Source: Chitinophaga pinensis (GTDB lineage Bacteria; Bacteroidota; Bacteroidia; NS11-12g; UBA9320). From it: a DNA stretch of 64,000 nt. Made by a program: the position numbers and the translations under genes. How positions within the stretch are numbered: the stretch's first letter is position 1; every line of letters begins with the position of its first letter. Of this stretch, positions 1 to 64,000 are shown piece after piece. The stretch is from the NCBI GenBank assembly GCA_945897885.1, contig CAMDGU010000002.1, positions 18,307 through 82,306 of the forward strand. Reading direction: 5' to 3'. The notes beneath the pieces are model-generated. The model did not search any database. It was not told the origin of the DNA and saw only the letters and a list, made by a program, of their open reading frames with translations.

Positions 1-236
1 AAGAGCCAACCAGTTATTGGGTTTAAAACGGGAGTCAAAACAACTATTAATTGAAATTCAGTAATTAAGTTTGTTTATTTTTAATCTTTCTTGTTGCTCT
101 TTATATTTGAGCATTTTTTTTAATACCTTTATATTTATGTAACCTGCATAATTAGAAGGATTATTAAGATCCCCAAAGCCCTGTTTTTTTGCTACCTTTT
201 AATACTATATTTGTAGGGCTTGGCATTTCAAAAAAA

Positions 237-3200
237 ATGAGTAAAATAAAAACATACCTTTTCATCATTAATCTTTTACTAATGGGAGGTACTCTATTTT
301 CTCAGACGAAAAAATTTAATATTCAAACATCGTTTCCATCTGCTGTAACAGTTTGCGGAAAAACAGATTCCTTGGTATTTGAAATTAGAAACATTTCTTC
401 TTCTTCCGTCAATACAGTTTATCTAACTTTAGATCTTCCCCTAGGGTGCAATTATAAATCATCGAGTTTTAAAGGAAATGGAGTTAGCGAATCTAATATT
501 AGCAATCTTAATGATCCTATATTTAAACTATCTGATTTTTCCTTGGCCGGTTATTTAAGATTCTCAATAAAAATAAATTCGAATTGTGATTTGCAAACGC
601 TAATTAGTAAAGGAGCATCTGCTACGGCTGATTTACTTTTTTCATACACTGGAGGAAATGAAAAACACACCACGGGGGCATTAAACGTTAATATTCCAAA
701 TATTTTAATAAATACCATATCAAATCAAGTAAAAAATGCTTACTTAGGAAATAAGTTTTTTCGTGAAATCAGTATTAAAAATACCGGTAAAGGCGGAGCA
801 TCAACTTGCTTATTTTTTAGAATAAATGGAAATGGATTAAAGATTACCACTTCCAGAAGTAAAGACAAATACTCAGGCGATTCTACCATTTCCAAACTTG
901 ATTCGATTGATTTTAAACTAATTGGAAATAAAGATATTTATTTTGATGCCGGTGAAGAAGTTAGAATTACGGATACTGCTCGGGTAGTAATATGTTTCAA
1001 TCTTACTTCTGTATATACCGTAAGGTTTGGATGTAATTCTACCTATTGTAATACCTCTTCAAAAAACGCAATTGTCAATTTAGATCCTTTTACAGAAGGG
1101 TTAACCATAATTCCAAAGACATCAGTAAATTGGTGTTTTGATCGAAACAAACCTACTTACAATGAAATAATAGTTATAAATAAATCAAATAAATCTATAA
1201 ATAACACTTATGTAAACATTCTTCAATCCTATAATGGGGGATTTTATAATAGCCAAATTTCTGCTATTGATACATCTTCTATAGTAGTTACAGCAGGCAA
1301 GTACGGAACCGAATTAAATAAGAAGAAACTTAACTTTAGAAATAATAGCAGCAGCGGTTACTTTTCATGCTTAGGTTCTGTCCCTATCGGAGGATTTACT
1401 CTATCATTGGGCTCTTTAATGGTTGGTGATACCATTTATGTAAAATGGCAGTCTTATTCCTGCTTACCAAATATTTGCAACGCAACATTAACTGCCCATC
1501 GTTGGCGCTATTCAGCTACTTATTCTGACACTTGTGGAAATAACTATAGTGTGGCAGAAAACTGGGGTAGTGGCGGGGGAATTCAATATATGAGCGCCAT
1601 ACCTTGGCTTCCTACTGATATTGTTTCTGGAGTTCCTGAAAAACTTAATTATACAATTTCATCTATTTCACTTTTTCCTATCACTAGCAAGGCAAAGTTT
1701 TCAATAAAACTAACCCTACAAAGTGGTTTAAAGCACAGCTTAAAACCTGATGATATTAAGTTTACTGATATATATGGAAATCAATGGAAACCATATTCAG
1801 TAAAAGCAAGTTCGGGTGATGTTTTGGCCTATTTTTACCAACCCGGCATAAGTTTGGTAAAAGCTGAATTGGATATTCTTATTGAGTCGGATTGCAAAGC
1901 CTCCTCCCCTTCTGGATTAAAAAATTTCGGATTTACAATATTTTATGCACCCGATACTACTTGCAACTATACTTCTGACTTTCAATTGTATTGCACCTCC
2001 AGTCAAGTAAAAGTTCATTGTACCAAATCATGCAGCAACGGAGGTATGTTATTTAAGGCATTTAGTGTAAAAAGAAAAAGTTTAGGAAAACCAGATAATA
2101 ATAATGATGGGCAGCCTGACGCTACAGGGACAATTGACCTAGCTAAAATAAAAACGAACAGATCATTTTTATACGATACTCTCACCACATTTTACTCAGG
2201 TATTGTAATGGTTTCCGGAAGTACCAATGTGTTTTTTGATGGCAGAATAAAAACGTCAATTCTCAATGGTAATTTACTAAAACCAATAATGGCTACCCTT
2301 ACTGTTTATAGAAATAAAAAAGTAAGATATACCTGCAATAAAATCCAATTCTCAAGCTACACATCAGGCACAACCCGATATTGCGAAGTTGATTTAAATA
2401 TTAACTCTTCACGAACGGCAGGTTGTGGAAGTATGAGTAATTATTTCTTTCTTGCCTCTGATAGTGTAGTGGTAAGTGTTGATTATTTATACAATACAAA
2501 TGTAGGGAGTGCTTCTGCTGATGCTTTTTTTGATAATCCTGAATTTTACATAAGCACGACTCCAAATCCAACTGCAAGCCAAAAACTTCAATGCGATACA
2601 TTTTCAGGACGACATATTCTTTTAGGTTCATACTTTACAAATTGGTATACAGAAAACTACACATCAAGTTCATGCAATCCTGTTACTTTGTACAATAGTT
2701 ATTACTTTAGTGCAGGTAATTGTTGTGATAATTATGCAGGAGGTAATCCATTTCCATACGAATACCGTAGTTTCAATTACTTAGATAAAATTAAAGTTAC
2801 CTTACCAAAAGGGTATACGTTTTCTAGTGCGGCCATTTATTACTACCGTTCTGCCGGCACATCAAATTACACATCACATTACGCTTCCAATCTAAAACCA
2901 ATCATAAAAAATACCGACACCTTAATATTCAATTTAGATACTCTTTTTAATGCAACCAAAGGTATTTTTAAGCGAAGTGATGAAGGTTACCAGGGAACTT
3001 TAGTGTTAAATCTTACTCCAAAATGTAATGCAGCAATTAATACTTACGAATCTGTTAAATATTCATCCTATTTCAAATGGTCAAATGTAAATGCGACTGA
3101 CTTGATAGAAAACTATGAAGATAATCTTAAATTTGACCACCCAGGTGTTTTAATTTCTGCTATCAACACCTTAAGCTCTTCAAAAAAAGATACCTTTTCT

Positions 3201-6200
3201 TGGGATATAATCGTATCAAATACTAAAAGTGGAAGTTCGATTACTAATTTATGGCTTTCCAATTCATCACCCAAAAATGCCAAAGTTCTGGCAGTTAAAG
3301 ATTTGTTAACCGGTAATAACTTATCAGTAAAAAATGGAATATTCAAAGCAGGAGTTTTATCATCCACTGCTACCCGCTCTTTTAGAATTTTAGCTTCCAG
3401 TACGAATTGTAAACTAGATAGTTTTAAAATAGCTGTGGGCTGGAACTGTGACAGCTATCCAGACAGTTTGGAAGCTTATTCCTGTAAAAATTTATTAAAT
3501 TATGTTAATCTTATTTTAAGTCCCATTCCTCCCTTAATAATAAGCACCCTTATTGAAGATACAGCCCAAACAGACGTTTGTACCAATCGAAATTACAAGG
3601 TAATTATTGCCAATGTTGATGAGGACAATATTTATGGACTTAAACTAAAAGTTACTATTCCTGTAGGAACTAAAATTGTTGATACCGGAATGTACTATTC
3701 TTTTCCTTATGGCAGTAAATTATTGAAATTACCTAAACCGATTTTAGTTTCTGGAAGTACATATGAATGGGCTTTGAGTGATAGTTTAAGTGCTTTAAAA
3801 AATGGTTTGGAAAAAGTATCCGATACTTTAAAAAGCAGAATCCGTTTGCAGTTTTTATTAGAAACCAATTGTCAGATTACAGCAGGAGCTTTTGTTTCAA
3901 TTATGCCTGATGGGAAAATTGGATGTGGGGAACCTGTAAAAAGGCTAGGATTTACAGGCCAGCCTATAAAAATTAAAGGGGTTAATAATCCTTATTATTC
4001 AATCATTACCTTAACCCCGGATAGCATAAATTTATGTAACCCTTCGGTAGCTTTTAAATCAAAAATAATTTATTTAGGGCCCACCAATACCTTTGATAAT
4101 GATTCCTTAATACTTATAATGCCTATAGGTTTTGAGCCGGATACAGCGTCCTTAAAAACAATAAAAATTAACGGGCGAGGTGTTGTAAAAGATGTGAGTG
4201 GAGAAAAACGCTGGCTATGGTCTATCCCAAAAGGATTATTGCCGGGCGATTCATCAATGATAGAATTTAAGCTTAAAATTACCAATAAGGCTCCCTCCTG
4301 TGGTTCTGAATTATTTACAATACAGTCACTTACCAAGAAAAAAGCGTATTGCGTAAAATCGAATGACAGTTGTGATATAAATGTGGCAACAGGTAGTTTT
4401 TTTAAAGCTTTTAAACTTGACCGAGCTGAACCAATCATCAAATTAATTAGTTCTGTTTCCTCCAATTCTGGTGACACAGGAGAAATAATAGATATTGCTT
4501 TTAAAGTTACCAATAATAAAAAAACGATTGACACAGCCATTAATTCTACTTTTTATTTAATAGTAGATAAAAACCAGAATAATAAGTATGACAAATCTGA
4601 TTTATTGATTAAAAAATTTACTAAAACCAAAGGTTGGATTACAAGCCAGCAAATTAATTTTTCTTTCAAGGGTTTTGTAAACAACTCTGACATTTGTCGG
4701 TTGGTTATTGTTTCAGATTCAAATAATTGTCAATGTCTTAGAAATATACTTCCATTACTAAATATTCAATTAAAAAATGCAGGAAGAGATACAAGTTATT
4801 GTTCTAATAATTCAGTATTTGTTGGACTTGATTCTATTAAAAAATATAAATACGAATGGTTGCCAACAGATTATTTAAGCTTGCCATATCAATCAAAATC
4901 CATCTATAAAAAAGCTAATTTTTCTAATTTAGACCTCACCCAAACCTATATTTTAAAAACGACTCGTCCGGGTGGGTGCAAAACTTATGACACAGCGGTA
5001 ATAAAGGCTAAATCTTATATATACTTGCCTAAATTAAAAGATACTTCAGCTATCTGTGAAGGAGGCATTATTCAAATAGGAGACACCGCTAAGGGAGGTA
5101 AAGGTGCACTTTCATATAGTTGGACTCCCAATTCAGGATTATCCTCATACAGCAAAATGGTTGTTAACGCAAATCCGAAAATTTCAACAAAATTTTTTAT
5201 TAAAATAAGTGACCAAAACAATTGCTCAATAAAAGATTCAATATATTTAAAAGTTGCAAAACTTCCTTTGGTAAAGATTGGAAATATTGGCTCATGCGAA
5301 AAGCGAAACATTCAATTTCTTGATAGAAGTAATTATTTTAGTCAACAAAAAGGTAATGCTATTTGGCGAATTGATTTTAATACAATTACACAGACTGACC
5401 CAACGTTTGTATTTGACACTATTGGTTTATACTTCGTTAGATTAATTGCATCAAATCAATACGGATGTAAGGATTCAGGCTATAAATATATAAGAATAAA
5501 TGGCAATCCTATCGTTTCAAATCTCAAGATTAATCAATGCTCGGGTGATTCTGTAATATTAACCGATAAATCAAAAGTGGCTCTTATAGGAATAAAAACT
5601 GTTACGTGGCGATTTGCAGCCGATTCGATTATTGGAAAAGTAGTCTCAAAGATTTTTACAACAAAAGGAAATTACAAATTCACACAAATTGTTAAAAGTG
5701 ATTCCGGTTGTATTAGTTATTTAGAAGATTCATTAATACTTTATGATAAACCCAAAGCCGGTATTTCTATTATTGGTAAATGTTTAAACGACACCATACT
5801 ATTTTCAGACAATTCCAAATTCAGTGTTAACGATTCAATTAGTATTTATCACTGGGAAATTGAAGATAAGAAATTTTTTGGGAAACAGGCCAAACTAAAG
5901 TTTGATACCACAGGTAGGTATAACGTTGCACTGAGAATAAACACTCTTAAAGGGTGTTCTGATTCATTTAAGAAATCATTTATTATGAACACCTTCCCTA
6001 ATGTATCTTTTGGCATTTCAAATTATTGTCCCTATGATACCATCAAATTATCAAACTCTACCACTCTATCTAAAGGAAGCATAAAAAAATATGAGTGGAA
6101 TATTGGTAATCTTTATAATTCAAATTTAAAATCACCGGTTATTGATCCATTAAAGGAAGGTAATTATACAATAAAACTAAAAGCTATTTCTGATTCATTA

Positions 6201-7496
6201 TGCAGGGATAGCTTAGTAAAAACCTTCACAGTGTTCCCTAGAGCTATAGCAAAGGCTGCTTTAATTCAAGGATGTGAAAATGAATCTATGAATTTTATTG
6301 ACGTTTCGAATCAGGGCAATACCAACCTTGGATATAGGCAATGGGAAATTTCAAAAAGTTTCTATACAGATAGTATCGTAACCTTAGCTTTAAAATCCAA
6401 AGGTATTTTTTCTTTCAAACTTTCAATTAAAACTAAGGAAGGATGCGATTTTTCCTTAGATTCAACGTATGAAGTTTTTGAAAATCCGGTGGCTGCTTTT
6501 ACTTCAAATTCAAAATGTATGGACGATGAAGTTACATTTACCGATAAGTCTGCTCCTGGCGGAAAATCAACACTAGTTTCATGGCAATGGTTTCAAAATA
6601 ATTCTGTAATAAATACATCGAAATCATTTTCACAAAGATTTGCCATACCCGGAACCCAATTTATAGCATTGCAGGTAAAAAATAGCTTTGGCTGTAGTGA
6701 TTCAATAAATATTCCGACCATAACATACCCTCCCAATTATGTTGATTTTAAATTTAATGATGCCTGTCCGGGCGATTCGGTGAAACTTAATTTTACTGGA
6801 TTCACAGGATCAAACACAATATCAAATTTAAACCTCAGCTGGGGTGACGGTTTTATAAGTAAAACTCTGCCTGCTTCGCATAGTTACAAAGCATCCGGCA
6901 ACAATACAATAAAACTAACTATCACCACTTTAGCAGGGTGTGATTATGATACAAGTAAAAGTGTTACCCTATACCCAATCCCTGAAGCAGGTTTTGATTT
7001 TACACCTAAATATCCGGACATAAAGTATCCCACGATATCAATTACGGATCAATCAAGGGGTGCAACAAAATGGAAATATATATTTGGTGATGGAAATTCG
7101 TCTGCACTTCAAAACCCTAAATATTCATTTAATGATTCAGGGAAATACCAAATAAGCCAAATAGTAGAAAACCAATTTGGATGTAGAGATACAGCCTTTA
7201 AAAATGTTTATGTAAACTTCCTTCTGCTAACTTTTGTTCCCAATGCCTTTTCTCCGGGCAAAGATGATATAAATCCACTATTTCAGCCCCTTGGGTTAGG
7301 TATTAAGGACTTTAAACTAACTATTTTTAATCGTTGGGGCGAAAAAATTTATGCACCCGATTGGGGTCGAAATGCCTGGGACGGAACCTACAAAGGTGAA
7401 TTTGTAACTATTGGTATGTATCCTTACTATATTGAAATTATAGATTTTGGTAATATAAAACACAATTATCATGGAGTTTTAAACGTAATACGTTAA
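237..7496 (+). CDS. Giant (2412 aa) T9SS cargo/adhesin with N-terminal signal peptide (MSKIKTYLFIINLLLMGGTLFSQ), Ig/PKD-like tandem domains and a C-terminal type-B T9SS sorting domain (gliding motility-associated CTD)
   Basis: Single uninterrupted ORF. ORF-track start 189 is a TTG; the first ATG with a signal peptide is at 237. C-terminus ...PNAFSPGKDDINPLFQP...LTIFNRWGEKIYAPDWGRNAWDGTYKGEFVTIGMYPYYIEI... matches the T9SS type-B CTD pattern. At least nine tandem domains end in a G-C-x-D-S/T motif typical of PKD. Confidence 0.85.
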   Translation: MSKIKTYLFIINLLLMGGTLFSQTKKFNIQTSFPSAVTVCGKTDSLVFEIRNISSSSVNTVYLTLDLPLGCNYKSSSFKGNGVSESNISNLNDPIFKLSDFSLAGYLRFSIKINSNCDLQTLISKGASATADLLFSYTGGNEKHTTGALNVNIPNILINTISNQVKNAYLGNKFFREISIKNTGKGGASTCLFFRINGNGLKITTSRSKDKYSGDSTISKLDSIDFKLIGNKDIYFDAGEEVRITDTARVVICFNLTSVYTVRFGCNSTYCNTSSKNAIVNLDPFTEGLTIIPKTSVNWCFDRNKPTYNEIIVINKSNKSINNTYVNILQSYNGGFYNSQISAIDTSSIVVTAGKYGTELNKKKLNFRNNSSSGYFSCLGSVPIGGFTLSLGSLMVGDTIYVKWQSYSCLPNICNATLTAHRWRYSATYSDTCGNNYSVAENWGSGGGIQYMSAIPWLPTDIVSGVPEKLNYTISSISLFPITSKAKFSIKLTLQSGLKHSLKPDDIKFTDIYGNQWKPYSVKASSGDVLAYFYQPGISLVKAELDILIESDCKASSPSGLKNFGFTIFYAPDTTCNYTSDFQLYCTSSQVKVHCTKSCSNGGMLFKAFSVKRKSLGKPDNNNDGQPDATGTIDLAKIKTNRSFLYDTLTTFYSGIVMVSGSTNVFFDGRIKTSILNGNLLKPIMATLTVYRNKKVRYTCNKIQFSSYTSGTTRYCEVDLNINSSRTAGCGSMSNYFFLASDSVVVSVDYLYNTNVGSASADAFFDNPEFYISTTPNPTASQKLQCDTFSGRHILLGSYFTNWYTENYTSSSCNPVTLYNSYYFSAGNCCDNYAGGNPFPYEYRSFNYLDKIKVTLPKGYTFSSAAIYYYRSAGTSNYTSHYASNLKPIIKNTDTLIFNLDTLFNATKGIFKRSDEGYQGTLVLNLTPKCNAAINTYESVKYSSYFKWSNVNATDLIENYEDNLKFDHPGVLISAINTLSSSKKDTFSWDIIVSNTKSGSSITNLWLSNSSPKNAKVLAVKDLLTGNNLSVKNGIFKAGVLSSTATRSFRILASSTNCKLDSFKIAVGWNCDSYPDSLEAYSCKNLLNYVNLILSPIPPLIISTLIEDTAQTDVCTNRNYKVIIANVDEDNIYGLKLKVTIPVGTKIVDTGMYYSFPYGSKLLKLPKPILVSGSTYEWALSDSLSALKNGLEKVSDTLKSRIRLQFLLETNCQITAGAFVSIMPDGKIGCGEPVKRLGFTGQPIKIKGVNNPYYSIITLTPDSINLCNPSVAFKSKIIYLGPTNTFDNDSLILIMPIGFEPDTASLKTIKINGRGVVKDVSGEKRWLWSIPKGLLPGDSSMIEFKLKITNKAPSCGSELFTIQSLTKKKAYCVKSNDSCDINVATGSFFKAFKLDRAEPIIKLISSVSSNSGDTGEIIDIAFKVTNNKKTIDTAINSTFYLIVDKNQNNKYDKSDLLIKKFTKTKGWITSQQINFSFKGFVNNSDICRLVIVSDSNNCQCLRNILPLLNIQLKNAGRDTSYCSNNSVFVGLDSIKKYKYEWLPTDYLSLPYQSKSIYKKANFSNLDLTQTYILKTTRPGGCKTYDTAVIKAKSYIYLPKLKDTSAICEGGIIQIGDTAKGGKGALSYSWTPNSGLSSYSKMVVNANPKISTKFFIKISDQNNCSIKDSIYLKVAKLPLVKIGNIGSCEKRNIQFLDRSNYFSQQKGNAIWRIDFNTITQTDPTFVFDTIGLYFVRLIASNQYGCKDSGYKYIRINGNPIVSNLKINQCSGDSVILTDKSKVALIGIKTVTWRFAADSIIGKVVSKIFTTKGNYKFTQIVKSDSGCISYLEDSLILYDKPKAGISIIGKCLNDTILFSDNSKFSVNDSISIYHWEIEDKKFFGKQAKLKFDTTGRYNVALRINTLKGCSDSFKKSFIMNTFPNVSFGISNYCPYDTIKLSNSTTLSKGSIKKYEWNIGNLYNSNLKSPVIDPLKEGNYTIKLKAISDSLCRDSLVKTFTVFPRAIAKAALIQGCENESMNFIDVSNQGNTNLGYRQWEISKSFYTDSIVTLALKSKGIFSFKLSIKTKEGCDFSLDSTYEVFENPVAAFTSNSKCMDDEVTFTDKSAPGGKSTLVSWQWFQNNSVINTSKSFSQRFAIPGTQFIALQVKNSFGCSDSINIPTITYPPNYVDFKFNDACPGDSVKLNFTGFTGSNTISNLNLSWGDGFISKTLPASHSYKASGNNTIKLTITTLAGCDYDTSKSVTLYPIPEAGFDFTPKYPDIKYPTISITDQSRGATKWKYIFGDGNSSALQNPKYSFNDSGKYQISQIVENQFGCRDTAFKNVYVNFLLLTFVPNAFSPGKDDINPLFQPLGLGIKDFKLTIFNRWGEKIYAPDWGRNAWDGTYKGEFVTIGMYPYYIEIIDFGNIKHNYHGVLNVIR
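5030..7225 (+). repeat. Tandem array of about 9 PKD-like domains (about 80 aa each) inside the giant adhesin gene
   Basis: Recurrent motifs NNCSIKDSIYLKV / YGCKDSGYKYIRIN / SGCISYLEDSLILY / KGCSDSFKKSFIMN / SLCRDSLVKTFTVF / EGCDFSLDSTYEVF / FGCSDSINIPTITY / AGCDYDTSKSVTLYP / FGCRDTAFKNVYVN, spaced at about 240 nt. Confidence 0.6.
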
Positions 7497-7593
7497 TAAA
7501 CTAAGCTATTTAAAAACAACAAAAATTTATAAATCACTAAATTACAGATTCTTAAAAAATATATTTTTTATTTCAAAATCTTTTAAAAAACGG

Positions 7594-7624
7594 TTTGAAA
7601 AATTGAATTCGAAATCTATATTTG
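7594..7624 (+). promoter_or_regulatory. Bacteroidota sigma-A type promoter (-33 TTTG, 19-nt spacer, -7 TAtaTTTG) driving tRNA-Gly
   Basis: TTTG at 7594-7597, 19-nt spacer, TATATTTG at 7617-7624. The tRNA starts at 7642. This fits the Bacteroides consensus TTTG-N19-21-TAnnTTTG. Confidence 0.6.
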
Positions 7625-7641
7625 CACCACTAAAAAAATAA

Positions 7642-7717
<76 letters not shown>

Positions 7718-7720
7718 CAC

Positions 7721-7748
7721 GAAAGCCGTCTTAAAGGTGGCTTTTTTT
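7721..7748 (+). terminator. Rho-independent terminator hairpin plus T-run after tRNA-Gly
   Basis: Stem 7721-7730 / 7736-7745 (GAAAGCCGTC ... GGTGGCTTTT, with G-U wobbles) and loop TTAAA, followed by T7. Confidence 0.45.
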
Positions 7749-7788
7749 GTAAGTAAGTCTCAATACTTACAACATCCAATCCTAAGTT

Positions 7789-7872
7789 ACCCGGGTGGTG
7801 GAATCGGTAGACACGCAGGACTTAAAATCCTGTGGCTTTGCGGCTGTACGGGTTCAAGTCCCGTCCCGGGTA
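7789..7872 (+). tRNA. tRNA-Leu (anticodon TAA), long variable arm, CCA not encoded
   Basis: Acceptor ACCCGGG/CCCGGGT, D-arm GTGGAATCGGTAGAC, anticodon stem CAGGA/TCCTG with loop CTTAAAA, long variable arm, T-arm ACGGGTTCAAGTCCCGT, discriminator A. Confidence 0.85.
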
Positions 7873-8041
7873 CATATTGAACGCTAAAATTCAACCTATT
7901 AACGTAAACCGAAAAACCTTTTCGAAAAAAGTGGTAAAAACTGTGTTTGGTTTTCTCCAGGACGAGACAGAAAAAAGAAATACAATTATTAAATGCCTTT
8001 GTCGTTCTGATATTATAACTGAAATTTGCAACCTATAAAAA

Positions 8042-8881
8042 ATGAAAAGAACAATTTTTCCTACATTACTTATGATTTTTGTTTTGTCATCTTGCGTTAG
8101 CAAAAAAATACACAAAAAAAAAGTATCTGAATGTGATTCAATAAAAACTTCCTATGAAAAAGTTCATCATGAACTTGACATTTGTCTTAGTGAAAAGGAA
8201 CAAAAATCAGAAAAACTAAAAAATATTGAAAGCGAATTAGCCTATATAAAATCAGTAAGTACAAATTTACTTCAACAATTAAATGACCTATCAATTATTA
8301 CCAACTCTCAAGCTGAGAGCATTAAAAAATCATTAGAAAATATTAACTCAAAAGACCTTTATATTAAAGGTTTGCAAAAAGAAATGTCAAGAAAAGATTC
8401 TTTAAACATGGCATTGGTTTTAAATCTAAAAGGAGCCCTAAAAGATGTAAATGATGATGATATACAAATAAATGTGGAAGGAAGTGCTGTATTTATTTCC
8501 ATCTCAGATAAAATGTTATTCAAAAGCGGCAGTTATGAAATTTCAACTGAGGCCAAAAATGTGCTGGGAAAAGTAGCAGATGTTATAAAAGCTCAACCCA
8601 AAATACAATTTATGGTTGAAGGGCATACCGACAACAAACCTATTTATAAGGTAAATATTAAAGATAACTGGGATTTAAGTGTATTAAGAGCTACAGCTGT
8701 TGTTAGATCATTACAACTTGATTATGGAATAGAACCAAACCGCATGATTGCAGCAGGACGAGGCGAATATGTTTCTGTAGCATCTAACGATACGGAAGAT
8801 GGTAAATCCCAAAATCGCAGAACACGAATTGTTATTTTGCCTGAACTTGACCAATTTTTCAAGTTATTTGAAGCAAAGTAA
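8042..8881 (+). CDS. OmpA/MotB-family lipoprotein with N-terminal coiled-coil region and C-terminal OmpA-like peptidoglycan-binding domain
   Basis: Lipoprotein signal MKRTIFPTLLMIFVLSSC. Heptad-rich segment of about 120 aa. C-terminal VEGHTDN...LSVLRATAVVRSL...NRRTRIVILP is the OmpA_C signature. Confidence 0.75.
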   Translation: MKRTIFPTLLMIFVLSSCVSKKIHKKKVSECDSIKTSYEKVHHELDICLSEKEQKSEKLKNIESELAYIKSVSTNLLQQLNDLSIITNSQAESIKKSLENINSKDLYIKGLQKEMSRKDSLNMALVLNLKGALKDVNDDDIQINVEGSAVFISISDKMLFKSGSYEISTEAKNVLGKVADVIKAQPKIQFMVEGHTDNKPIYKVNIKDNWDLSVLRATAVVRSLQLDYGIEPNRMIAAGRGEYVSVASNDTEDGKSQNRRTRIVILPELDQFFKLFEAK

Positions 8882-8949
8882 ATTCCTTAGATATAATTTA
8901 TTAATCCTTTTTCGGTTATTATTAATTTAGTATCCGCTATAGGATTTTA

Positions 8950-8957
8950 TATATTTG
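8950..8957 (+). promoter_or_regulatory. Candidate -7 promoter element TAtaTTTG for the DUF2911 gene
   Basis: TATATTTG sits about 78 nt upstream of the ATG at 9035. No clean -33 TTTG, so the call is weak. Confidence 0.35.
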
Positions 8958-9034
8958 CCAATTGTTCGCAGTTAAATTCAAAAATTACCAAACAAGGACT
9001 GTTAAAACCTAAATAATTTAAAATTAATTAAAAA

Positions 9035-9961
9035 ATGAAAAAAAAATTACTAAAAATTTCGCTTGCTTCACTAGCATTGTTTCTATTTCTAAATGTATCA
9101 GCACAATTAGTTTTACCACAACCTAGCCCCAAAGCATCGGTTATGCAAACTGTTGGTTTAACCGATATCACTATTGATTACAGTAGTCCCGCAGTAAAAG
9201 GTCGCACTGTATGGGGTGATTTAGTTCCATTTGACAAGGTTTGGCGTGCAGGTGCAAATTCTGCTACCAAAATTACGTTTTCAAAAGATGTGTTAATTGA
9301 AGGTGTTTCTGTTCCAAAAGGTACTTATTCAATTCTAATGGTACCTGGTAAAATTGATTGGACCGTTCATATTAACAAGGATGCCAATGTTTCCTCTGAA
9401 TCCCATAAAGCTGATTTGGATATCGTGAAAATTAAAACGGTTAATTCTGCAAAAGTATACGCTACGCCAACTATAGCTGCTGATGGAACTGGTTCAGCTA
9501 GTATTTCTCAAGATTTTATTGAAAGATTAACCTATAATTTTTCAGACTTTACGAATGAATCAGTTTGTATAAATATGTTATGGGAAAAGGTAAAAATCTC
9601 ATTTATCGTAAACTTAGATACAGATAAACAAGCTTCTGAAAATATTGATAAGGCTACTAGTGGAGTTTGGGGTATTTATAATAACTCAGCACGTTATTAT
9701 TTTGATAAAAAAGATTACGACAAAGCTCTAGGATATGTAAACCAGTCAATAGCTAGCAGCGACCAATGGTTTAATAATTGGGTGAAAGCTCAAATTTTAG
9801 CAGCAAAAGGATTAAATGAAGAAGCGTATGTTCATGCTGCAAAAGCAAAAGAACTCGGTGATAAAACTCCTGCAGGAAGTTTCTTCTTTAAAGATGCAGT
9901 AGAAAAGGCATTGGTTGATTGGGCTGCATATGCTCCAAAACCAAAGAAAAAAGGAAAATAA
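9035..9961 (+). CDS. Secreted DUF2911-like protein with C-terminal TPR-like helical region
   Basis: Signal peptide MKKKLLKISLASLALFLFLNVSAQ. N-terminal beta-rich block (TVGLTDITIDYSSPAVKGRTVWGDLVPFDKVWRAGANSATKITF) resembles the DUF2911 family. Recognised from memory; I could not confirm it by search. Confidence 0.5.
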   Translation: MKKKLLKISLASLALFLFLNVSAQLVLPQPSPKASVMQTVGLTDITIDYSSPAVKGRTVWGDLVPFDKVWRAGANSATKITFSKDVLIEGVSVPKGTYSILMVPGKIDWTVHINKDANVSSESHKADLDIVKIKTVNSAKVYATPTIAADGTGSASISQDFIERLTYNFSDFTNESVCINMLWEKVKISFIVNLDTDKQASENIDKATSGVWGIYNNSARYYFDKKDYDKALGYVNQSIASSDQWFNNWVKAQILAAKGLNEEAYVHAAKAKELGDKTPAGSFFFKDAVEKALVDWAAYAPKPKKKGK

Positions 9962-9980
9962 TTTCAAATATTTGTTTTAT

Positions 9981-10012
9981 AAAAACCGGGTATAAAAATA
10001 TCCGGTTTTTTT
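9981..10012. terminator. Bidirectional rho-independent terminator between convergent genes
   Basis: AAAAACCGGGTAT-AAAA-ATATCCGGTTTTTTT: stem of about 11 bp with one G-U pair, A-run 5' and T-run 3'. It lies between the DUF2911 stop (9961) and the symporter stop (10047). Confidence 0.7.
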
Positions 10013-10046
10013 GTTCATTGTGGCAGAGAGGAAACATTTTGCGACT

Positions 10047-11753
10047 CTACGATTTACGAATAAACATTTTTTGAAAAATAAGCGCCACCCCCATCACCAA
10101 CAAACACCCGATAACATTTAACCACAAAAAAGAAATGATATCCGCCACATAAATAGCGATTACACATATTTCAGTAAAAACCGCGGCCCAAAAAGTAGCA
10201 TTGGCACGAATGGATTTCATATAAAAAGCTAACATAAATATACCAAGGATGGTGCCATAAAATAATGAACCAAGAATATTTACAGCCTCAATAAGGCTAC
10301 CCAATTTGCTGGCAAACATGGCCACAGCGATGCTAAAAATCCCCCAGAATAGAGTTATCCATTGAGAGGCTTTGTAATAATGTAATTCTGTCTTTTCTTC
10401 CTTGCCCAAGCGTTTATAAATATCAATAACCGAAGTAGAAGCCAGTGAATTTAGAGCAGCCGCAATACTTCCCCAAGCCGAAAGAAATATCATGGCAATT
10501 AAAAGTCCAATTAAACCAATTGGGAGATGATGAACCACGAAATATAAAAAGATGTAATTGGTGTCATTGGTATCGGCTAGTATATCAGCTTTTTTAATAG
10601 TTTCTTTTGCTTTGGTTCTTAATAGATGAGCTTCCTGTTCGGTAGCTTGCAGTTGCAATTCTGTTTTCTCGATACGGCTTTTATCATTTGATTTTATGGC
10701 TGCTGATAGTTCTAAAACTTGAACTTGCTTCTTTTGGTTTAAAATTTCATAAGCCTTTTGATTTTCTTTAAACGATTCACCGTATTGCGAAGCCAAGGTT
10801 TTATCAATTTGCTTTTGATTAAAAACTATAGGCGAACTGTAATTTAAATAAAACACAAAAACCAAAGCTCCAATAAGCAATATGCCAAATTGCATGGGCA
10901 CTTTTACCAGCCCATTCATTAACAATCCCATTCGGCTTTCTTTCATACTTTTGGCGGTTAAGTACCTTCCTACCTGGCTTTGGTCGGTTCCAAAATAGGA
11001 AAGAGCTAAGAAAAAGCCACCAATGACCCCACTCCAAATATTGTATTTATCTTTCCACCAAACGGGGTCGGTCACAGCTATTTTGGTTTCAATTACATTC
11101 ATTTTACCCATTTTAGCGGCTACTTTTATGGCATCTGTAAAGCCCATTCCTTCGGGTAATAAATTCACAACCATATACCCCGCCAAAAACATCCCGATAA
11201 ATACAATGAATAATTGCTGCATTTGGGTATAGGCCACAGCTTTGGCACCGCCACTCACTGTGTAAATTATGAGTAATCCCCCCATAAAAATATTGGTATA
11301 ATAAATATTCCAGCCCAATAAGGACGAAAGAATAATGGATGGAGCATAAATACTTATTCCGGTTGATAGTCCTCTTGAAATTAAAAAAAGTACCGAAGCA
11401 AGTGTCCGTGTTTTCAAATCAAAACGTTGCTCCAAAAATTCATATGCTGTAAAGACTTTTAATTTATGATAGATGGGAACAAACGTGATGCACAGCACAA
11501 TCATGGCCAAAGGCAAACCAAAGTAATATTGCACAAACCGCATCCCATCTGTATAGGCCTGACCTGGTGCCGAAAGAAAAGTAATGGCACTGGCCTGAGT
11601 TCCCATGATACTCAGCAAAATAATGAACCATGTCATTGAATTACTGCTCTTAAAGTAGGAATGCAGGTTTCTTTCGCCTTTGCTTTTATAAACACCTAAA
11701 AGCAACACTCCAAGAAGCGTGAGGCAAAGAACTATCCAGTCGGTTAGGCTCAT
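10047..11753 (-). CDS. Sodium:solute symporter (SSS family) with an unusual cytoplasmic coiled-coil insertion of about 90 aa
   Basis: SSS signatures (FLSAPGQAYTDGMRF, GGAKAVAYTQMQQ) and 13-14 predicted TM helices. Hydrophilic insert QKQIDKTLASQYGESFKENQKAYEILNQKKQVQVLELSAAIKSNDKSRIEKTELQLQATEQEAHLL between TM blocks. Confidence 0.85.
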   Translation of the reverse strand: MSLTDWIVLCLTLLGVLLLGVYKSKGERNLHSYFKSSNSMTWFIILLSIMGTQASAITFLSAPGQAYTDGMRFVQYYFGLPLAMIVLCITFVPIYHKLKVFTAYEFLEQRFDLKTRTLASVLFLISRGLSTGISIYAPSIILSSLLGWNIYYTNIFMGGLLIIYTVSGGAKAVAYTQMQQLFIVFIGMFLAGYMVVNLLPEGMGFTDAIKVAAKMGKMNVIETKIAVTDPVWWKDKYNIWSGVIGGFFLALSYFGTDQSQVGRYLTAKSMKESRMGLLMNGLVKVPMQFGILLIGALVFVFYLNYSSPIVFNQKQIDKTLASQYGESFKENQKAYEILNQKKQVQVLELSAAIKSNDKSRIEKTELQLQATEQEAHLLRTKAKETIKKADILADTNDTNYIFLYFVVHHLPIGLIGLLIAMIFLSAWGSIAAALNSLASTSVIDIYKRLGKEEKTELHYYKASQWITLFWGIFSIAVAMFASKLGSLIEAVNILGSLFYGTILGIFMLAFYMKSIRANATFWAAVFTEICVIAIYVADIISFLWLNVIGCLLVMGVALIFQKMFIRKS

Positions 11754-11801
11754 TTTTGATTAATTGTTATTTATTATCAGGTTATTGGTTAAAACATAAA
11801 T

Positions 11802-11902
11802 GAGATTCCTCCTTCGTCGGAATGACACTCTTCGATGGCTGTCATGCCGAGGTACGAGGCATCTTGTTTATGTAAAAGATTCCTCCTTCGTCGGAATGAC
11901 AG
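11802..11902. repeat. Two copies of a 26-bp direct repeat (a/gAGATTCCTCCTTCGTCGGAATGACA) 74 bp apart, first copy forming an 11-bp imperfect hairpin with a downstream TGTCATGCCGA
   Basis: Copy 1 is 11802-11827, copy 2 is 11876-11902, identical over 25 nt. Inverted partner (1 mismatch) at 11842-11852. Located in the 192-bp spacer between the PIG-L and symporter genes. Confidence 0.7.
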
Positions 11903-11945
11903 ATCCACAGGCATTTCCAAACCTCCAAATTTTCAAATTTCAAAA

Positions 11946-14450
11946 TCACTCCATCTCCACCAAATTCACCATCAACCGATAAGCTCCGGGCACACCGGCA
12001 GGTAATTCCCTAAAGAAAACCAACCCTGTGTAAATAAAATTCCCTTTGCCATGTTTGGCTATTATCAAACTGCCTTTGTTTGGTTTTTCGCCTTTGTCGT
12101 TCATACTCAAAGGACATTCGTAAGTGGAGTCAATATCACCTGCAAAGTAAATTCCCCGTTCTTGTATCCAGCCTTCAAAATCCTTTGCGGTTATTTTATT
12201 GGGGGTGTTTAAAACCGGATGATTAGGAAATTCAAAATTCACTTTTGCATTTTCATCTGTTACCCGTTCGCGGGTTAGTTTAAAAGGTTTAGGACCCATA
12301 TCGCCTTTAAACGGTCCTGCAAAACTATTGGTATTGTATTGCACAATCAGGTTTCCGCCATTGCTCACATAATCCATCAGCTTTTGTTTATAGGTGGTTA
12401 AAAGTGGATTGGTATTGTAAGCCCTTACCCCTGTAATGATGGTATTTAAATTTTTTAAGTCTTCATTAGCCAGCATGGCATCTGTAATGGTAATTACTTC
12501 ATAACCCAACTGCGCCAAACAGCTTTGCACTTCGTCTCCTGCCCCAGGAATATAACCAATCCGTTTGGCCGTTTTCTTAATATCCAGTTTCAACAATTTG
12601 GCTTCGGCTTCCGGAAACCAGGTTTGAATGGGAATATGGTCGTATTTTATTTCACGGATGCTTTTGGTATAGGTTTCGCCATCAACTAAAGCCATTGCTT
12701 TAGCGATGCCTTGACTTTTATTTGAAGGTGGAGTTACTTTAAAAACTGCAGTTTGCTCCTCGTTCTTTTTTAATAAATTGACAATTATTTCGGACGGTTC
12801 CAGTTTCCAACCTTCTGGAATTTGAAGCTTCACTTTAGCATTCAGACTGTCTTTACCCGCTTTTAATTTCACCTTTACTTCTTTGGATTTATCTTCCGAA
12901 AAAGCAATGACTTCATTTTCCATGGTTAATAAAACCGGGGGAATTATAACCAAAGGACGGTAGAGTTCACCTTTTTCGGGATCTACCCAGCGGTATTGGA
13001 TAGGGAAAGAATTGACATAAATTTTATCTTTATCAAAGAACCAATAAATTGTTGACAATGAATTAAAATCTATTTCGGGACGACCAATCAATAATTCATT
13101 ATTAATTGGAAAAATTCCGTTGGGCATGCTGTTTAACCAATATGGTTGTGAAATTTTATCATCTGCGGCAAAAAAATCCGGTTGAATATTCGTGTTAAAC
13201 GTTACTTTTTGATTTGGTTTTATACCATAATTAGGTAATGTATCAAATTGAAAGAGCAAGTTTTTTTCTTTTAATTTTGCTGAAATGCTCATCTTACCAA
13301 GATAAACAACTGTATTCGAACGATTATAAGCTGTAAACGTTAATTTATTCAATTTTCCTGGGCATATAAAGTAATCATCACATGTTACATCCGTAATGAA
13401 ACCACTTGCTAATAGAGCCATTTTATAACAATCTGCAATCTTATTCGGGTAAATTGCCTTTATTTCTGGAATGAAAATTTCTCTAATTAATTTAGAAATA
13501 TAGGTATCCAAGGTACTTGGATTTTGAAAATCATAATTTTTTAACGCATCTTCACACAATTTTGCAATCTTTTCAGCCCCCTTCACCCTCTTCCAGCTAA
13601 AATCCATCCCTTGAAAAATATCTCTCAAATTAGCCGTATCGCCTTTTATGGGCTTAAAATATTCAAAATATTCGCCCCGTTGTGAAGCACTGCCAAAGCC
13701 TTGGCTTTTGTGCATGCTTCGGCTTTCAGCGGCTATTTCGCCATAGCTTTTACCTAACAAAGCATTATATCCACCAACATCCAGCTTTATAAATTTGCTC
13801 ATATCCGCCTTTGGGTCGCGGAAACGGGCAGTGGAATTATGCAACAACCTCCTTGCTTGCCAAACTTTCACATATTTTAATTGTTCGGGAAACCTTGTGG
13901 AATCTGCCGCCGCATCAAAAGCTTCCTCAGCCAATATACCCGAGGCCGTGTGATGGCCGTGACCCCCACTGCCATCGGTGGCAAAACGGGTAATAATAAT
14001 ATCCGGCCTAAAATTTCGTATGACCCAAACTACATCAGATAGAATGGAATCATGGTTCCATTTATCAAACGTTTCTTCAGGCGTTTTGCTAAACCCAAAA
14101 TCATAAGCCCGGGTAAAAAACTGCTCTCCCCCATCTATTCTACGTGCTGCCAGTAATTCCTGAGTTCGTATCAATCCTAATTCCACGCCTTGTTCAGGGC
14201 CAATCAGGTTTTGTCCGCCATCGCCTCTTGTTAGTGAAAGATAGCCTGTTCTCAAACATTTTTCATTGGCTAGGTAAGCAATCAGTCGCGTGTTTTCATC
14301 ATCGGGATGGGCTGCAATGTAAAGCACCGAACCTACGGTATTCAACTTTTTTAGTTGTAAGAGTATTTCGGAGGATGAATAGGATTTAGGTGGTTGAGCG
14401 TTTAGAAATCCAAAGGGAAGTATAAAGAGAAGTATTATTTTTTTAAGCAT
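11946..14450 (-). CDS. PIG-L/LmbE-family N-acetylglucosaminyl deacetylase fused to a C-terminal ThuA-like (class I glutamine amidotransferase-like) domain; secreted
   Basis: HPDDEN...RGDGGQN and HxxH motifs of LmbE/PIG-L. C-terminus GGNLIV...KHGKGNFIYTGL is ThuA-like. ATG at 14450 gives signal peptide MLKKIILLFILPFGFLNAQ; the ORF-track start at 14516 is an alternative codon. Confidence 0.75.
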   Translation of the reverse strand: MLKKIILLFILPFGFLNAQPPKSYSSSEILLQLKKLNTVGSVLYIAAHPDDENTRLIAYLANEKCLRTGYLSLTRGDGGQNLIGPEQGVELGLIRTQELLAARRIDGGEQFFTRAYDFGFSKTPEETFDKWNHDSILSDVVWVIRNFRPDIIITRFATDGSGGHGHHTASGILAEEAFDAAADSTRFPEQLKYVKVWQARRLLHNSTARFRDPKADMSKFIKLDVGGYNALLGKSYGEIAAESRSMHKSQGFGSASQRGEYFEYFKPIKGDTANLRDIFQGMDFSWKRVKGAEKIAKLCEDALKNYDFQNPSTLDTYISKLIREIFIPEIKAIYPNKIADCYKMALLASGFITDVTCDDYFICPGKLNKLTFTAYNRSNTVVYLGKMSISAKLKEKNLLFQFDTLPNYGIKPNQKVTFNTNIQPDFFAADDKISQPYWLNSMPNGIFPINNELLIGRPEIDFNSLSTIYWFFDKDKIYVNSFPIQYRWVDPEKGELYRPLVIIPPVLLTMENEVIAFSEDKSKEVKVKLKAGKDSLNAKVKLQIPEGWKLEPSEIIVNLLKKNEEQTAVFKVTPPSNKSQGIAKAMALVDGETYTKSIREIKYDHIPIQTWFPEAEAKLLKLDIKKTAKRIGYIPGAGDEVQSCLAQLGYEVITITDAMLANEDLKNLNTIITGVRAYNTNPLLTTYKQKLMDYVSNGGNLIVQYNTNSFAGPFKGDMGPKPFKLTRERVTDENAKVNFEFPNHPVLNTPNKITAKDFEGWIQERGIYFAGDIDSTYECPLSMNDKGEKPNKGSLIIAKHGKGNFIYTGLVFFRELPAGVPGAYRLMVNLVEME

Positions 14451-14631
14451 TCTGTTGTTTAGGAGCGAATGGCGAAATTCGGATATTTTGAGGTAATAAT
14501 TATGCCACAGATTCACTGAATTTTGAGTACAACCTGATTTTATTAATAGAACCCTTTGAATATTTTATTTAAAATTTCTTTTAATACTGAAACAAGTCGA
14601 TCAATAAAACACTTATCTCCTATTCTTGTTT

Positions 14632-14639
14632 TACTTTTG
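14632..14639 (+). promoter_or_regulatory. Candidate -7 element TActTTTG upstream of the cytochrome c / DsbA gene pair
   Basis: TACTTTTG sits 19 nt upstream of the ATG at 14658. Confidence 0.35.
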
Positions 14640-14657
14640 AAACTTAAAAATTTTTAA

Positions 14658-14996
14658 ATGAACAAATTACTTATCCTTGTTATTTTAGCTCTAGCTGCTT
14701 GCAGTCCCAAAATTGTTTCTTTTGCCAAATCGGATGTGCAACGTGCCTCCGAAAAATTTCCCGGTGCCACCATGGCCACTTTAACCGAAGGGCAAAACCA
14801 CTACAAACAGTATTGCGGGAGCTGTCATCCTTATAAATCTCCTGATGCCCGAAATGAAGAACAATGGAAAAAAATTGTCCCTAAAATGGTAATAAAGGTT
14901 AATAAAAAAGCTGGCAATGTAGCTATTGATTCACTAATGGAACAATCCGTTTTAACCTATTTAGTTACCATGAGCACAACTTCAAAAAGCAAATAA
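14658..14996 (+). CDS. Small mono-haem c-type cytochrome lipoprotein (CxxCH)
   Basis: Lipoprotein signal MNKLLILVILALAAC. Single haem-binding motif YCGSCH followed by a class-I cytochrome c-like segment. Confidence 0.6.
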   Translation: MNKLLILVILALAACSPKIVSFAKSDVQRASEKFPGATMATLTEGQNHYKQYCGSCHPYKSPDARNEEQWKKIVPKMVIKVNKKAGNVAIDSLMEQSVLTYLVTMSTTSKSK

Positions 14997-15000
14997 AAGA

Positions 15001-15648
15001 ATGAAAGTAGAAATATGGAGTGACGTAATGTGCCCGTTTTGCTATATAGGCAAACGAAAATTTGAATTGGCATTAAACCAGTTTGAAGGCAAAGAGAATG
15101 TACATGTTGTTTGGAAGAGTTTTCAGTTAAACCCAGATTTGAAAACAAATCCTGATAAAAACATCAATCAATATTTGGCAGAAATAAAGGGCTGGACGGT
15201 GGAACATGCCATACAAATGAATGACCATGTGACCCAAATAGCCAATGAAGTAGGATTAAAATATAATATAGACAAAGCTTTAGTTGCCAATTCATTTGAT
15301 GCTCATAGGTTTTCGCATTTGGCAAAAAAATACAACCTTCAAAATGAGGCTGAAGAACAACTTTTTAAAGCCTATTTTACAGATGGTAAGAATACAGCTG
15401 ATTTCGAAACATTGATTCAATTGGGTGCAGAAATTGGTTTGGATGCCGGCGAAATAAAGCAAATGCTGGAAAGCGATGATTACTCCGAAGCTGTAAGAAT
15501 GGATATTTATGAAGCTCAGCAAATTGGTGTTAGTGGCGTTCCTTTCTTTTTATTTATTGATAAATATACCATTACCGGGGCTCAGGATAGTTCTGTATTT
15601 TTACAGGCTATGGAAACAGTGAGTAAGGAGTTGGTGAATTTGGCTTAA
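15001..15648 (+). CDS. DsbA-family thiol:disulfide oxidoreductase (FrnE-like, CPFC active site)
   Basis: N-terminal VMCPFCYIGKRKFE thioredoxin-fold active site. C-terminal GVSGVPFFLF. Sits 5 nt after the cytochrome c gene. Confidence 0.8.
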   Translation: MKVEIWSDVMCPFCYIGKRKFELALNQFEGKENVHVVWKSFQLNPDLKTNPDKNINQYLAEIKGWTVEHAIQMNDHVTQIANEVGLKYNIDKALVANSFDAHRFSHLAKKYNLQNEAEEQLFKAYFTDGKNTADFETLIQLGAEIGLDAGEIKQMLESDDYSEAVRMDIYEAQQIGVSGVPFFLFIDKYTITGAQDSSVFLQAMETVSKELVNLA

Positions 15649-15768
15649 AATCAAACGCATCCCCCTACCCCCTTCAAAGGGGGACGGCTTACGCAAGAAA
15701 ACTTAATAGATAAAATAATCACAACTTCAACTATTCACTAGTTTAACTATTTCAAACCAATCACCAAT

Positions 15769-16245
15769 TTGCACCCAAACGAACACCTCATTCACTCATT
15801 TTATAGAGCCTTTCAAAACAAGGATTATAAAACCATGCAACAGAGTTATGCCGACAATGCCACTTTTACCGACCCTGTTTTTATATATTTGGATGCCGAA
15901 AAAACGAGAACTATGTGGGAGATGTTTTGTGTAAATGGTAAAAATTTATCCATCGAATTTCAGAATATAAAAGCGGATGAAACCCGAGGCAGTGGCGAAT
16001 GGATTGCCACCTATACCTTTTCAAAATCAGGTAAAAGAGTAATCAATCACATCTATTCCAACTTCTCATTTGAAAACGGTAAAATAAGTGAGTATGTTGA
16101 TACTTTTAATTTTTATAAATGGGTAAAACAGGCTTTGGGATTAGCAGGTCTGCTGCTGGGCTGGACACCTTTTATTAAACAAAAGGTGCAACAAGGAGCC
16201 ATGAAAAATTTGAACGATTATCAATCCCGAAAACAAGCCTCCTAA
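15769..16245 (+). CDS. SnoaL/NTF2-like (ketosteroid isomerase-like) small protein
   Basis: HSFYRAFQNKDYKTMQQSYADNATFTDPVF is typical of the SnoaL_2/NTF2-like fold. Start codon is TTG at 15769; there is no in-frame ATG before the conserved block. Confidence 0.6.
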   Translation: MHPNEHLIHSFYRAFQNKDYKTMQQSYADNATFTDPVFIYLDAEKTRTMWEMFCVNGKNLSIEFQNIKADETRGSGEWIATYTFSKSGKRVINHIYSNFSFENGKISEYVDTFNFYKWVKQALGLAGLLLGWTPFIKQKVQQGAMKNLNDYQSRKQAS

Positions 16246-16288
16246 TATTTTTTTAATTTACTCTCAATTATCATAGATTTGGATTCTT

Positions 16289-17035
16289 ATGATAAACAGT
16301 ATTGACGATGTTATAAAACGGCAAACTCAAATTGCAGAATTTGCCCAAAAGCATAAAGCAAGGTTTGGATATTTTTGTTCCTTGTATTTGGAAATGACCA
16401 AAACCGTGAAGCGATATATAGCCGAGGGTAAATTTGATGATGGCGCCAGAATGGAAAAACTAGTTATTGTATTTGCCAAAAGGTATTTGGATGCCTTTGA
16501 TAATTGGCAAGCCCACAAACCAACAATGCAATCATGGCAAAAAGCATTGGATGAAACTAAACGAAATAATATAACGGTAATGCAGCATTTACTTTGCGGA
16601 ATAAATGCTCATATTAATCTTGACCTAGGAATAGCAGCGGCGCAAACTTGTCCCGGAGCAAACATAAATGCTTTAAAGAATGACTTTGCTAAAATAAATG
16701 ATGTTATAACTTCACTTGTAAATAAGGTTCAGGATAAACTATCAAAAATTTGCTGGCCCATGAAGCTAATTGACAAAATAGGAAAAAACAAAGATGAACA
16801 ATTAGCAAATTTCAGTATCTTTTTTGCCCGTGAAGCAGCTTGGAAAGTGGCAACGGATCTTGCCCAACTTAAACCCGAAGAACATCCTAAGTATATAGCC
16901 AATCTTGATAATAAAACAGCTTTCTTAGCCAAAAAAATTATTAATCCCGGTGTTATATCAAATGCTGTGCTCAAACCCGTTAAATGGTTTGAACCTTCAG
17001 ATGCAGGAAAAATTATTCAAATTTTGAAGTCTTAA
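16289..17035 (+). CDS. Conserved hypothetical protein (DUF5995-like; conserved CGINAHINLDL motif)
   Basis: 248-aa ORF with no signal peptide. Central motif LLCGINAHINLDLGIAAAQTCPG. Family assignment is from memory only. Confidence 0.45.
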   Translation: MINSIDDVIKRQTQIAEFAQKHKARFGYFCSLYLEMTKTVKRYIAEGKFDDGARMEKLVIVFAKRYLDAFDNWQAHKPTMQSWQKALDETKRNNITVMQHLLCGINAHINLDLGIAAAQTCPGANINALKNDFAKINDVITSLVNKVQDKLSKICWPMKLIDKIGKNKDEQLANFSIFFAREAAWKVATDLAQLKPEEHPKYIANLDNKTAFLAKKIINPGVISNAVLKPVKWFEPSDAGKIIQILKS

Positions 17036-17049
17036 AATTATCTAATTAT

Positions 17050-17889
17050 TTGAACACAGCCAATTTATATCAACTCCTCAGTATACCCGACTATTCGGAT
17101 ATTGCAGTTGTAAAAAAGGCGTTCAGACAATTGGCTTTAAAATTTCATCCTGACAGAAATCTAGACCCATCGGCTGCCGAAATTTTCAAAACTTTAGTAA
17201 AAGCTTATGAAATATTGAGCAATTCAGAATTGAAATACCAATACGACATACGTTTAAAAAACGGTTTCAGCGCAGAACATGGTCAAACAGCATCCAAAGC
17301 TCCTTCCGAAAAAGAAATGCAAAGGCGGCGGTATGCTAAAATGCGAAGGGATCAAGATGCCTTAAGAGAAGTTGAAAATATTACTTCTTACGAAAATTCA
17401 TTAAAAATTCTCCCTTTTAGATGGCGGGTAGTTTTTATCGGATTACTGCAAATAACAGGAATTTTAAATATCTTGAACGATTGGTATAAAGAAGGAAATA
17501 GGATTGCGCTTGGCTTTTTACTATTTTCACTTTCCTCACTTTTTTTATGGAATGAACTTTATAAATATTTTTGGCATAAGTCACTTACCAAAGATGAAAA
17601 AAAATATGACCGACAAGCCTATTCTTGGTTTATTTCGCTGTTTTTGATTGGTATTTTTTCTGCTTACAGCCTTATTAAAATCAAAAAAATATGGCATTTG
17701 AATACTTTCGGTAAGGTAATTTATGCCGGAGTTAATCATCAAATGACAACACTTTCGTATACCTACAATGATTACTTGTATTCTATAGATATTTACTCCA
17801 TTCCACCTGAGTTGGAAGACAAAGAACAAGTCTTAATAAAAATAAGCACCAAGGAACCCGAAATTTGGGAGTACTTTAAAAAAGAGTAA
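17050..17889 (+). CDS. J-domain (DnaJ-like) polytopic membrane protein
   Basis: J-domain with HPD motif (YQLLSIPDYSDIAVVKKAFRQLALKFHPDRN). No Zn-finger or C-terminal DnaJ domains. 3-4 hydrophobic helices follow. TTG start at 17050. Confidence 0.7.
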   Translation: MNTANLYQLLSIPDYSDIAVVKKAFRQLALKFHPDRNLDPSAAEIFKTLVKAYEILSNSELKYQYDIRLKNGFSAEHGQTASKAPSEKEMQRRRYAKMRRDQDALREVENITSYENSLKILPFRWRVVFIGLLQITGILNILNDWYKEGNRIALGFLLFSLSSLFLWNELYKYFWHKSLTKDEKKYDRQAYSWFISLFLIGIFSAYSLIKIKKIWHLNTFGKVIYAGVNHQMTTLSYTYNDYLYSIDIYSIPPELEDKEQVLIKISTKEPEIWEYFKKE

Positions 17890-17896
17890 TTTTTCC

Positions 17897-18656
17897 CTAA
17901 TCAAACGTTTTACTTAAACCTATACCAAATGTAAAGGGCTGGGTAACTATGATTTCATCACCGGCTGTGGGTTTTGTTGAATTTAATATAAAGGAAAGGC
18001 CGCCATAAATATCAATATTTATAACATTTGTTTTTAGACGCCCCATAATGAAGGGATCTAAGAACAGATAGGTTTTTTTAACCATTGGCTGCGAAAAACC
18101 AACGGGTTTGGAAGGTTCTACTTTGAAAAAATTTTCGTAGGTTAATCGAGGAATAAAATAAAATCCTCCGTTTTTACCACCATACCCAACAGAAGGTTGC
18201 AAATAAAATCTTGCACTTTGTAAATCTATATCCAAAGCATCAAATACATTAATATCAGTGGGATTGAATAAAATTGTAAATAAATGTCCTTGCGAAAAAC
18301 CTCCGCCACCAAGTAATTGCATCTGTCCTTTTTCTCCAAATTTGGCATTATAGCCCATACCTGCACCCGCAAAAAAAGTTTTGTAGGGTCTGTTGTGATT
18401 ATTTGTGTCTAAACTATTTTCTTCTAGCCAACTTAATGCACCAGACACAGTTCCTGTAAAAAAAATATTGCTATCAATGGCATACCAACCTGAAATTTGA
18501 GCTTTTGAAAAACCCAAAGTAACCTGCCCTCCAAGGGAGCTCTCCTTTACTTCAGCTATTACCGGATAATTAGGGTAATACACATAAGTGCATGAATTAG
18601 CACCAATGAGCAAAAACAAAACAAACAGGGTATTTAGTATTTTTTTTATAACTCAT
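17897..18656 (-). pseudogene. Putative outer-membrane lipoprotein gene with a frameshift in an 8-nt poly-A tract inside the signal peptide
   Basis: ATG at 18656 reads MSYKK then shifts frame. Removing one A from the A8 run (plus-strand T8 at 18640-18647) gives MSYKKILNTLFVLFLLIGANSCTYVYYPNYP..., a classical lipoprotein signal continuous with the 240-aa ORF-track protein. The ORF-track start at 18619 is a TTG. Confidence 0.65.
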
Positions 18657-18694
18657 TTTTAAAAAAAACAACAACTAAAACTACAGACTAAAAC

Positions 18695-19231
18695 TTAATC
18701 CTTTCCGCCATCACCTTTAAAGTGGTCATCAGTATTTTTAAACAGCACGTTAAATGTAGTTAATGAACCATAAACACGAGTAATGTATTGTTGAAGATTC
18801 ACTTTATCTTCATCATTTAAAATTTTATGACTATTAATATTTTGCTCCAAAACCCTTAATCGGTCTCTCACCATTACTATTTTATGAAAAAATGTTTCGA
18901 TAGGAATTTCTTTAACACTTTGGTTCTTGTCTGCTGGTTCCAATACCATTAATCCGCCTTTCCATTTATTTCCAAGTTCTACTCGCTGTTCCGGTTCTAT
19001 ATAGCGCTTAAGAATTCGAATTAGGGCATCTTCTACTTCATCAAAGGTCACTTGATTGTTTTCTGGCTCAATAGCTTCTATCACCTCCAAATCTGTTGTG
19101 TCGTGGGGTATTTCTTTAAATCCTTGGACATGAAAGGCTATAGTATAATATTCAAGAGTGATGCGGGCCAAAATGCCTTCGCCATAATGCTTGTGTTTTA
19201 ATCGGCTACCTATGCCTAATGCTTTGTTCAT
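18695..19231 (-). CDS. Hypothetical cytoplasmic protein (178 aa)
   Basis: Intact ORF with ATG start and no recognisable motif. Confidence 0.5.
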   Translation of the reverse strand: MNKALGIGSRLKHKHYGEGILARITLEYYTIAFHVQGFKEIPHDTTDLEVIEAIEPENNQVTFDEVEDALIRILKRYIEPEQRVELGNKWKGGLMVLEPADKNQSVKEIPIETFFHKIVMVRDRLRVLEQNINSHKILNDEDKVNLQQYITRVYGSLTTFNVLFKNTDDHFKGDGGKD

Positions 19232-19266
19232 GGGGCAAATCTACAAATAATTTGAAATTATTATAG

Positions 19267-21138
19267 TTAAACCATCTCACTTAATTCTAACCAGCGCAAC
19301 TCATTTTCTTCTAATTGAGTTGTTATTTTTTCAATTTCAAATGCAAAATTGGTTAGCTCATTGTAAGGCAAACCACCTTCGTTTAGTTTATTTTCTAAAG
19401 CTAATTTTTCTTTTTCAAGTTTTTCAATTTCTTCGGTCAGTTGTTCAAGTTCATGCTTTTCTTTAAACGACATTTTGCGTTTTTCAACATTAACTTCTTT
19501 TGCTTTTATCTGAGCTTCAGCCAATGGCTTAGGTTGCGGTTTTACAACTTCCTTTGGTTTTGCTTTCCACTCTCTGTAATCCGTATAATTACCTGGATAG
19601 TCCTTTATTTTTCCATTTTCTTCAAAAGCAAAAATATGGTCACAAACTTTATCCAAAAAATATCGATCATGGCTCACCACCATTACGTTTCCCTCAAAAG
19701 CTTCTAAAAAATCTTCCAACACATTTAATGTATCAATATCAAAATCGTTGGTAGGCTCATCCAATATCAAAAAGTTAGGGGCAGTCATTAATATTTTTAA
19801 CAACTGTAGTCGGCGTTTTTCACCACCACTTAACTTACCAATTGGTGTATAGTGTTGCTCCCTTCTGAATAAAAATCTCTCTAAAAACTGAACAGCCGTA
19901 ATGGTTTTTCCGTTGCCCATTTGCACATTGTCAGCTATTTCCCTAACCTCTTCTATCAGTCTGTTTTCGGGATTAAGCGGAGCACTGTTTTGAGAAAAAT
20001 ATCCAAAAACCGTAGTTTGGCCAACCACCACAGAACCCTTGGTCGGTTTTAATAATTCGCAAGCAATGTTTATCAAGGTACTTTTTCCGGCACCATTCTT
20101 TCCAACAACCCCTATTTTCTCTTTATTCTTAAAAATATGTGTAAAATCATTAATCAACTTTTGCCCATTGTATCCATGTTCCAAATGATGAAATTCGAGA
20201 ATTTTACTCCCTTGCCTTGCCCCTCTTATGCTTAATTCAAGTTTTTGGTTATCTACTTTTACACTGGCTTTGTCTTTAATTTCATAAAACGCTTCAATAC
20301 GCGATTTGCTCTTTGTGCCTCTAGCTTGTGGCTGTCTTCGCATCCATTCCAGCTCCTTAAGCATTAATAATTTTGCTTTGCCTTGCTCCACCGCTGCCAT
20401 TTGCATCCGCTCAGCCTTTTTCTCTAAATAATAAGCATAATTCCCTTTGTAAGAAACCAAACCAGAGGGTTCTAATTCAACAATACGATTACAAATTCTA
20501 TCTATAAAATAACGGTCATGACTTACAAGCAGCATGGTTACATTTTTGCCGTTCAGCAAATTTTCCAACCATTCAATGGCTTCAATATCCAAATGGTTGG
20601 TAGGTTCATCTAATATAAAAACATCGGGTTGCATCAATAGCATAGCGGCAATAGCTAACCTGCGTTTTTGCCCGCCACTTAATGAACCTGCCTTTTGTTC
20701 TAAATGAGTAATGCCTAGTTTTGCCAAAGTTTCCCTCACTTGGCTTTCATAGTCCCACGCCTTTTGATTGTCCATTTCGCCCATAATTTCAGCCATTTTA
20801 TCGTGCGAAAAATCTGGGTCGGCCTGAGCCATTTCAAATTCACTCACCAACTTGGCCAAAGGATTGCATTCATCAAAAATAATTTGCCAAACGGTAAGGT
20901 CAGGGTTTATTTCGGGTTCCTGTGGCAGATAAACGACTTTCACAGAATTATTATGAACTACTTCGCCCCTATCTGCCGGTTCAGCTTTTGCCAACAAGCG
21001 CAATAAGGTGCTCTTTCCCGCCCCATTTTTACCAATCAAGGCTATTTTTTCACCTTGATTTACCCCAAAATTAAGGTCGGTAAATAACCAGGTTTCATTA
21101 TACGATTTTCCAAGCCCTTCGGCAGATATGCAATTCAT
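19267..21138 (-). CDS. ABC-F family ATPase (two ABC domains, C-terminal coiled coil; translation-factor type, Uup/EttA-like)
   Basis: Two Walker A motifs (GKNGAGKSTLL, twice). Signatures LSGGQKRR and LSGGEKRR. No TM domain. C-terminal KEKHELEQLTEEIEKLEKEKLALENKL. Start re-placed at ATG 21138 (MNCISAEGLGKSY). Confidence 0.9.
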   Translation of the reverse strand: MNCISAEGLGKSYNETWLFTDLNFGVNQGEKIALIGKNGAGKSTLLRLLAKAEPADRGEVVHNNSVKVVYLPQEPEINPDLTVWQIIFDECNPLAKLVSEFEMAQADPDFSHDKMAEIMGEMDNQKAWDYESQVRETLAKLGITHLEQKAGSLSGGQKRRLAIAAMLLMQPDVFILDEPTNHLDIEAIEWLENLLNGKNVTMLLVSHDRYFIDRICNRIVELEPSGLVSYKGNYAYYLEKKAERMQMAAVEQGKAKLLMLKELEWMRRQPQARGTKSKSRIEAFYEIKDKASVKVDNQKLELSIRGARQGSKILEFHHLEHGYNGQKLINDFTHIFKNKEKIGVVGKNGAGKSTLINIACELLKPTKGSVVVGQTTVFGYFSQNSAPLNPENRLIEEVREIADNVQMGNGKTITAVQFLERFLFRREQHYTPIGKLSGGEKRRLQLLKILMTAPNFLILDEPTNDFDIDTLNVLEDFLEAFEGNVMVVSHDRYFLDKVCDHIFAFEENGKIKDYPGNYTDYREWKAKPKEVVKPQPKPLAEAQIKAKEVNVEKRKMSFKEKHELEQLTEEIEKLEKEKLALENKLNEGGLPYNELTNFAFEIEKITTQLEENELRWLELSEMV

Positions 21139-21289
21139 TAATTGATGTGAGATAAGATTAAGATTACGAAGACTAAGCCGCAAAGATACCGTGATTGGCT
21201 GTATATCCCTATCCCATTTTATAGAACTTTACAAATTGCTTTAAAAAAAAATAGGATTTCCTTTGGGGCTATTCACCAATCCTGAATAA

Positions 21290-21561
21290 TTATCTTAGAA
21301 CTGCTGTGTAAGCCTCCCCAAAAAACGTACAAACTAATAATTTTTCAGGTTCAATGCTAACAATATGGCCGGTTACAAAAACCATTTTTTTCCTTCATAA
21401 GTAGCCTTCCATTCCAGTAAGCTTCCACGTTTCCATTCACTGAAAGTTTCGCAGCCAAACATGTATTTTTTAGTTTGCTCAGGGTTAATAAGCGCATCCC
21501 ATACTTTGGAAGCCTGGGCATTGATTGTGATGGTATTTTGGATTTGCAGGGGTTTGGGCAT
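21290..21561 (-). pseudogene. SRPBCC/AHSA1-domain protein, truncated by a frameshift at an A7 tract
   Basis: 62-aa ORF NTITINAQASKVWDALINPEQTKKY...GSLLEWKATYEGKK stops. The +1 frame continues MVFVTGHIVSIEPEKLLVCTF, which fits the conserved GEVLEVEPPKRLVYTW block, then terminates again. Plus-strand T7 run at 21385-21391. Confidence 0.55.
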
Positions 21562-21613
21562 ACAGCACTATTATCTGATTCTATATTTTAAATTTATTCA
21601 ATTTATCTACTAA

Positions 21614-23305
21614 TCAAAACGCAATCCCCTTCTCGACAATCCCCAATAACTCATCCGCTTCTGTATGGTTTTTTTCCAACAAAGCCTTGGCTTCATCTGC
21701 TAATTGCTTCGCGGCTGTTTTATCCGTTAATCCCTTTGCATTAATCATCACGTTATAATATGCAGCCTTTACAGCGGTTTTATTACACAATATTCCTGCA
21801 GCACCATCAGACAAGGTATTTTGATTACCATTCTCAATCATTTCTTTGGCTATTTCCAATATCTTGTGGGCTACTTTCATTGTCAACAAAGGTATTTGGG
21901 TGGCATATAACGAAGCTGCTTCAATGGCCGCTTTGCGAAGGGTGATTTCTTCGGCATTGGTTTTCGGTAATTTAAACGCTTCCATTATTCCGGCAAAGGC
22001 ATTGGTGTCTTCATCTACCAATCTTAATAATTCCACCTTTAATGTTTGGCCTTTTTCGGCTATGTTGCTAAAATATTCCCAGCGGTCTTCCCAGCCTTTT
22101 TTATTAGCACTCACATTGGCTACCATCGTAGCTAATGCTGCTCCCAAAGCTCCTGTATATGCGGCAATAGAACCGCCGCCCGGTGCGGTGCTTTCGCTAG
22201 CGGTAATATCCGCAAAGTCGCTGCAAGTCATGTCAATTAACTTTTTGACGTTGCCTCGCATTTGGTATTCTATTATTTTTTTGTTGGGGTCAAACGGAGC
22301 CAATTCATCCAATCCTAAAGATTTTATGGCTATCTCAATTAATTCTTTTTCCGATACCCCAACGCTTCGCTCCTGCTTGGCCAAATAATGTCTGCCTGCA
22401 TCTAGCATAGCGTTTAAAGGAACCAATCCCACCAACTCACTTCCTGTAACTCTTACTCCACGGGATAATGCACTTTCATTCACCTCATCAAAAAACACGT
22501 GAACAGGTGTTACGTTATAATTGGTAAGGTTGGCCGAAATTTGTGCCACACCGTATTCTTCGATGTACCAGCCAATAGCTTTCACTTCCTTGCATTTTCC
22601 GGGGATACGAATAGGTTCACCGGTTTCATCCAAAGCTATTTCACCTGAGATTGGATTTCCAATTCGCTTTACCCTACCTGCCTCGCGAACATCAAATGCA
22701 ATTCGGTTTGCAATTCGGGTACTTTTTGTATTTAGGTTGATATTATAAGCAATTAAAAAACCCCTTGCCCCTATTACCGTTGCCCCTTTTTTAGCATTAA
22801 AAACGGTTGGTCCAAAATCCGGTTTCCATTCGGGTTGTATTATCTTTTCAGGAAAACCTTCGTATTCACCTGCCCGTATTATAGATAAATCATTTCTGTT
22901 GTTGTTTGGTTGCGCATAACCATATAAATAAACCGGGATATCGGTTTCCTTCCCAACCCGTTCAGCCAATTTTTGAGCATATTTAGCAGTTTCCTCCATG
23001 CTTATTCCACTTACAGGAACCAATGGACAAACATCTGTTGCTCCCATGCGAGGATGTTCGCCTTTGTGCTGTCGCATGTCTATTAACTCACCGGCTTTAA
23101 CAATGGCTTGAAAAGCTGCTTCAACAACAGCTTTTGGATGACCCACAAATGTTATAACTGTTCTATTCGTGGCTTTACCGGGGTCTACATCCAATAAAGT
23201 TACCCCCTCCACGGCTTCAATAACATCTGTAATTTGTTTTATGATTTGTAAGTTGCGGCCTTCACTAAAATTAGGCACACACTCAATAATTGGTATATTC
23301 GACAT
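21614..23305 (-). CDS. ftcD: Bifunctional glutamate formimidoyltransferase / formimidoyl-tetrahydrofolate cyclodeaminase (FTCD)
   Basis: N-terminal MSNIPIIECVPNFSEGRN... formiminotransferase domain. C-terminal helical cyclodeaminase domain (about 200 aa). 563 aa. Confidence 0.85.
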   Translation of the reverse strand: MSNIPIIECVPNFSEGRNLQIIKQITDVIEAVEGVTLLDVDPGKATNRTVITFVGHPKAVVEAAFQAIVKAGELIDMRQHKGEHPRMGATDVCPLVPVSGISMEETAKYAQKLAERVGKETDIPVYLYGYAQPNNNRNDLSIIRAGEYEGFPEKIIQPEWKPDFGPTVFNAKKGATVIGARGFLIAYNINLNTKSTRIANRIAFDVREAGRVKRIGNPISGEIALDETGEPIRIPGKCKEVKAIGWYIEEYGVAQISANLTNYNVTPVHVFFDEVNESALSRGVRVTGSELVGLVPLNAMLDAGRHYLAKQERSVGVSEKELIEIAIKSLGLDELAPFDPNKKIIEYQMRGNVKKLIDMTCSDFADITASESTAPGGGSIAAYTGALGAALATMVANVSANKKGWEDRWEYFSNIAEKGQTLKVELLRLVDEDTNAFAGIMEAFKLPKTNAEEITLRKAAIEAASLYATQIPLLTMKVAHKILEIAKEMIENGNQNTLSDGAAGILCNKTAVKAAYYNVMINAKGLTDKTAAKQLADEAKALLEKNHTEADELLGIVEKGIAF

Positions 23306-23398
23306 AACGGGTGCAAAAATACTTAAAAGGTTAAAGGTTAAGATAGAAAGGTTAAGGTTAAAACCAAATTTTAAACTTTAGCCTTTTTACTATAACCT

Positions 23399-26302
23399 TT
23401 AAAATTCTTTCCCAACGGTTAGATATCCAAATTCCCCAATTGTCCCTTTCTCATTATAGCCTATAGCATAGTCGAAGCCTATTTCATAACCAAAAAGTAT
23501 TGAATTAGCTCCAAGCCCCCAACTCCATAACAACGGATTTTTGGCTACATAATTGGTAATTGTCATACTGCCAGTTTCTATCACATCTTTGTTATCAGGA
23601 TTATTTATAGAAAACGGATTGCGGCCAAACCATGCCATACCAATATTTGAATAGGTTCGAAAGGTTAAATATTTAAAGAAATTTTGATTGAAATTTTGCT
23701 GTGACAGAATGGGATTAACAGGAAGTGTTAAAATTATTTTGGCAATGGCATTACTGGTTCCGGCTTTGTAATTATAAGGTAATCCTGCAAAATCATTGGT
23801 AGTTGAGTACAATCCTATTTTATCGGTATTAAAAACTCTGGAACTGCCATAAACAGGCCTTAACCAATTAGAAACCCCACCCAAAAGCCAAACTGTTTTT
23901 TGCTGTCCAACCGAACTTTGCATAGTAAAACGGGTACTCAAATGAAAAATTCTAAAAAAAGATTGATCATGTTTTAATCGAAAAATCAAATTCGTGTTTA
24001 CCCCTGTTTTACGTATTGGTTTAAAGGTTACTACTTCAAAAAAAGTTGTTAGTTTTTGAGAATAATTAAGATGTGTATAGGAAAGAATATTATAATCTAA
24101 ACTACTTTGTAAAAAAGGTTGCTGAAGCTTTGTTATTGGCAATTGCAAATTTTCAGCACTGGTTGATAATGGCAACTTAACATCTGCCCTATAACCAATG
24201 GCAGAGGTAAAATTTAAACGAGGATGAAACTTATACTTAACAAAATATTTTATTTCCATGGCTGTAAAACGCGATTCCTGATTGTATAATTCCCTTTGAT
24301 AAATTGAGTTGAATAAAGAAAAACCATGCGTGTAATAATCTGTTTTTGCGGTGAAGGAAAAATCCAAATCTGTTCCCTTCCCATTTAAGGGTTGACGAAG
24401 GTTAGCTGCCAATGAATATTTTTTTAAAACATCTGTAATCCTGCATCCTATAAGGATATTGGGGCCGTTGTTGATTCCGGCATTTAAAGGAAAAAAACTA
24501 GCAAAAAGTGGTGAATTGAATTGTGAATTAGTGAAACCCAATCGAATAGTTGAAGGTTTAAATTCATACTTGTGAGCCACAAATTCTTTTAGTTTTAATG
24601 GCAGCTTATTTTCACTGGCCGTTTTAAATTCCTTTCCTGGTATCCTACTTTTTTTATATTCAAAACCTGTGATAAACTTATAGGAAGTAATTTTCTTTAC
24701 TAAAGTATCTGATTTTAAATCATCGGAATTAAAACTGATTTTAATACTTGTGTCGGTTTCTTTAATTTTTACTTTATCAAATGAAGCATCAGAAATAACT
24801 ATGTAATTTTTCTTTCCATATTTTAAAACTTCCAGTACTTTTTTTGTTTGTGAGTTGTAATCGTAGTTAAAAACTGAACGGGTATAGTTGGTAACTTGAA
24901 AAGTGTAATTGCTATCTTCTGTGTTAATAATCATTCCAACATTTTTTGCGTTCCCTGTTTGAATAAAAGATAGGTAGTTTTTGTCGTAGTTGTTTAAATC
25001 TAAGATGGGATTTGTGTTTTTATATATAGGAAGAAGTGACAATTTATTCTTGAACAAAAATGACTTACCATCAAATACTACTAAAATTAAGCTATCTTTA
25101 TTATCAAAGGCAAAGTCTGTTTCTTCACTTAAACTGTTAGTTAGATTTATTGGATGGTTAGTTTTACCGAATGATAACTTATAAACATCCGTTTGGTAAC
25201 TTTTTTGAGCTAAAAAAGCTAACCCTTCATTAGGATGTTCTTTGATAGAAAAAACATAATTAAAATCCAAGTAAACCGTTTTTGTTATTTTTCCATTTTC
25301 AACAAGTATTAAATGGCTGCTTATCCCGTCGCTTTTTGTTAAATAATAATCACCTGCATAATTTATAAATGCCCAAACATTTTTTTTATTTAAGGACTTG
25401 GTTTTAAATTTTCTTACTGACAGTTGATTCTCTATGTCATAATTCCATACTTCCACACCGTCCAGTGTTCTAATTAAAAAATCAATTCCACTTCCGCTTT
25501 TATTAAATTTCACATCAATAATTTCTGCCGTCAAAAGTTTGCTTATAATTAACTCAGGATCGTTGGGAAGTCGGGTGTTTCTATCTTTTAAATATTTTGT
25601 TTTTTCCAATTTAAACCAGTCCGATAATACCCAATTAACATTTTTATTAAATACATACTGAAATGCAAAGTCAGTTTTACCTGATAACTTGGTGTAAAAC
25701 AATAATTGTCTTAGTTTACTCATTCCAAACGAATCGTTGATATAAATAAAAACAGCATGGCCAAATTCAGCCAATTCCGATTTATCCGTCAAGTTTAGAT
25801 TGAGTTTTAATTTCCCTTCATAATAATCCGACATCCATCCTGCATTGGGCTTATTACCTCCTGCTACAAATTTTGCCAAGCCTGAAACATACCAGTTAGG
25901 AACATTTATTTCACGGTTATTTTTTAAACGTTCTTTAATGATATTTCCATAAAGCATATCGTTTATCAAAATTTCAGCCAGCTTTTCTTTTAAAATTATT
26001 AAAACTGATTTGGTATTGCCACGATAGTTTAGATATATGGACGAATTTTCAAGAATGATGTTACCATTGCGCTGAAGTACCACGTAATCATCTGTAATTG
26101 GGGCTTCTGATAAAAAAATGTCAATTTGTTCTACTAATCGGGTACCTAAAAAATTTTCCATTGTTTCAAGGCTGCTTTCGGCTTCAGAAATTATTTGCTT
26201 TGCCAAAATTTGCCCACCTTCGGTGTAATACACTTTAAAATTAAATGATTTTAAAACCATTTGCTTTTCGTCACTTGCTTTTAGCAAAGTGTTAAAAAAC
26301 AT
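23399..26302 (-). CDS. Large (967 aa) hypothetical outer-membrane-associated protein: beta-propeller-like middle region and C-terminal beta-barrel-like region ending in Phe
   Basis: Intact ORF. Ends ...GYLTVGKEF (aromatic terminal residue as in OM beta-barrels). No signal peptide from the ATG at 26302, although the in-frame upstream peptide IANKASIVFFLVF is hydrophobic, so the start is uncertain. Confidence 0.6.
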   Translation of the reverse strand: MFFNTLLKASDEKQMVLKSFNFKVYYTEGGQILAKQIISEAESSLETMENFLGTRLVEQIDIFLSEAPITDDYVVLQRNGNIILENSSIYLNYRGNTKSVLIILKEKLAEILINDMLYGNIIKERLKNNREINVPNWYVSGLAKFVAGGNKPNAGWMSDYYEGKLKLNLNLTDKSELAEFGHAVFIYINDSFGMSKLRQLLFYTKLSGKTDFAFQYVFNKNVNWVLSDWFKLEKTKYLKDRNTRLPNDPELIISKLLTAEIIDVKFNKSGSGIDFLIRTLDGVEVWNYDIENQLSVRKFKTKSLNKKNVWAFINYAGDYYLTKSDGISSHLILVENGKITKTVYLDFNYVFSIKEHPNEGLAFLAQKSYQTDVYKLSFGKTNHPINLTNSLSEETDFAFDNKDSLILVVFDGKSFLFKNKLSLLPIYKNTNPILDLNNYDKNYLSFIQTGNAKNVGMIINTEDSNYTFQVTNYTRSVFNYDYNSQTKKVLEVLKYGKKNYIVISDASFDKVKIKETDTSIKISFNSDDLKSDTLVKKITSYKFITGFEYKKSRIPGKEFKTASENKLPLKLKEFVAHKYEFKPSTIRLGFTNSQFNSPLFASFFPLNAGINNGPNILIGCRITDVLKKYSLAANLRQPLNGKGTDLDFSFTAKTDYYTHGFSLFNSIYQRELYNQESRFTAMEIKYFVKYKFHPRLNFTSAIGYRADVKLPLSTSAENLQLPITKLQQPFLQSSLDYNILSYTHLNYSQKLTTFFEVVTFKPIRKTGVNTNLIFRLKHDQSFFRIFHLSTRFTMQSSVGQQKTVWLLGGVSNWLRPVYGSSRVFNTDKIGLYSTTNDFAGLPYNYKAGTSNAIAKIILTLPVNPILSQQNFNQNFFKYLTFRTYSNIGMAWFGRNPFSINNPDNKDVIETGSMTITNYVAKNPLLWSWGLGANSILFGYEIGFDYAIGYNEKGTIGEFGYLTVGKEF

Positions 26303-26468
26303 GAATACTAAAAAGAATACTATAGAAGCCTTGTTTGCGATTTAACAAAGTTAATAAATAATTCACTATCGAAGATTATTAGGTTAGTTCCCATTTAATA
26401 CCTTCATTTTAAGGTTATTTTAACCACTAAAATCGTCTTTTAAAAAGGTTTGATATACCTTTGCCTCC

Positions 26469-27692
26469 ATGATGGCAAAACAAACACATCCTGCTATAGA
26501 ACTTGAAAATAAATATGGTGCTCATAATTATCACCCAATTCCGGTTGTAATTGAGAGAGGACATGGTATTTATGTTTGGGATACCGATGGAAAGAAATAT
26601 TTTGACTTCCTATCAGCCTACAGTGCAGTAAATCAAGGTCATTGCCATCCAAAAATCATAAACGCACTAACCGATCAAGCTCGAAAACTTACATTAACTT
26701 CCAGAGCATTTCATAACAATATATTGGGTGAGTATGAAAAATATATAACCAATTATTTTGGATATGATAAAGTTTTACCAATGAATACTGGGGTTGAAGG
26801 TGGTGAAACCGCAATTAAATTATGTCGCAAATGGGCTTATGAGGTAAAGGGAGTTCCAACTAACCAAGCCAAAATACTTTTTGTTGAAGGAAATTTTTGG
26901 GGCCGCACCATGGCGGCTGTTTCGTCATCAACAGACCCAAGCAGCTTTAATAATTTCGGTCCTTTTATGCCGGGGTTTGAAGTTATTCCCTATAACAATA
27001 TTCCCGCATTAGAAAAAGCTCTGGAAGACCCCAATGTAGCAGGATTTATGATAGAACCTATTCAAGGGGAAGCCGGTGTTATTATTCCTAATGATGGATA
27101 CTTAAAAAATGCTTACGATTTATGCAAAGCTAAAAATGTACTCTTTATAGCCGATGAAGTACAAACCGGTATTGGCCGAACCGGTAAATTACTGGCTTGC
27201 GATTATGAAAATGTTAAACCGGATATTTTAGTATTGGGTAAAGCTCTCGGTGGCGGAGTGCTGCCGGTGTCTGCCGTTCTTTGTCGTGATGAGATAATGA
27301 TGACCATAAAACCCGGTCAACATGGTTCTACCTTTGGTGGAAACCCACTGGCATGCAAAGTGGCAATGGCAGCTTTAGAGGTTATTAAAGATGAAAACCT
27401 TTCAGAAAACTCATTTAAAATGGGTAAAATTTTTAGGGCAAGATTACAAAATATCAATTCACCAATTATAGACACTATCCGAGGTAAAGGTCTGTTTAAC
27501 GCCGTTGTTATAAAACCATTTAGCCACAATAAAACGGCCTGGGATGTTTGCCTTGCTTTGAAAGACAATGGTTTATTGGCCAAACAAACGCATGATCACA
27601 TTATCCGATTTGCTCCTCCTTTAACGATCACTGAAGCTGAAATAAATGAAGCTGCGGATATTATCGAAAGGACGATTTTGGAGTGTAATTAA
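26469..27692 (+). CDS. rocD: Ornithine--oxo-acid aminotransferase (class III PLP aminotransferase)
   Basis: N-terminal [53 protein letters not shown] is highly characteristic of OAT. 407 aa. Confidence 0.85.
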
Positions 27693-27701
27693 TAGTTTTT
27701 A

Positions 27702-28583
27702 TTAGTTAGAAATCACCATCAAAGAATCCTTTACTACTTTAAATTCCAATTCTTCTTTGAGCCAAATGGGTTCACCATCTAAATGAACTGGCCCTTCTTT
27801 TTGGCGCTTAATTTTTAAATTATGAAACGGGATATCCTTGTAATATTTACTCTCAGCTATTTCGCCGGTTAAAAATCGTTTTATCAAGCCGGGAATAGCA
27901 AGCAAAGGTGGTTTATTTAACAAACAGCATCGTAACTGACCATCATTAAGTTCTGCATCAGGAGCTATATAAAATTCATTACCCCACTGCGACCCATTGG
28001 CCACGCTTATTAAAAAAACTGTTTCTTCAGATTTGTTTCCATCTAGTGTTAACTCATAGGTTTCTTCGGGATACAATCTTGCTTCTTTTAATGAAACCTT
28101 AGCGTAATTCATTAAGCCTCTTCCTTCGGTATTTGAAAATAGGTGACTTACATGTGCATCAAATCCAATCCCCGAAACATTTAGAAAAAAATGACCATTG
28201 CATTCTCCTGTATCAATTGTTTTTATATGACCATTCAACAATATTTGTAGTTGGTCAACAATGTGTCCTTTAATACCTAAATGCCTTGCAAATCCATTTC
28301 CTGAACCAAATGGAATGATACCTAAAACTATATCGGTATTAACAATTTCCTTGGCTACCTGATTAATTGTGCCATCACCACCTACCGCCACAAGGGTATT
28401 GAAACCTCGTGATATGCCATCCTTAACTAAATCAGCAACCTTCACACCTGTTTCCCACCAGCCAATTCCAAATTCCAGCTGATTTTCATTCATTATTTCA
28501 TTAATGTATTTAAGCGCATCCTTTTTTGAACGGCCTCCTGAAATAGGATTGATTATATAATAGAAGCGTCTATTGGTTAACAT
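27702..28583 (-). CDS. Diacylglycerol kinase-family lipid kinase (YegS/BmrU-like)
   Basis: DAGK catalytic motifs YYIINPISGG and VAVGGDGTINQVA. 293 aa. Confidence 0.8.
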   Translation of the reverse strand: MLTNRRFYYIINPISGGRSKKDALKYINEIMNENQLEFGIGWWETGVKVADLVKDGISRGFNTLVAVGGDGTINQVAKEIVNTDIVLGIIPFGSGNGFARHLGIKGHIVDQLQILLNGHIKTIDTGECNGHFFLNVSGIGFDAHVSHLFSNTEGRGLMNYAKVSLKEARLYPEETYELTLDGNKSEETVFLISVANGSQWGNEFYIAPDAELNDGQLRCCLLNKPPLLAIPGLIKRFLTGEIAESKYYKDIPFHNLKIKRQKEGPVHLDGEPIWLKEELEFKVVKDSLMVISN

Positions 28584-28586
28584 TGT

Positions 28587-29240
28587 TTATTGACTAAAAA
28601 CATATTGTAAAATATTGGCTCCCATCTTTAACGCTTGTTGCCGCTTATCTTCACTATCGCCGTGTATACCAAAATCTTCCCAACCATTACCCAAATCACA
28701 TTCGTAGGTATACAAGCATACTAATCTGCCTTCATATAACAATCCAAAAGCTTGGGGAGGTTTTGCATCGTGTTCATGTATTTTGGGCAAACCATTTGTA
28801 AATTCATATTTTTGGTGAAATACAGGATGATTAAAAGGAAGTTCTACAAAATCTAGTTCAGGGAATACTTTTTTGAGCTGCGGTCTAACATGGGGATCTA
28901 AACCATAATTATCGTCTATATGCAAAAAACCACCGGCCATTAAATAGTTACGAAGATTATCGGCTTCATTATCATTAAACAAAAATGTACCATGCCCGGT
29001 CATAAAAATATAAGGATAGTTAAATACTTCCTTACTTGCCAGTTCCACGGTTGCCTCTCTAGAGTCAATGGTAGTTCCTAACTGCCGATTACAAAAAGTT
29101 ATTAAATTGGGTAAGGCTGTTCGAGCGGCATACCAATCACCCCCTCCGGCATATTTAAGTCGCGCTATTCGCAAAGGTCCTTCTTGAGCAAAGGAACTGT
29201 TTACAATAAAAATTAATAAACTATAGATTAAATATCTCAC
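28587..29240 (-). CDS. Secreted DUF4159-like protein
   Basis: Signal peptide MRYLIYSLLIFIVNSSFAQ. RLKYAGGGDWY motif recalled as DUF4159. GTG start. 4-nt gap to the lipid kinase gene. Confidence 0.5.
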   Translation of the reverse strand: MRYLIYSLLIFIVNSSFAQEGPLRIARLKYAGGGDWYAARTALPNLITFCNRQLGTTIDSREATVELASKEVFNYPYIFMTGHGTFLFNDNEADNLRNYLMAGGFLHIDDNYGLDPHVRPQLKKVFPELDFVELPFNHPVFHQKYEFTNGLPKIHEHDAKPPQAFGLLYEGRLVCLYTYECDLGNGWEDFGIHGDSEDKRQQALKMGANILQYVFSQ

Positions 29241-29311
29241 CTCTCTTTAATACTGCAAAAGTGCAAAATAATCAGGAAATTTTAACGCTTAAAATATGTT
29301 ATTTAATGCAA

Positions 29312-29851
29312 TTAAATCCTCCATTTTTCAATTTCATTTATGGCCTTAAATTCGTCATCCCAAGCAATAAATTCGGTAGTATCATTTTGCTTGTCATAAT
29401 TTAAAAACCATTTAACTAAGATTTCCATAATGGCTGGATAGAGTGTTTTTAATTCTGCGAAATTTGTAGCACAGATGGTTCTTAATTCAGGATTTGCCGG
29501 CACTCCTATTATTTTGCTATCCAATTCATTACTATCTTTAAGTCTTAAAAGAGCTATAGGGATAAATTCTATTAAGCTACCAAGTGATAAACTTTCGCAA
29601 ATTATTAAAGCATCTAGTGGATCCCCATCTCCTCCTCTTAGTTTATCCATTGCCGTACTTGGGATAAAACCATAATTTACAGGATATCCTAAAAAATCAA
29701 TAATCCGAGGATTCCCATTTCTTAAACTAACTTCAAAAGCTCCCGTTTCTTTATTAATTTCGGTTTTTCGATTGGTTCCTGCGGGTATTTCTATTATAGC
29801 TCGATAATTTCCGGTGTTCGTTTGAGATTTGATGTAAAGGAGATTGCTCAT
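29312..29851 (-). CDS. ppa: Inorganic pyrophosphatase (family I)
   Basis: EIPAGTNRKTEINKETG...DGDPLDALIIC conserved PPase motifs. Start re-placed at ATG 29851 (MSNLLYIK). Confidence 0.85.
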   Translation of the reverse strand: MSNLLYIKSQTNTGNYRAIIEIPAGTNRKTEINKETGAFEVSLRNGNPRIIDFLGYPVNYGFIPSTAMDKLRGGDGDPLDALIICESLSLGSLIEFIPIALLRLKDSNELDSKIIGVPANPELRTICATNFAELKTLYPAIMEILVKWFLNYDKQNDTTEFIAWDDEFKAINEIEKWRI

Positions 29852-29961
29852 GAGTTGCAAAAATGGGCATAAGTTTTAACATTTTTGAATTAGCAGAATT
29901 TATCAATTTAATCCTCAACATTTTTTTGCATTTTTGCAGTCCTTTAAAAACAAAATAATTT

Positions 29962-31287
29962 ATGTCTGAATTTCAATTAGTGATGCCCAAAATGGGGGAA
30001 AGTATTGCGGAAGCAACTATTATCAGATGGCTTAAAAACGAAGGTGATAAGATAGAAATTGATGAAGCTATATTAGAAATAGCAACAGATAAAGTTGATA
30101 GTGAAGTTCCTACTCCAAAAGGTGGAATTTTAAGCAAAAAATTATTTAATGATGGGGATATAGTCAAAGTTGGTGCGCCTGTAGCCATTATTTTAACCGA
30201 AGGTGAAATAGCCTCAACTCTCGAAAATACTTCTGTTACCAATGATACCGTTAAATTTACTGAAGCGGTTAAAGTAGCGGAAAATTTTGTGACCAATGCA
30301 ATTGAAAGCACTGATACATCTGCTATTTCAGGCAACAAATTTTATTCACCATTGGTATTGAATATTGCCCGCGCTGAAGGTGTTAGTATGACAGAATTAG
30401 AAAAAATTACAGGTACAGGAAAAGATGAACGTTTGACAAAACGTGATATCTTGGAATACGTTGAAAATAAAGGCAAAAAGCCTGCAACTGTTGATACAAT
30501 TTCTATTCCATCAACCCCTTCAATTGCAGTAAGCGAACCCGCAAAACCAGCTCAGAAGCCCGCTATTTCTTTGGGTAATGGTGATGAAATAATTGAAATG
30601 GATAGAATGCGAAAACTTATTGCCGACCACATGGTAATGAGTGTAAGCACATCGCCTCATGTAACTTCTTTTGTTGAAGCCGATGTAACCAATTTGGTAA
30701 ACTGGCGCAACAAGATGAAGGAAGTATTTAAAAATCGTGAAGGTGAAAACTTGACATTTACTCCTTTATTTATTGAAGCTTTAGTTAAAGCCATCAAAGA
30801 TTTCCCGATGATAAATATTTCTTTGGATGGCACCAATATCATAAAACGTAAAAATATTAATGTTGGAATGGCTGCGGCATTGCCAAGCGGAAACTTAATT
30901 GTTCCGGTTATTAAAAATGCGGATAGCATGAATCTATTAGGCCTGGCAAAAGCAGTAAATGATTTAGCCAACCGTGCCAGAATGAACAAGCTTACTCCTG
31001 ATGATATTCAAGGTGGAACCTACACTTTAACCAATGTAGGTACATTTGGAAACGTTTTAGGTACACCAATTATTAACCAACCGCAAGTAGCTATTATGGC
31101 TACCGGTGCTATACGCAAAAAGCCTGCTGTATTGGAAACTGAATACGGTGATGTAATTGCCATCAGACACATGATGTATTTAAGTCATAGTTACGACCAC
31201 CGCGTTGTGGATGGTGCTTTAGGTGGCAGTTTTGTAAGAAGGGTGGCTGACTATTTAGAAAACTGGGATATAAATAGAGAAATTTAA
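29962..31287 (+). CDS. 2-oxoacid dehydrogenase complex E2 component (dihydrolipoyllysine-residue acyltransferase)
   Basis: N-terminal lipoyl domain with [12 protein letters not shown] lipoyl-lysine motif. Pro/Ala-rich linkers. C-terminal catalytic domain with [17 protein letters not shown]. Confidence 0.85.
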
Positions 31288-31499
31288 AGGGTTTCTAAAT
31301 ACAATTCCTCTACCTTTTTTCTGGCCCAGGGAGTTTTTCGTAAAAAAACCAAACTGGATTTTATACTTGGATTTTCATTGAAACACCTAATATTTATTCT
31401 TATACCCAATTGTTCCCAACCATAATAATCCACTAAATGGTTTAAAATTTTTTCAAGAGTAATTCCATACAATGGGTTATTTGGTTGCGGAGAATTCAT
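31284..31499 (-). CDS. Small conserved protein (about 71 aa), DUF2132/VF530-like
   Basis: [32 protein letters not shown]... Family recalled, not verified. Start re-placed at ATG 31499. Overlaps the E2 stop by 4 nt (convergent). Confidence 0.45.
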
Positions 31500-31734
31500 A
31501 AAAAGCAATTGTTAAAAAAAATAAAACTCTTATTTAATCAGCGAAATAAACATTAAATTTTTGCTTTTTTTAACCCAATTTAAGGGTAAAAACGCTTAGA
31601 AAGAGTATTTTTTATCCGTTAGATTTTGACACAAAGATACTTTTAAAAAACCGATTACTTTTCAACATTCGTTTGTATGGCATATATTTTATGATAGATT
31701 TGTGTAATTATTTTTATTTAATCAATAAAATTTA

Positions 31735-31893
31735 ATGCCTAAAATTTGTAATGCTATGAAAAAAAATGTACAAAAACTTAATGAATTCAAGGGGGTAAAA
31801 TCCTCCGACAAGGACAATGAGCAGAAGCAAAATTCGTCAGCTATTTCAAATCTTTTTAAACGTATAGAAAGCAGCAGGAAGTTTGCTTTGTAA
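31735..31893 (+). CDS. Possible small (52 aa) Lys-rich protein, unannotated ORF below the track length cutoff
   Basis: ATG...TAA ORF MPKICNAMKKNVQKLNEFKGVKSSDKDNEQKQNSSAISNLFKRIESSRKFAL in an otherwise empty 400-bp spacer. No other support. Confidence 0.2.
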   Translation: MPKICNAMKKNVQKLNEFKGVKSSDKDNEQKQNSSAISNLFKRIESSRKFAL

Positions 31894-31908
31894 ACTTTAT
31901 GGGATTGA

Positions 31909-34572
31909 TTAAAACAAATTAATCTGAATCGTCTTTACCTGATTTGCTTCGTCATCATCTTCCCCATCATCATTGGGTTTTTCATTATTTTTTGATAACT
32001 CTTTAACTACATCATCATCAGAAGGCTCAATTATTAAAGGAATTTCTTCCTCTTCAATAACAGGCTCCGGTGTGATATCCTCAAATGATTTTAAGGTATC
32101 ATAGGTTAGTTTATTTCCCAATGATTTCCATCCTTTCACTCCTATAAACTCAACCAAATATATTTCCTTTTCCTCTTTTTCATTTTTCTTATTCACTGTT
32201 TTAATAAGCAAGACGGGATTAGTTTTATCAGTTATGTAGGTAAGCAAGTTTCCTTTGCCTTCTTGTATAAAGATGAATTTTTTACCAATAGTGGTGGTTT
32301 CTATTTTAAAGCGTTTTACATAGTGTTGCTTTTCATCGGCCACATAATGCATGCAGCTCAAAATCATTTCAGGATTGTATTTACGGATTAATTCAATGTC
32401 CTTAGGTTCATAATGGTTGGTTAGTTCAAAGTCGGTCATTCCATAGCTGCCGTCTTTATAAATCACCAAAATTTTATCTTCGTTATCAAAACGTCCTAAG
32501 TAATCACCTCTTCCATCTGAATTTAGGCGACCAATGGCGGGTTCAAAATAAATGGCCCGGCCTCCAATAGTGCTGCGGCCTTTTTCTTTAAGCGTAACTT
32601 TACGAACCTGAAATTTACTTAGTGTATTTCCAATGCTATTTCGGTTTTTTATGGCAAGGTCGGCAAAGTTGTAATCAAATACTTTTATACGAGCTTTACT
32701 CATATTGCTCAATTGTACATTTATTATCTCTGCCTCGCCATTAGGGTTAGCTGAAAAATAGAGAATTTTAGAACCGGGTTTTCCCTGTGTTACATCATAT
32801 TCCTTATCGCGTGTGATGCCAGTAATGGTAAACCGTTTTACAAAATATTTGCGGCTTAATCCTTCCAGATAAACAACATTATAAACCTTGCGGTCGTCAT
32901 TTTTTCGGAATACATCTACATGAATCAGATTTTTTCCAAAAAAGGCCTTATCAGCAACCTTACTGATAGTGTATTTTCCATCTTCACGAATGGCAATCAC
33001 ATCATCTAAATCAGAGCAATCGCATATATACTGGTCTTTCTTAAGTCCATACCCAACAAAACCCTCTTCCAAATTAGCATATAGTTTTTGATTGGCCACA
33101 GCTACTATATTGGCTTCAATACTATCAAACTGACGAATTTCTGTTTTGCGTTCTTTGCCCTTACCAAATTGCTTTAATAAAGCTTCAAAATATCGGATAG
33201 CAAATTTTATCAGGTTTTCTAAATGATTGTTTACCTCATCCAATTCCGTTTCCAAACCTTTCATGTATTCATCTGCTTTAAAAGCATCAAATTTTGAAAT
33301 ACGCTTGATTCTAATTTCTGTAAGTTTGGTAATATCCTCTGTGGTGACTTCTCTTCTTAGGCTTGGCTTAAATGGTTCCAAACCTTTATCAATGGTTTCT
33401 ATTATTTCATCCCAGGTTTCGCATTCTTCAATATCTCTGTAAATTCTATTTTCAATAAATATTTTTTCGAGACTGCTAAAATGCCATTTTTCTTCCAGTT
33501 CTCCCCGTCTGATTTCCAATTCCAATTTCAGCAAATCAACTGTAGAATCGGTGCATTGTTTTAAAATATCATTTACATCTAAAAAATGCGGCTTGTCTCC
33601 AAATATCACACAAGCATTCGGAGAAATACTCGATTCACAATCTGTAAAAGCATAAAGGGCATCAATGGTTTTATCTGTTGATATACCAGGAGCCAATTGA
33701 ATTTCAATTTCAAGATCTTTGGCAGTATTATCTACAACCTTTTTTATTTTTATTTTCCCTTTATCGTTGGCTTTAATTATCGAATCAATAATACTTCCGG
33801 TAGTTGTGCCAAAAGGAATTTCTTTTATTAGGAGTGTTTTTTTATCCTTTTCTTCTATTCTTGCTCTTACTCTTATCCTTCCGCCTCGTTTCCCTCCATT
33901 ATAATTACTGAAATCAGCCATTCCACCGGTTGGAAAATCGGGCATAATATTGGTTGTTTTGCCGTTTAAAATAGCAATGCTTGCCTCTATTAATTCAATA
34001 AAATTATGCGGCAAAATTTTGGTGCTTAACCCTACGGCAATTCCTTCCACACCTTGCGCCAGCAATAAAGGAAACTTCATTGGCAAGGTTACCGGTTCAC
34101 GGTTTCTGCCATCATAACTTCTTTGCCAGTTGGTGGTTTTAGGATTAAAAGCTACTTGTAAAGCAAATTTTGATAACCTTGCCTCAATATATCTGGGAGC
34201 TGCTGCACTATCGCCGGTACGTATATCGCCCCAGTTTCCTTGCATGTCTATGAGCAATTCTTTTTGGCCAAGATTTACAAAGGCATCGCCAATGGCTGCA
34301 TCACCATGCGGGTGGTATTTCATGGTGTTACCAATAACATTAGCCACCTTATTATAACGGCCATCCTCCATTTCCCACATGCTATGAAGAATCCTTCGCT
34401 GCACGGGTTTTAGGCCATCTTCTAAAGCAGGAACAGCACGTTCAAGAATAACATATGAGGCATAATCTAAAAACCAATTTTGGTACATACCGGCCACAGG
34501 AATAACCTTGGGGTCGTCATGCCTTAATTCGTTATCAGTGTTTTCGTTCTCTATTGGTAATTCTTCGTCCAT
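31909..34572 (-). CDS. parC: DNA topoisomerase IV subunit A (type IIA topoisomerase A subunit; GyrA box absent), acidic C-terminal tail
   Basis: N-terminus YASYVILERAVPALEDGLKPVQRRIL and catalytic region. 887 aa. C-terminal DDGEDDDE tail. Downstream of and co-oriented with the B subunit. Confidence 0.8.
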   Translation of the reverse strand: MDEELPIENENTDNELRHDDPKVIPVAGMYQNWFLDYASYVILERAVPALEDGLKPVQRRILHSMWEMEDGRYNKVANVIGNTMKYHPHGDAAIGDAFVNLGQKELLIDMQGNWGDIRTGDSAAAPRYIEARLSKFALQVAFNPKTTNWQRSYDGRNREPVTLPMKFPLLLAQGVEGIAVGLSTKILPHNFIELIEASIAILNGKTTNIMPDFPTGGMADFSNYNGGKRGGRIRVRARIEEKDKKTLLIKEIPFGTTTGSIIDSIIKANDKGKIKIKKVVDNTAKDLEIEIQLAPGISTDKTIDALYAFTDCESSISPNACVIFGDKPHFLDVNDILKQCTDSTVDLLKLELEIRRGELEEKWHFSSLEKIFIENRIYRDIEECETWDEIIETIDKGLEPFKPSLRREVTTEDITKLTEIRIKRISKFDAFKADEYMKGLETELDEVNNHLENLIKFAIRYFEALLKQFGKGKERKTEIRQFDSIEANIVAVANQKLYANLEEGFVGYGLKKDQYICDCSDLDDVIAIREDGKYTISKVADKAFFGKNLIHVDVFRKNDDRKVYNVVYLEGLSRKYFVKRFTITGITRDKEYDVTQGKPGSKILYFSANPNGEAEIINVQLSNMSKARIKVFDYNFADLAIKNRNSIGNTLSKFQVRKVTLKEKGRSTIGGRAIYFEPAIGRLNSDGRGDYLGRFDNEDKILVIYKDGSYGMTDFELTNHYEPKDIELIRKYNPEMILSCMHYVADEKQHYVKRFKIETTTIGKKFIFIQEGKGNLLTYITDKTNPVLLIKTVNKKNEKEEKEIYLVEFIGVKGWKSLGNKLTYDTLKSFEDITPEPVIEEEEIPLIIEPSDDDVVKELSKNNEKPNDDGEDDDEANQVKTIQINLF

Positions 34573-34623
34573 TTATTTTTAAACTTTTAAAAAGTTTTAA
34601 CTTTTTGAAAGTTGCTACTAATT

Positions 34624-36501
34624 TTATGCCTCTATTTCTTGAGCCTCTTCCACCGGAACATAGTCAGTATCCAACTCAATTACTAAATTATTAATTATAA
34701 ATTCTTGCCGTTCAGGAGTATTTTTACCCATATAGTAATCCAAAATTTTCTCAATTGAAATTTCCTGAGTTACGATAACAGGGTCTAATCGTATTTCCTC
34801 ACCTATAAACAATCCAAATTCATCCGGACTTATTTCTCCTAATCCTTTAAATCGTGTTATCTCTACTTTATCTTTAAGTTTTGTAATGGCTGCTTGTTTC
34901 TCAACTTCGCTGTAACAATAAATTGTTTTTTGTTTATTTCTTACCCTAAACAAGGGGGTATCTAAGATATACAAATGTCCATTACGCACGAGGTCAGGGA
35001 AAAATTGCAAAAAGAACGTCATTAATAGTAAACGTATGTGCATTCCGTCCACATCAGCATCTGTAGCCACTACAATATTGTTATATCTTAAATTTTCTAA
35101 ACCATCTTCAATATCTAAGGCGTGTTGAAGTAGGTTAAACTCCTCGTTTTCATATACAACTTTTTTGGTTAAACCATAACAATTTAAAGGCTTTCCCCTT
35201 AAACTAAAAACTGCCTGTAAATCTACGTTTCGTGATTTTGTAATACTTCCACTTGCTGAATCACCCTCGGTTATAAAAAGGGTGGTATTGTAGCGGGTTT
35301 CATCTTTTTCATCGGTAAAATGAGTTCTGCAATCTCTTAACTTCTTGTTATGTAAATTTGCTTTTTTAGCCCTTTCATTTGCCAGTTTACGAATGCCTGC
35401 CATTTCCTTACGTTCTTTTTCGCTTCGCGAAATACGCTTGAGCATGGCCTCAGCTATGGTAGGGTTTTTGTGAAGGTAGTCGTCTAAGTGTTTTTTTATG
35501 AAATCATAAATAAAAGCTTTAACGGTTGGCCCATCCGGCCCCATATCAGCACTTCCCAATTTTGTTTTGGTTTGAGACTCAAAAACAGGCTCCTGAACCC
35601 TAACACTTAATGCAGCTGTTATACAAGAGCGAATATCGCTGGCATCAAAATCTTTTTTATAAAACTCGCGAATGGTTTTTACAAACGCTTCTTTAAAGGC
35701 TTGTAAATGCGTTCCACCTTGTGTAGTATTTTGTCCATTAACAAAGGTGTGATAATCTTCACCGTAATGGTTATCGTGAGAAAAAGCCAATTCGATATCA
35801 TCTGCTTTTAAATGAATGATGGGATAATTAAGTTCATCCTCATTGGTTTTGCGTCGCAGCAAATCCAATAAACCATTTTTGGAAAAAAACTTATTACCAT
35901 TATAGTTAACAGTAAGTCCAGAATTAAGATAAGCATAATTCCAAAGTTGGTTGTCTATAAACTCGTTAATAAACCGGTAATGTTTAAAAATAGAATCATC
36001 CGGTATAAATTCTATCATAGTGCCGTTGGGTTGGTCTAACTCAAGGTCTTTTTCACCAATTAATTCTCCTTTAGCAAATTCAGCTATCTTGCTTTTTCCT
36101 TCTCTTACTGATTGAACTTTAAAATAATTTGATAAAGCATTTACCGCTTTTGTACCCACCCCGTTTAGTCCTACTGATTTTTGAAAGGCTTTGGAATCAT
36201 ATTTTCCACCAGTGTTTATTTTTGAGACACATTCCAAAACCTTTCCTAATGGAATTCCTCTGCCAAAATCACGTATAGTTGCTTTGCCTTCTTCTATTTT
36301 AATATCAATTTTACTGCCATTTCCCATAACGTGCTCGTCTATGGAATTGTCAATAATTTCTTTTAGCAATACATAAATACCGTCATCGGCAGATGAGCCA
36401 TTGCCCAACTTACCTATGTACATACCCGGCCTGAGACGGATATGTTCCTTCCAATCAAGGGATTTTATGCTATCTTCGTCATATCTTACTTCTTGTGCCA
36501 A
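34624..36501 (-). CDS. parE: DNA topoisomerase IV subunit B (GHKL ATPase + TOPRIM)
   Basis: [12 protein letters not shown] ATPase motifs, and TOPRIM EGDSA. 625 aa, which is ParE-length rather than GyrB-length. Confidence 0.8.
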
Positions 36502-36735
36502 TTGGATAGTTTTTATTAGGAAATGCGAATTTAAAGACCTAACTGATTTTTGTATTCAAAAGATATAAACAAAGCACTTACAAACTAGGGACACAGGTAT
36601 AAAATCTTATACTTTACCCGTTAAAACAAAACAATTAAACAAATTTTATTTGCAGGTAATCACTTTAAAGTAGTTTCATTATTTACTATCACCACAGCGC
36701 ACTTCGTTGTAATTAATTATTTATAAACACCTTAA

Positions 36736-36768
36736 ATTAATTAATAACTAACCTAGTTATTAATTAAT
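36736..36768. promoter_or_regulatory. Perfect 15-bp inverted repeat with 3-bp spacer (ATTAATTAATAACTA-acc-TAGTTATTAATTAAT); candidate operator upstream of the T9SS cargo / SprF operon
   Basis: Read directly from the sequence. Centred about 50 nt upstream of the ATG at 36802, in the 300-bp spacer between the divergent parE and the T9SS cargo gene. Confidence 0.5.
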
Positions 36769-36801
36769 AATATTAATTTGCACTCTATATCTTTTAAAAC
36801 G

Positions 36802-39800
36802 ATGAAACTAAAAATACTTTTAATGTTATGTGTACTGGCTTTTGCACCATCGCTTCAGGCCGCCCGATGGTATGTAAATGTGAACACTGGTGATGACTCT
36901 TATAATGGAAAAGATTCCGTTTGGGATTTTGCAACTACAGGCCCAAAAAAAACCATTAGTAATGCCATTTTTTCGGCATTCTGGAATGATACAATCTATA
37001 TTTCGGAAGGAATCTATCAGGAAATTCTATTGGTAGACAAACCATTGGTAATTAGAGGTAATAACTGGGGAATAAACCCATTAACAACCAAACGTAAAAA
37101 TGAAACACTAATTGTTCCTCCTTATCAAGCGTTAGGTTCCAGCATTTCGGGTAATTCAGTTATTGAAATTTTATCCGGCTATATTGATATTGATGGTTTA
37201 AAAATATTGGGTGATAACTCTATTATTCCATCGAGTTCCACTAAGTTTGGGTTAGAATATGATATTTCATTTGGAATAGGAGGCAATGGAATATATAATG
37301 ATCTTAGCTTATCAAATCTTATCATTTCACATTTTGCAACTGCCGGTATCTATTTTTCTGGCGGTATCATAGCTAATTCCGGCAATAAAATAGAAAATTG
37401 CAAAATCAAAACCGGTGATTTTTATTCAGAAGGGATAATTTTAAATGATAATTTTTATTGTGATTTAAATTTCATTACCATCGATTCTACTTATAAAGGA
37501 ATAAGTTTCAATACCTTTTCAGATAGAAGCAGCAAGTCTTATACTACATCCTATTTGAACATAGCTTCTGAAATAAGTGGCATTGCATTAAATAACTTTT
37601 CTGGTAACGTGGATTCACTAAACTTTGAATATAATGTTCTGAATCCCTTTGATGCTAATATAGATTTCACAGGATTTGATATAATTAATCTTAATTCTAA
37701 GGGTTACTTAAGAATTTCGGATAATGTTATAAACAATGCTCACAAGGGAGTTTTTATTAAAAATCACGGAAAAAATCATAAAATTAATTTTAATGCAAAC
37801 AAGTTTACAAATGGACACAATGGTATTGATATTTTTCAACCTTCAACTGCAATTGCAGATAATTTAACCTTTAATAAATCAGAATTTAAAAATTTAAATA
37901 ATTCAGCCATCCATGCACATTCCGAAGGAGGTATTTTATCAATTTCGATAAATGATACTAAAATTGGACAATCTTCTAATGGAGTTCAACTCTATGGTAA
38001 TTCAACAATTACCCCAAACAACACTGAGTTTTCGGATATAACAAACTATTATTTTTTCCTAGATTCAACATTATCAGGGCTTAAACCTTTTACTAATATA
38101 GATGCAACAGGATGTTATTATCAAGGAACACTTGGGAATAACCTAACAACCGCTGAATCTTTTTTAGTAGAAGATAAAATTCGGCACTACCTTGATAAAA
38201 GTTATATAGCGTGGATTTTATTTAATAATCAAGACCTTTTTGTAACGGCAAATGATGGAAACACAAAACTTTCATCAGCAGTTACTATAGCAAGCAACAG
38301 CTGGAATATTTATACCAAAAAATTAAATAATACCGAAACTGTAACCATTGGTAAAACACTACATTTATATCCTGAGAAAACTTCTGTTATTGGAAAAATT
38401 GTAATGCTAAGTAAAAACAAAACTTTGTATTTGCACGGAAAAATAAGTTTGAGCACCGGTTTAGAAATGATTCAAGGTTTTATTGAAACAACCACCTCTG
38501 ACAGTTTAATTGTGTATAGAAATAATTTAACAACTGTTTTAAAACCCGGGAATAGTTTAAGCTACATTAAAGGTCCATTTTATATAAAATATCATAATCT
38601 GCCTACCGGCTATTCTATTATTGATACGGTTCCTGCCGGTTTGGATAACGATTACAGACCAATTTATTTAAATGCAACATGGCCAAGTATTAGTGAAGCA
38701 ATCATTGGTTTTAAAAGTTTCATTGGCAAAGCACCTATAAGCAATTTACCTTCAACAATATCTCACATTTCGGATATCAGATATTGGTATATCTACGAGC
38801 CTTATTTATCATCAGGCTTGTCATTCAATTCTGTTGGCTTCTTATATGATAGTATTGCAACTAACGATTTGGTAAATGATCCTGCTAACTTAAGAATTGT
38901 GTATAATACTTCGGGAAACAGTTTTAATATTGGAGGAGCTGGTACTTTACCTAAAAATGGCACTATTAATAATACAATTAGTACACCAGGTTTTGGAACC
39001 TATACATTAGGCAATGCCAAAGGTGGTAATAATGTCTTATCCACCAATGAACCTATAGCAATCATAAAAACATCAGGTCATTGCTTAAATGATTCAATAA
39101 CAATCTCTGCCAGCAATTCTCGTTCTGATTCAGCAATTGCTATATGGGAATGGTCTGTTACAGGCCCGTCAACAATAATTACAACCGAAAATAAAGAAAC
39201 CATTAAAAAGAAAATAAATGTAGCAGGAAATTATACCGTTAAGTTGGTTGTTTTTAATAAAAAAGGATACTCGGATACGGCAACTCAAGTAATCACTATT
39301 GACGCCATTCCTTTGATGAGTTATACTTCAAAATCACCTTGTTTCCCAATCACCTTAGAAGCCTTTAATACATCAACCCTACCCCCATTTTCAAGTATTC
39401 AGGAAATTGAGTGGAAAATAAACGCTTCCTATTATTCAACTCCTAACCTAAAATATACACCATCCATCTCAGGTCTTCAAAAAGGGTATTTAAAAATAGT
39501 ATTAGACAACGGTTGTTCTGATACTATTGCAATTGCGGTTAACTCTCCTGTTCCTCCTACTATTACTTTAATTCCTAACGGTGATATCAAACGTTGCTCT
39601 GGCGATAGCGCCGTAGTTCTTGTAAATAAATCTACAGGTACGGTAGTTTGGAACGATGGCAAAAACTACGATACTCTAATTTTAAAATCAAATACCTTTA
39701 AAAAAGCTGTGATTTCACGATCTGCTGAATGTTTTACTTCTGATAGTTTAACATTTACAATTCTTGAACGCCCTACGGTAGATGCCGGACCAGGCTTTAC

Positions 39801-40263
39801 AACTATGCCGGGAAAACCTGTAACCTTTAAAGGCACTTCAAATGGAATGGTAGAATGGTTACCGGCAACATGGTTAAGTGATCCGACTGAACTTACCCCC
39901 ACATCTCGTCCATTGACCACCACTAAATATATTTTACGGGCTTCAAACCTTGTAGGTTGCGAAGCAAAAGATTCATTGGTTGTAAAAGTTGAAACCGAGA
40001 CTATAGCAGTTCCTAATTTACTTACTCCTAATGGTGATGGACACAACGATACTTGGGTTATTAATAATATTCCCGACTTGAGTAAGTGTTATGTTAATGT
40101 GTTTACAAGAGAAGGCATGTTGGTTTACTCCGCGTCACCTTATAAAAACGATTGGAATGGCACACGTGATTCATCTGTTTTGCCTGATGGTTATTATGTT
40201 TATGTTATTGAAAACAAAAACACAGGAAAAGTTTATACCGGTATTTTAAATATTATTAAGTAA
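36802..40263 (+). CDS. T9SS cargo protein: signal peptide, right-handed beta-helix repeat region, PKD/Ig-like domains, C-terminal type-B T9SS sorting domain
   Basis: Signal MKLKILLMLCVLAFAPSLQA from ATG 36802 (the ORF-track start is a TTG). Repetitive N/G/I-rich beta-helix segments. C-terminus VPNLLTPNGDGHNDTWVI...NVFTREGMLVYSAS...WNGT...DGYYVYVIE matches the type-B CTD. Confidence 0.85.
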   Translation: MKLKILLMLCVLAFAPSLQAARWYVNVNTGDDSYNGKDSVWDFATTGPKKTISNAIFSAFWNDTIYISEGIYQEILLVDKPLVIRGNNWGINPLTTKRKNETLIVPPYQALGSSISGNSVIEILSGYIDIDGLKILGDNSIIPSSSTKFGLEYDISFGIGGNGIYNDLSLSNLIISHFATAGIYFSGGIIANSGNKIENCKIKTGDFYSEGIILNDNFYCDLNFITIDSTYKGISFNTFSDRSSKSYTTSYLNIASEISGIALNNFSGNVDSLNFEYNVLNPFDANIDFTGFDIINLNSKGYLRISDNVINNAHKGVFIKNHGKNHKINFNANKFTNGHNGIDIFQPSTAIADNLTFNKSEFKNLNNSAIHAHSEGGILSISINDTKIGQSSNGVQLYGNSTITPNNTEFSDITNYYFFLDSTLSGLKPFTNIDATGCYYQGTLGNNLTTAESFLVEDKIRHYLDKSYIAWILFNNQDLFVTANDGNTKLSSAVTIASNSWNIYTKKLNNTETVTIGKTLHLYPEKTSVIGKIVMLSKNKTLYLHGKISLSTGLEMIQGFIETTTSDSLIVYRNNLTTVLKPGNSLSYIKGPFYIKYHNLPTGYSIIDTVPAGLDNDYRPIYLNATWPSISEAIIGFKSFIGKAPISNLPSTISHISDIRYWYIYEPYLSSGLSFNSVGFLYDSIATNDLVNDPANLRIVYNTSGNSFNIGGAGTLPKNGTINNTISTPGFGTYTLGNAKGGNNVLSTNEPIAIIKTSGHCLNDSITISASNSRSDSAIAIWEWSVTGPSTIITTENKETIKKKINVAGNYTVKLVVFNKKGYSDTATQVITIDAIPLMSYTSKSPCFPITLEAFNTSTLPPFSSIQEIEWKINASYYSTPNLKYTPSISGLQKGYLKIVLDNGCSDTIAIAVNSPVPPTITLIPNGDIKRCSGDSAVVLVNKSTGTVVWNDGKNYDTLILKSNTFKKAVISRSAECFTSDSLTFTILERPTVDAGPGFTTMPGKPVTFKGTSNGMVEWLPATWLSDPTELTPTSRPLTTTKYILRASNLVGCEAKDSLVVKVETETIAVPNLLTPNGDGHNDTWVINNIPDLSKCYVNVFTREGMLVYSASPYKNDWNGTRDSSVLPDGYYVYVIENKNTGKVYTGILNIIK

Positions 40264-40269
40264 AAAATC

Positions 40270-41586
40270 ATGAAGTTAATTCGTATATCAATATTAGCAG
40301 TAGTTTGCAGTTTATCTCATTCAGCTATTGCACAACAAACGCCCTTGTTTGGATTTAATTCGTATTTATTAAATGTTTCTAATCCTTCCATGACAAGAAC
40401 TGTATCACCTGTCAATGTTACATTGGCAGGAAGAAAATACTGGACCGGTATTCAAGGAAGTCCCGAAGCATTTATAGGATCTTTTTCCATGTCTCCTTCT
40501 CAATATAAATCAGCTTTTGGTGGTTTCTTTTGGGCCGAAAAAGCTCCTATGATGAACAAACAAGTAATGGGATTAAATTATGCCTATGCAATTAAGAACA
40601 TGGACGAATCAAATAACCTAAGATTTGGAGCAGGTCTTGATTTTATATCCGTAAGTTCAAATACATCCTCTATTTTAACACCAGATTACAACGATCCATT
40701 TTATACAGCATTATTAAACAATACTCGTTCATCTGTTGACTTCAGAACCGGGGTTACGTGGAATAATGAATTACTTGAAATTGGAGTAGCTATGCAACAG
40801 CTTATTCAAAGTAAAAATACTGTTGGTGAAACGATTAATGGAAAGTTGGTTTTTAATAATCCTTTAATTACAAATGGACACGTTAAATACACCATAGCTC
40901 CGAGCGAAGATGTTAAAATTACCCCTTTGGTATTTTGGCAGGTACAAAATGCTATTCCTGTAAGAGTTGATATAAATGTGTTAGCTGAAAAAACTGGCAA
41001 ACTTTGGGGTGGGGCTTGGTTAAGACCAAAATCAGGATACGGTGTTATGGGCGGATTATGGGTTTTACCTGATGTAAAAGTTGGCTATATGTATGAAAAA
41101 TCTTTTTTCAAAGGTTTAACAAAACTTGGGAATTCACATGAATTAATGGTAAGCTATTCTCCAGCTAAAAAAGATAAAGAAGAAATTGATACGGATAAGT
41201 ATGAGGCTCCAAAACCTGCTGAAAAACCTATGCCTAAAATTATAAGGGTTAGAGATACCATTGTAATTGTTAAAGAAACCCGTGTTATTGAAACCGTTAA
41301 AGAACCCTCTAAATCTTCAACCCCTCCTACCAAACCAACATCACCTAAGGCGACTACTACAGGTTATTTCTATATCATTACCGGACTTTATTCTTTAGAA
41401 AGCAATGCCAAATTATTGGTTAAAAAACTAGAAGCCGATGGCTACAAAGCATCATTAATTAAAAAACCTGACACCGAGCAGTTCTATGTTTCAGTTGGTA
41501 GTTTTAAAACAAGTGAAGAAGCTCAACAATACAAATCAAGTCATCCTAATCCAAAATACACCTTTTGGGTAAAGGAAATCAAATAG
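40270..41586 (+). CDS. PorP/SprF-family T9SS outer-membrane protein fused to a C-terminal Pro/Thr-rich linker and SPOR (peptidoglycan-binding) domain
   Basis: N-terminus after the signal peptide, QQTPLFGFNSYLLNVSNPSMT, matches the PorP/SprF start motif. About 300-aa beta-barrel region. Linker PKPAEKPMPKI...STPPTKPTSPKATTTG. C-terminal YFYIITGLYSLESNAKLLVKKLEADGYKASLIKKPDTEQFYVSVGSFKTSEEAQQY is SPOR-like. 6-nt gap to the cargo gene. Confidence 0.75.
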   Translation: MKLIRISILAVVCSLSHSAIAQQTPLFGFNSYLLNVSNPSMTRTVSPVNVTLAGRKYWTGIQGSPEAFIGSFSMSPSQYKSAFGGFFWAEKAPMMNKQVMGLNYAYAIKNMDESNNLRFGAGLDFISVSSNTSSILTPDYNDPFYTALLNNTRSSVDFRTGVTWNNELLEIGVAMQQLIQSKNTVGETINGKLVFNNPLITNGHVKYTIAPSEDVKITPLVFWQVQNAIPVRVDINVLAEKTGKLWGGAWLRPKSGYGVMGGLWVLPDVKVGYMYEKSFFKGLTKLGNSHELMVSYSPAKKDKEEIDTDKYEAPKPAEKPMPKIIRVRDTIVIVKETRVIETVKEPSKSSTPPTKPTSPKATTTGYFYIITGLYSLESNAKLLVKKLEADGYKASLIKKPDTEQFYVSVGSFKTSEEAQQYKSSHPNPKYTFWVKEIK

Positions 41587-41602
41587 AATATTTCATTAAA
41601 TC

Positions 41603-41632
41603 AAAAAGCCCTTTATCCATAAAGGGCTTTTT
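41603..41632. terminator. Bidirectional rho-independent terminator (perfect 13-bp stem AAAAAGCCCTTTA / TAAAGGGCTTTTT, 4-nt loop)
   Basis: Read directly. Lies between the convergent sprF-SPOR stop (41586) and the usp stop (41659). Confidence 0.8.
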
Positions 41633-41658
41633 GATTTAAATGATTTAGGTGTCTAGCC

Positions 41659-42558
41659 CTAATAAAATCCGTCAGTACCTTCGTATTTAAAGGCGGTTTC
41701 TTTAGGGTGAATGCACATTACAGGAACTTTACTTACACGGTTTACTATTTGCTGTGCTTCCGATCCAAAAATAAATTCAGAGAATCCTTTTTCTTGCTGT
41801 GTCATTATCAAAATTAAATCAGCTCCAATTTCGTCAGCATACTTTAAAGTATCTACACCCAAGTGGCCCGGGAATCTCTCTTCATCCAATTCAAAAATTA
41901 CAGCTTTAACACCGTTTTGTTCAAGTATATTTTTAACCTGATAAATAGTGGCTCTAATTTTGTTATGTAAAAATTCATCGTCTTCAACTTCGGAAATAAT
42001 GTGAACTTCAGAGTTATATTTTTTGGCAATATGAATAGCCCAGGTAACTTTTTGTTTTGATTCTTTGGTTAAATCTATTGGTAAAACCAATTTTTCATAA
42101 CGGCCTTTCTTTGGAAACTCGTTAACAATAATAACCGGAACATTTGCATAACTCATAACACGGGAAGCGGTACTTCCAATAATCTGATCAATCCCTTCTG
42201 CACCTTTCGTTCCCATAATTATGCTATCACAGCCCACTTTTTCGGCTATTTCAACAATAGCTTTGTACACTTTGCCCGAATGAATTAAATAGCTGATTTT
42301 TAAAGCAGGGTATTTCGCCAGTACTTCGCTTTTCAGTTCGTTCATCTTTAAATCAATGCCGGTTTTGATAAGGTCATTCTTACTTCCACTGCCACCAAAT
42401 AAACTTGAAAGGTAACTTTCCTCTAAAACGTGAACCATCACGATATCATTCCCAAAAATTTGGGCGTGATCGGCAGCATGCAAAAGGGCATTGTGAGAAG
42501 TTTTAGAAAAATCAATTGGAACAATAATAGCTCGGTCGTTAGGAATAATGTTATTCAT
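41659..42558 (-). CDS. Universal stress protein, tandem UspA domains
   Basis: Two USP domains (IIVPIDFSKTSHNALLHA...; VLPIDLTKESKQKVTWAIHIA...). 299 aa. Confidence 0.8.
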   Translation of the reverse strand: MNNIIPNDRAIIVPIDFSKTSHNALLHAADHAQIFGNDIVMVHVLEESYLSSLFGGSGSKNDLIKTGIDLKMNELKSEVLAKYPALKISYLIHSGKVYKAIVEIAEKVGCDSIIMGTKGAEGIDQIIGSTASRVMSYANVPVIIVNEFPKKGRYEKLVLPIDLTKESKQKVTWAIHIAKKYNSEVHIISEVEDDEFLHNKIRATIYQVKNILEQNGVKAVIFELDEERFPGHLGVDTLKYADEIGADLILIMTQQEKGFSEFIFGSEAQQIVNRVSKVPVMCIHPKETAFKYEGTDGFY

Positions 42559-42735
42559 TGTTGTTTTTTAGAAATCGGCTGCAAAGCTAATTTAATTTGA
42601 TTAATGAAATTATAAAAAATCTATAAACTGCCTTTGCTTTTCTATTACCGTTGCATTTAAAGCCGGATCCATAAATTGGTGATGTTGATATTTACTAATA
42701 ATATTTTGTAATCCAATTACCCTCATCCTATAACT

Positions 42736-45033
42736 TTGAAAGTTATAATTTATAGTGCGTTGGAAAATTTTTTGAAGCAACTGAACGACCCCCAAAAACA
42801 AGCGGTTACCGAAACGGAAGGACCAGTAATGATAATAGCCGGAGCGGGTTCGGGCAAAACAAGAGTACTTACTTACCGAATTGCAAACCTCATTCACAAA
42901 GGGGTTGATCCCTTTAATATTATTGCCCTCACATTTACCAATAAGGCGGCCAAGGAAATGCGAAACCGTATTGAAACTGTCGTAGGCCATGAAGCCCGCA
43001 ACCTTTGGATGGGAACCTTTCACAGCATATTTGCCAAAATTTTACGAATTGAAGCCGATAAATTAGGCTATCCTTCCCACTTCACCATTTATGATTCTGA
43101 AGATTCAAAAAGCCTTATAAAAAGCATTTTGAAAGAAATGCAGATTGACGACAAAATCTATAAACCTGGAATGATTTTGGCCCGAATATCCAATGCCAAA
43201 AACAACTTGATTACAGCAGGAATGTATCAAACCGATCAGGAAGTTAACGCTTACGATTCTTCCACAGGAAGGCCAGAATTGGGCAAAATATATAAGGCTT
43301 ATGAAGAACGATGTTTTAAAGCCGGTGCCATGGATTTTGACGACTTACTTCTTAAAACCTACCAATTGCTTACAAAATTTCCGGATGTTTTAAACAAGTA
43401 CCAGCATAAGTTTAAATACATGATGGTGGATGAGTATCAGGATACTAACCATTGCCAGTTTATGATTATTAAAAAACTGGCTGCCGTGCATCAAAATATT
43501 TGTGTGGTAGGTGATGATGCCCAAAGTATTTATTCGTTTCGTGGGGCTACCATCAAAAATATTTTATCGTTTGAAAGTGAATACCCCGACCTTAAAATTT
43601 TTAAACTAGAGCAAAACTATCGCAGCACACAAGTTATTGTTAATGCCTCAGGAGGAATAATTAAAAACAATAAAGACCAGCTCCAAAAAAAGGTATGGAC
43701 CAGTAATGCTACAGGTGATAAAATAAAAGTTTTAAAAGCCATTAACGACAACGAAGAAGGCCGTTTTGTAGCTCAAGCCATTTTTGATGAAAAGATGGAA
43801 AAGCAATTGCCCAATTCGGCTTTTGCTATCCTTTACCGCACCAATGCCCAATCACGAAGTTTTGAAGAAGCTTTGAGAAAACTGAATGTTCCTTATCGAA
43901 TTTTTGGAGGTATGTCGTTTTACCAGCGCAAGGAGATTAAAGATTTTGTAGCCTACCTAAGATTGGTGGTAAACAATAATGACGAGGAAGCTTTAAAACG
44001 AATAATCAATTACCCTGCTCGTGGTATTGGGCAAACCACTATTGACCGTTTAATCTTATATGCCGGGCAAAACGATTTATCGTTTTGGGAAGTGATTCAA
44101 AGGGTAAGAGAATTTCCCGAATTACGGGCTGCGGCTTCCAAAATAAACGACTTTGCCATTATGATTCAAAGTTTTGGGGAATTGCGAAAAACCCATAATG
44201 CTTATGAACTGGCGGCTTATGTGGCCAAAGCTACGGGTTTATTAAAATTTCTGAACGAAGACAAAACCATTGAAGGCATCAGCCGGTATGAAAACATGGT
44301 GGCTTTACTTAATGGTATAAAGGAATTTGTGGAAGACGATACCAATGAATTGGAAAAAACCCTTGAAAATTATTTACAGGATATTGCTCTGCTAACGGAT
44401 GCCGACAAAGACGACCCAAATGCAGATAAGGTAACGCTTATGACCATTCACGGTTCCAAAGGTTTGGAGTTTCCGGTGGTGTTTATAGGGGGAATGGAAG
44501 AAAATTTGTTTCCTTCACAAATGTCGCTAGGCAACCGAAAAGAACTAGAGGAAGAACGACGCTTGTTTTATGTGGCTCTTACCCGTGCCGAAAAGAAAAT
44601 ATATTTAAGTTATGCTACATCACGGTTCAAATTTGGAACCTTGCTGCCATGCGAACCCAGCCGATTTTTGGATGAAATAGACAAAGAATTTTTGGATATC
44701 GACCGACGCTTTGCCACGGCTTCTCCCCTATCCGGTGGTAGCCGAAGTGATGATACCAAATCACAAACCAACGCATGGATGAAAACTGCGGCTAATAAAC
44801 CGGGTGTGTTTACCAAACCCGCCCTTAAGCCGTTGCCACAAGCCACTGAAAATTTTATACCCGATGATACCTCCGGACTGAAAGAAGGGATGAATGTTGA
44901 GCATCAGCGATTTGGCAAAGGGGTTGTTACCAAAATGGAAGGGGTTGGGGATTCTCGCAAAGCTTCTGTTTTGTTTAACGAATATGGCGAGAAACAATTG
45001 GTGTTGAAATTTGCGAAGTTGCGATTGGCATAG
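42736..45033 (+). CDS. uvrD: ATP-dependent DNA helicase, UvrD/PcrA/Rep superfamily 1
   Basis: LNDPQKQAV...GPVMIIAGAGSGKTRVLTYRIANLI (motif I), DEYQDTN (motif II), and later helicase motifs. TTG start; exact start (42736 or an internal TTG at about 42760) is uncertain. Confidence 0.85.
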   Translation: MKVIIYSALENFLKQLNDPQKQAVTETEGPVMIIAGAGSGKTRVLTYRIANLIHKGVDPFNIIALTFTNKAAKEMRNRIETVVGHEARNLWMGTFHSIFAKILRIEADKLGYPSHFTIYDSEDSKSLIKSILKEMQIDDKIYKPGMILARISNAKNNLITAGMYQTDQEVNAYDSSTGRPELGKIYKAYEERCFKAGAMDFDDLLLKTYQLLTKFPDVLNKYQHKFKYMMVDEYQDTNHCQFMIIKKLAAVHQNICVVGDDAQSIYSFRGATIKNILSFESEYPDLKIFKLEQNYRSTQVIVNASGGIIKNNKDQLQKKVWTSNATGDKIKVLKAINDNEEGRFVAQAIFDEKMEKQLPNSAFAILYRTNAQSRSFEEALRKLNVPYRIFGGMSFYQRKEIKDFVAYLRLVVNNNDEEALKRIINYPARGIGQTTIDRLILYAGQNDLSFWEVIQRVREFPELRAAASKINDFAIMIQSFGELRKTHNAYELAAYVAKATGLLKFLNEDKTIEGISRYENMVALLNGIKEFVEDDTNELEKTLENYLQDIALLTDADKDDPNADKVTLMTIHGSKGLEFPVVFIGGMEENLFPSQMSLGNRKELEEERRLFYVALTRAEKKIYLSYATSRFKFGTLLPCEPSRFLDEIDKEFLDIDRRFATASPLSGGSRSDDTKSQTNAWMKTAANKPGVFTKPALKPLPQATENFIPDDTSGLKEGMNVEHQRFGKGVVTKMEGVGDSRKASVLFNEYGEKQLVLKFAKLRLA

Positions 45034-46100
45034 GGACTGTTAAAAAGCCTTACAAAAATGAACCAATAGGGTTCTGAGGCTTTTAGAAAAAAAATCAATA
45101 AGATTTACGACCCCTCATGGGGAGAGGTTGAATCTAATTGACCTTCAAAATTTATTTTACTGTTACCAATAATTCTTGAATCTGATAAAGGATATATTGC
45201 ATTCCTTTACTCCTATTGCTCTTTAAGAAATGGATGGTATGAAATTAATGAACAGAACGGACCGAAAGTTTTGTTTTCATATTTCAAAATTACCTGCCAT
45301 TTTAAGTCAAATACACCCCTATTTTAAGATATTGAAGTGGAGCAAATTAAAATGCATTTAAATGGCAAGTTAAACCGTTACTAAGAGCATCATAGAAATT
45401 ATTTAGAAAGTAACCTTGGTTTATTTGAAGTAAAATCTAGGAATAACAAGGGCCGGTCCATAAAAAAGCAAAGCAAACAGATAAGAAGTACCCAATGAAA
45501 TTGATGAAACGATTGACACATTTATACAATCTAAATCAACGTTAAATTCGCAATCCTTAATTCCGGCAATTTGAGTAAAATATAACCGAATAACGCTTGT
45601 AAGCGGATTAAGTTCTGAGCGACTAACCATTGAATTGAACTCAGAATTTACAAGAAAAGACACCCATTTTTGTTACAAAAAACTGGTGATAGCCGAAGTA
45701 AAACAAGACAAAAAACAAAACTCTCTTTTTTAAAATACCATCAAAGTAAACAATACCCGCTAAGGCTCCGTAAGCAAATATGCTATGAAAATAGCTATGA
45801 CCTATGACGTGAAACAAAAAAAATTTAAAGAAAAATTAAAACCAATATAGCCATTGATAGCCACCATACTTTTACAAGCCATTGAGTAAGTACCTATTGA
45901 TTTAGTAATGATGGCTCTCCAGAAACTATTAGCAAAAATAGGTTTCCGTTTTGTTGTTCTTTCTGACTTGATTTTTTTGTCACTTTTTTTCTCAAGAAAA
46001 AAAGTGAGACCTAAAGATTCCAACAGACAAGTCCATATTAAAGATTGGATTAATTATTTATAAAAAACATAAGATAGTTTTTACTTGAGGCAGAAACAGT

Positions 46101-48521
46101 TTACAATTTCAAAACCTTATAGTTGTAAACCGCTTGGCCAATGGTCAATTTCATTACATAAACTCCTTTGGTTAAATGCGAAATATTGGTACTTGATGTT
46201 TCAGAAATGGCAGTAGCATACACCATTTTACCCTCAAAATTATAAAGATAAAACGTAGCATCAACTGCCTCTTTAGCGTTGCCAATTGTAATATTTAAAT
46301 TGGTTTCCACCGGATTATTAAAATGTATTTCATAAGGCTTAACCCCTTGTTTTGCAATACTTCCGGTAGGTACATACTCCTTAAACTGAGATTTAAAAAT
46401 TCCCCGCCCATGAGTAAATATATAAATAACCCCGTTTTTTGGGTGCGATACAATTTTGTAAATAGGAACATTAGGTACGGCCTCCTCTTTAGACCAAGTA
46501 GTTCCTCCATCAGCCGTGGTATACAATCCAAAATCGGTACCGGCTATAATTTGGTTACTATCCTGCGGATTTACTTCAATGCAATTAACAGGTAATGAAG
46601 CCGGCAAATTTCCGCTAATATTTATCCAAGTTGGCGCAGTGCTTTCCGCATTATTCAATTTCCATATACGTGGTTTTGTATTTATATCCGACATGGAAAT
46701 ATACACCGTGTTAGGATTGGTATGGCTCACTTTAATGCTGTTAATAACCGAGCCTTTGGCCAATGTTGGTGCCGTGCTTGTTAAATCAACTTCGCTTAAA
46801 GTAGCAGTGGATGCTTTAGTACAGCGGTATAAGGTTGTTCCTGAGCCACCAAAATATACCGTGGGATTGGTTTGATAACTTAATCCCATGGATATTACAT
46901 CTTTATTAAGTGACTTTGTAAGTTCAGTCCAATTGTTTCCGGCCGTGGTAGAAACTAGTATTCTTCTTTTTGATAAAACGTATACCTGATTTCCATCCAA
47001 AGGATTTACATCAAACGAATTTATAAACCAATAGCTGTAAGAGCCTATTGGTTTAATATTGGTTTCGCCTGTAAAATATTGATTTAAGCGACGTATTTCA
47101 CCATTTTGATACGAGACATAAGTATAATAAGGCGGTGAAGATGAAAAAGCGCAATAGGATCCATCGCCGCCAAAAACCTTTTTAAATCCCCAAACACTAA
47201 GGGCGTGGGTTCCATTATCCTGCGAACCGGCTAAACAATCGCTTGTATTTAACGGATTGTAATTTCCTGTGTAAAATTGAGTAATGTTTAATCCATTATT
47301 TAAAGCTGAATTACTTGTAAGTGCGGTTTTACTATTAAACCGATACACTCCGCCATCATTACCAATTAACAAATTACGCCCGGATGGATAAAACATACTG
47401 GTATGAAAATCGGCATGACTTTCGGCCAGTTCATTCCATGAGGCTCCCCCATTTATCGATTGCATTGCTTTTACCGAAATAGCGATCACATAATTGGTAT
47501 CAATAGAACTTACATTGGTATTTAAACAATACCAACCCCAGCTATAAACTGTGCTGGATGGAGAAGTTAACTTTTTCCAGGTAACTCCGTGGTTAGAAGT
47601 TTTATAAATTCCAACTAAAGCATTCCCACTTGTATTTAGTACTTGGCAAAATGCCACATTAGGAAACCTTTCCGAATAGTTCATACTTATTCTTCCAATT
47701 CCTGATGATGGAAGGGTATTGGTAAATCTGGTAAATTTCATGATACTGTCTTCCGAAGCAGTTATTAAACCATATCCTTCTAACCCAAACCATATAGTGG
47801 AATCTTTGTAGGTTAAAATTTCATGCACCGATTTAGAAGAATTATAAACCGCTTTAAATGTTAGTCCATTATCAATGGTTCGGTATAGTCCGCCATTACC
47901 CGTACCTAAATAAAATGTGGAACTATCTGTTTTTGAATATTCAATATCCCAAATAGACGCAAATGGAGCTAAGGTGGCGGTAGAAGGCAACTGTGTGAAT
48001 GTTTTTCCGCCATCTACGGATTTAAAAACCCCTGCACCATCCAACCCAATATTATTATTCATTATTTCTCCTGTGCCATAATATATTTCTTTAGGATTAA
48101 ATGGATTTTGTGTGATACAAGTTACAGCCATTGAAAGGTTTTGTTCATTTACCGGAGTCCAGTTTTGCCCACCATTAGTTGAAACCCACAATCCACCTGA
48201 TACACCGCCGGCAAATAAATGCAAACTATCTGATGCATCAATTAGTAAAGCTCTTACCCTACCGGCCACATTATTGGGCCCCATCTCTGTAACAAAACTT
48301 AAAATACCGGATGATTTCTTATTCAACTTATCAAATTTGTTCCAGCTATTGCGAAGGCCATAATAGTTTACCCCTTCGGTTAAATTTTTCATGGTACTGT
48401 ATTGTTCCTGCCACCCGGGCTGCTGAACTGATTTTTGTGGTTTGGGTGCTCTGAAATTTAAAAGAATGATGCTTATACCTATAAAGCTAAGCAGAAAAAT
48501 AGCCTGTTGTGTTACCCTCAT
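46101..48521 (-). CDS. T9SS cargo protein with BNR/Asp-box beta-propeller repeats (sialidase/xyloglucanase-like fold) and a type-A C-terminal sorting domain
   Basis: At least six Asp-box motifs (STNGGQNW, SVDGGKTF, TIDNGLTF, SINGGASW, TTAGNNWTE, TADGGTTWS). C-terminus ...ISHLTKGVYVMKLTIGQAVYNYKVLKL is a type-A CTD. Start re-placed at ATG 48521 (MRVTQQAIFLLSFIGISIILLNF). Confidence 0.8.
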   Translation of the reverse strand: MRVTQQAIFLLSFIGISIILLNFRAPKPQKSVQQPGWQEQYSTMKNLTEGVNYYGLRNSWNKFDKLNKKSSGILSFVTEMGPNNVAGRVRALLIDASDSLHLFAGGVSGGLWVSTNGGQNWTPVNEQNLSMAVTCITQNPFNPKEIYYGTGEIMNNNIGLDGAGVFKSVDGGKTFTQLPSTATLAPFASIWDIEYSKTDSSTFYLGTGNGGLYRTIDNGLTFKAVYNSSKSVHEILTYKDSTIWFGLEGYGLITASEDSIMKFTRFTNTLPSSGIGRISMNYSERFPNVAFCQVLNTSGNALVGIYKTSNHGVTWKKLTSPSSTVYSWGWYCLNTNVSSIDTNYVIAISVKAMQSINGGASWNELAESHADFHTSMFYPSGRNLLIGNDGGVYRFNSKTALTSNSALNNGLNITQFYTGNYNPLNTSDCLAGSQDNGTHALSVWGFKKVFGGDGSYCAFSSSPPYYTYVSYQNGEIRRLNQYFTGETNIKPIGSYSYWFINSFDVNPLDGNQVYVLSKRRILVSTTAGNNWTELTKSLNKDVISMGLSYQTNPTVYFGGSGTTLYRCTKASTATLSEVDLTSTAPTLAKGSVINSIKVSHTNPNTVYISMSDINTKPRIWKLNNAESTAPTWINISGNLPASLPVNCIEVNPQDSNQIIAGTDFGLYTTADGGTTWSKEEAVPNVPIYKIVSHPKNGVIYIFTHGRGIFKSQFKEYVPTGSIAKQGVKPYEIHFNNPVETNLNITIGNAKEAVDATFYLYNFEGKMVYATAISETSSTNISHLTKGVYVMKLTIGQAVYNYKVLKL

Positions 48522-48638
48522 TTGTTTTGCGAAGATAAAAAATAAACAGCAAACTCTTACTTCAATAAACGAATGCCTGTTTTGAATTAACAAAAAATGG
48601 CTTCGGAATGAGAATCAAAAGACAAAATAAATGTGATT

Positions 48639-51410
48639 TTATTGGAGCACCACTACCCTAATATTATACCATTGATTTTGGCTTTTAATTAATATAAAAT
48701 AAGTTCCCATTCCATATTCACTCAAGTCAATACGGGTGTTGGATGGATTTGAATTGTGATAAATAAGTTCTTTACCTAATAAATCAACTACTCGTATTTC
48801 AGCTTGTGCAGGTAATCCTTTAATAGTAAATATACCCGAAGCTGAAGGATTTGGATAGACACTTACATCCTTAAAAATTGGATTAGAAATGCCTACTTTG
48901 GCAAATTGAAACGAATCGGAAGTTGCACTGCAATTAGAATCATTGGTAACTTTTACAAAATAAAAACCATCTTTTGGTGGATTAAAATCCTGTTGATTAG
49001 CACCCGTTATCGGCCCATTTTTATCCAACCACTGATTACCCGCGGCTGAACTTGAACTTAGAATATTTTTATTAACGCTTATACCCGGCTTTACTGGTGA
49101 GGCATTAACTCTCAAAGTAGCCGAAACCGAATCGCGGCAACCAAAATAGTTTACCACCCGGTATTCTATTTTATAAACCCCTTTGCCTTTTGCAGAAGGA
49201 CTAAATTTAGAACTTTGCACATTGTTAACCCAATAGGTTCCGCTATCAGCCGGTTGCCCTCCCGTTAAAGTTATATCCGCAGTATTATCACACAAACTAG
49301 ATAATTTTGAAAACGATACTTTAGGTGCCTCTGATATATAGATTCTTGCGGAATCTTTAACATCGCACAAATGCGCATCTGTTATTGAATAATATACCCA
49401 CTGCCACCCTTTAGAAGCAAAAAGAGGATAAAAATTTTGACCAACTACGGCACTTCCTTTTAACACACCTCCTGCTGGATAAGTGTTAATGGCAATTGGC
49501 TCGTCAAAATTACAAGCCTTATCTTTTAAGGTTATAGAAATGCTGTCGGGTTTATAAATATTGATATTAAAATTGGCCTTGCTAACACAGGTATTGGCTT
49601 TGGTCATCAAATAGGTAATCTTGTGAGAACCTTCGCCGGCTGTAATGGGATTAAAGGTTGTTGAAGACACCCCTTTTCCGGAATACTTGCCACCTGTTGG
49701 GGTAATATTATTTAAAGTGAAGGAGTTAGCACCCGTGCATATAGATGATATTGGGGTAACCGTAAGTTTAGCTGTATCCAAAATTTTTGCGGTAATAGAT
49801 GCCCGGTTTATACAGCTATTCGTATCCACATAATTATAAAATATAGCAAAATTACCTGCTCCTAAATTTTTAGGATGAAAATAACCGTTTGAAGTTACCC
49901 CTTTACCTGTAAAATATCCTCCCGATGGGGTTCCCTGACTTAATTTAATACTATCACTGTTTTCACAAGTTGTTATACTAGAATTCCAGGTAACAGAGGT
50001 GCTTCTGCTGTTCACTGCCATTTGCGAACTTGTAAAACTGCATGAGGTACCTTTTCTGGTAAGTTTTACTTTATAATTTCCTACTGAGCTGGCCCACATT
50101 GTCCTTTTGGTTTTTCCTGCTAAAATGCCACCATTTTTGTACCACACATAAGTAAAAGAATCATTTCCCTGAGCTGTAATTAACAAACTATCTCCTCCGC
50201 AAAACCAGTCTTTATTGAAAGCTGTTATTAAAAGTTTTGTACTATCTGTTTGAAATAAATTCATTACAAATTCATTTTTAGTTTGTTTTTTGATAACCAA
50301 GCTATCCCCTATATCATAAAATTTTGAAGGGGTATAATTCCATGTTCCTCCATTTCCTAAAGGCTTCGCAAGCATATCCACTCCACATTTTTTTGCACCT
50401 TTGGTCTTGGCCAAATTTGTAAAATTATAATTTATATCAAATCCAACAGCAGAATTATCAGAATAATACACCGTGAAATAATGCGAGGAATCAAACGTTC
50501 CAGCCACATTTTTTCCATAAAAACTTGGGTTATAATCGTAATTTACAATGGCATGCAACGTGCTTGGAGCTCCGTTAATATTATTTACATTAAATACATC
50601 ATGATATTTTGTTTTAAGCGATAATTTATTTGCACCATAAACATAAACGCTACTATCACCCAAGGCGGCTCCCGACGAAACCCAGCGAGGACTGTTGTTT
50701 AATGCAGCTGTATTAGCATTTGATGATTTATCAGATGCATTTATCCCTGTTCCTTCATCCAGCTTATAGTAAGCTCCTAAGTTACCATAATTAGGATGCA
50801 GGGTTGTTACTTTTCGGCACATCCAATCTCTGATTGTAGTTTTGGTTAAGGCGGCGTTCCAAACTCTTACTTCATCTATTTGTCCTTTAAACAAACGACT
50901 TCCACCTGTGGTATAAGCCAAATCACCAATTTTTGCTGCCAAACCTGTTGAAGGACTTATTGACCCTGAATAAGGAACTGAGGCCTCTAGATTTCCATTA
51001 ATATATACCGAAACACTATCCCCGTTAAAAGTTCCTGCTACATGATACCACATACCAGTTTTCATTACAGATGCGGAAACAGCCTCAACCCATACTCCTG
51101 AAGAATTTGCAATATTGAAATTAACTTTGCCATTATCACCACACCTTAGCACATAGCCTTTATTGCCACTAGCCCAACCATGCTTACATAAAATACTATT
51201 TCCAAAATTTGTAGTACTAAATGCATCTGCTTTAATCCATGCCTCAACCGTTATCTTGGTCGTTGGGTTTATTGCTGTAATGTCTGGAATTGAAATAAAA
51301 TCATCTAGACCGTCAAACTCTACAGCCGTTAATGAGCCTGGTTTTTGAGAGAAAGAAATAAAAGTGAGATAAAAAAAGAAAAAGGAAATAGCACCTATTT
51401 TTTTAAGCAT
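48639..51410 (-). CDS. T9SS cargo protein: N-terminal LamG-like (concanavalin A-like lectin/glucanase) domain, several Ig/PKD-like domains, type-A C-terminal sorting domain
   Basis: LamG-like block ...KITVEAWIKADAF...YVLRCGDNGKVNFNI...WYHVAGTFNGDSVSVYINGNL...GQIDEVRVWNAAL. C-terminus VSVYPNPSASGIFTIKGL...YFILIKSQNQWYNIRVVVLQ. Confidence 0.8.
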   Translation of the reverse strand: MLKKIGAISFFFFYLTFISFSQKPGSLTAVEFDGLDDFISIPDITAINPTTKITVEAWIKADAFSTTNFGNSILCKHGWASGNKGYVLRCGDNGKVNFNIANSSGVWVEAVSASVMKTGMWYHVAGTFNGDSVSVYINGNLEASVPYSGSISPSTGLAAKIGDLAYTTGGSRLFKGQIDEVRVWNAALTKTTIRDWMCRKVTTLHPNYGNLGAYYKLDEGTGINASDKSSNANTAALNNSPRWVSSGAALGDSSVYVYGANKLSLKTKYHDVFNVNNINGAPSTLHAIVNYDYNPSFYGKNVAGTFDSSHYFTVYYSDNSAVGFDINYNFTNLAKTKGAKKCGVDMLAKPLGNGGTWNYTPSKFYDIGDSLVIKKQTKNEFVMNLFQTDSTKLLITAFNKDWFCGGDSLLITAQGNDSFTYVWYKNGGILAGKTKRTMWASSVGNYKVKLTRKGTSCSFTSSQMAVNSRSTSVTWNSSITTCENSDSIKLSQGTPSGGYFTGKGVTSNGYFHPKNLGAGNFAIFYNYVDTNSCINRASITAKILDTAKLTVTPISSICTGANSFTLNNITPTGGKYSGKGVSSTTFNPITAGEGSHKITYLMTKANTCVSKANFNINIYKPDSISITLKDKACNFDEPIAINTYPAGGVLKGSAVVGQNFYPLFASKGWQWVYYSITDAHLCDVKDSARIYISEAPKVSFSKLSSLCDNTADITLTGGQPADSGTYWVNNVQSSKFSPSAKGKGVYKIEYRVVNYFGCRDSVSATLRVNASPVKPGISVNKNILSSSSAAGNQWLDKNGPITGANQQDFNPPKDGFYFVKVTNDSNCSATSDSFQFAKVGISNPIFKDVSVYPNPSASGIFTIKGLPAQAEIRVVDLLGKELIYHNSNPSNTRIDLSEYGMGTYFILIKSQNQWYNIRVVVLQ

Positions 51411-51450
51411 AATCAGATAAAGTTATATAAATAAACAAATCTATAATAAA

Positions 51451-51909
51451 TTATTCATAACGCTCTAATTCCCGTTTTATATCTTTCGATTTTAGGTCTT
51501 CTCGTTTATCAAAGGTTTTCTTTCCTTTGGCCAATGCAATCTGAATTTTGGCATAACCACTTTCAGAAAAGAATAACTCAACAGGAATAAGGGTGTATCC
51601 TTTATCCTTAAGCTTGTCTGTAATTTTTTTAATTTCTTGTTTTCCAAGTAAAAGCACTCTATTATTAAGTGGAATGTGCTGCATGAATCCGGCATTCTTA
51701 AATTCAGATATGTGCATATTTTTGATAACAACCTTACCATTATCCAGTATACCGTAAGCATCACTGATATTAGCATGCCCTGCTCGTATAGATTTCACTT
51801 CGGTTCCTTTGAGAATAATACCTGCAATAAATTTTGCTTCAAGATGAAACTCAAAAGCTGCTTTTTTATTCTTTATTGAAATTGTTTTTGGTTTATTATC
51901 CTTCGCCAC
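51451..51909 (-). CDS. smpB: SsrA-binding protein SmpB
   Basis: Full-length similarity to the SmpB pattern (KTISIKNKKAAFEFHLEAKFIAGIILKGTEVKSIR...). GTG start. Overlaps the upstream thioesterase gene by 14 nt. Confidence 0.9.
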   Translation of the reverse strand: MAKDNKPKTISIKNKKAAFEFHLEAKFIAGIILKGTEVKSIRAGHANISDAYGILDNGKVVIKNMHISEFKNAGFMQHIPLNNRVLLLGKQEIKKITDKLKDKGYTLIPVELFFSESGYAKIQIALAKGKKTFDKREDLKSKDIKRELERYE

Positions 51910-52297
51910 GTATGCCTTTAAATAATTGGTTTATTTTTTCTTTTTTTAAAATTTTTTGACCTGTTCGTCCTTTGGCTATTAGTCGGTCGTTTACTAAAGC
52001 TTTAAATTGACAAATTATCGTATTTCCTTTCTGCTCTTCAAATATACTTGTATAATTTACCATTTCGCCAACAAAGGCAGGACTTTTATGCTCTACTTCT
52101 AAAAATGTTCCAATCCCCTCTTCATCGTCTTCTTTTAAATCAATAACAAAAAGACGGCAAACCCATTCGGCATTCCGCCCCAAAACAAAGGTGGACAATA
52201 CCGCATGAACATTGCCCGAATCAAAAGTTGCCATATCTTCAGGGCCAACTAATTGGTCAAATGTTTTTGTATCACCTCTTTTATAAAGGTTTCTCAT
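51896..52297 (-). CDS. Hotdog-fold thioesterase family protein
   Basis: 133 aa. Pattern HAVLSTFVLGRNAEWVCRLF...GEMVNYTSIFEEQKGNTIICQFKALVNDRLIAKG fits 4HBT/FlK-like thioesterases. Confidence 0.55.
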   Translation of the reverse strand: MRNLYKRGDTKTFDQLVGPEDMATFDSGNVHAVLSTFVLGRNAEWVCRLFVIDLKEDDEEGIGTFLEVEHKSPAFVGEMVNYTSIFEEQKGNTIICQFKALVNDRLIAKGRTGQKILKKEKINQLFKGIRGEG

Positions 52298-52308
52298 AAA
52301 ATATTCTT

Positions 52309-52316
52309 CAAAAATA
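52309..52316 (-). promoter_or_regulatory. Candidate -7 promoter element (TATTTTTG on the minus strand) 11 nt upstream of the thioesterase ATG
   Basis: Plus-strand CAAAAATA at 52309-52316. Implies a very short leader. Confidence 0.3.
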
Positions 52317-52324
52317 AGCTATTT

Positions 52325-52359
52325 AAAAAAAACAGGCCCGGATTCCCATCCAAGCCTGT
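52325..52359 (-). terminator. Rho-independent terminator for minus-strand transcripts (ACAGGC...GCCTGT stem followed by U8)
   Basis: Plus strand reads AAAAAAAACAGGCCCGGATTCCCATCCAAGCCTGT, so the minus strand has a 6-bp stem with a 16-nt loop, then TTTTTTTT. Confidence 0.45.
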
Positions 52360-52380
52360 ATATTCTACTAACTATAAAAT

Positions 52381-52415
52381 ATTATAAACCACAGTTTACA
52401 CTGTGGATTATAAAC
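52381..52415. promoter_or_regulatory. Palindrome CCACAGT-ttac-ACTGTGG flanked by the direct repeat ATTATAAAC on each side
   Basis: Read directly. Lies 84-118 nt upstream of the thioesterase-smpB start. Confidence 0.35.
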
Positions 52416-52620
52416 GAAAGAAATTGTTTAAATAAAACCCAATGATTTTAAAATTTAAGTCAATTTATTTTTTGATTTATCAAATTTACTTAAAATTTTT
52501 AAAAGAAAAAATTAAAATATTTTTGGATTAAATTTTTGACGTTTAAGTTACAAAACTAAAATCAACCAAGATTTAAAAAACTAGAATGTTCTGAAATAAC
52601 CTATTTTGTTATTTTCTTAT

Positions 52621-52895
52621 TTAGTAGATATTTACTTTGGAAAGCAACTCCTCCCTTTTTTGATTGGTGATAGGGATTTTATTGCCATTTATGATCATGA
52701 ATTCTGAATTGATAGCATTCATATAATCCAGATTAACAACATAACTTCAGTGAGGTCGGAAGAAAACATCTTTACTGAAATTTTCAATAAAATCATTTAG
52801 TGATGCTCTTACATTAATTTTTTTGGAGGTTGTATTTACTTTTACCTATACGTCATCGCTTTCCAAATAAAAGATATCACTCGTTTTTACTTTAT
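52621..52895 (-). pseudogene. LytTR DNA-binding domain remnant of a LytTR-family response regulator: frameshift relative to the receiver domain plus two in-frame stops (TAG at 52846-52848, TGA at 52747-52749)
   Basis: Minus-strand translation KIKDGYYFHKVKTSDIFYLESDDV*VKVNTTSKKINVRASLNDFIENFSKDVFFRPH*SYVVNLDYMNAINSEFMIINGNKIPITNQKREELLSKVNIY matches the LytTR consensus throughout, including FFR-HRSY-VNL with the TGA at the Arg position. Confidence 0.7.
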
Positions 52896-53335
52896 GAAAA
52901 TAATACCCGTCTTTGATCTTTATTAACGTAACTGTCCATTATATCCATTGGCTTGGTAGCCTTTGAAAAATTGTCTAAACAAATTTCGATGGAGCTATAT
53001 AAATCAGATCTATTAAACGGTTTTACTAAATAGGTTGGTGGAAATACTTTTTTTGCTCTTTCGATGGTATTTTTATCAGAACTTGATGTCAGAAAAATAA
53101 AGGGAATTTTAAAATTTATATTAATTGCCTGAGCTACATCAATACCATCCTTTTCACCATCCAATTGTATATCAAGAATTACTAAATCAGGTTTCTCAGT
53201 TTCTATCATTATCAAAGCTTCTTCATAATTAGTTGCAGGAACGGTGGTTTCATAACCAAGTTCATTCAGAATGATGTGAATATTTCGTGATAATATTTCA
53301 TCATCTTCAACGATCCCAATTTTTACTTTATCCAT
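52892..53335 (-). CDS. Response-regulator receiver (REC) domain ORF; the intact N-terminal half of the decayed LytTR-family regulator
   Basis: MDKVKIGIVEDDEILSRN...LVILDIQLDGEKDGIDVA...LTSSSD...LVKPF carries the phospho-acceptor Asp and other REC motifs. Ends 3 codons into the shifted LytTR frame. Confidence 0.8.
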   Translation of the reverse strand: MDKVKIGIVEDDEILSRNIHIILNELGYETTVPATNYEEALIMIETEKPDLVILDIQLDGEKDGIDVAQAININFKIPFIFLTSSSDKNTIERAKKVFPPTYLVKPFNRSDLYSSIEICLDNFSKATKPMDIMDSYVNKDQRRVLFS

Positions 53336-53565
53336 TGAATTAATAATAGTTAGTTTATCAATATTTACCAGTTAAGTTTATGCAAAGCATATGGCATTTA
53401 TAGTAAGTTTGGTAAATATGAGTGTTTAATTGAAAATTGAAACTAATTCTAATTACATGATATTGTTTTTACAATAGTATGATAAAATAAACAACAGTTA
53501 CCCTACTATAAAAATAGTTAACCAAAACACATTATAATTTATTGAAATCTATTAATTGAGTTATG

Positions 53566-53573
53566 TATTTTTG
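53566..53573 (+). promoter_or_regulatory. Candidate -7 promoter element TAttTTTG immediately upstream of dnaN (6 nt before the ATG)
   Basis: TATTTTTG at 53566-53573; ATG at 53580. Confidence 0.3.
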
Positions 53574-53579
53574 CCCATT

Positions 53580-54698
53580 ATGAAATTTATTGCCAATACA
53601 ACGTCATTAGTTGAGCACTTACAAAAAATAAGTGGAACACTTGTTAGTAAACCAACGCTTCCTATTATTGAAAATTTTCTTTTTACAATTGTTAAAAATA
53701 ATTTGAGCATAACGAGTACTGATTTGGAAACCAGTATGACTACCAATATGAATATTGAGTCGGATGGTTCAATTTCAGTAGCTGTTCCTTCAAGGCTTAC
53801 AATTGAAACTTTAAAATCATTGCCTAACCAACCGGTAACGTTTACCATTGATGAAAAAACCTTTCAGGTTCAAATTCAATCAGAGTTTGGTAATTATAAA
53901 CTTGCGGGACAACCGGGAAAAGATTTTCCTAAGTTGCCTGAAACTGAATCAGAATCGTCGTTTACAATACCATCTGAAACGCTGCAAAACTGTATTGCAA
54001 AAACAATTTTTGCTACTGGTAACGACGAACTAAGATTAAACCTTACAGGTGTTTTTGTGGAGCTAGAGGAAAATAAAATAACATTTGTGGCAACAGATGC
54101 AAATCGCTTGGTAAAAGTGGAACGAACCGATGTAAAACCTGGTGTTAAACATAGTTTTATTTTACCTAAAAAGGCCCTTAACCTATTAAAATCAAGTTTA
54201 ATGGGAGCTTCCATTCCAGTTCAATTGGATTATAACCGTTCTAATGCATTTTTCTCATTTGGAGATACCAAATTGGTATGCCGGTTTATTGATGAAAAAT
54301 ATCCTGATTACAATGCGGTAATCCCTCAAGAAAATCCCAATGTATTAATCATTAACCGTGAAGATTTACACAATTCAGTCAAACGTATTTCTATATACTC
54401 CAATAAATCAACTCATCAAATACGTTTAAAACTTGCCGGAAGTGAAATGAGTATTTCGGCAGAAGATTTTGATTTAAGCAATGAAGCGATTGAAAAAATT
54501 GCTTGTGATTATTCAGGTGAAGACATTGAAATAGGCTTTAATTCAAAACTTTTACTTGAATTACTTGGCAGTCTTGATATTGACGTGGTAAAGTTTGAAA
54601 TGAGCACACCAAACAGAGCCGGCATTATTTTGCCTAATGAAAAAGAAAAAGAAGAGGCTATGCTGATGCTTATTATGCCTATGATGTTGAATAATTAA
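53580..54698 (+). CDS. dnaN: DNA polymerase III beta subunit (sliding clamp)
   Basis: MKFIANTTSLVEHLQKISGTLVSKPTLPIIENFLF... and the three-domain clamp layout. About 372 aa from ATG 53580. Confidence 0.9.
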   Translation: MKFIANTTSLVEHLQKISGTLVSKPTLPIIENFLFTIVKNNLSITSTDLETSMTTNMNIESDGSISVAVPSRLTIETLKSLPNQPVTFTIDEKTFQVQIQSEFGNYKLAGQPGKDFPKLPETESESSFTIPSETLQNCIAKTIFATGNDELRLNLTGVFVELEENKITFVATDANRLVKVERTDVKPGVKHSFILPKKALNLLKSSLMGASIPVQLDYNRSNAFFSFGDTKLVCRFIDEKYPDYNAVIPQENPNVLIINREDLHNSVKRISIYSNKSTHQIRLKLAGSEMSISAEDFDLSNEAIEKIACDYSGEDIEIGFNSKLLLELLGSLDIDVVKFEMSTPNRAGIILPNEKEKEEAMLMLIMPMMLNN

Positions 54699-54776
54699 GA
54701 AAACAAATACGTTGTGGTATTCTAAATTTATCCAACCAAATCTAAAAAAATAAGTAAGTTTGCAGCATTACAGCAC

Positions 54777-55793
54777 ATGCTTACAGCCGAAAAAGTAGCA
54801 CATGAACTCGATGGTGAATTGCTTGGTGATTCATCCCATATTATTAGTACCGTTTGCAAGATTGATGCAGGTTCAGCAGATGCCATAAGTTTTTTGGCAA
54901 ATCCTAAATATGAAAGCTTTTTAGAAACTACCGAAGCCGGAGTGGTTCTGGTAAAGCCTGATCAGGCATTGCCATCAAGAAATAATATTACATTTATAAA
55001 GGTAAAAGACCCCTACACTGCTTTCTGCATCATTTTAGGAAAATATTTTAACCCAGTAACCCATCCAAAAGGTATAAGTGAAAAATGCCATGTTGGAGGA
55101 AAAATAGACATTATTGAAGGATTGTACATTGGTGAATTTGCCGTTATAGGAAAAAATGTAACCTTGGCCAAAAATGTAAAAGTATATCCGCAAGTGTATA
55201 TTGGAGATAATTGTACTATTGGAGAAAATACTGTTATATATGCCGGAGCTAAAATTTATAATGATATAAAAATTGGAGCCAATTGTATCATACATAGTGG
55301 CACTGTTATTGGTTCGGATGGTTTTGGATTTGCCTTACAAAAAGATGGTTCATACATTAAAATACCTCAAATTGGTAATGTAATAGTGGAAGACGATGTG
55401 GAAATTGGTGCCAATTGCACTATTGACCGTGCCACCATGGGAAGTACCATTATTAGACAAGGAGTAAAATTGGACAATTTGATTCAGGTAGCTCATAATG
55501 TAGAAATAGGAAAAAATACTGTTATTGCAGCTCATACTGGTATTTCTGGCTCGGTAAAACTTGGTGAGAATTGTGTAATTGGAGGGCAAGTAGGCTTTGT
55601 AGGTCACATTACAGTAGCCAATGGCACCCAAATTGGAGCACAAAGTGGAATAACTAAAACTATAACTGAAGAAAATAGACAGTGGATTGGAAGTCCAATA
55701 CTGCCTTTAAAAGATGCGTTTAAGGCCATTGCTGTTTACCGCAATTTGCCTGAATTAGATTTGAGAGTCAGTAAATTAGAAAAAACTAAGTGA
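54777..55793 (+). CDS. lpxD: UDP-3-O-(3-hydroxyacyl)glucosamine N-acyltransferase
   Basis: N-terminal LpxD domain plus long left-handed beta-helix hexapeptide repeats. 338 aa. Confidence 0.85.
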   Translation: MLTAEKVAHELDGELLGDSSHIISTVCKIDAGSADAISFLANPKYESFLETTEAGVVLVKPDQALPSRNNITFIKVKDPYTAFCIILGKYFNPVTHPKGISEKCHVGGKIDIIEGLYIGEFAVIGKNVTLAKNVKVYPQVYIGDNCTIGENTVIYAGAKIYNDIKIGANCIIHSGTVIGSDGFGFALQKDGSYIKIPQIGNVIVEDDVEIGANCTIDRATMGSTIIRQGVKLDNLIQVAHNVEIGKNTVIAAHTGISGSVKLGENCVIGGQVGFVGHITVANGTQIGAQSGITKTITEENRQWIGSPILPLKDAFKAIAVYRNLPELDLRVSKLEKTK

Positions 55794-55804
55794 AATAAGT
55801 AGGA

Positions 55805-57232
55805 ATGGAAAAATTTCAAACCACCATTAAAAAATCCTTCACCATGTCGGGTGTGGGCTTACATACAGGACAAAAAGTGAATTTAACTTTTAATCCGGCA
55901 GCTGAAAATCATGGCTATGTATTTCAACGCATTGATTTGCCAAATCTACCAACTATAAAAGCGGATTGTGATTTGGTAGTAGATACCTCACGAGGAACTA
56001 CCCTTGAGCAGAATGGTGCCAGAGTTTCTACTGTGGAACATGTTTTGGCAGCATTGGCTGGTTTAGAAATTGACAATGTATTATTGCAAATTGATGGTGC
56101 TGAAATGCCCATAATGGACGGAAGTTCCATTGAATTTGTAAAACAACTCATGTCTATAGGCATTGAGGTTCAGAAAGTAGAACGTGAATATTTTGAAATT
56201 ACAGAAAATATTAGCTACCGCGATAGCGATAATCAAGTAGAAATGGTGGCCATGCCGCTTAATGATTATCGACTAACGGTGATGGTGGATTATAATTCAC
56301 CGGTTTTAGGAAGCCAACATGCTTCTATAACCACATTGTCAGAATTTAGCGAACAAATAGCAAGTTGCCGAACTTTTTGCTTTTTGCATGAGTTGGAAAT
56401 GCTTATAAAAAATGACCTTATTAAAGGAGGGGATTTAAATAATGCCATTGTAATTGTAGACCGAGTAGTAGAGGATAGTGAACTGGAAAATCTTGCAAAA
56501 CTGTTTAACAAACCAAAAGTTGAGGTTAAGAAAGAAGGTATTTTAAACAATGTGGAACTGCGTTTTCAAAACGAACCGGCTCGACATAAATTGCTTGATA
56601 TGGTTGGTGATTTAGCTTTAATTGGAACTCCAATAAAGGCTCAAATAATGGCTGCCCGTCCGGGGCATGCAGCCAATGTTGAATTTGCTAAAAAAATAAA
56701 ACGCCAGATTGAGAAGGTAAAAAAGGAGAACAAATTTAAAATAGATGTGCCAGTTTATGACCCATCCAAACCCCCTATTTTTACGCATAGCGAAGTAGAG
56801 AAATTATTGCCACATAAATGGCCTTTTTTATTAGTGGATAAAGTTATTAAACTAACGGATAATGAAGTGGTAGCCATTAAAAATGTAAGTGCGGATCAAT
56901 ATTTTTTCCCTGGTCATTTTCCAGGAGAAGCTTTATTTCCAGCAGTTTTGCAAATAGAGGCGTTGGCGCAAGCAGGTGGCGTACTAATATTAAGCCGTGA
57001 ACCCGACCCTGAAAATTTTAGTACTTATTTTGTAAAAATAGATTCTGCAAAATTTAAAGGAAAAGTAGTGCCGGGAGATACCCTTATTTTAAAAATGGAA
57101 CTTATTGCCCCTATTAGAAGAGGAATGTGCCTAATGAGGGGAACTGCCTTTGTAGGTAACAAAATAGTTTGCGAAGCCGAAATGATGGCACAAGTAATTA
57201 GAAACAAATCAGAAAATACAGAGGGTAATTAA
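55805..57232 (+). CDS. lpxC/fabZ: Bifunctional UDP-3-O-acyl-GlcNAc deacetylase / 3-hydroxyacyl-ACP dehydratase (LpxC-FabZ fusion, typical of Bacteroidota)
   Basis: N-terminal LpxC (TIKKSFTMSGVGLHTGQKV...). C-terminal FabZ (LLPHKWPFLLVDKV...FFPGHFPGEALFPAVLQIEALAQ). 475 aa. Confidence 0.9.
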   Translation: MEKFQTTIKKSFTMSGVGLHTGQKVNLTFNPAAENHGYVFQRIDLPNLPTIKADCDLVVDTSRGTTLEQNGARVSTVEHVLAALAGLEIDNVLLQIDGAEMPIMDGSSIEFVKQLMSIGIEVQKVEREYFEITENISYRDSDNQVEMVAMPLNDYRLTVMVDYNSPVLGSQHASITTLSEFSEQIASCRTFCFLHELEMLIKNDLIKGGDLNNAIVIVDRVVEDSELENLAKLFNKPKVEVKKEGILNNVELRFQNEPARHKLLDMVGDLALIGTPIKAQIMAARPGHAANVEFAKKIKRQIEKVKKENKFKIDVPVYDPSKPPIFTHSEVEKLLPHKWPFLLVDKVIKLTDNEVVAIKNVSADQYFFPGHFPGEALFPAVLQIEALAQAGGVLILSREPDPENFSTYFVKIDSAKFKGKVVPGDTLILKMELIAPIRRGMCLMRGTAFVGNKIVCEAEMMAQVIRNKSENTEGN

Positions 57233-57245
57233 AAACAAACTAAAC

Positions 57246-58028
57246 ATGATTCAACCATTAGCCTACGTAAGCCCCGAAGCAAAACTTGCTCAAAATGTAA
57301 TGATTGACCCCTTTGTTACCATTCACAAAAATGTGGAGATAGGCGAAGGTTCCTGGATAGCATCTAATGTTACCATTATGGAAGGTGCACGGATTGGAAA
57401 AAATGTAAAAATATTTCCGGGTGCTGTAATCAGCGCCATTCCTCAAGATTTAAAATTTGATGGTGAACCAAGTCTAACCATTATTGGTGATAATACCGTA
57501 ATCAGAGAATCTGTTACGATTAATCGTGGTACAAGTGCCAGTGGAAAAACCATTATAGGCAGCAATTGCCTCTTGATGGCTTATGTCCATGTGGCGCATG
57601 ATTGTGTGGTTGGCGAAAATTCCATTTTGGCCAATGCGGTTCAGTTAGCAGGCCATGTTGAAATTGGCGAATCTGCTATCCTTGGTGGATTATCAGCTGT
57701 TCATCAGTTTGTAAAGATTGGTAGTCATGTAATGATATCCGGAGGCTCTTTGGTAAGAAAAGATGTTCCTCCCTATTCAAAAGCTGCACGTGAACCACTT
57801 TCGTATGAAGGTGTAAATTCAATTGGGCTAAGAAGAAGGGGTTTTACCTCTGAAAAAATAGCTGAGATACAGGAAATATACAGAATCCTTTACCTGCGAG
57901 GGTTTAATAATGCCACTGCCATTAAAAAAATTGAAACTGAAATGCCTGCCACTAAAGAACGTGATGAGATATTAACTTTCATTAAAGAATCTGACAGAGG
58001 GATAATGAAAGGCTTTTCGTCTAAATAA
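57246..58028 (+). CDS. lpxA: Acyl-ACP--UDP-N-acetylglucosamine O-acyltransferase
   Basis: Hexapeptide-repeat beta-helix plus the LpxA C-terminal helical domain. 260 aa. Confidence 0.85.
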   Translation: MIQPLAYVSPEAKLAQNVMIDPFVTIHKNVEIGEGSWIASNVTIMEGARIGKNVKIFPGAVISAIPQDLKFDGEPSLTIIGDNTVIRESVTINRGTSASGKTIIGSNCLLMAYVHVAHDCVVGENSILANAVQLAGHVEIGESAILGGLSAVHQFVKIGSHVMISGGSLVRKDVPPYSKAAREPLSYEGVNSIGLRRRGFTSEKIAEIQEIYRILYLRGFNNATAIKKIETEMPATKERDEILTFIKESDRGIMKGFSSK

Positions 58029-58032
58029 AATT

Positions 58033-58680
58033 TTGGCTTTATCTCTTCATATAGAAAATCTTGACAAAAAGTTTGGCAATCATTGGGTTCTTAAATCCGC
58101 TAATTTAGCAGTTCAACCTTTTGAAAAAATTGCTATTCTTGGAGCCAATGGTTCAGGCAAAAGCACCTTGCTTAAAATACTGACAGGTTTTACTTATTTT
58201 GATAAAGGAACCTTGAAATGGAAAGATGGAGACTCTGAATTTGATGCACCCAACTTTTCATTTTCTTCGCCCTATCTTGATTTATTTGACCATTTAACTA
58301 TCGTGGAGCATTTGGCGTTTCATTTTGCTCAAAAACCCGTGTACCAAGCTATTTCAATAGATGAGATTATCAAATTGGGAAATTTTGAAGCGTTTAAACA
58401 TAAACAGATAAAACAATTGTCGTCGGGCGTTAGACAACGGTTTAAAAATACTCTGGCCATTTTTTCAAACTCCGATGTTGTTTTTTTGGATGAACCTTGC
58501 TCAAACTTGGATGAAGAAAATATTAAACTCTATCAAAACTTAGTTAATGACTATACCAAAGATAGAATGGTAATTGTAGCTTCCAACAATCCTTTGGAAT
58601 ATGATTTTATTTGCAGCAAAGAATATAAAATTGAAAACTTTGAACTTAAACTGTTAAGAAACAAACAACTTTGGGCATAA
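58033..58680 (+). CDS. Small ABC transporter ATP-binding protein (215 aa)
   Basis: Walker A GANGSGKST, signature LSSGVRQR, Walker B VVFLDEP. TTG start 5 nt after the lpxA stop. Confidence 0.75.
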   Translation: MALSLHIENLDKKFGNHWVLKSANLAVQPFEKIAILGANGSGKSTLLKILTGFTYFDKGTLKWKDGDSEFDAPNFSFSSPYLDLFDHLTIVEHLAFHFAQKPVYQAISIDEIIKLGNFEAFKHKQIKQLSSGVRQRFKNTLAIFSNSDVVFLDEPCSNLDEENIKLYQNLVNDYTKDRMVIVASNNPLEYDFICSKEYKIENFELKLLRNKQLWA

Positions 58681-60257
58681 AGAAATTACATATACTTATT
58701 CTGCGTTCCTTTATAGGTCCCTTTATTGCTACATTTTTTGTTTCGCTTTTTCTTTTTCTGTTACAGTTTTTGTGGAAATACATTGGCGACCTAATTGGCA
58801 AAGGGCTTGAATGGTATGTAATTCTTGAATTTATAGGGTATTCAGCCATTCATTTAATTCCAATGGCCTTGCCTCTGGCGGTGTTACTTTCCTCCATTAT
58901 GACCTTTGGAAGCTTGGGTGAAAACTATGAATTGGTATCCATAAAATCGGCAGGAATTTCCTTAATCCGGATTTTCATACCTATGTACATAGCCATTTTG
59001 GCCATAGCAGGATTTGCCTTTTACGCTTCCAATATTTTAATACCAAAGGCCAATTTAAGTTGGGGTGCCCTGCTTTATGATGTTAGCAACAAACGTCCTG
59101 CTTTAAGTATTAAAGAAGGGGTGTTTTTTAAAGATATTGACGGCTATGCTATTAAAATTGGCAAAAAACTGGATGACAATAAAACCATTCAAAATATTCT
59201 TATTTATGTCAAAGGTTCAAGTCGTGGCAACAATAATATAATCCTTGCCAAAAGCGGAACCATGGAAATGACACCTGATGAGAAGTATTTGGTACTAACC
59301 CTGCGTGATGGCATTAAATATCAGGAGATGACCGATAATCCTACCTATTACAAATCATTTCAGCATAACGTCATGCAGTTTAAAACTCAGGATATTGCCA
59401 TTGACCTTTCAGATCTTCAGTTTAAAAGAACCCAAAAGGATTTGTTTAAGGAAGATTATAGAATGATGAATGTGAATGAGCTTGAAATAAAAATTGATTC
59501 ACTAAAACGATTGATTCTTGAACGGCAAAAACTAACCTACCAATTTTTATTACCTTACTTTCATTTTACAATTGATACTTCTAAAAAATATAATTTTGAT
59601 TCAGCGAAGCTAAAGAAGAAATTTTATACCACGTTAGGCAATTTTCGAGAGTTAAGTAACTCCATGAATGAAACATATCAGGCTAGTGAAGTAAAAACAT
59701 CAGGGGTAAGAATTCAGTTAAAAGATTCAACGATTGAAACCCCGGTTACTACCTCTGCTGCTCAAAAAATAGATCTTGCCGTACCAAGTAATAAAAAAGA
59801 TTACCGACCTGAAATACTGGAAAGTTCACGGCAGTTTGCCCGCAATATTTCAAGTGTTGTAGAAACAAACCATAAGGATATTTTAATGCAACATGAAAAT
59901 CAATTGAAATATGAAGTGGAGTGGCACAAAAAATATACATTAGCTATATCATGCATCTTGTTGTTTTTTATAGGTGCACCAATGGGAGCTATTATCCGAA
60001 AAGGTGGATTTGGCTGGCCAATGGTGGTTTCGGTCATTCTTTTTATCTTTTATTTCTCTATAAATTTAATTGGTGAAAAATTGGCACGTGGTGAAGTATT
60101 ACCTGCCTATATATCGGTTTGGTTAAGCACTTTAATATTGCTTCCTTTTGCCATAGTATTAACTTACAAGGCTAATGCAGATGCCAAGTTTTTTGAAAAA
60201 GGAATGAATTGGAACTGGCTAAAAAAATTACCATTTATTAATAAAAGTAAGTCCTGA
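58671..60257 (+). CDS. LptF/LptG-family (YjgP/YjgQ) permease
   Basis: N-terminal KKLHILILRSFIGPFIATFFVSLFLF... with a 3+3 TM layout and a large periplasmic loop between. TTG start overlapping the upstream ABC gene by 10 nt. Confidence 0.75.
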   Translation: MGIKKLHILILRSFIGPFIATFFVSLFLFLLQFLWKYIGDLIGKGLEWYVILEFIGYSAIHLIPMALPLAVLLSSIMTFGSLGENYELVSIKSAGISLIRIFIPMYIAILAIAGFAFYASNILIPKANLSWGALLYDVSNKRPALSIKEGVFFKDIDGYAIKIGKKLDDNKTIQNILIYVKGSSRGNNNIILAKSGTMEMTPDEKYLVLTLRDGIKYQEMTDNPTYYKSFQHNVMQFKTQDIAIDLSDLQFKRTQKDLFKEDYRMMNVNELEIKIDSLKRLILERQKLTYQFLLPYFHFTIDTSKKYNFDSAKLKKKFYTTLGNFRELSNSMNETYQASEVKTSGVRIQLKDSTIETPVTTSAAQKIDLAVPSNKKDYRPEILESSRQFARNISSVVETNHKDILMQHENQLKYEVEWHKKYTLAISCILLFFIGAPMGAIIRKGGFGWPMVVSVILFIFYFSINLIGEKLARGEVLPAYISVWLSTLILLPFAIVLTYKANADAKFFEKGMNWNWLKKLPFINKSKS

Positions 60258-61453
60258 TGAAAATTCTACAGGTTTCGCATAGAGTTCCATATCCTTTGAA
60301 TGAAGGGGGCACCATTGGTATTTATAACTATACCCGAGGATTTTATGAAGCAGGGCATAAGGTTACCCTTGTTTGCCTTAATGGGATAAAGCATGGTATT
60401 TATAATGATGAAGCTTATAGTGAATTAAAAAAATATTCGGATGTTTTCATTTTTGATATTGATACCAATGTAAAGCCAATACCTGCATTTCTAAACTTAT
60501 TTACCAAACAATCCTACAATGCCATTCGGTTTTACAACAGGAATTTTGAACGTTTTTTGCATAACCTTTTAACGTCCAATAGCTACGATATAATTCAGGT
60601 GGAAGGCACCTTTGTGGCCATGTATTACGATGTTTTAAGGAAATACAGCAAGGCTCCAATAATATTAAGGCAGCATAATGTTGAATATCAAATATGGCAA
60701 CGGCTGGCTGTAAACGAAACCAATCCTTTAAAAAAATGGTATCTCAATTTGCTTTCCAAAAGGCTTTATCAATTTGAGAAAGAATGTGTAAATAAATTTG
60801 ATGCCGTGGTTCCCGTAACGCCTGATGATGGGGAATTGTTTAAAAAAATGGGATGTAACAAACCAATTTTTGTTTCTCCGGCTGGTATTGATATCAACCA
60901 TTGGCAACCTTCAACCATAGAAAACCCATTTCATATCTTTCATTTAGGTTCGCTGGAATGGATGCCAAATAGGGAAGCTGTAATATGGTTTCTTAAAGAA
61001 GTTTGGCCTTTAATAATTGGTATTAACAAACGATTCCACTTATTTATTGCAGGTAAAAACATGCCCGATTTTATGAAGCAAATGAAATATGAAAATGTAA
61101 TAATGGTTGGGGAAGTAAAAGATGGTGCCAAATTTGTTTCAGACAAAGCCATTACAGTCGTTCCTTTACTTTCAGGTAGTGGAATTCGTTTAAAAATATT
61201 AGAAGCCATGGCTGCTTCCAAATTGGTTATTTCAACTACAATAGGTGCACAGGGAATTGATTATGAAAACGGAAAAAATATCTTGATAGCCGATAAGCCG
61301 GAGGAATTTGCAGCCGTCTTTAAGCAAATTGATTTAGATGCCAATCATTATTCTACAGTAAGTAAAAATGGATATGAATTAATAAAATCTCACTATTCAA
61401 ATGATGCCGTTATTCAGAGGCTGCTGAATTTTTATAAAACATTAACAAGTTGA
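60257..61453 (+). CDS. Glycosyltransferase family 4 (GT-B, RfaG-like)
   Basis: N-terminal MKILQVSHRVPYPLNEGG... and C-terminal E-x7-E region (ILEAMAASKLVISTTIGAQGI). ATGA overlap with the permease gene. Confidence 0.8.
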   Translation: MKILQVSHRVPYPLNEGGTIGIYNYTRGFYEAGHKVTLVCLNGIKHGIYNDEAYSELKKYSDVFIFDIDTNVKPIPAFLNLFTKQSYNAIRFYNRNFERFLHNLLTSNSYDIIQVEGTFVAMYYDVLRKYSKAPIILRQHNVEYQIWQRLAVNETNPLKKWYLNLLSKRLYQFEKECVNKFDAVVPVTPDDGELFKKMGCNKPIFVSPAGIDINHWQPSTIENPFHIFHLGSLEWMPNREAVIWFLKEVWPLIIGINKRFHLFIAGKNMPDFMKQMKYENVIMVGEVKDGAKFVSDKAITVVPLLSGSGIRLKILEAMAASKLVISTTIGAQGIDYENGKNILIADKPEEFAAVFKQIDLDANHYSTVSKNGYELIKSHYSNDAVIQRLLNFYKTLTS

Positions 61454-61708
61454 TAGTTATAAAAACCCAATTCATTAAATTTCATATTTATACAATAGGA
61501 ATATTATTATTTAAATTAAGATAATCAAAATTAATTAAGATTTGAAAAAATTAAGTATGAATATATCGTTAATAAAATACTAAAGAATTATAATTTAAAA
61601 AAAACGAATTAACATAAAAGAAAGGTTATTTTCACTACAAAATAACATATAATAACAGAACCATTAATACACTCGAAATTATTTTTGACGCATCAAAGTA
61701 AAAAAAAT

Positions 61709-64000
61709 ATGATGCTAAAAAGTATTACTAATCGCAAATGGATTGGTCTGTTGTTTTTGAATTTTTTAATTTCAACACCAATTTTATTATTTTCCCAAGA
61801 TCTTCTAATTAATGGTAAAATCAATGATGCTACATCAAAATTGCCGATAGAAGGAGTGACAATTGTTTTAAAAAATACCCGTATAGGTACAATTTCTGAC
61901 AGTAAAGGTGAATTTACAATATCAGCTTCAAAAGGTGCTGAATTGATTTTAAGCAATATTGGTTATGAAACCAGAACCATAATTGTAGAAGGCACTTCTT
62001 TATCTGTTTTAATGGAACCAAATTCAATTGAATTAAAGGATTTGGTGATAACAGCCTTAGGGGTTAAAAAAAATAAGAAATACATAAGCTATGCAACTCA
62101 AGAAGTTCAAGGTGAGGATTTAGTCAAAGCCAGGGACCCAAATCCTATTACAACCTTAACCGGTAAAGTTGCGGGCTTAACCGTGGGTGCTTCAGCCGAG
62201 ATGTTAGGAAATCCGCAAGTACTAATGAGAGGAAGCCCCATATACCTCTATGTAGTGGATGGTGTACCAATTAATTCTGATACTTGGAATATAAATGGTG
62301 ACGATATTGAAAGTTATACCATATTAAAAGGACCTGTTGCTTCTGCTCTTTACGGATACCGTGGACAAAATGGTGCTATTATTATCAATACTAAAAAAGG
62401 AAGCAAAGCTAAACGCGGCTTTGGTGTTGAATTTAATAGCAGTACAGTTTTTCAAAAAGGATTTATTGCATTGCCAATGACTCAGGACCTTTATGGCCCC
62501 GGTGATCATGGAAAATATGAGTTTGTTGATGGTAAAGGTGCCGGAGTAAATGATGGAGACTATGACATTTGGGGTCCTAAATTTGATGGACGTCTTTTAC
62601 CTCAATACGATAGCCCGGTGGATCCAATCACAGGCAAGAGAACCCCAACTCCATGGACAGCCAGAGGAAAGGACAACTTAAAAAGATTTATTCAAACAGG
62701 AATATTAACAAATAATAGTATTGCAATTTCATCTAGTGGTGAAAAGCATGATTTAAGATTTTCTGTTTCAAATTCATACCAAAGAGGTATTATTCCAAAT
62801 ACTGACCTTACAACATTGAATTTTAATTTGGCTAATACATTAAGAATGACCAAAAAATTAAAATTGGATGCAAACTTAAATTTTAATAAACAATTCACAG
62901 AAAACATTCCTGACGTAAACTATGGTCCAAACAGTGTTATTTACAACATGACCATTTGGGGAGGTGCCGATTGGGATGTAAGAGATATGGAAAATTACTG
63001 GCAACCCGGTAAAGAAGGAATTCAAAGTGTATATGCTGAATATCAAAGATATCACAACCCTTACTTTATGAGTTATGAGTGGTTGAGAGGTCATCAAAAA
63101 AACGATATTTATGGTTACACTTCCTTAACTTATAAGTTTAATAAATACTTAGATTTAATTGGACGTACTTCTATTACTACTTATGATTTAACCAGAAACG
63201 AGAAAATGCCATTTTCTGCTCACCCTTATGGCAGAGAAGAAGGAAGAGGGGATTACAGAGAAGACAAGCGTTCTCTATTTGAAAACAATACGGAAGCGAT
63301 ATTAAGAATTAGTGCACCAAAGGTTGCTAATTTCCTTGAGATTAATGGACTAGTTGGAGGTAACCTACGTTTGTTTAATTATGCTTCAAGTTTTGTTACC
63401 ACAGATTACTTGAATGTACCAAATGTTTACAACTTCGCTAATAGTGCTAGACCTGTAAAAGCATACAACTTCAACTCTGATATGAGAGTTCAAAGTGCAT
63501 TTTATTCTTTTGATTTTGCGCTTAGCAAATATGCTAATTTAACAACTTCAGGTAGGGTAGATAAACTATCGGCTTTGAAAAAAGATAACAATACATTCTT
63601 TTATCCATCTATAAATGCTAATACAGTAATTTCTGAATACGTTAACTTACCTGAAATTATCAACTTCTTAAAAATCAGAGGATCGTATGCGCAAAGCAGA
63701 GGTGGAGGAGCATTTGTTGCAAACACAATTGGTACTACTCCAAACTATGCTTATCCAGTTGGCTATGGAACACAATATTCTTCAACTTATGGCGGTCCAT
63801 CCTATTCTTTTAATGATGTTTATAGTACTTCCATTGGCCAAAACAACTCTGCTGCAACCCGTTTTTCAAATAATTTGATTGATGAAAATATTAAGCCCGA
63901 TAACAGAACAAATTCAGAATTTGGTTTAGATGTTAAATTATTTAAAAACAGAGTTGGATTAGATGTTACATATTTTAGCTATATTGATGGTCCTCAAATA
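61709..64000 (+). CDS. SusC/RagA-family TonB-dependent outer-membrane receptor (5' portion; continues past the window end)
   Basis: Open frame from ATG 61709 to the window edge (764 codons, no stop). Signal peptide, carboxypeptidase-regulatory-like domain (INGKINDATSKLPIEGVTIVLKNTRIGTISDSKGEFTI), TonB plug (LMRGSPIYLYVVDGVPI...), then barrel strands. Absent from the ORF track because it has no stop codon in the window. Confidence 0.85.
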   Translation, partial: MMLKSITNRKWIGLLFLNFLISTPILLFSQDLLINGKINDATSKLPIEGVTIVLKNTRIGTISDSKGEFTISASKGAELILSNIGYETRTIIVEGTSLSVLMEPNSIELKDLVITALGVKKNKKYISYATQEVQGEDLVKARDPNPITTLTGKVAGLTVGASAEMLGNPQVLMRGSPIYLYVVDGVPINSDTWNINGDDIESYTILKGPVASALYGYRGQNGAIIINTKKGSKAKRGFGVEFNSSTVFQKGFIALPMTQDLYGPGDHGKYEFVDGKGAGVNDGDYDIWGPKFDGRLLPQYDSPVDPITGKRTPTPWTARGKDNLKRFIQTGILTNNSIAISSSGEKHDLRFSVSNSYQRGIIPNTDLTTLNFNLANTLRMTKKLKLDANLNFNKQFTENIPDVNYGPNSVIYNMTIWGGADWDVRDMENYWQPGKEGIQSVYAEYQRYHNPYFMSYEWLRGHQKNDIYGYTSLTYKFNKYLDLIGRTSITTYDLTRNEKMPFSAHPYGREEGRGDYREDKRSLFENNTEAILRISAPKVANFLEINGLVGGNLRLFNYASSFVTTDYLNVPNVYNFANSARPVKAYNFNSDMRVQSAFYSFDFALSKYANLTTSGRVDKLSALKKDNNTFFYPSINANTVISEYVNLPEIINFLKIRGSYAQSRGGGAFVANTIGTTPNYAYPVGYGTQYSSTYGGPSYSFNDVYSTSIGQNNSAATRFSNNLIDENIKPDNRTNSEFGLDVKLFKNRVGLDVTYFSYIDGPQI

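Follow-up and report, generated by a model that had tools for sequence, protein, structure and literature searches.

The window, as the whole stretch of 64,000 nucleotides analysed here is called, contains a surface-display unit made up of two genes, from a Bacteroidota bacterium. Gene A encodes a secreted β-helix protein and gene B encodes its own outer-membrane partner, which has a built-in cell-wall-binding-type domain. The features of the locus are the following.

36721..36729, + strand: degenerate copy, TTATAAACA, of an upstream motif whose position is conserved (anchored comparison of 10 loci)
36736..36768, no strand: perfect 15+3+15 AT-rich inverted repeat, between the upstream motif and the -7-like box
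36773..36780, + strand: -7-like promoter box, TTAATTTG (anchored comparison of 10 loci)
36802..40263, + strand: gene A, type-B T9SS cargo, 1153 aa (HMMs, sequence reading)
Gene A, about aa 160-420: pectin-lyase-fold β-helix
Gene A, further on: β-rich middle region, then PKD (aa 751-832) and Ig-like modules
40006..40254, + strand: type-B C-terminal sorting domain (CTD) of gene A, CHU_C / TIGR04131 (HMMs)
40270..41586, + strand: gene B, PorP/SprF::SPOR fusion, 438 aa (HMMs, AlphaFold2)
40330..41157, + strand: PorP/SprF outer-membrane β-barrel of gene B, aa 21-296 (HMMs, AlphaFold2, Foldseek)
41158..41358, + strand: Lys/Glu/Pro/Thr-rich linker of gene B, aa 297-363, predicted disordered and putatively periplasmic (AlphaFold2)
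41359..41583, + strand: SPOR-fold domain of gene B, aa 364-438 (HMM, AlphaFold2, profile match)
41596..41639, no strand: perfect 21-bp stem with a 2-nt loop, between the convergent gene B and Usp gene
38470..41860, no strand: recombination tract relative to the nearest relative, L010 (nt identity, dS)

The two genes are tightly coupled. The gene A stop and the gene B start are separated by 6 nt (40264-40269), and by 4-8 nt in orthologs. The cargo-partner pair is kept in 12 of 12 related loci, which have at least three different sets of neighbours. An earlier sequence-only reading had proposed a type-B cargo paired with a cognate PorP/SprF-type protein, and the HMMs, the short spacer and the conserved pair all agree with it. 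The module has two genes only; the next gene, Usp, is convergent with gene B, and a PorE-like gene (TPR, β-propeller, CRD, OmpA_C) is absent from the operon. An OmpA-family gene at 8042-8881 lies 28 kb away, encodes 279 aa and matches OmpA alone in Pfam. No second PorP-like gene was found next to the window's other type-B cargo gene (189-7496), which is followed by two tRNA genes and an OmpA-family gene. Rfam over the 64-kb window returned two tRNAs and nothing else.

The gene A product begins with a Sec-type signal peptide at aa 1-20 (MKLKILLMLCVLAFAPSLQA/ARW), which was read straight from the sequence and is conserved in orthologs. Its CTD occupies the extreme C-terminus (aa 1069-1151 of 1153) and matches TIGR04131 with 54.7 bits (cutoff 35) and PF13585 with 75.8 bits (cutoff 27). 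The exposed pectin-lyase-fold β-helix together with the PKD and Ig-like modules suggests a protein that binds or cleaves glycans, or else an adhesin.

Gene B matches TIGR03519 with 161.1 bits (cutoff 90.55) over model positions 1-291 of 292, and PF11751 with 135 bits (3.8e-39) at aa 21-296. The AlphaFold2 model has a barrel at aa 48-296, with a pLDDT of about 80-93 over most of it, and the top Foldseek match to this barrel is 8gl6_F, a chain of the Flavobacterium johnsoniae T9SS translocon complex, followed by OmpG and FadL. At the other end of the protein, aa 364-423 match SPOR PF05036 with 30.5 bits (cutoff 21). A single-sequence search of the SPOR region against the PDB gave a best E of 0.036, so a family profile was needed for the structure match; the profile of the C-terminal 82 aa matched the CwlC SPOR domain (1x60) at 5.5e-11 and DamX at 0.041. 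DSSP applied to the model gives E366-374, H377-389, E395-399, E404-412, H415-424 and E433-437, a β-α-β-β-α-β fold with a pLDDT of about 80-86. Within the linker between the two domains, one stretch is strongly conserved: P-x-[IV]-[IV]-R-V-x-D-T-[IL]-V-I-V-K-E-x-R-[IV]-x-E (aa 322-341, 41233-41292). The pLDDT is below 50 at aa 321-364, and the placement of the linker and the SPOR domain relative to the barrel carries no confidence. The same reading had taken gene B to be a PorP/SprF barrel, a linker and a SPOR-like domain in one protein. This has held up: over 40270..41586 the N-terminal TIGR03519 and C-terminal PF05036 matches are both above cutoff, the model has the barrel, the disordered linker and the β-α-β-β-α-β domain, and the profile agrees.

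This layout resembles that of Escherichia coli OmpA, in which a single chain carries an N-terminal outer-membrane barrel, a Pro-rich hinge and a C-terminal periplasmic wall-binding domain. The barrel family and the wall-binding fold are different, and OmpA is not a secretion partner protein. The SPOR domain itself shares its Pfam family and fold with those of FtsN, DamX, RlpA and CwlC, but these are found on a division protein, a lytic transglycosylase or an amidase whereas that of gene B is on an outer-membrane barrel.

The distribution of the fusion was surveyed in the 149 nearest relatives of gene B, taken as 50%-identity cluster representatives. At least 74 of the 149 have a SPOR-like C-terminus by the family profile. 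Among the 99 long relatives, 44 carry SPOR and 19 carry OmpA. Three distant PorP-SPOR proteins (about 22-26% identity) are encoded directly after CHU_C type-B cargo genes. In the 4.6-Mb genome CP034120.1, from a cultivable carrier, a PorP-SPOR-like protein of 469 aa is likewise encoded after a CHU_C gene. By these sequence counts, fusion of PorP to a wall-binding-type domain is recurrent, with a large SPOR family beside a parallel PorP-OmpA class. The searchable literature yielded no mention of PorP/SprF together with SPOR, and the source databases already give both Pfam labels for such fusions. The fusion is real, and it is apparently absent from papers yet common in sequence databases. The remark that it was not recognised as described is therefore right as regards papers, but the many fusions found in the survey make it far from unusual.

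Known systems suggest what such a protein might do. In the SprB/SprF and Fjoh_3952/Fjoh_3951 pairs of F. johnsoniae (PMC12618676, PMC9143113) the cargo gene is likewise followed by a PorP/SprF-family gene, and the CTD and the barrel belong to the same HMM families as those of genes A and B. For their partners, however, the descriptions give a barrel and no fused wall-binding domain, whereas gene B has the linker and the SPOR-fold domain. Outside the CTD, gene A is unrelated to SprB and Fjoh_3952. Type-B CTDs and SprF-like proteins form cognate pairs, and operons with PorE-like genes, which were proposed as the wall link in five F. johnsoniae type-B operons, were proposed to make static, wall-anchored complexes (PMC12618676). 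The PorE-PorP-PG1035 complex of Porphyromonas gingivalis bridges the peptidoglycan and the outer membrane (PMC9143113), and PorE function requires its peptidoglycan-binding residues (PMC12773672). The proposed logic of these systems, a surface cargo, a PorP-like barrel and a periplasmic peptidoglycan link, would be shared by genes A and B. In the PorE systems the link is a separate multidomain lipoprotein (TPR, β-propeller, CRD, OmpA_C-like), whereas in gene B a domain of another fold (SPOR, RNP-like), fused covalently to the barrel, would take its place. The relation to PorE is one of functional analogy only; on that analogy, gene B would most likely be a one-polypeptide version of the peptidoglycan-anchored PorP-PorE (OmpA_C) complex.

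The reading favoured here, with moderate confidence, is that the gene A product is held at the surface by the gene B barrel, which is itself fixed to the peptidoglycan through the SPOR-fold domain. Sec would export the gene A product and the type-B CTD would take it through the T9SS translocon. The cognate gene B barrel would bind the CTD, collecting the cargo and keeping it at the cell surface. The C-terminus of gene B would lie in the periplasm, where a flexible linker of about 65 residues would bear the SPOR-fold domain, and this domain would attach the barrel to the peptidoglycan layer. With the barrel so attached, the cargo-partner complex would be fixed and wall-anchored rather than mobile. 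This reading is favoured because the domain HMMs score above curated cutoffs, the folds agree, the pair is conserved, the fusions are recurrent and the PorE-PorP literature provides a precedent. It is weakened by the poor placement of the SPOR domain in the model, by the conserved linker motif at aa 322-341, which it leaves without explanation, and by the loss of a canonical glutamine.

FtsN (Q251) and RlpA (Q270) have, on the exposed face of the sheet, a Gln that contacts the lactyl carboxylate of MurNAc and serves in recognition of denuded glycan (PMC6895207). Unlike these proteins, gene B has I370 at the canonical position. Among 85 PorP-SPOR proteins that are not orthologs, 79 have Val or Ile there and 0 have Gln. 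Because the MurNAc-contacting residue is replaced both here and in the relatives, peptidoglycan binding by this domain may be different or absent. The earlier suggestion of a tether to septal or denuded peptidoglycan has accordingly become uncertain. Its spatial form, that the SPOR domain recognises denuded septal glycan and so concentrates the cargo at division sites or new poles, draws on the characterised SPOR domains, all of which bind the denuded glycans that are enriched at the septum (PMC6895207). The missing Gln speaks against it, as does the nature of the barrel; a BAM-inserted outer-membrane barrel would diffuse little, and septal capture is not obviously possible. Septal targeting is improbable.

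The same substitution gives some weight to a quite different role, in which the SPOR fold does not anchor to peptidoglycan at all. The exposed β-sheet, hydrophobic where a canonical SPOR domain has Gln, would instead bind a protein, for example the periplasmic GldK/GldN (PorK/PorN) ring or the translocon, and the partner barrel would in this way be linked to the machinery of secretion or motility. Loss of the Gln throughout the PorP-attached subfamily would fit, as would the reported PorP-PorK contact (PMC9143113) and the conserved linker motif, which resembles a strand-addition peptide. On the other side, the parallel PorP-OmpA fusions argue that wall attachment is the selected function, and SPOR sequences are poorly conserved, with recognition largely through backbone contacts (PMC6895207). 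Such protein binding is considered unlikely.

Comparison with L010 showed that the locus has a mosaic history. The tract has 72-90% nt identity and a dS of 0.4-1.1, whereas the flanks have about 99-100% identity and a dS of 0.02-0.11. Inside it lie cargo aa 556-1153, gene B in full, the terminator and the Usp gene's 3' end. One breakpoint falls in gene A, at about 38470, and the other in the Usp gene, at about 41860, which rules out the palindrome and the terminator as recombination boundaries. The C-terminal half of the cargo and the partner gene appear to have been replaced together by recombination, as expected if the CTD and the barrel must match. Co-replacement in one tract is only suggestive of physical binding between them. 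A wider proposal is that the PorP-attached SPOR fold is a distinct Gln-less subfamily with a non-classical ligand, and that the CTD half plus the partner gene form a recombining, exchangeable cassette for surface variation. This combination is also thought unlikely. Were the Gln-less subfamily reading true, the partners of many Bacteroidota type-B cargos would connect to a periplasmic structure yet to be described, perhaps the T9SS or gliding ring, perhaps a wall feature specific to Bacteroidota.

Mobile complexes (SprB/SprF) are distinguished from static ones in current models of type-B T9SS cargos, and for the static ones a separate PorE-like protein is proposed as the attachment to the wall. 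The locus and the survey add that many PorP/SprF-like proteins bear a wall-binding-type domain of their own, SPOR or OmpA. The fused domain could serve as a simple sequence-based predictor of likely static type-B cargos, and the compact two-gene system is suited to testing the anchoring model. Two small, testable additions are the absence of the canonical Gln and the joint transfer of the partner gene and the C-terminal half of the cargo. Existing knowledge is not overturned by these findings.

The region upstream of gene A contains a palindrome, ATTAATTAATAACTA-ACC-TAGTTATTAATTAAT, whose 15 perfect pairs are as the sequence-only reading had described. The 64 kb contain just four perfect inverted repeats of 11 bp or more, this one included. 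When DNA was simulated with Markov models, stems of at least 15 arose in 0-0.7% of the runs for all intergenic DNA and in 0% of the runs for the local 300 nt. The palindrome is real, non-random and lineage-specific. It cannot be a parE terminator, since parE transcription runs away from it. When its core TTAATAACTANNNTAGTTATT was searched in metagenome contigs, at least 120 AT-rich chance matches with stems of 8-12 bp were returned; the locus itself is not among the matches listed, and none of those listed resembles the window.

Perfect symmetry, non-random occurrence and a position directly 5' of the -7-like box, at which a protein on the DNA would obstruct the promoter, would suit an operator through which a dimeric repressor controls the gene A-gene B operon. 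Against this, only 13 of the 15 pairs remain in L010, where nothing compensates for the lost ones and the whole loop differs; nt identity to this relative is about 92% across the cargo-side aligned block. The eight other orthologous loci (L001-L008) have no comparable repeat at this position, and no second copy occurs within the 64-kb window. No regulator gene was found in or adjoining the module, and each arm contains a self-complementary low-complexity 10-mer, ATTAATTAAT. By comparison of the loci, conservation upstream of gene A falls on two other elements, a TTATCCACA-like motif and the -7-like box. The box is present in 10 of 10 loci, with its G 18-23 nt 5' of the ATG; the -7 consensus of Bacteroidota is TAnnTTTG. 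The motif reads TTATCCACA in four orthologous loci and TTACCCACA in one, and its end lies 49-52 nt 5' of the G of the box in 9 of 10 loci. A sigma-70 promoter scan gave background matches alone, that model not being meaningful for Bacteroidota. With the palindrome single in the window, degraded in the nearest relative and absent from L001-L008, an operator role is unsupported and quite unlikely, and the description of a self-contained, repressor-controlled module is not supported either.

Downstream of gene B, the proposed terminator hairpin is present, but its stem is 21 bp and not the 13 bp first given. The consensus terminator scanner missed it, since the full extended stem has no T-run after it; the flanking A-run and T-run pair with each other around a GC core (GCCC/GGGC). 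The hairpin, a probable bidirectional intrinsic terminator, has an RNA dG of -29.8 kcal/mol and a z of -6.85.

Gene A, the type-B T9SS cargo gene, and gene B, which encodes the PorP/SprF::SPOR fusion, lie on the same strand and are the sole two genes between flanking minus-strand genes. Gene B starts 6 nt past the gene A stop and its product has 438 aa. The surrounding layout is:

34624-36501, minus strand, topoisomerase IV / gyrase B-type gene, divergent from gene A
36802 (ATG)-40263, plus strand, gene A, 1153 aa
41659-42558, minus strand, universal-stress-protein (Usp) gene, convergent with gene B

The start of gene A was set at the ATG at 36802, not at the TTG at 36778 given by a mechanical ORF list, because all the orthologs begin there, with MK(I/L)K... 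preceded by an A-rich leader. A word-indexed search recovered 23 full-length gene B orthologs (49-100% identity); 22 of the 23 carry both Pfam labels, PorP and SPOR, in the source data and one, P0012, the PorP label alone. The gene A-gene B pair is conserved. It is kept in 12/12 related loci (8 from GTDB-representative genomes and 4 from metagenome assemblies, all freshwater Bacteroidota MAGs with loose taxonomic labels), in which 4-8 nt separate a ~1154-aa cargo from a downstream PorP-SPOR gene encoding 432-455 aa. The housekeeping flanks of the window are common to six loci; other neighbours are found in L005, L006 and L007/L008.

The final 85 residues of gene A form a type-B T9SS sorting domain (PF13585, 3e-21; TIGR04131, 54.7 bits vs a cutoff of 35). 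A PKD domain at aa 751-832 is sub-threshold in Pfam (25.7 bits vs a cutoff of 27), and in the model this region aligns with solved PKD domains at TM-scores of ~0.8 (normalised to the target). Pfam gave no match in the N-terminal 750 residues. The AlphaFold2 model, with an alignment of 16 orthologs as input, has a mean pLDDT of 65 overall and 77-94 over aa 180-410, and bears out the label "beta-helix" given in the sequence-only reading. The fold suggests an adhesin, or a glycan-binding or glycan-cleaving protein, with no catalytic assignment justified.

The same reading had correctly identified the pairing of a type-B cargo with a PorP/SprF protein and the fusion of the latter to SPOR. Both profiles score above cutoff on gene B: TIGR03519 spans it end to end (161 bits, cutoff 90.5) and SPOR PF05036 covers aa 364-423 (30.5 bits, cutoff 21), with PF11751 at aa 21-296. 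The AlphaFold2 model shows a barrel at aa 48-296 (pLDDT ~80-93 for the most part), then a disordered stretch at aa 301-364 (pLDDT <50) and a SPOR-type beta-alpha-beta-beta-alpha-beta domain at aa 366-437 (pLDDT ~83). The closest solved structure is chain 8gl6_F of the T9SS translocon complex from F. johnsoniae, followed by the OmpG and FadL barrels. A SPOR family profile built from the C-terminal 82 residues of 15 members picked up the structure of the CwlC SPOR domain from B. subtilis at 5.5e-11, and only weakly DamX (0.041) and FtsN (0.2). Within the variable, disordered linker the motif PxxIRVxDTIVIVKETRVIE (aa 322-341, window 41233-41292; pLDDT <50) is strongly conserved in the orthologous family and missing in distant PorP-SPOR members. 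The succession of a barrel, a hinge and a putative periplasmic domain resembles that of E. coli OmpA.

Type-B cargos require cognate PorP/SprF-like proteins encoded just downstream (PMC12618676). PorP of P. gingivalis interacts with the type-B protein PG1035 and with the lipoprotein PorE, whose OmpA_C-like domain is a peptidoglycan binder (PMC9143113); PorE function depends on its peptidoglycan-binding residues, which are essential (PMC12773672). F. johnsoniae has five operons consisting of a PorE-like gene, a type-B cargo and a SprF-like gene, and their products are proposed to form static wall-anchored complexes (PMC12618676). By analogy, the gene A/B locus is best taken as this arrangement with barrel and wall-binding module joined in a single protein. 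Whereas the P. gingivalis wall binder resides on a separate lipoprotein, the wall-binding-type module of gene B is within the barrel protein itself.

The C-terminal domain of gene B is a SPOR family member by sequence and fold. Structural studies link recognition of denuded glycan to a conserved Gln that contacts it (FtsN Q251, RlpA Q270) and, on the exposed face of the sheet, to a basic patch (PMC6895207). Aligned with CwlC, gene B has Ile370 (family consensus "YVVTGLF") in place of the Gln of "VQIGAF", and Ser408 in place of the Gln in the second repeat. The first of these positions is Val/Ile in 79 of 85 non-orthologous PorP-SPOR proteins and Gln in none. From these residues, septal denuded glycan cannot be assumed as the ligand. 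Because of this, the earlier idea that the fusion tethers the cargo shuttle to the septum is weakened, the canonical Gln being replaced by Ile370.

Gene B had 2384 matches in an exhaustive HMMER search across 1.84 billion cluster representatives. The aligned set comprised the 149 best representatives, two short fragments among the 150 listed being left out. Length exceeded 420 aa in 112/149, and a family-specific profile found SPOR in 74/149, as well as in ~470-aa relatives with the PorP label alone on record; since a query with a SPOR domain biases the ranking toward SPOR carriers, the count is to be read as a minimum for diversity and not as a frequency. A Pfam scan of 99 long representatives gave SPOR in 44, OmpA in 19, TraF_2 in 18 (probably a related barrel family covering the same region) and DUF748 in 5. 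Three distant PorP-SPOR members (~22-26% identity), one in the complete 4.6-Mb genome CP034120.1, lie directly 3' of a CHU_C-ending gene. At that locus (L014, 6699-16708) the 469-aa PorP-SPOR-like gene is flanked by two CHU_C cargo genes, one of 769 aa upstream and a 2080-aa SprB-repeat protein downstream; both cargos may share this one partner protein. The sequence-only reading did not recognise the fusion as described, and full-text literature searches combining PorP, SprF or "type IX secretion" with SPOR turned up no paper on this architecture, but rare it is not. It is a widespread, apparently undescribed variant of a known anchoring logic.

Upstream of gene A the palindrome at 36736-36768 has perfect 15-bp arms (15+3+15 nt), as first described; only three other perfect inverted repeats in the window reach 11 bp. 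When all 6.9 kb of intergenic DNA was simulated with Markov models, stems of at least 15 arose in 0-0.7% of the runs; simulations of the local 300 nt gave none. The palindrome is non-random. That it serves as an operator is possible but unsupported, because it is not conserved and no regulator gene was found within or adjoining the module; the description as a repressor-controlled module is not supported. In L010, the nearest relative (~92% nt identity over the cargo-side aligned block), the left arm is kept, the right arm has two uncompensated changes and the loop bases are changed 3/3; at this position a comparable repeat is missing from eight other orthologous loci. A window scan allowing up to two mismatches found no further copy beyond chance expectation. 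The loop is ACC in the window (36751-36753) and GGA in L010 (2482-2484), the surrounding 150-nt segments being otherwise ~94% identical; a template-switch type mutation at the hairpin may account for the difference.

Two other elements recur. First, a TTAATTTG-type box precedes 10/10 cargo genes with its G 18-23 nt before the ATG; it resembles the Bacteroidota -7 element TAnnTTTG. Second, a 9-mer ends 49-52 nt 5' of that G in 9/10 loci. Four loci have TTATCCACA and a fifth TTACCCACA, and two mismatches are seen in each of four more, the window (TTATAAACA, 36721-36729) among them; the 9-mer keeps the same relative position in L001-L007 and L010. TTATCCACA is identical to the classical DnaA-box consensus, and DnaA or another factor may bind there. 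The palindrome occupies the otherwise unconserved spacer between the 9-mer and the -7-like box.

Compared with L010, the flanking genes have 99.6-99.8% protein identity and dS of 0.02-0.11, and dS rises to 0.41 for gene A and 0.51 for gene B (dN/dS ~0.13). A sliding comparison places the divergence at ~38470-41860 (72-90% nt identity, dS overall 0.4-1.1, flanks ~99-100%), a block that takes in the cargo from aa 556 to aa 1153, gene B in full, the probable terminator and the Usp gene at its 3' end. Along gene A, dS goes from 0.07-0.11 (aa 1-555) to 0.43-1.10 (aa 556-1153). In this one pairwise comparison the block looks like a recombination import of a divergent allele, because synonymous divergence is elevated under purifying selection; relaxed constraint was rejected as the cause on the same ground. 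The cargo C-terminal half and its cognate barrel appear to have been swapped together. The hairpin 3' of gene B, a perfect 21-bp stem (41596-41639) with a GC core between complementary A- and T-runs, folds as RNA at -29.8 kcal/mol (z-score -6.85); positioned between convergent genes, it is plausibly a bidirectional terminator.

The window holds a second type-B CTD protein, larger than gene A, and further genes:

189-7496, plus strand, 2435-aa cargo with PKD repeats and CHU_C
7642-7717 and 7789-7873, tRNA-Gly(GCC) and tRNA-Leu(TAA), 3' of this cargo
8042-8881, OmpA peptidoglycan-binding domain protein with a lipoprotein-like signal (…LSSC), 279 aa, after the two tRNAs
46101-48593 and 48639-51410, both minus strand, two type-A CTD (Por_Secre_tail) T9SS cargos

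The 2435-aa protein is an "orphan" cargo with no adjoining PorP/SprF gene, and its CTD shares only 29% identity with the gene A CTD. Sortilin/BNR repeats occur in one type-A cargo, a Laminin_G_3 domain in the other. With type-A and type-B cargos both in the window, the organism therefore uses both CTD classes.

Follow-up and report, generated by a model that had tools for sequence, protein, structure and literature searches.

A LytR/AgrA-type regulator gene that has probably lost its DNA-binding output in one clade of uncultured Bacteroidota

Introduction

When an open reading frame (ORF) encoding an isolated receiver (REC) domain is followed, in another frame, by a LytTR DNA-binding domain interrupted by stop codons, is the locus a dead regulator gene, the source of a working single-domain regulator or an error of the sequence? 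This question is raised by a locus within a 64,000-nucleotide stretch of DNA (hereafter the window; positions 18,307 to 82,306 of contig CAMDGU010000002.1, assembly GCA_945897885.1), whose host lineage is an uncultured, AT-rich (35% GC) member of the Bacteroidota. A previous interpretation made from the letters of the window by themselves (the sequence-only reading) had proposed a regulator gene decayed by one frameshift and two nonsense codons. Based on comparison with public contigs and proteins, designated here by L and P numbers, respectively, we consider it about 85% probable that the locus holds the remains of an orphan REC-LytTR (LytR/AgrA-type) regulator gene, whose DNA-binding output would have been lost in one Bacteroidota clade.

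Results

A receiver ORF and an out-of-frame LytTR remnant

The locus consists of the following elements, all but the last on the minus strand:

53335..52892, minus strand: receiver (REC) ORF of 147 aa, from the ORF list (ATG at 53335, TAA at 52892-52894)
52914..52621, minus strand: LytTR domain remnant in the ancestral frame, recognised by PF04397 and colinear with intact orthologues (ancestral stop TAA at 52621-52623)
52914..52918, minus strand: 11-bp deletion (TATATTTTTAT lost), from alignments to L024 and L025
52846..52848, minus strand: nonsense codon TAG replacing TAT at Tyr167 (L024 and L002 have TAT, L025-L028 have T)
52747..52749, minus strand: nonsense codon TGA replacing AGA at Arg200 of the FFRxHRS motif, from alignment to intact orthologues
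53336..53555, no strand assigned: divergent intergenic region common to the regulator and dnaN, the presumed regulator promoter region, from sequence comparison

The 147-aa ORF comprises a REC domain, a linker and a frameshifted tail of seven residues (QRRVLFS). It matches Pfam family PF00072 (Response_reg) with an E value of 4.4e-20 over model positions 2-110 of 111, a coverage indicating that the receiver fold is complete within the ORF. Its phospho-acceptor pocket is complete as well, and D11, D55, T83, K105 and P106 are all retained, each of them invariant (121/121) in the alignment of 121 full-length homologues on which we scored residue conservation. The frame adjacent to the REC ORF reads, in a three-frame translation, ...KDGYYFHKVKTSDIFYLESDDV, stop, VKVNTTSKKINVRASLNDFIENFSKDVFFRPH, stop, SYVVNLDYMNAINSEFMIINGNKIPITNQKREELLSKVNIY, stop, and with both internal stops masked as X this remnant matches PF04397 (LytTR) with an E value of 8e-16 over model positions 3-95 of 98. 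The matches to the two halves are far beyond chance. Translation and Pfam searches hence bear out the sequence-only reading in its main architecture, i.e. a REC-only ORF and an out-of-frame LytTR remnant that carries two nonsense codons besides the lesion breaking the frame, and the TAG (52846-52848) and TGA (52747-52749) codons lie exactly where it had placed them.

An intact C-terminal LytTR domain in one polypeptide with REC is absent at the window locus, the domain lying in the other frame, lacking its first strand and carrying both TAG and TGA. The locus is a descendant of the LytTR family without working membership. A search of the regulator against NCBIfam reached no equivalog cut-off, which identifies a generic LytR/AgrA-type regulator that is the orthologue of no named or characterised member. 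Public labels of the 147-aa ORF are 'response regulator LytT' or 'OmpR family regulator'; the exact window protein is public as P0121, found on three contigs, and P0012 differs from it solely by E69.

The window is otherwise densely coding, with ORFs of up to 2435 aa. TAG ends 5 of its 38 long ORFs and TGA likewise 5 of 38, as expected for the standard genetic code, and this normal usage, together with the dense coding, argues against an altered genetic code and against general genome decay.

Nature of the three lesions

The junction between the two halves, previously described as a frameshift, is indeed the point at which the frame breaks; the lesion is, however, a clean 11-bp deletion that takes away the first beta-strand of the LytTR domain, and not a shift by a single base. 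It falls between GAT (Asp140) and CAAAGAC, its placement within 52914-52918 being ambiguous because of AT microhomology at the edges. The deletion both shifts the frame and costs the codons for Y-I-F-I; of these residues, F143 does not vary (121/121), and I144 is shared by 109 of the 121 homologues. The 60 bp on either side of it are identical between the window and L025.

The two nonsense codons affect similarly conserved residues. Tyr167 is a tyrosine in all 121 homologues, and Arg200 is an arginine in 110 of them. That TGA occupies a conserved arginine position was correctly recognised from the sequence, whereas the proposed ancestral codon CGA was not: the Arg200 codon is AGA in every intact orthologue examined, so that the change was A>T. 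In an alignment to solved AgrA domains, Arg200 is placed opposite the asparagine of the AgrA CHNS motif, which we take to be the base-contacting N201 of AgrA. A corresponding placement of Tyr167 on AgrA was dropped, since the alignment is unreliable in this part.

The remnant had also been called an almost perfect LytTR domain, a description that does not hold. Many of its residues are rare or unseen among the 121 homologues (D165, N171, N178, M217, N228 and Y241), and some of these replacements, H165D and K228N, hit conserved positions. As a consequence of the LytTR lesions, the product would no longer bind DNA, and the regulon would be cut off from its non-adjacent kinase.

Intact orthologues occupy the syntenic site

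Using a conceptually repaired protein as query, we retrieved hundreds of full-length REC + LytTR relatives of ~241 aa, the best protein cluster being 83% identical; the 147-aa ORF was also retrieved as a public cluster. The contig of the best match (L024) shares the gene order of the window, namely lpxD, dnaN and then, divergently, the regulator, a FlK-like thioesterase gene, smpB and a gene for a 923-aa T9SS-tailed protein. An intact 241-aa REC + LytTR gene lies between dnaN and the FlK-like/smpB genes in L024, L025-L028 and L055, and in L001 and L002 the intact orthologue is followed by the FlK-like gene. These intact orthologues are annotated as REC + LytTR regulators. The nearest named homologues (~50% identity) belong to Ferruginibacter, Hanamia and other Bacteroidota MAGs, by whose names the host lineage would probably fall within the Chitinophagales.

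The 90% cluster of the best match also contains an intact protein that is much closer, P0124, which is encoded on contigs L025-L028. In 6.6 kb of flanking sequence, the window is 97.5% identical to L025, which suggests that the intact-allele sister lineage and the dead clade are roughly the same species. Over the bin 53541..53345, within the presumed promoter region, the window shows only seven differences from the intact-allele lineage, and a second dead subtype is identical there. A sigma-70 promoter scan gave no excess over the shuffled expectation, the sigma-70 model being unsuited to Bacteroidota.

In the 6 kb flanking each side of the dead and the intact loci, no kinase domain is on record, which implies that the regulator was already an orphan before its death. 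The lack of an adjacent histidine kinase, reported before, is accordingly correct as a fact, but it is the ancestral state and not a trait of decay, since intact orthologues are equally kinase-free.

Two further observations were made on the contigs with intact genes. Between lpxD and dnaN, the intact sister contigs L025, L026 and L028 carry a ~3.3-kb insert (1293-4637) encoding an HTH_3 protein and three or four ORFs without Pfam matches, which is absent from the window (site 54699-54776) and from all dead-allele contigs; the regulator is therefore not the only difference between the two clades. In L037 (Ga0049085_10012865), whose orthologue is 99% identical to that of L002, one extra A in an A-run at codon 24 (position ~1570) breaks the frame. 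Since there is no other damage and only this one contig is affected, the extra A probably reflects an error in sequencing the homopolymer, as opposed to a second, independent loss of the gene.

The lesions are fixed in the dead clade

Dozens of contigs encode the 147-aa ORF exactly or nearly so. For the dead clade we examined 28 of them (L014-L023, L029-L036 and L056-L065), originating from SRA/Logan, JGI, ENA and NCBI samples. The 11-bp deletion is present in 28/28, TAG and TGA are found in every contig reaching those sites, and no polymorphism was seen at the lesion sites among the 28 contigs. The first ten contigs differ from the window at only three positions over 52400-53600. At least three dead subtypes can be distinguished: one with D121, one with Y121, in which V93 may or may not be present, and one with T143 in the tail. 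The lesions are fixed in the clade, and the locus is a genuine population-wide pseudogene. The proposal of genuine pseudogenisation is in this way substantiated from two sides, by intact 241-aa orthologues at the syntenic site and by the unchanged recurrence of the lesions in 28 independent contigs.

We also looked for intermediate alleles carrying the deletion only or the nonsense codons only, and for a donor of the divergent patch described below; metagenome and genome scans, in collections that do not contain the dead clade itself, returned none of these and only intact relatives of at most 76% identity. Likewise, the 90% protein clusters contain only the 241-aa and the 147/144/105-aa forms, and no 166-aa intermediate.

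Single contigs show peculiarities of their own. At window position 53131 the window encodes Q69 (CAG), whereas 28/28 other dead-allele contigs and all intact alleles encode E69 (GAG), a strain-specific, nonsynonymous difference. In L030, dnaN is called as two pieces of 83 and 259 aa (4627-5756), as compared to 372-380 aa in all other contigs; this split is likely an assembly error and illustrates the contrast between a contig-specific artefact and the universal lesions of the regulator.

Fate of the receiver half

Most likely, the 147-aa REC ORF is a relic as yet spared from lesions, and its product, if made, could still accept phosphate, without any output. A functional stand-alone receiver under selection, acting e.g. 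as a phosphate sink or as a protein-protein regulator, is a possibility that we regard as rather unlikely, even though several observations would agree with it. The ORF has kept all invariant residues, its start codon and a near-unchanged upstream region, and regulators consisting of a single domain are well known as a class (e.g. MrrA, PMC5964349). Moreover, the REC half carries no disabling lesion in 29 sequences, as opposed to three in the 294-nt remnant, a difference that would be hardly informative if the deletion is recent. The number of changes on the dead lineage does not exceed that on the intact lineage (4 versus 4), and the replacements are conservative (K109R) or at variable positions; nevertheless, the changes on the dead lineage comprise four nonsynonymous ones (K109R, Y121D, A93V and E69Q) against a single synonymous one.

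Within the dead clade, REC is polymorphic at 3/417 sites, whereas the remnant is polymorphic at 4/271 and the spacer at 7/206 sites (11/477 combined), a difference that is not significant, and 3/3 of the REC polymorphisms are nonsynonymous, as neutrality predicts. The low divergence of REC equals the flanking background and is in addition confounded by the mosaic ancestry of the locus (see below), as REC may itself be young or recombined. Overall, the rate and polymorphism data, which are small in number, fit both constraint and neutrality, and neither divergence nor within-clade polymorphism (only three REC sites) provided positive evidence for ongoing selection on the REC half. The suggestion of the sequence-only reading that this half may still serve as an orphan regulator thus finds no clear backing in the sequences. 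The contrast between REC and LytTR on the stem (2 versus 19 changes) was also considered as a sign of selection on REC and was discarded, since synonymous sites are elevated 5-fold in LytTR and the change-point lies off the deletion.

Relaxed constraint in the LytTR part

With L001 and L002 as outgroups, the LytTR part shows 7 synonymous and 14 nonsynonymous changes on the window branch versus 14 and 3 on the intact L024 branch (Fisher p 0.0035), and REC shows 13 and 8 versus 11 and 6 (Fisher p 1.0), in a test that is rough because synonymous sites are saturated towards these outgroups. When the window is compared with L025 using L024 as outgroup, 19 LytTR changes are window-derived and 7 L025-derived, and the spacer behaves in the same manner (27 versus 13); REC, with its four changes on either side, and the flanking genes are symmetrical. 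Constraint is relaxed in the disabled LytTR part. AT-biased decay was rejected as the cause of this excess, the 19 derived changes consisting, according to the site table, of 8 GC>AT, 6 AT>GC and 5 neutral ones.

An island of high divergence around the nonsense codons

The substitutions separating the window from the intact allele are concentrated in one segment:

52858..52411, minus strand: high-divergence island of 448 bp, extending over the variable spacer and all but the 5' quarter of the LytTR remnant, with both nonsense codons

Compared with the closest intact allele (L025), 84 of 440 positions (19%) differ inside the island versus 107 of 5612 (1.9%) outside, and a two-rate scan gave a 2dLL of 208, a value as high being obtained in 0 of 200 permutations. 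In the same comparison, dS amounts to 0.21 (10/54) in LytTR and to 0.037 (3/84) in REC, 0.043-0.057 in dnaN, the FlK-like gene, smpB and the 923-aa gene, and 0.004 in lpxD; the five flanking genes pooled have 55 synonymous differences over 1250 sites (~0.044). The LytTR value differs from that of the flanks (Fisher p 2e-4) and from that of REC (p 0.0055). The variable spacer downstream of the remnant is about 28% different.

Decay in situ without recombination, the divergence of the island reflecting nothing other than relaxed selection after the death of the gene, would explain why the excess lies mainly on the dead lineage, both in LytTR and in the spacer, and why most derived residues are unique to that lineage. 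Such a history is nonetheless improbable. Relaxation cannot raise synonymous divergence, which is 0.21 against ~0.04 in REC and the flanks; the branch of the intact lineage is likewise elevated inside the island; and the spacer upstream of the regulator has diverged by only ~3%. Furthermore, the change-point does not coincide with the deletion, which lies 57 bp 5' of the start of the island, and 52855-52914 contains zero substitutions, where ~8 would be expected at the island coding rate of 13%.

Because synonymous sites are raised too, the data, amounting to ~30 coding differences and one close intact lineage, point to mosaic ancestry through recombination beyond mere relaxed selection. The simplest reading would be that the separation of the island from the intact allele dates back four to five times further than that of the surrounding DNA, although a local mutation hotspot would produce the same pattern. 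Such a mosaic could have arisen in two ways. In the first, an old dead allele has had its surroundings, REC among them, homogenised at a later time through recombination with strains carrying the intact allele; in the second, the patch was imported from an unsampled relative whose gene was already dead. Since the deletion is located in 'young' sequence, this lesion was probably the last of the three to arise, an order deduced from the position of the change-point.

More speculatively, and with a low probability in our judgement, the dead and intact alleles might form an old polymorphism within one recombining species, the island being the footprint of divergent selection and the REC-only product having been retained as a new receiver. 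If this were true, loss would be favoured in one ecotype and retention in the other, and the birth of a single-domain regulator by domain loss would have been captured. Taken together, we favour the pseudogene of mosaic ancestry: the locus is a real but ordinary pseudogene with one oddity, namely the much greater age of its dead part as compared to the adjacent DNA.

Sequencing error and recoding

The notion that the gene is really intact and that the lesions are sequencing or assembly errors carries practically no weight, since the same deletion, TAG and TGA occur in 28 contigs assembled independently from different runs and with different pipelines, two of the lesions are base substitutions and the third is an 11-bp deletion in non-homopolymer sequence, the remnant also has a nonsynonymous excess, and no evidence for an error was found at the regulator locus, a likely error being seen elsewhere (the extra A of L037). 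Because contigs from different samples show identical lesions, assembly error, for which the sequence-only reading had turned to raw reads, could be dismissed without them.

Equally negligible is the production of a full-length regulator by programmed frameshifting combined with readthrough of the stop codons or their recoding (as Sec, as Pyl or through an altered code), for which the colinearity of the two halves is the sole support: the deletion takes four codons including the invariant F143 and calls for a shift beyond the reach of standard +1/-1 slippage, readthrough would be required at two stop codons of different kinds, TAG and TGA each terminate 5/38 long ORFs of the window, and conserved positions further downstream are degraded too.

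Other features of the window

Between the remnant and the FlK-like gene (ATG at 52297), the minus strand contains a conserved structured element of ~90 nt (52324-52414), which ends only ~27 nt before the FlK-like/smpB genes. It combines a palindromic hairpin (CCACAGTGTAAACTGTGG) with an invariant core (TATAATATTTTATAGTTAGTAGAAT) and a second hairpin of 12 bp, after which comes T8, and has a fold energy of -38.6 kcal/mol (z -7.2). The element is identical in L025 and ~97% identical in L024, despite ~30% divergence in the rest of the spacer, and also occurs in L002, L037 and L001, with three pairs kept through changes on both sides. At a relaxed threshold, an Rfam search of 52200-53600 gave only a chance match (E 0.23), leaving the element without an Rfam family; from its sequence and predicted fold it could be a candidate small RNA or a terminator-type leader.

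The FlK-like thioesterase gene itself (51896-52297, minus strand), which adjoins the island, shows 10 nonsynonymous and 4 synonymous differences from L025 (dN/dS 0.65), and its long-term dN/dS versus L024 is 0.10. Elsewhere in the window, a 1.07-kb segment without a long ORF (45034-46100) lies between a UvrD/Rep-like helicase gene and a gene for an 830-aa T9SS-tailed protein; six-frame translation of this segment yielded nothing protein-like, and no tRNA or Rfam match was detected in it. The only RNA genes detected in the window are those for tRNA-Gly(GCC) and tRNA-Leu(TAA) at 7642-7873, following the 2435-aa ORF.

Discussion

In terms of annotation, the 147-aa ORF should carry a flag as the 5' fragment of a pseudogene. 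The locus provides a well-replicated case of lineage-specific loss of signalling output in a free-living uncultured bacterium, and, as both alleles are available at ~97.5% flank identity, a comparison of the two clades could show the consequences of this loss. On a small scale, the old segment surrounding the lesions offers a concrete example in which the influence of recombination on the persistence of pseudogenes could be studied. The current understanding of two-component systems is left unchanged by these findings.

The ancestral gene shares with the LytR/AgrA (LytTR) family (AgrA, LytR/LytT, BtsR/YpdB and AlgR) the REC domain with a C-terminal LytTR domain, the FFRxHRS..VN signature and a length of ~240 aa. 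The points of difference are the broken LytTR half in the window and the lack of a kinase next to the gene, in dead and intact lineages alike.

That LytTR regulators can be inactivated naturally is already well documented, and the window locus is a further example, with an unusually high replication in environmental data. In ribotype 078 of Clostridioides difficile, cdtR, which encodes an orphan LytTR-family regulator and is full-length elsewhere, carries a natural premature stop; truncated CdtR was judged likely non-functional and cdtR treated as a pseudogene (PMC4944984). The likeness lies in an orphan LytTR regulator that is dead in one lineage and full-length in another. In contrast to cdtR, where a single stop was found in a pathogen with a known target (binary toxin) and experimental complementation, the window locus has three lesions and mosaic ancestry and belongs to an uncultured environmental bacterium. 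Similarly, spontaneous loss-of-function variants of agr/agrA are reported to be common in staphylococci, with functional and defective lineages coexisting within species (PMC7479134). Such variants are usually young single mutations that recur in hosts, whereas the window allele is old, fixed in its clade and present in many samples.

In myxobacteria, comparisons within genera revealed frameshifts that strip response regulators of their output domains, with 'gene loss in progress' considered as an alternative to a true change of family (PMC4603909). Drawn from isolate genomes, that catalogue has no population replication, whereas the window allele is replicated in 28 contigs and its remnant is still readable. 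Finally, the 147-aa ORF resembles the single-domain regulators CheY, Spo0F, DivK and MrrA (PMC5964349) in its complete receiver domain and phospho-acceptor pocket. These proteins are conserved under selection and have known partners, whereas the window ORF has an evident origin by decay and a function that is a candidate only.
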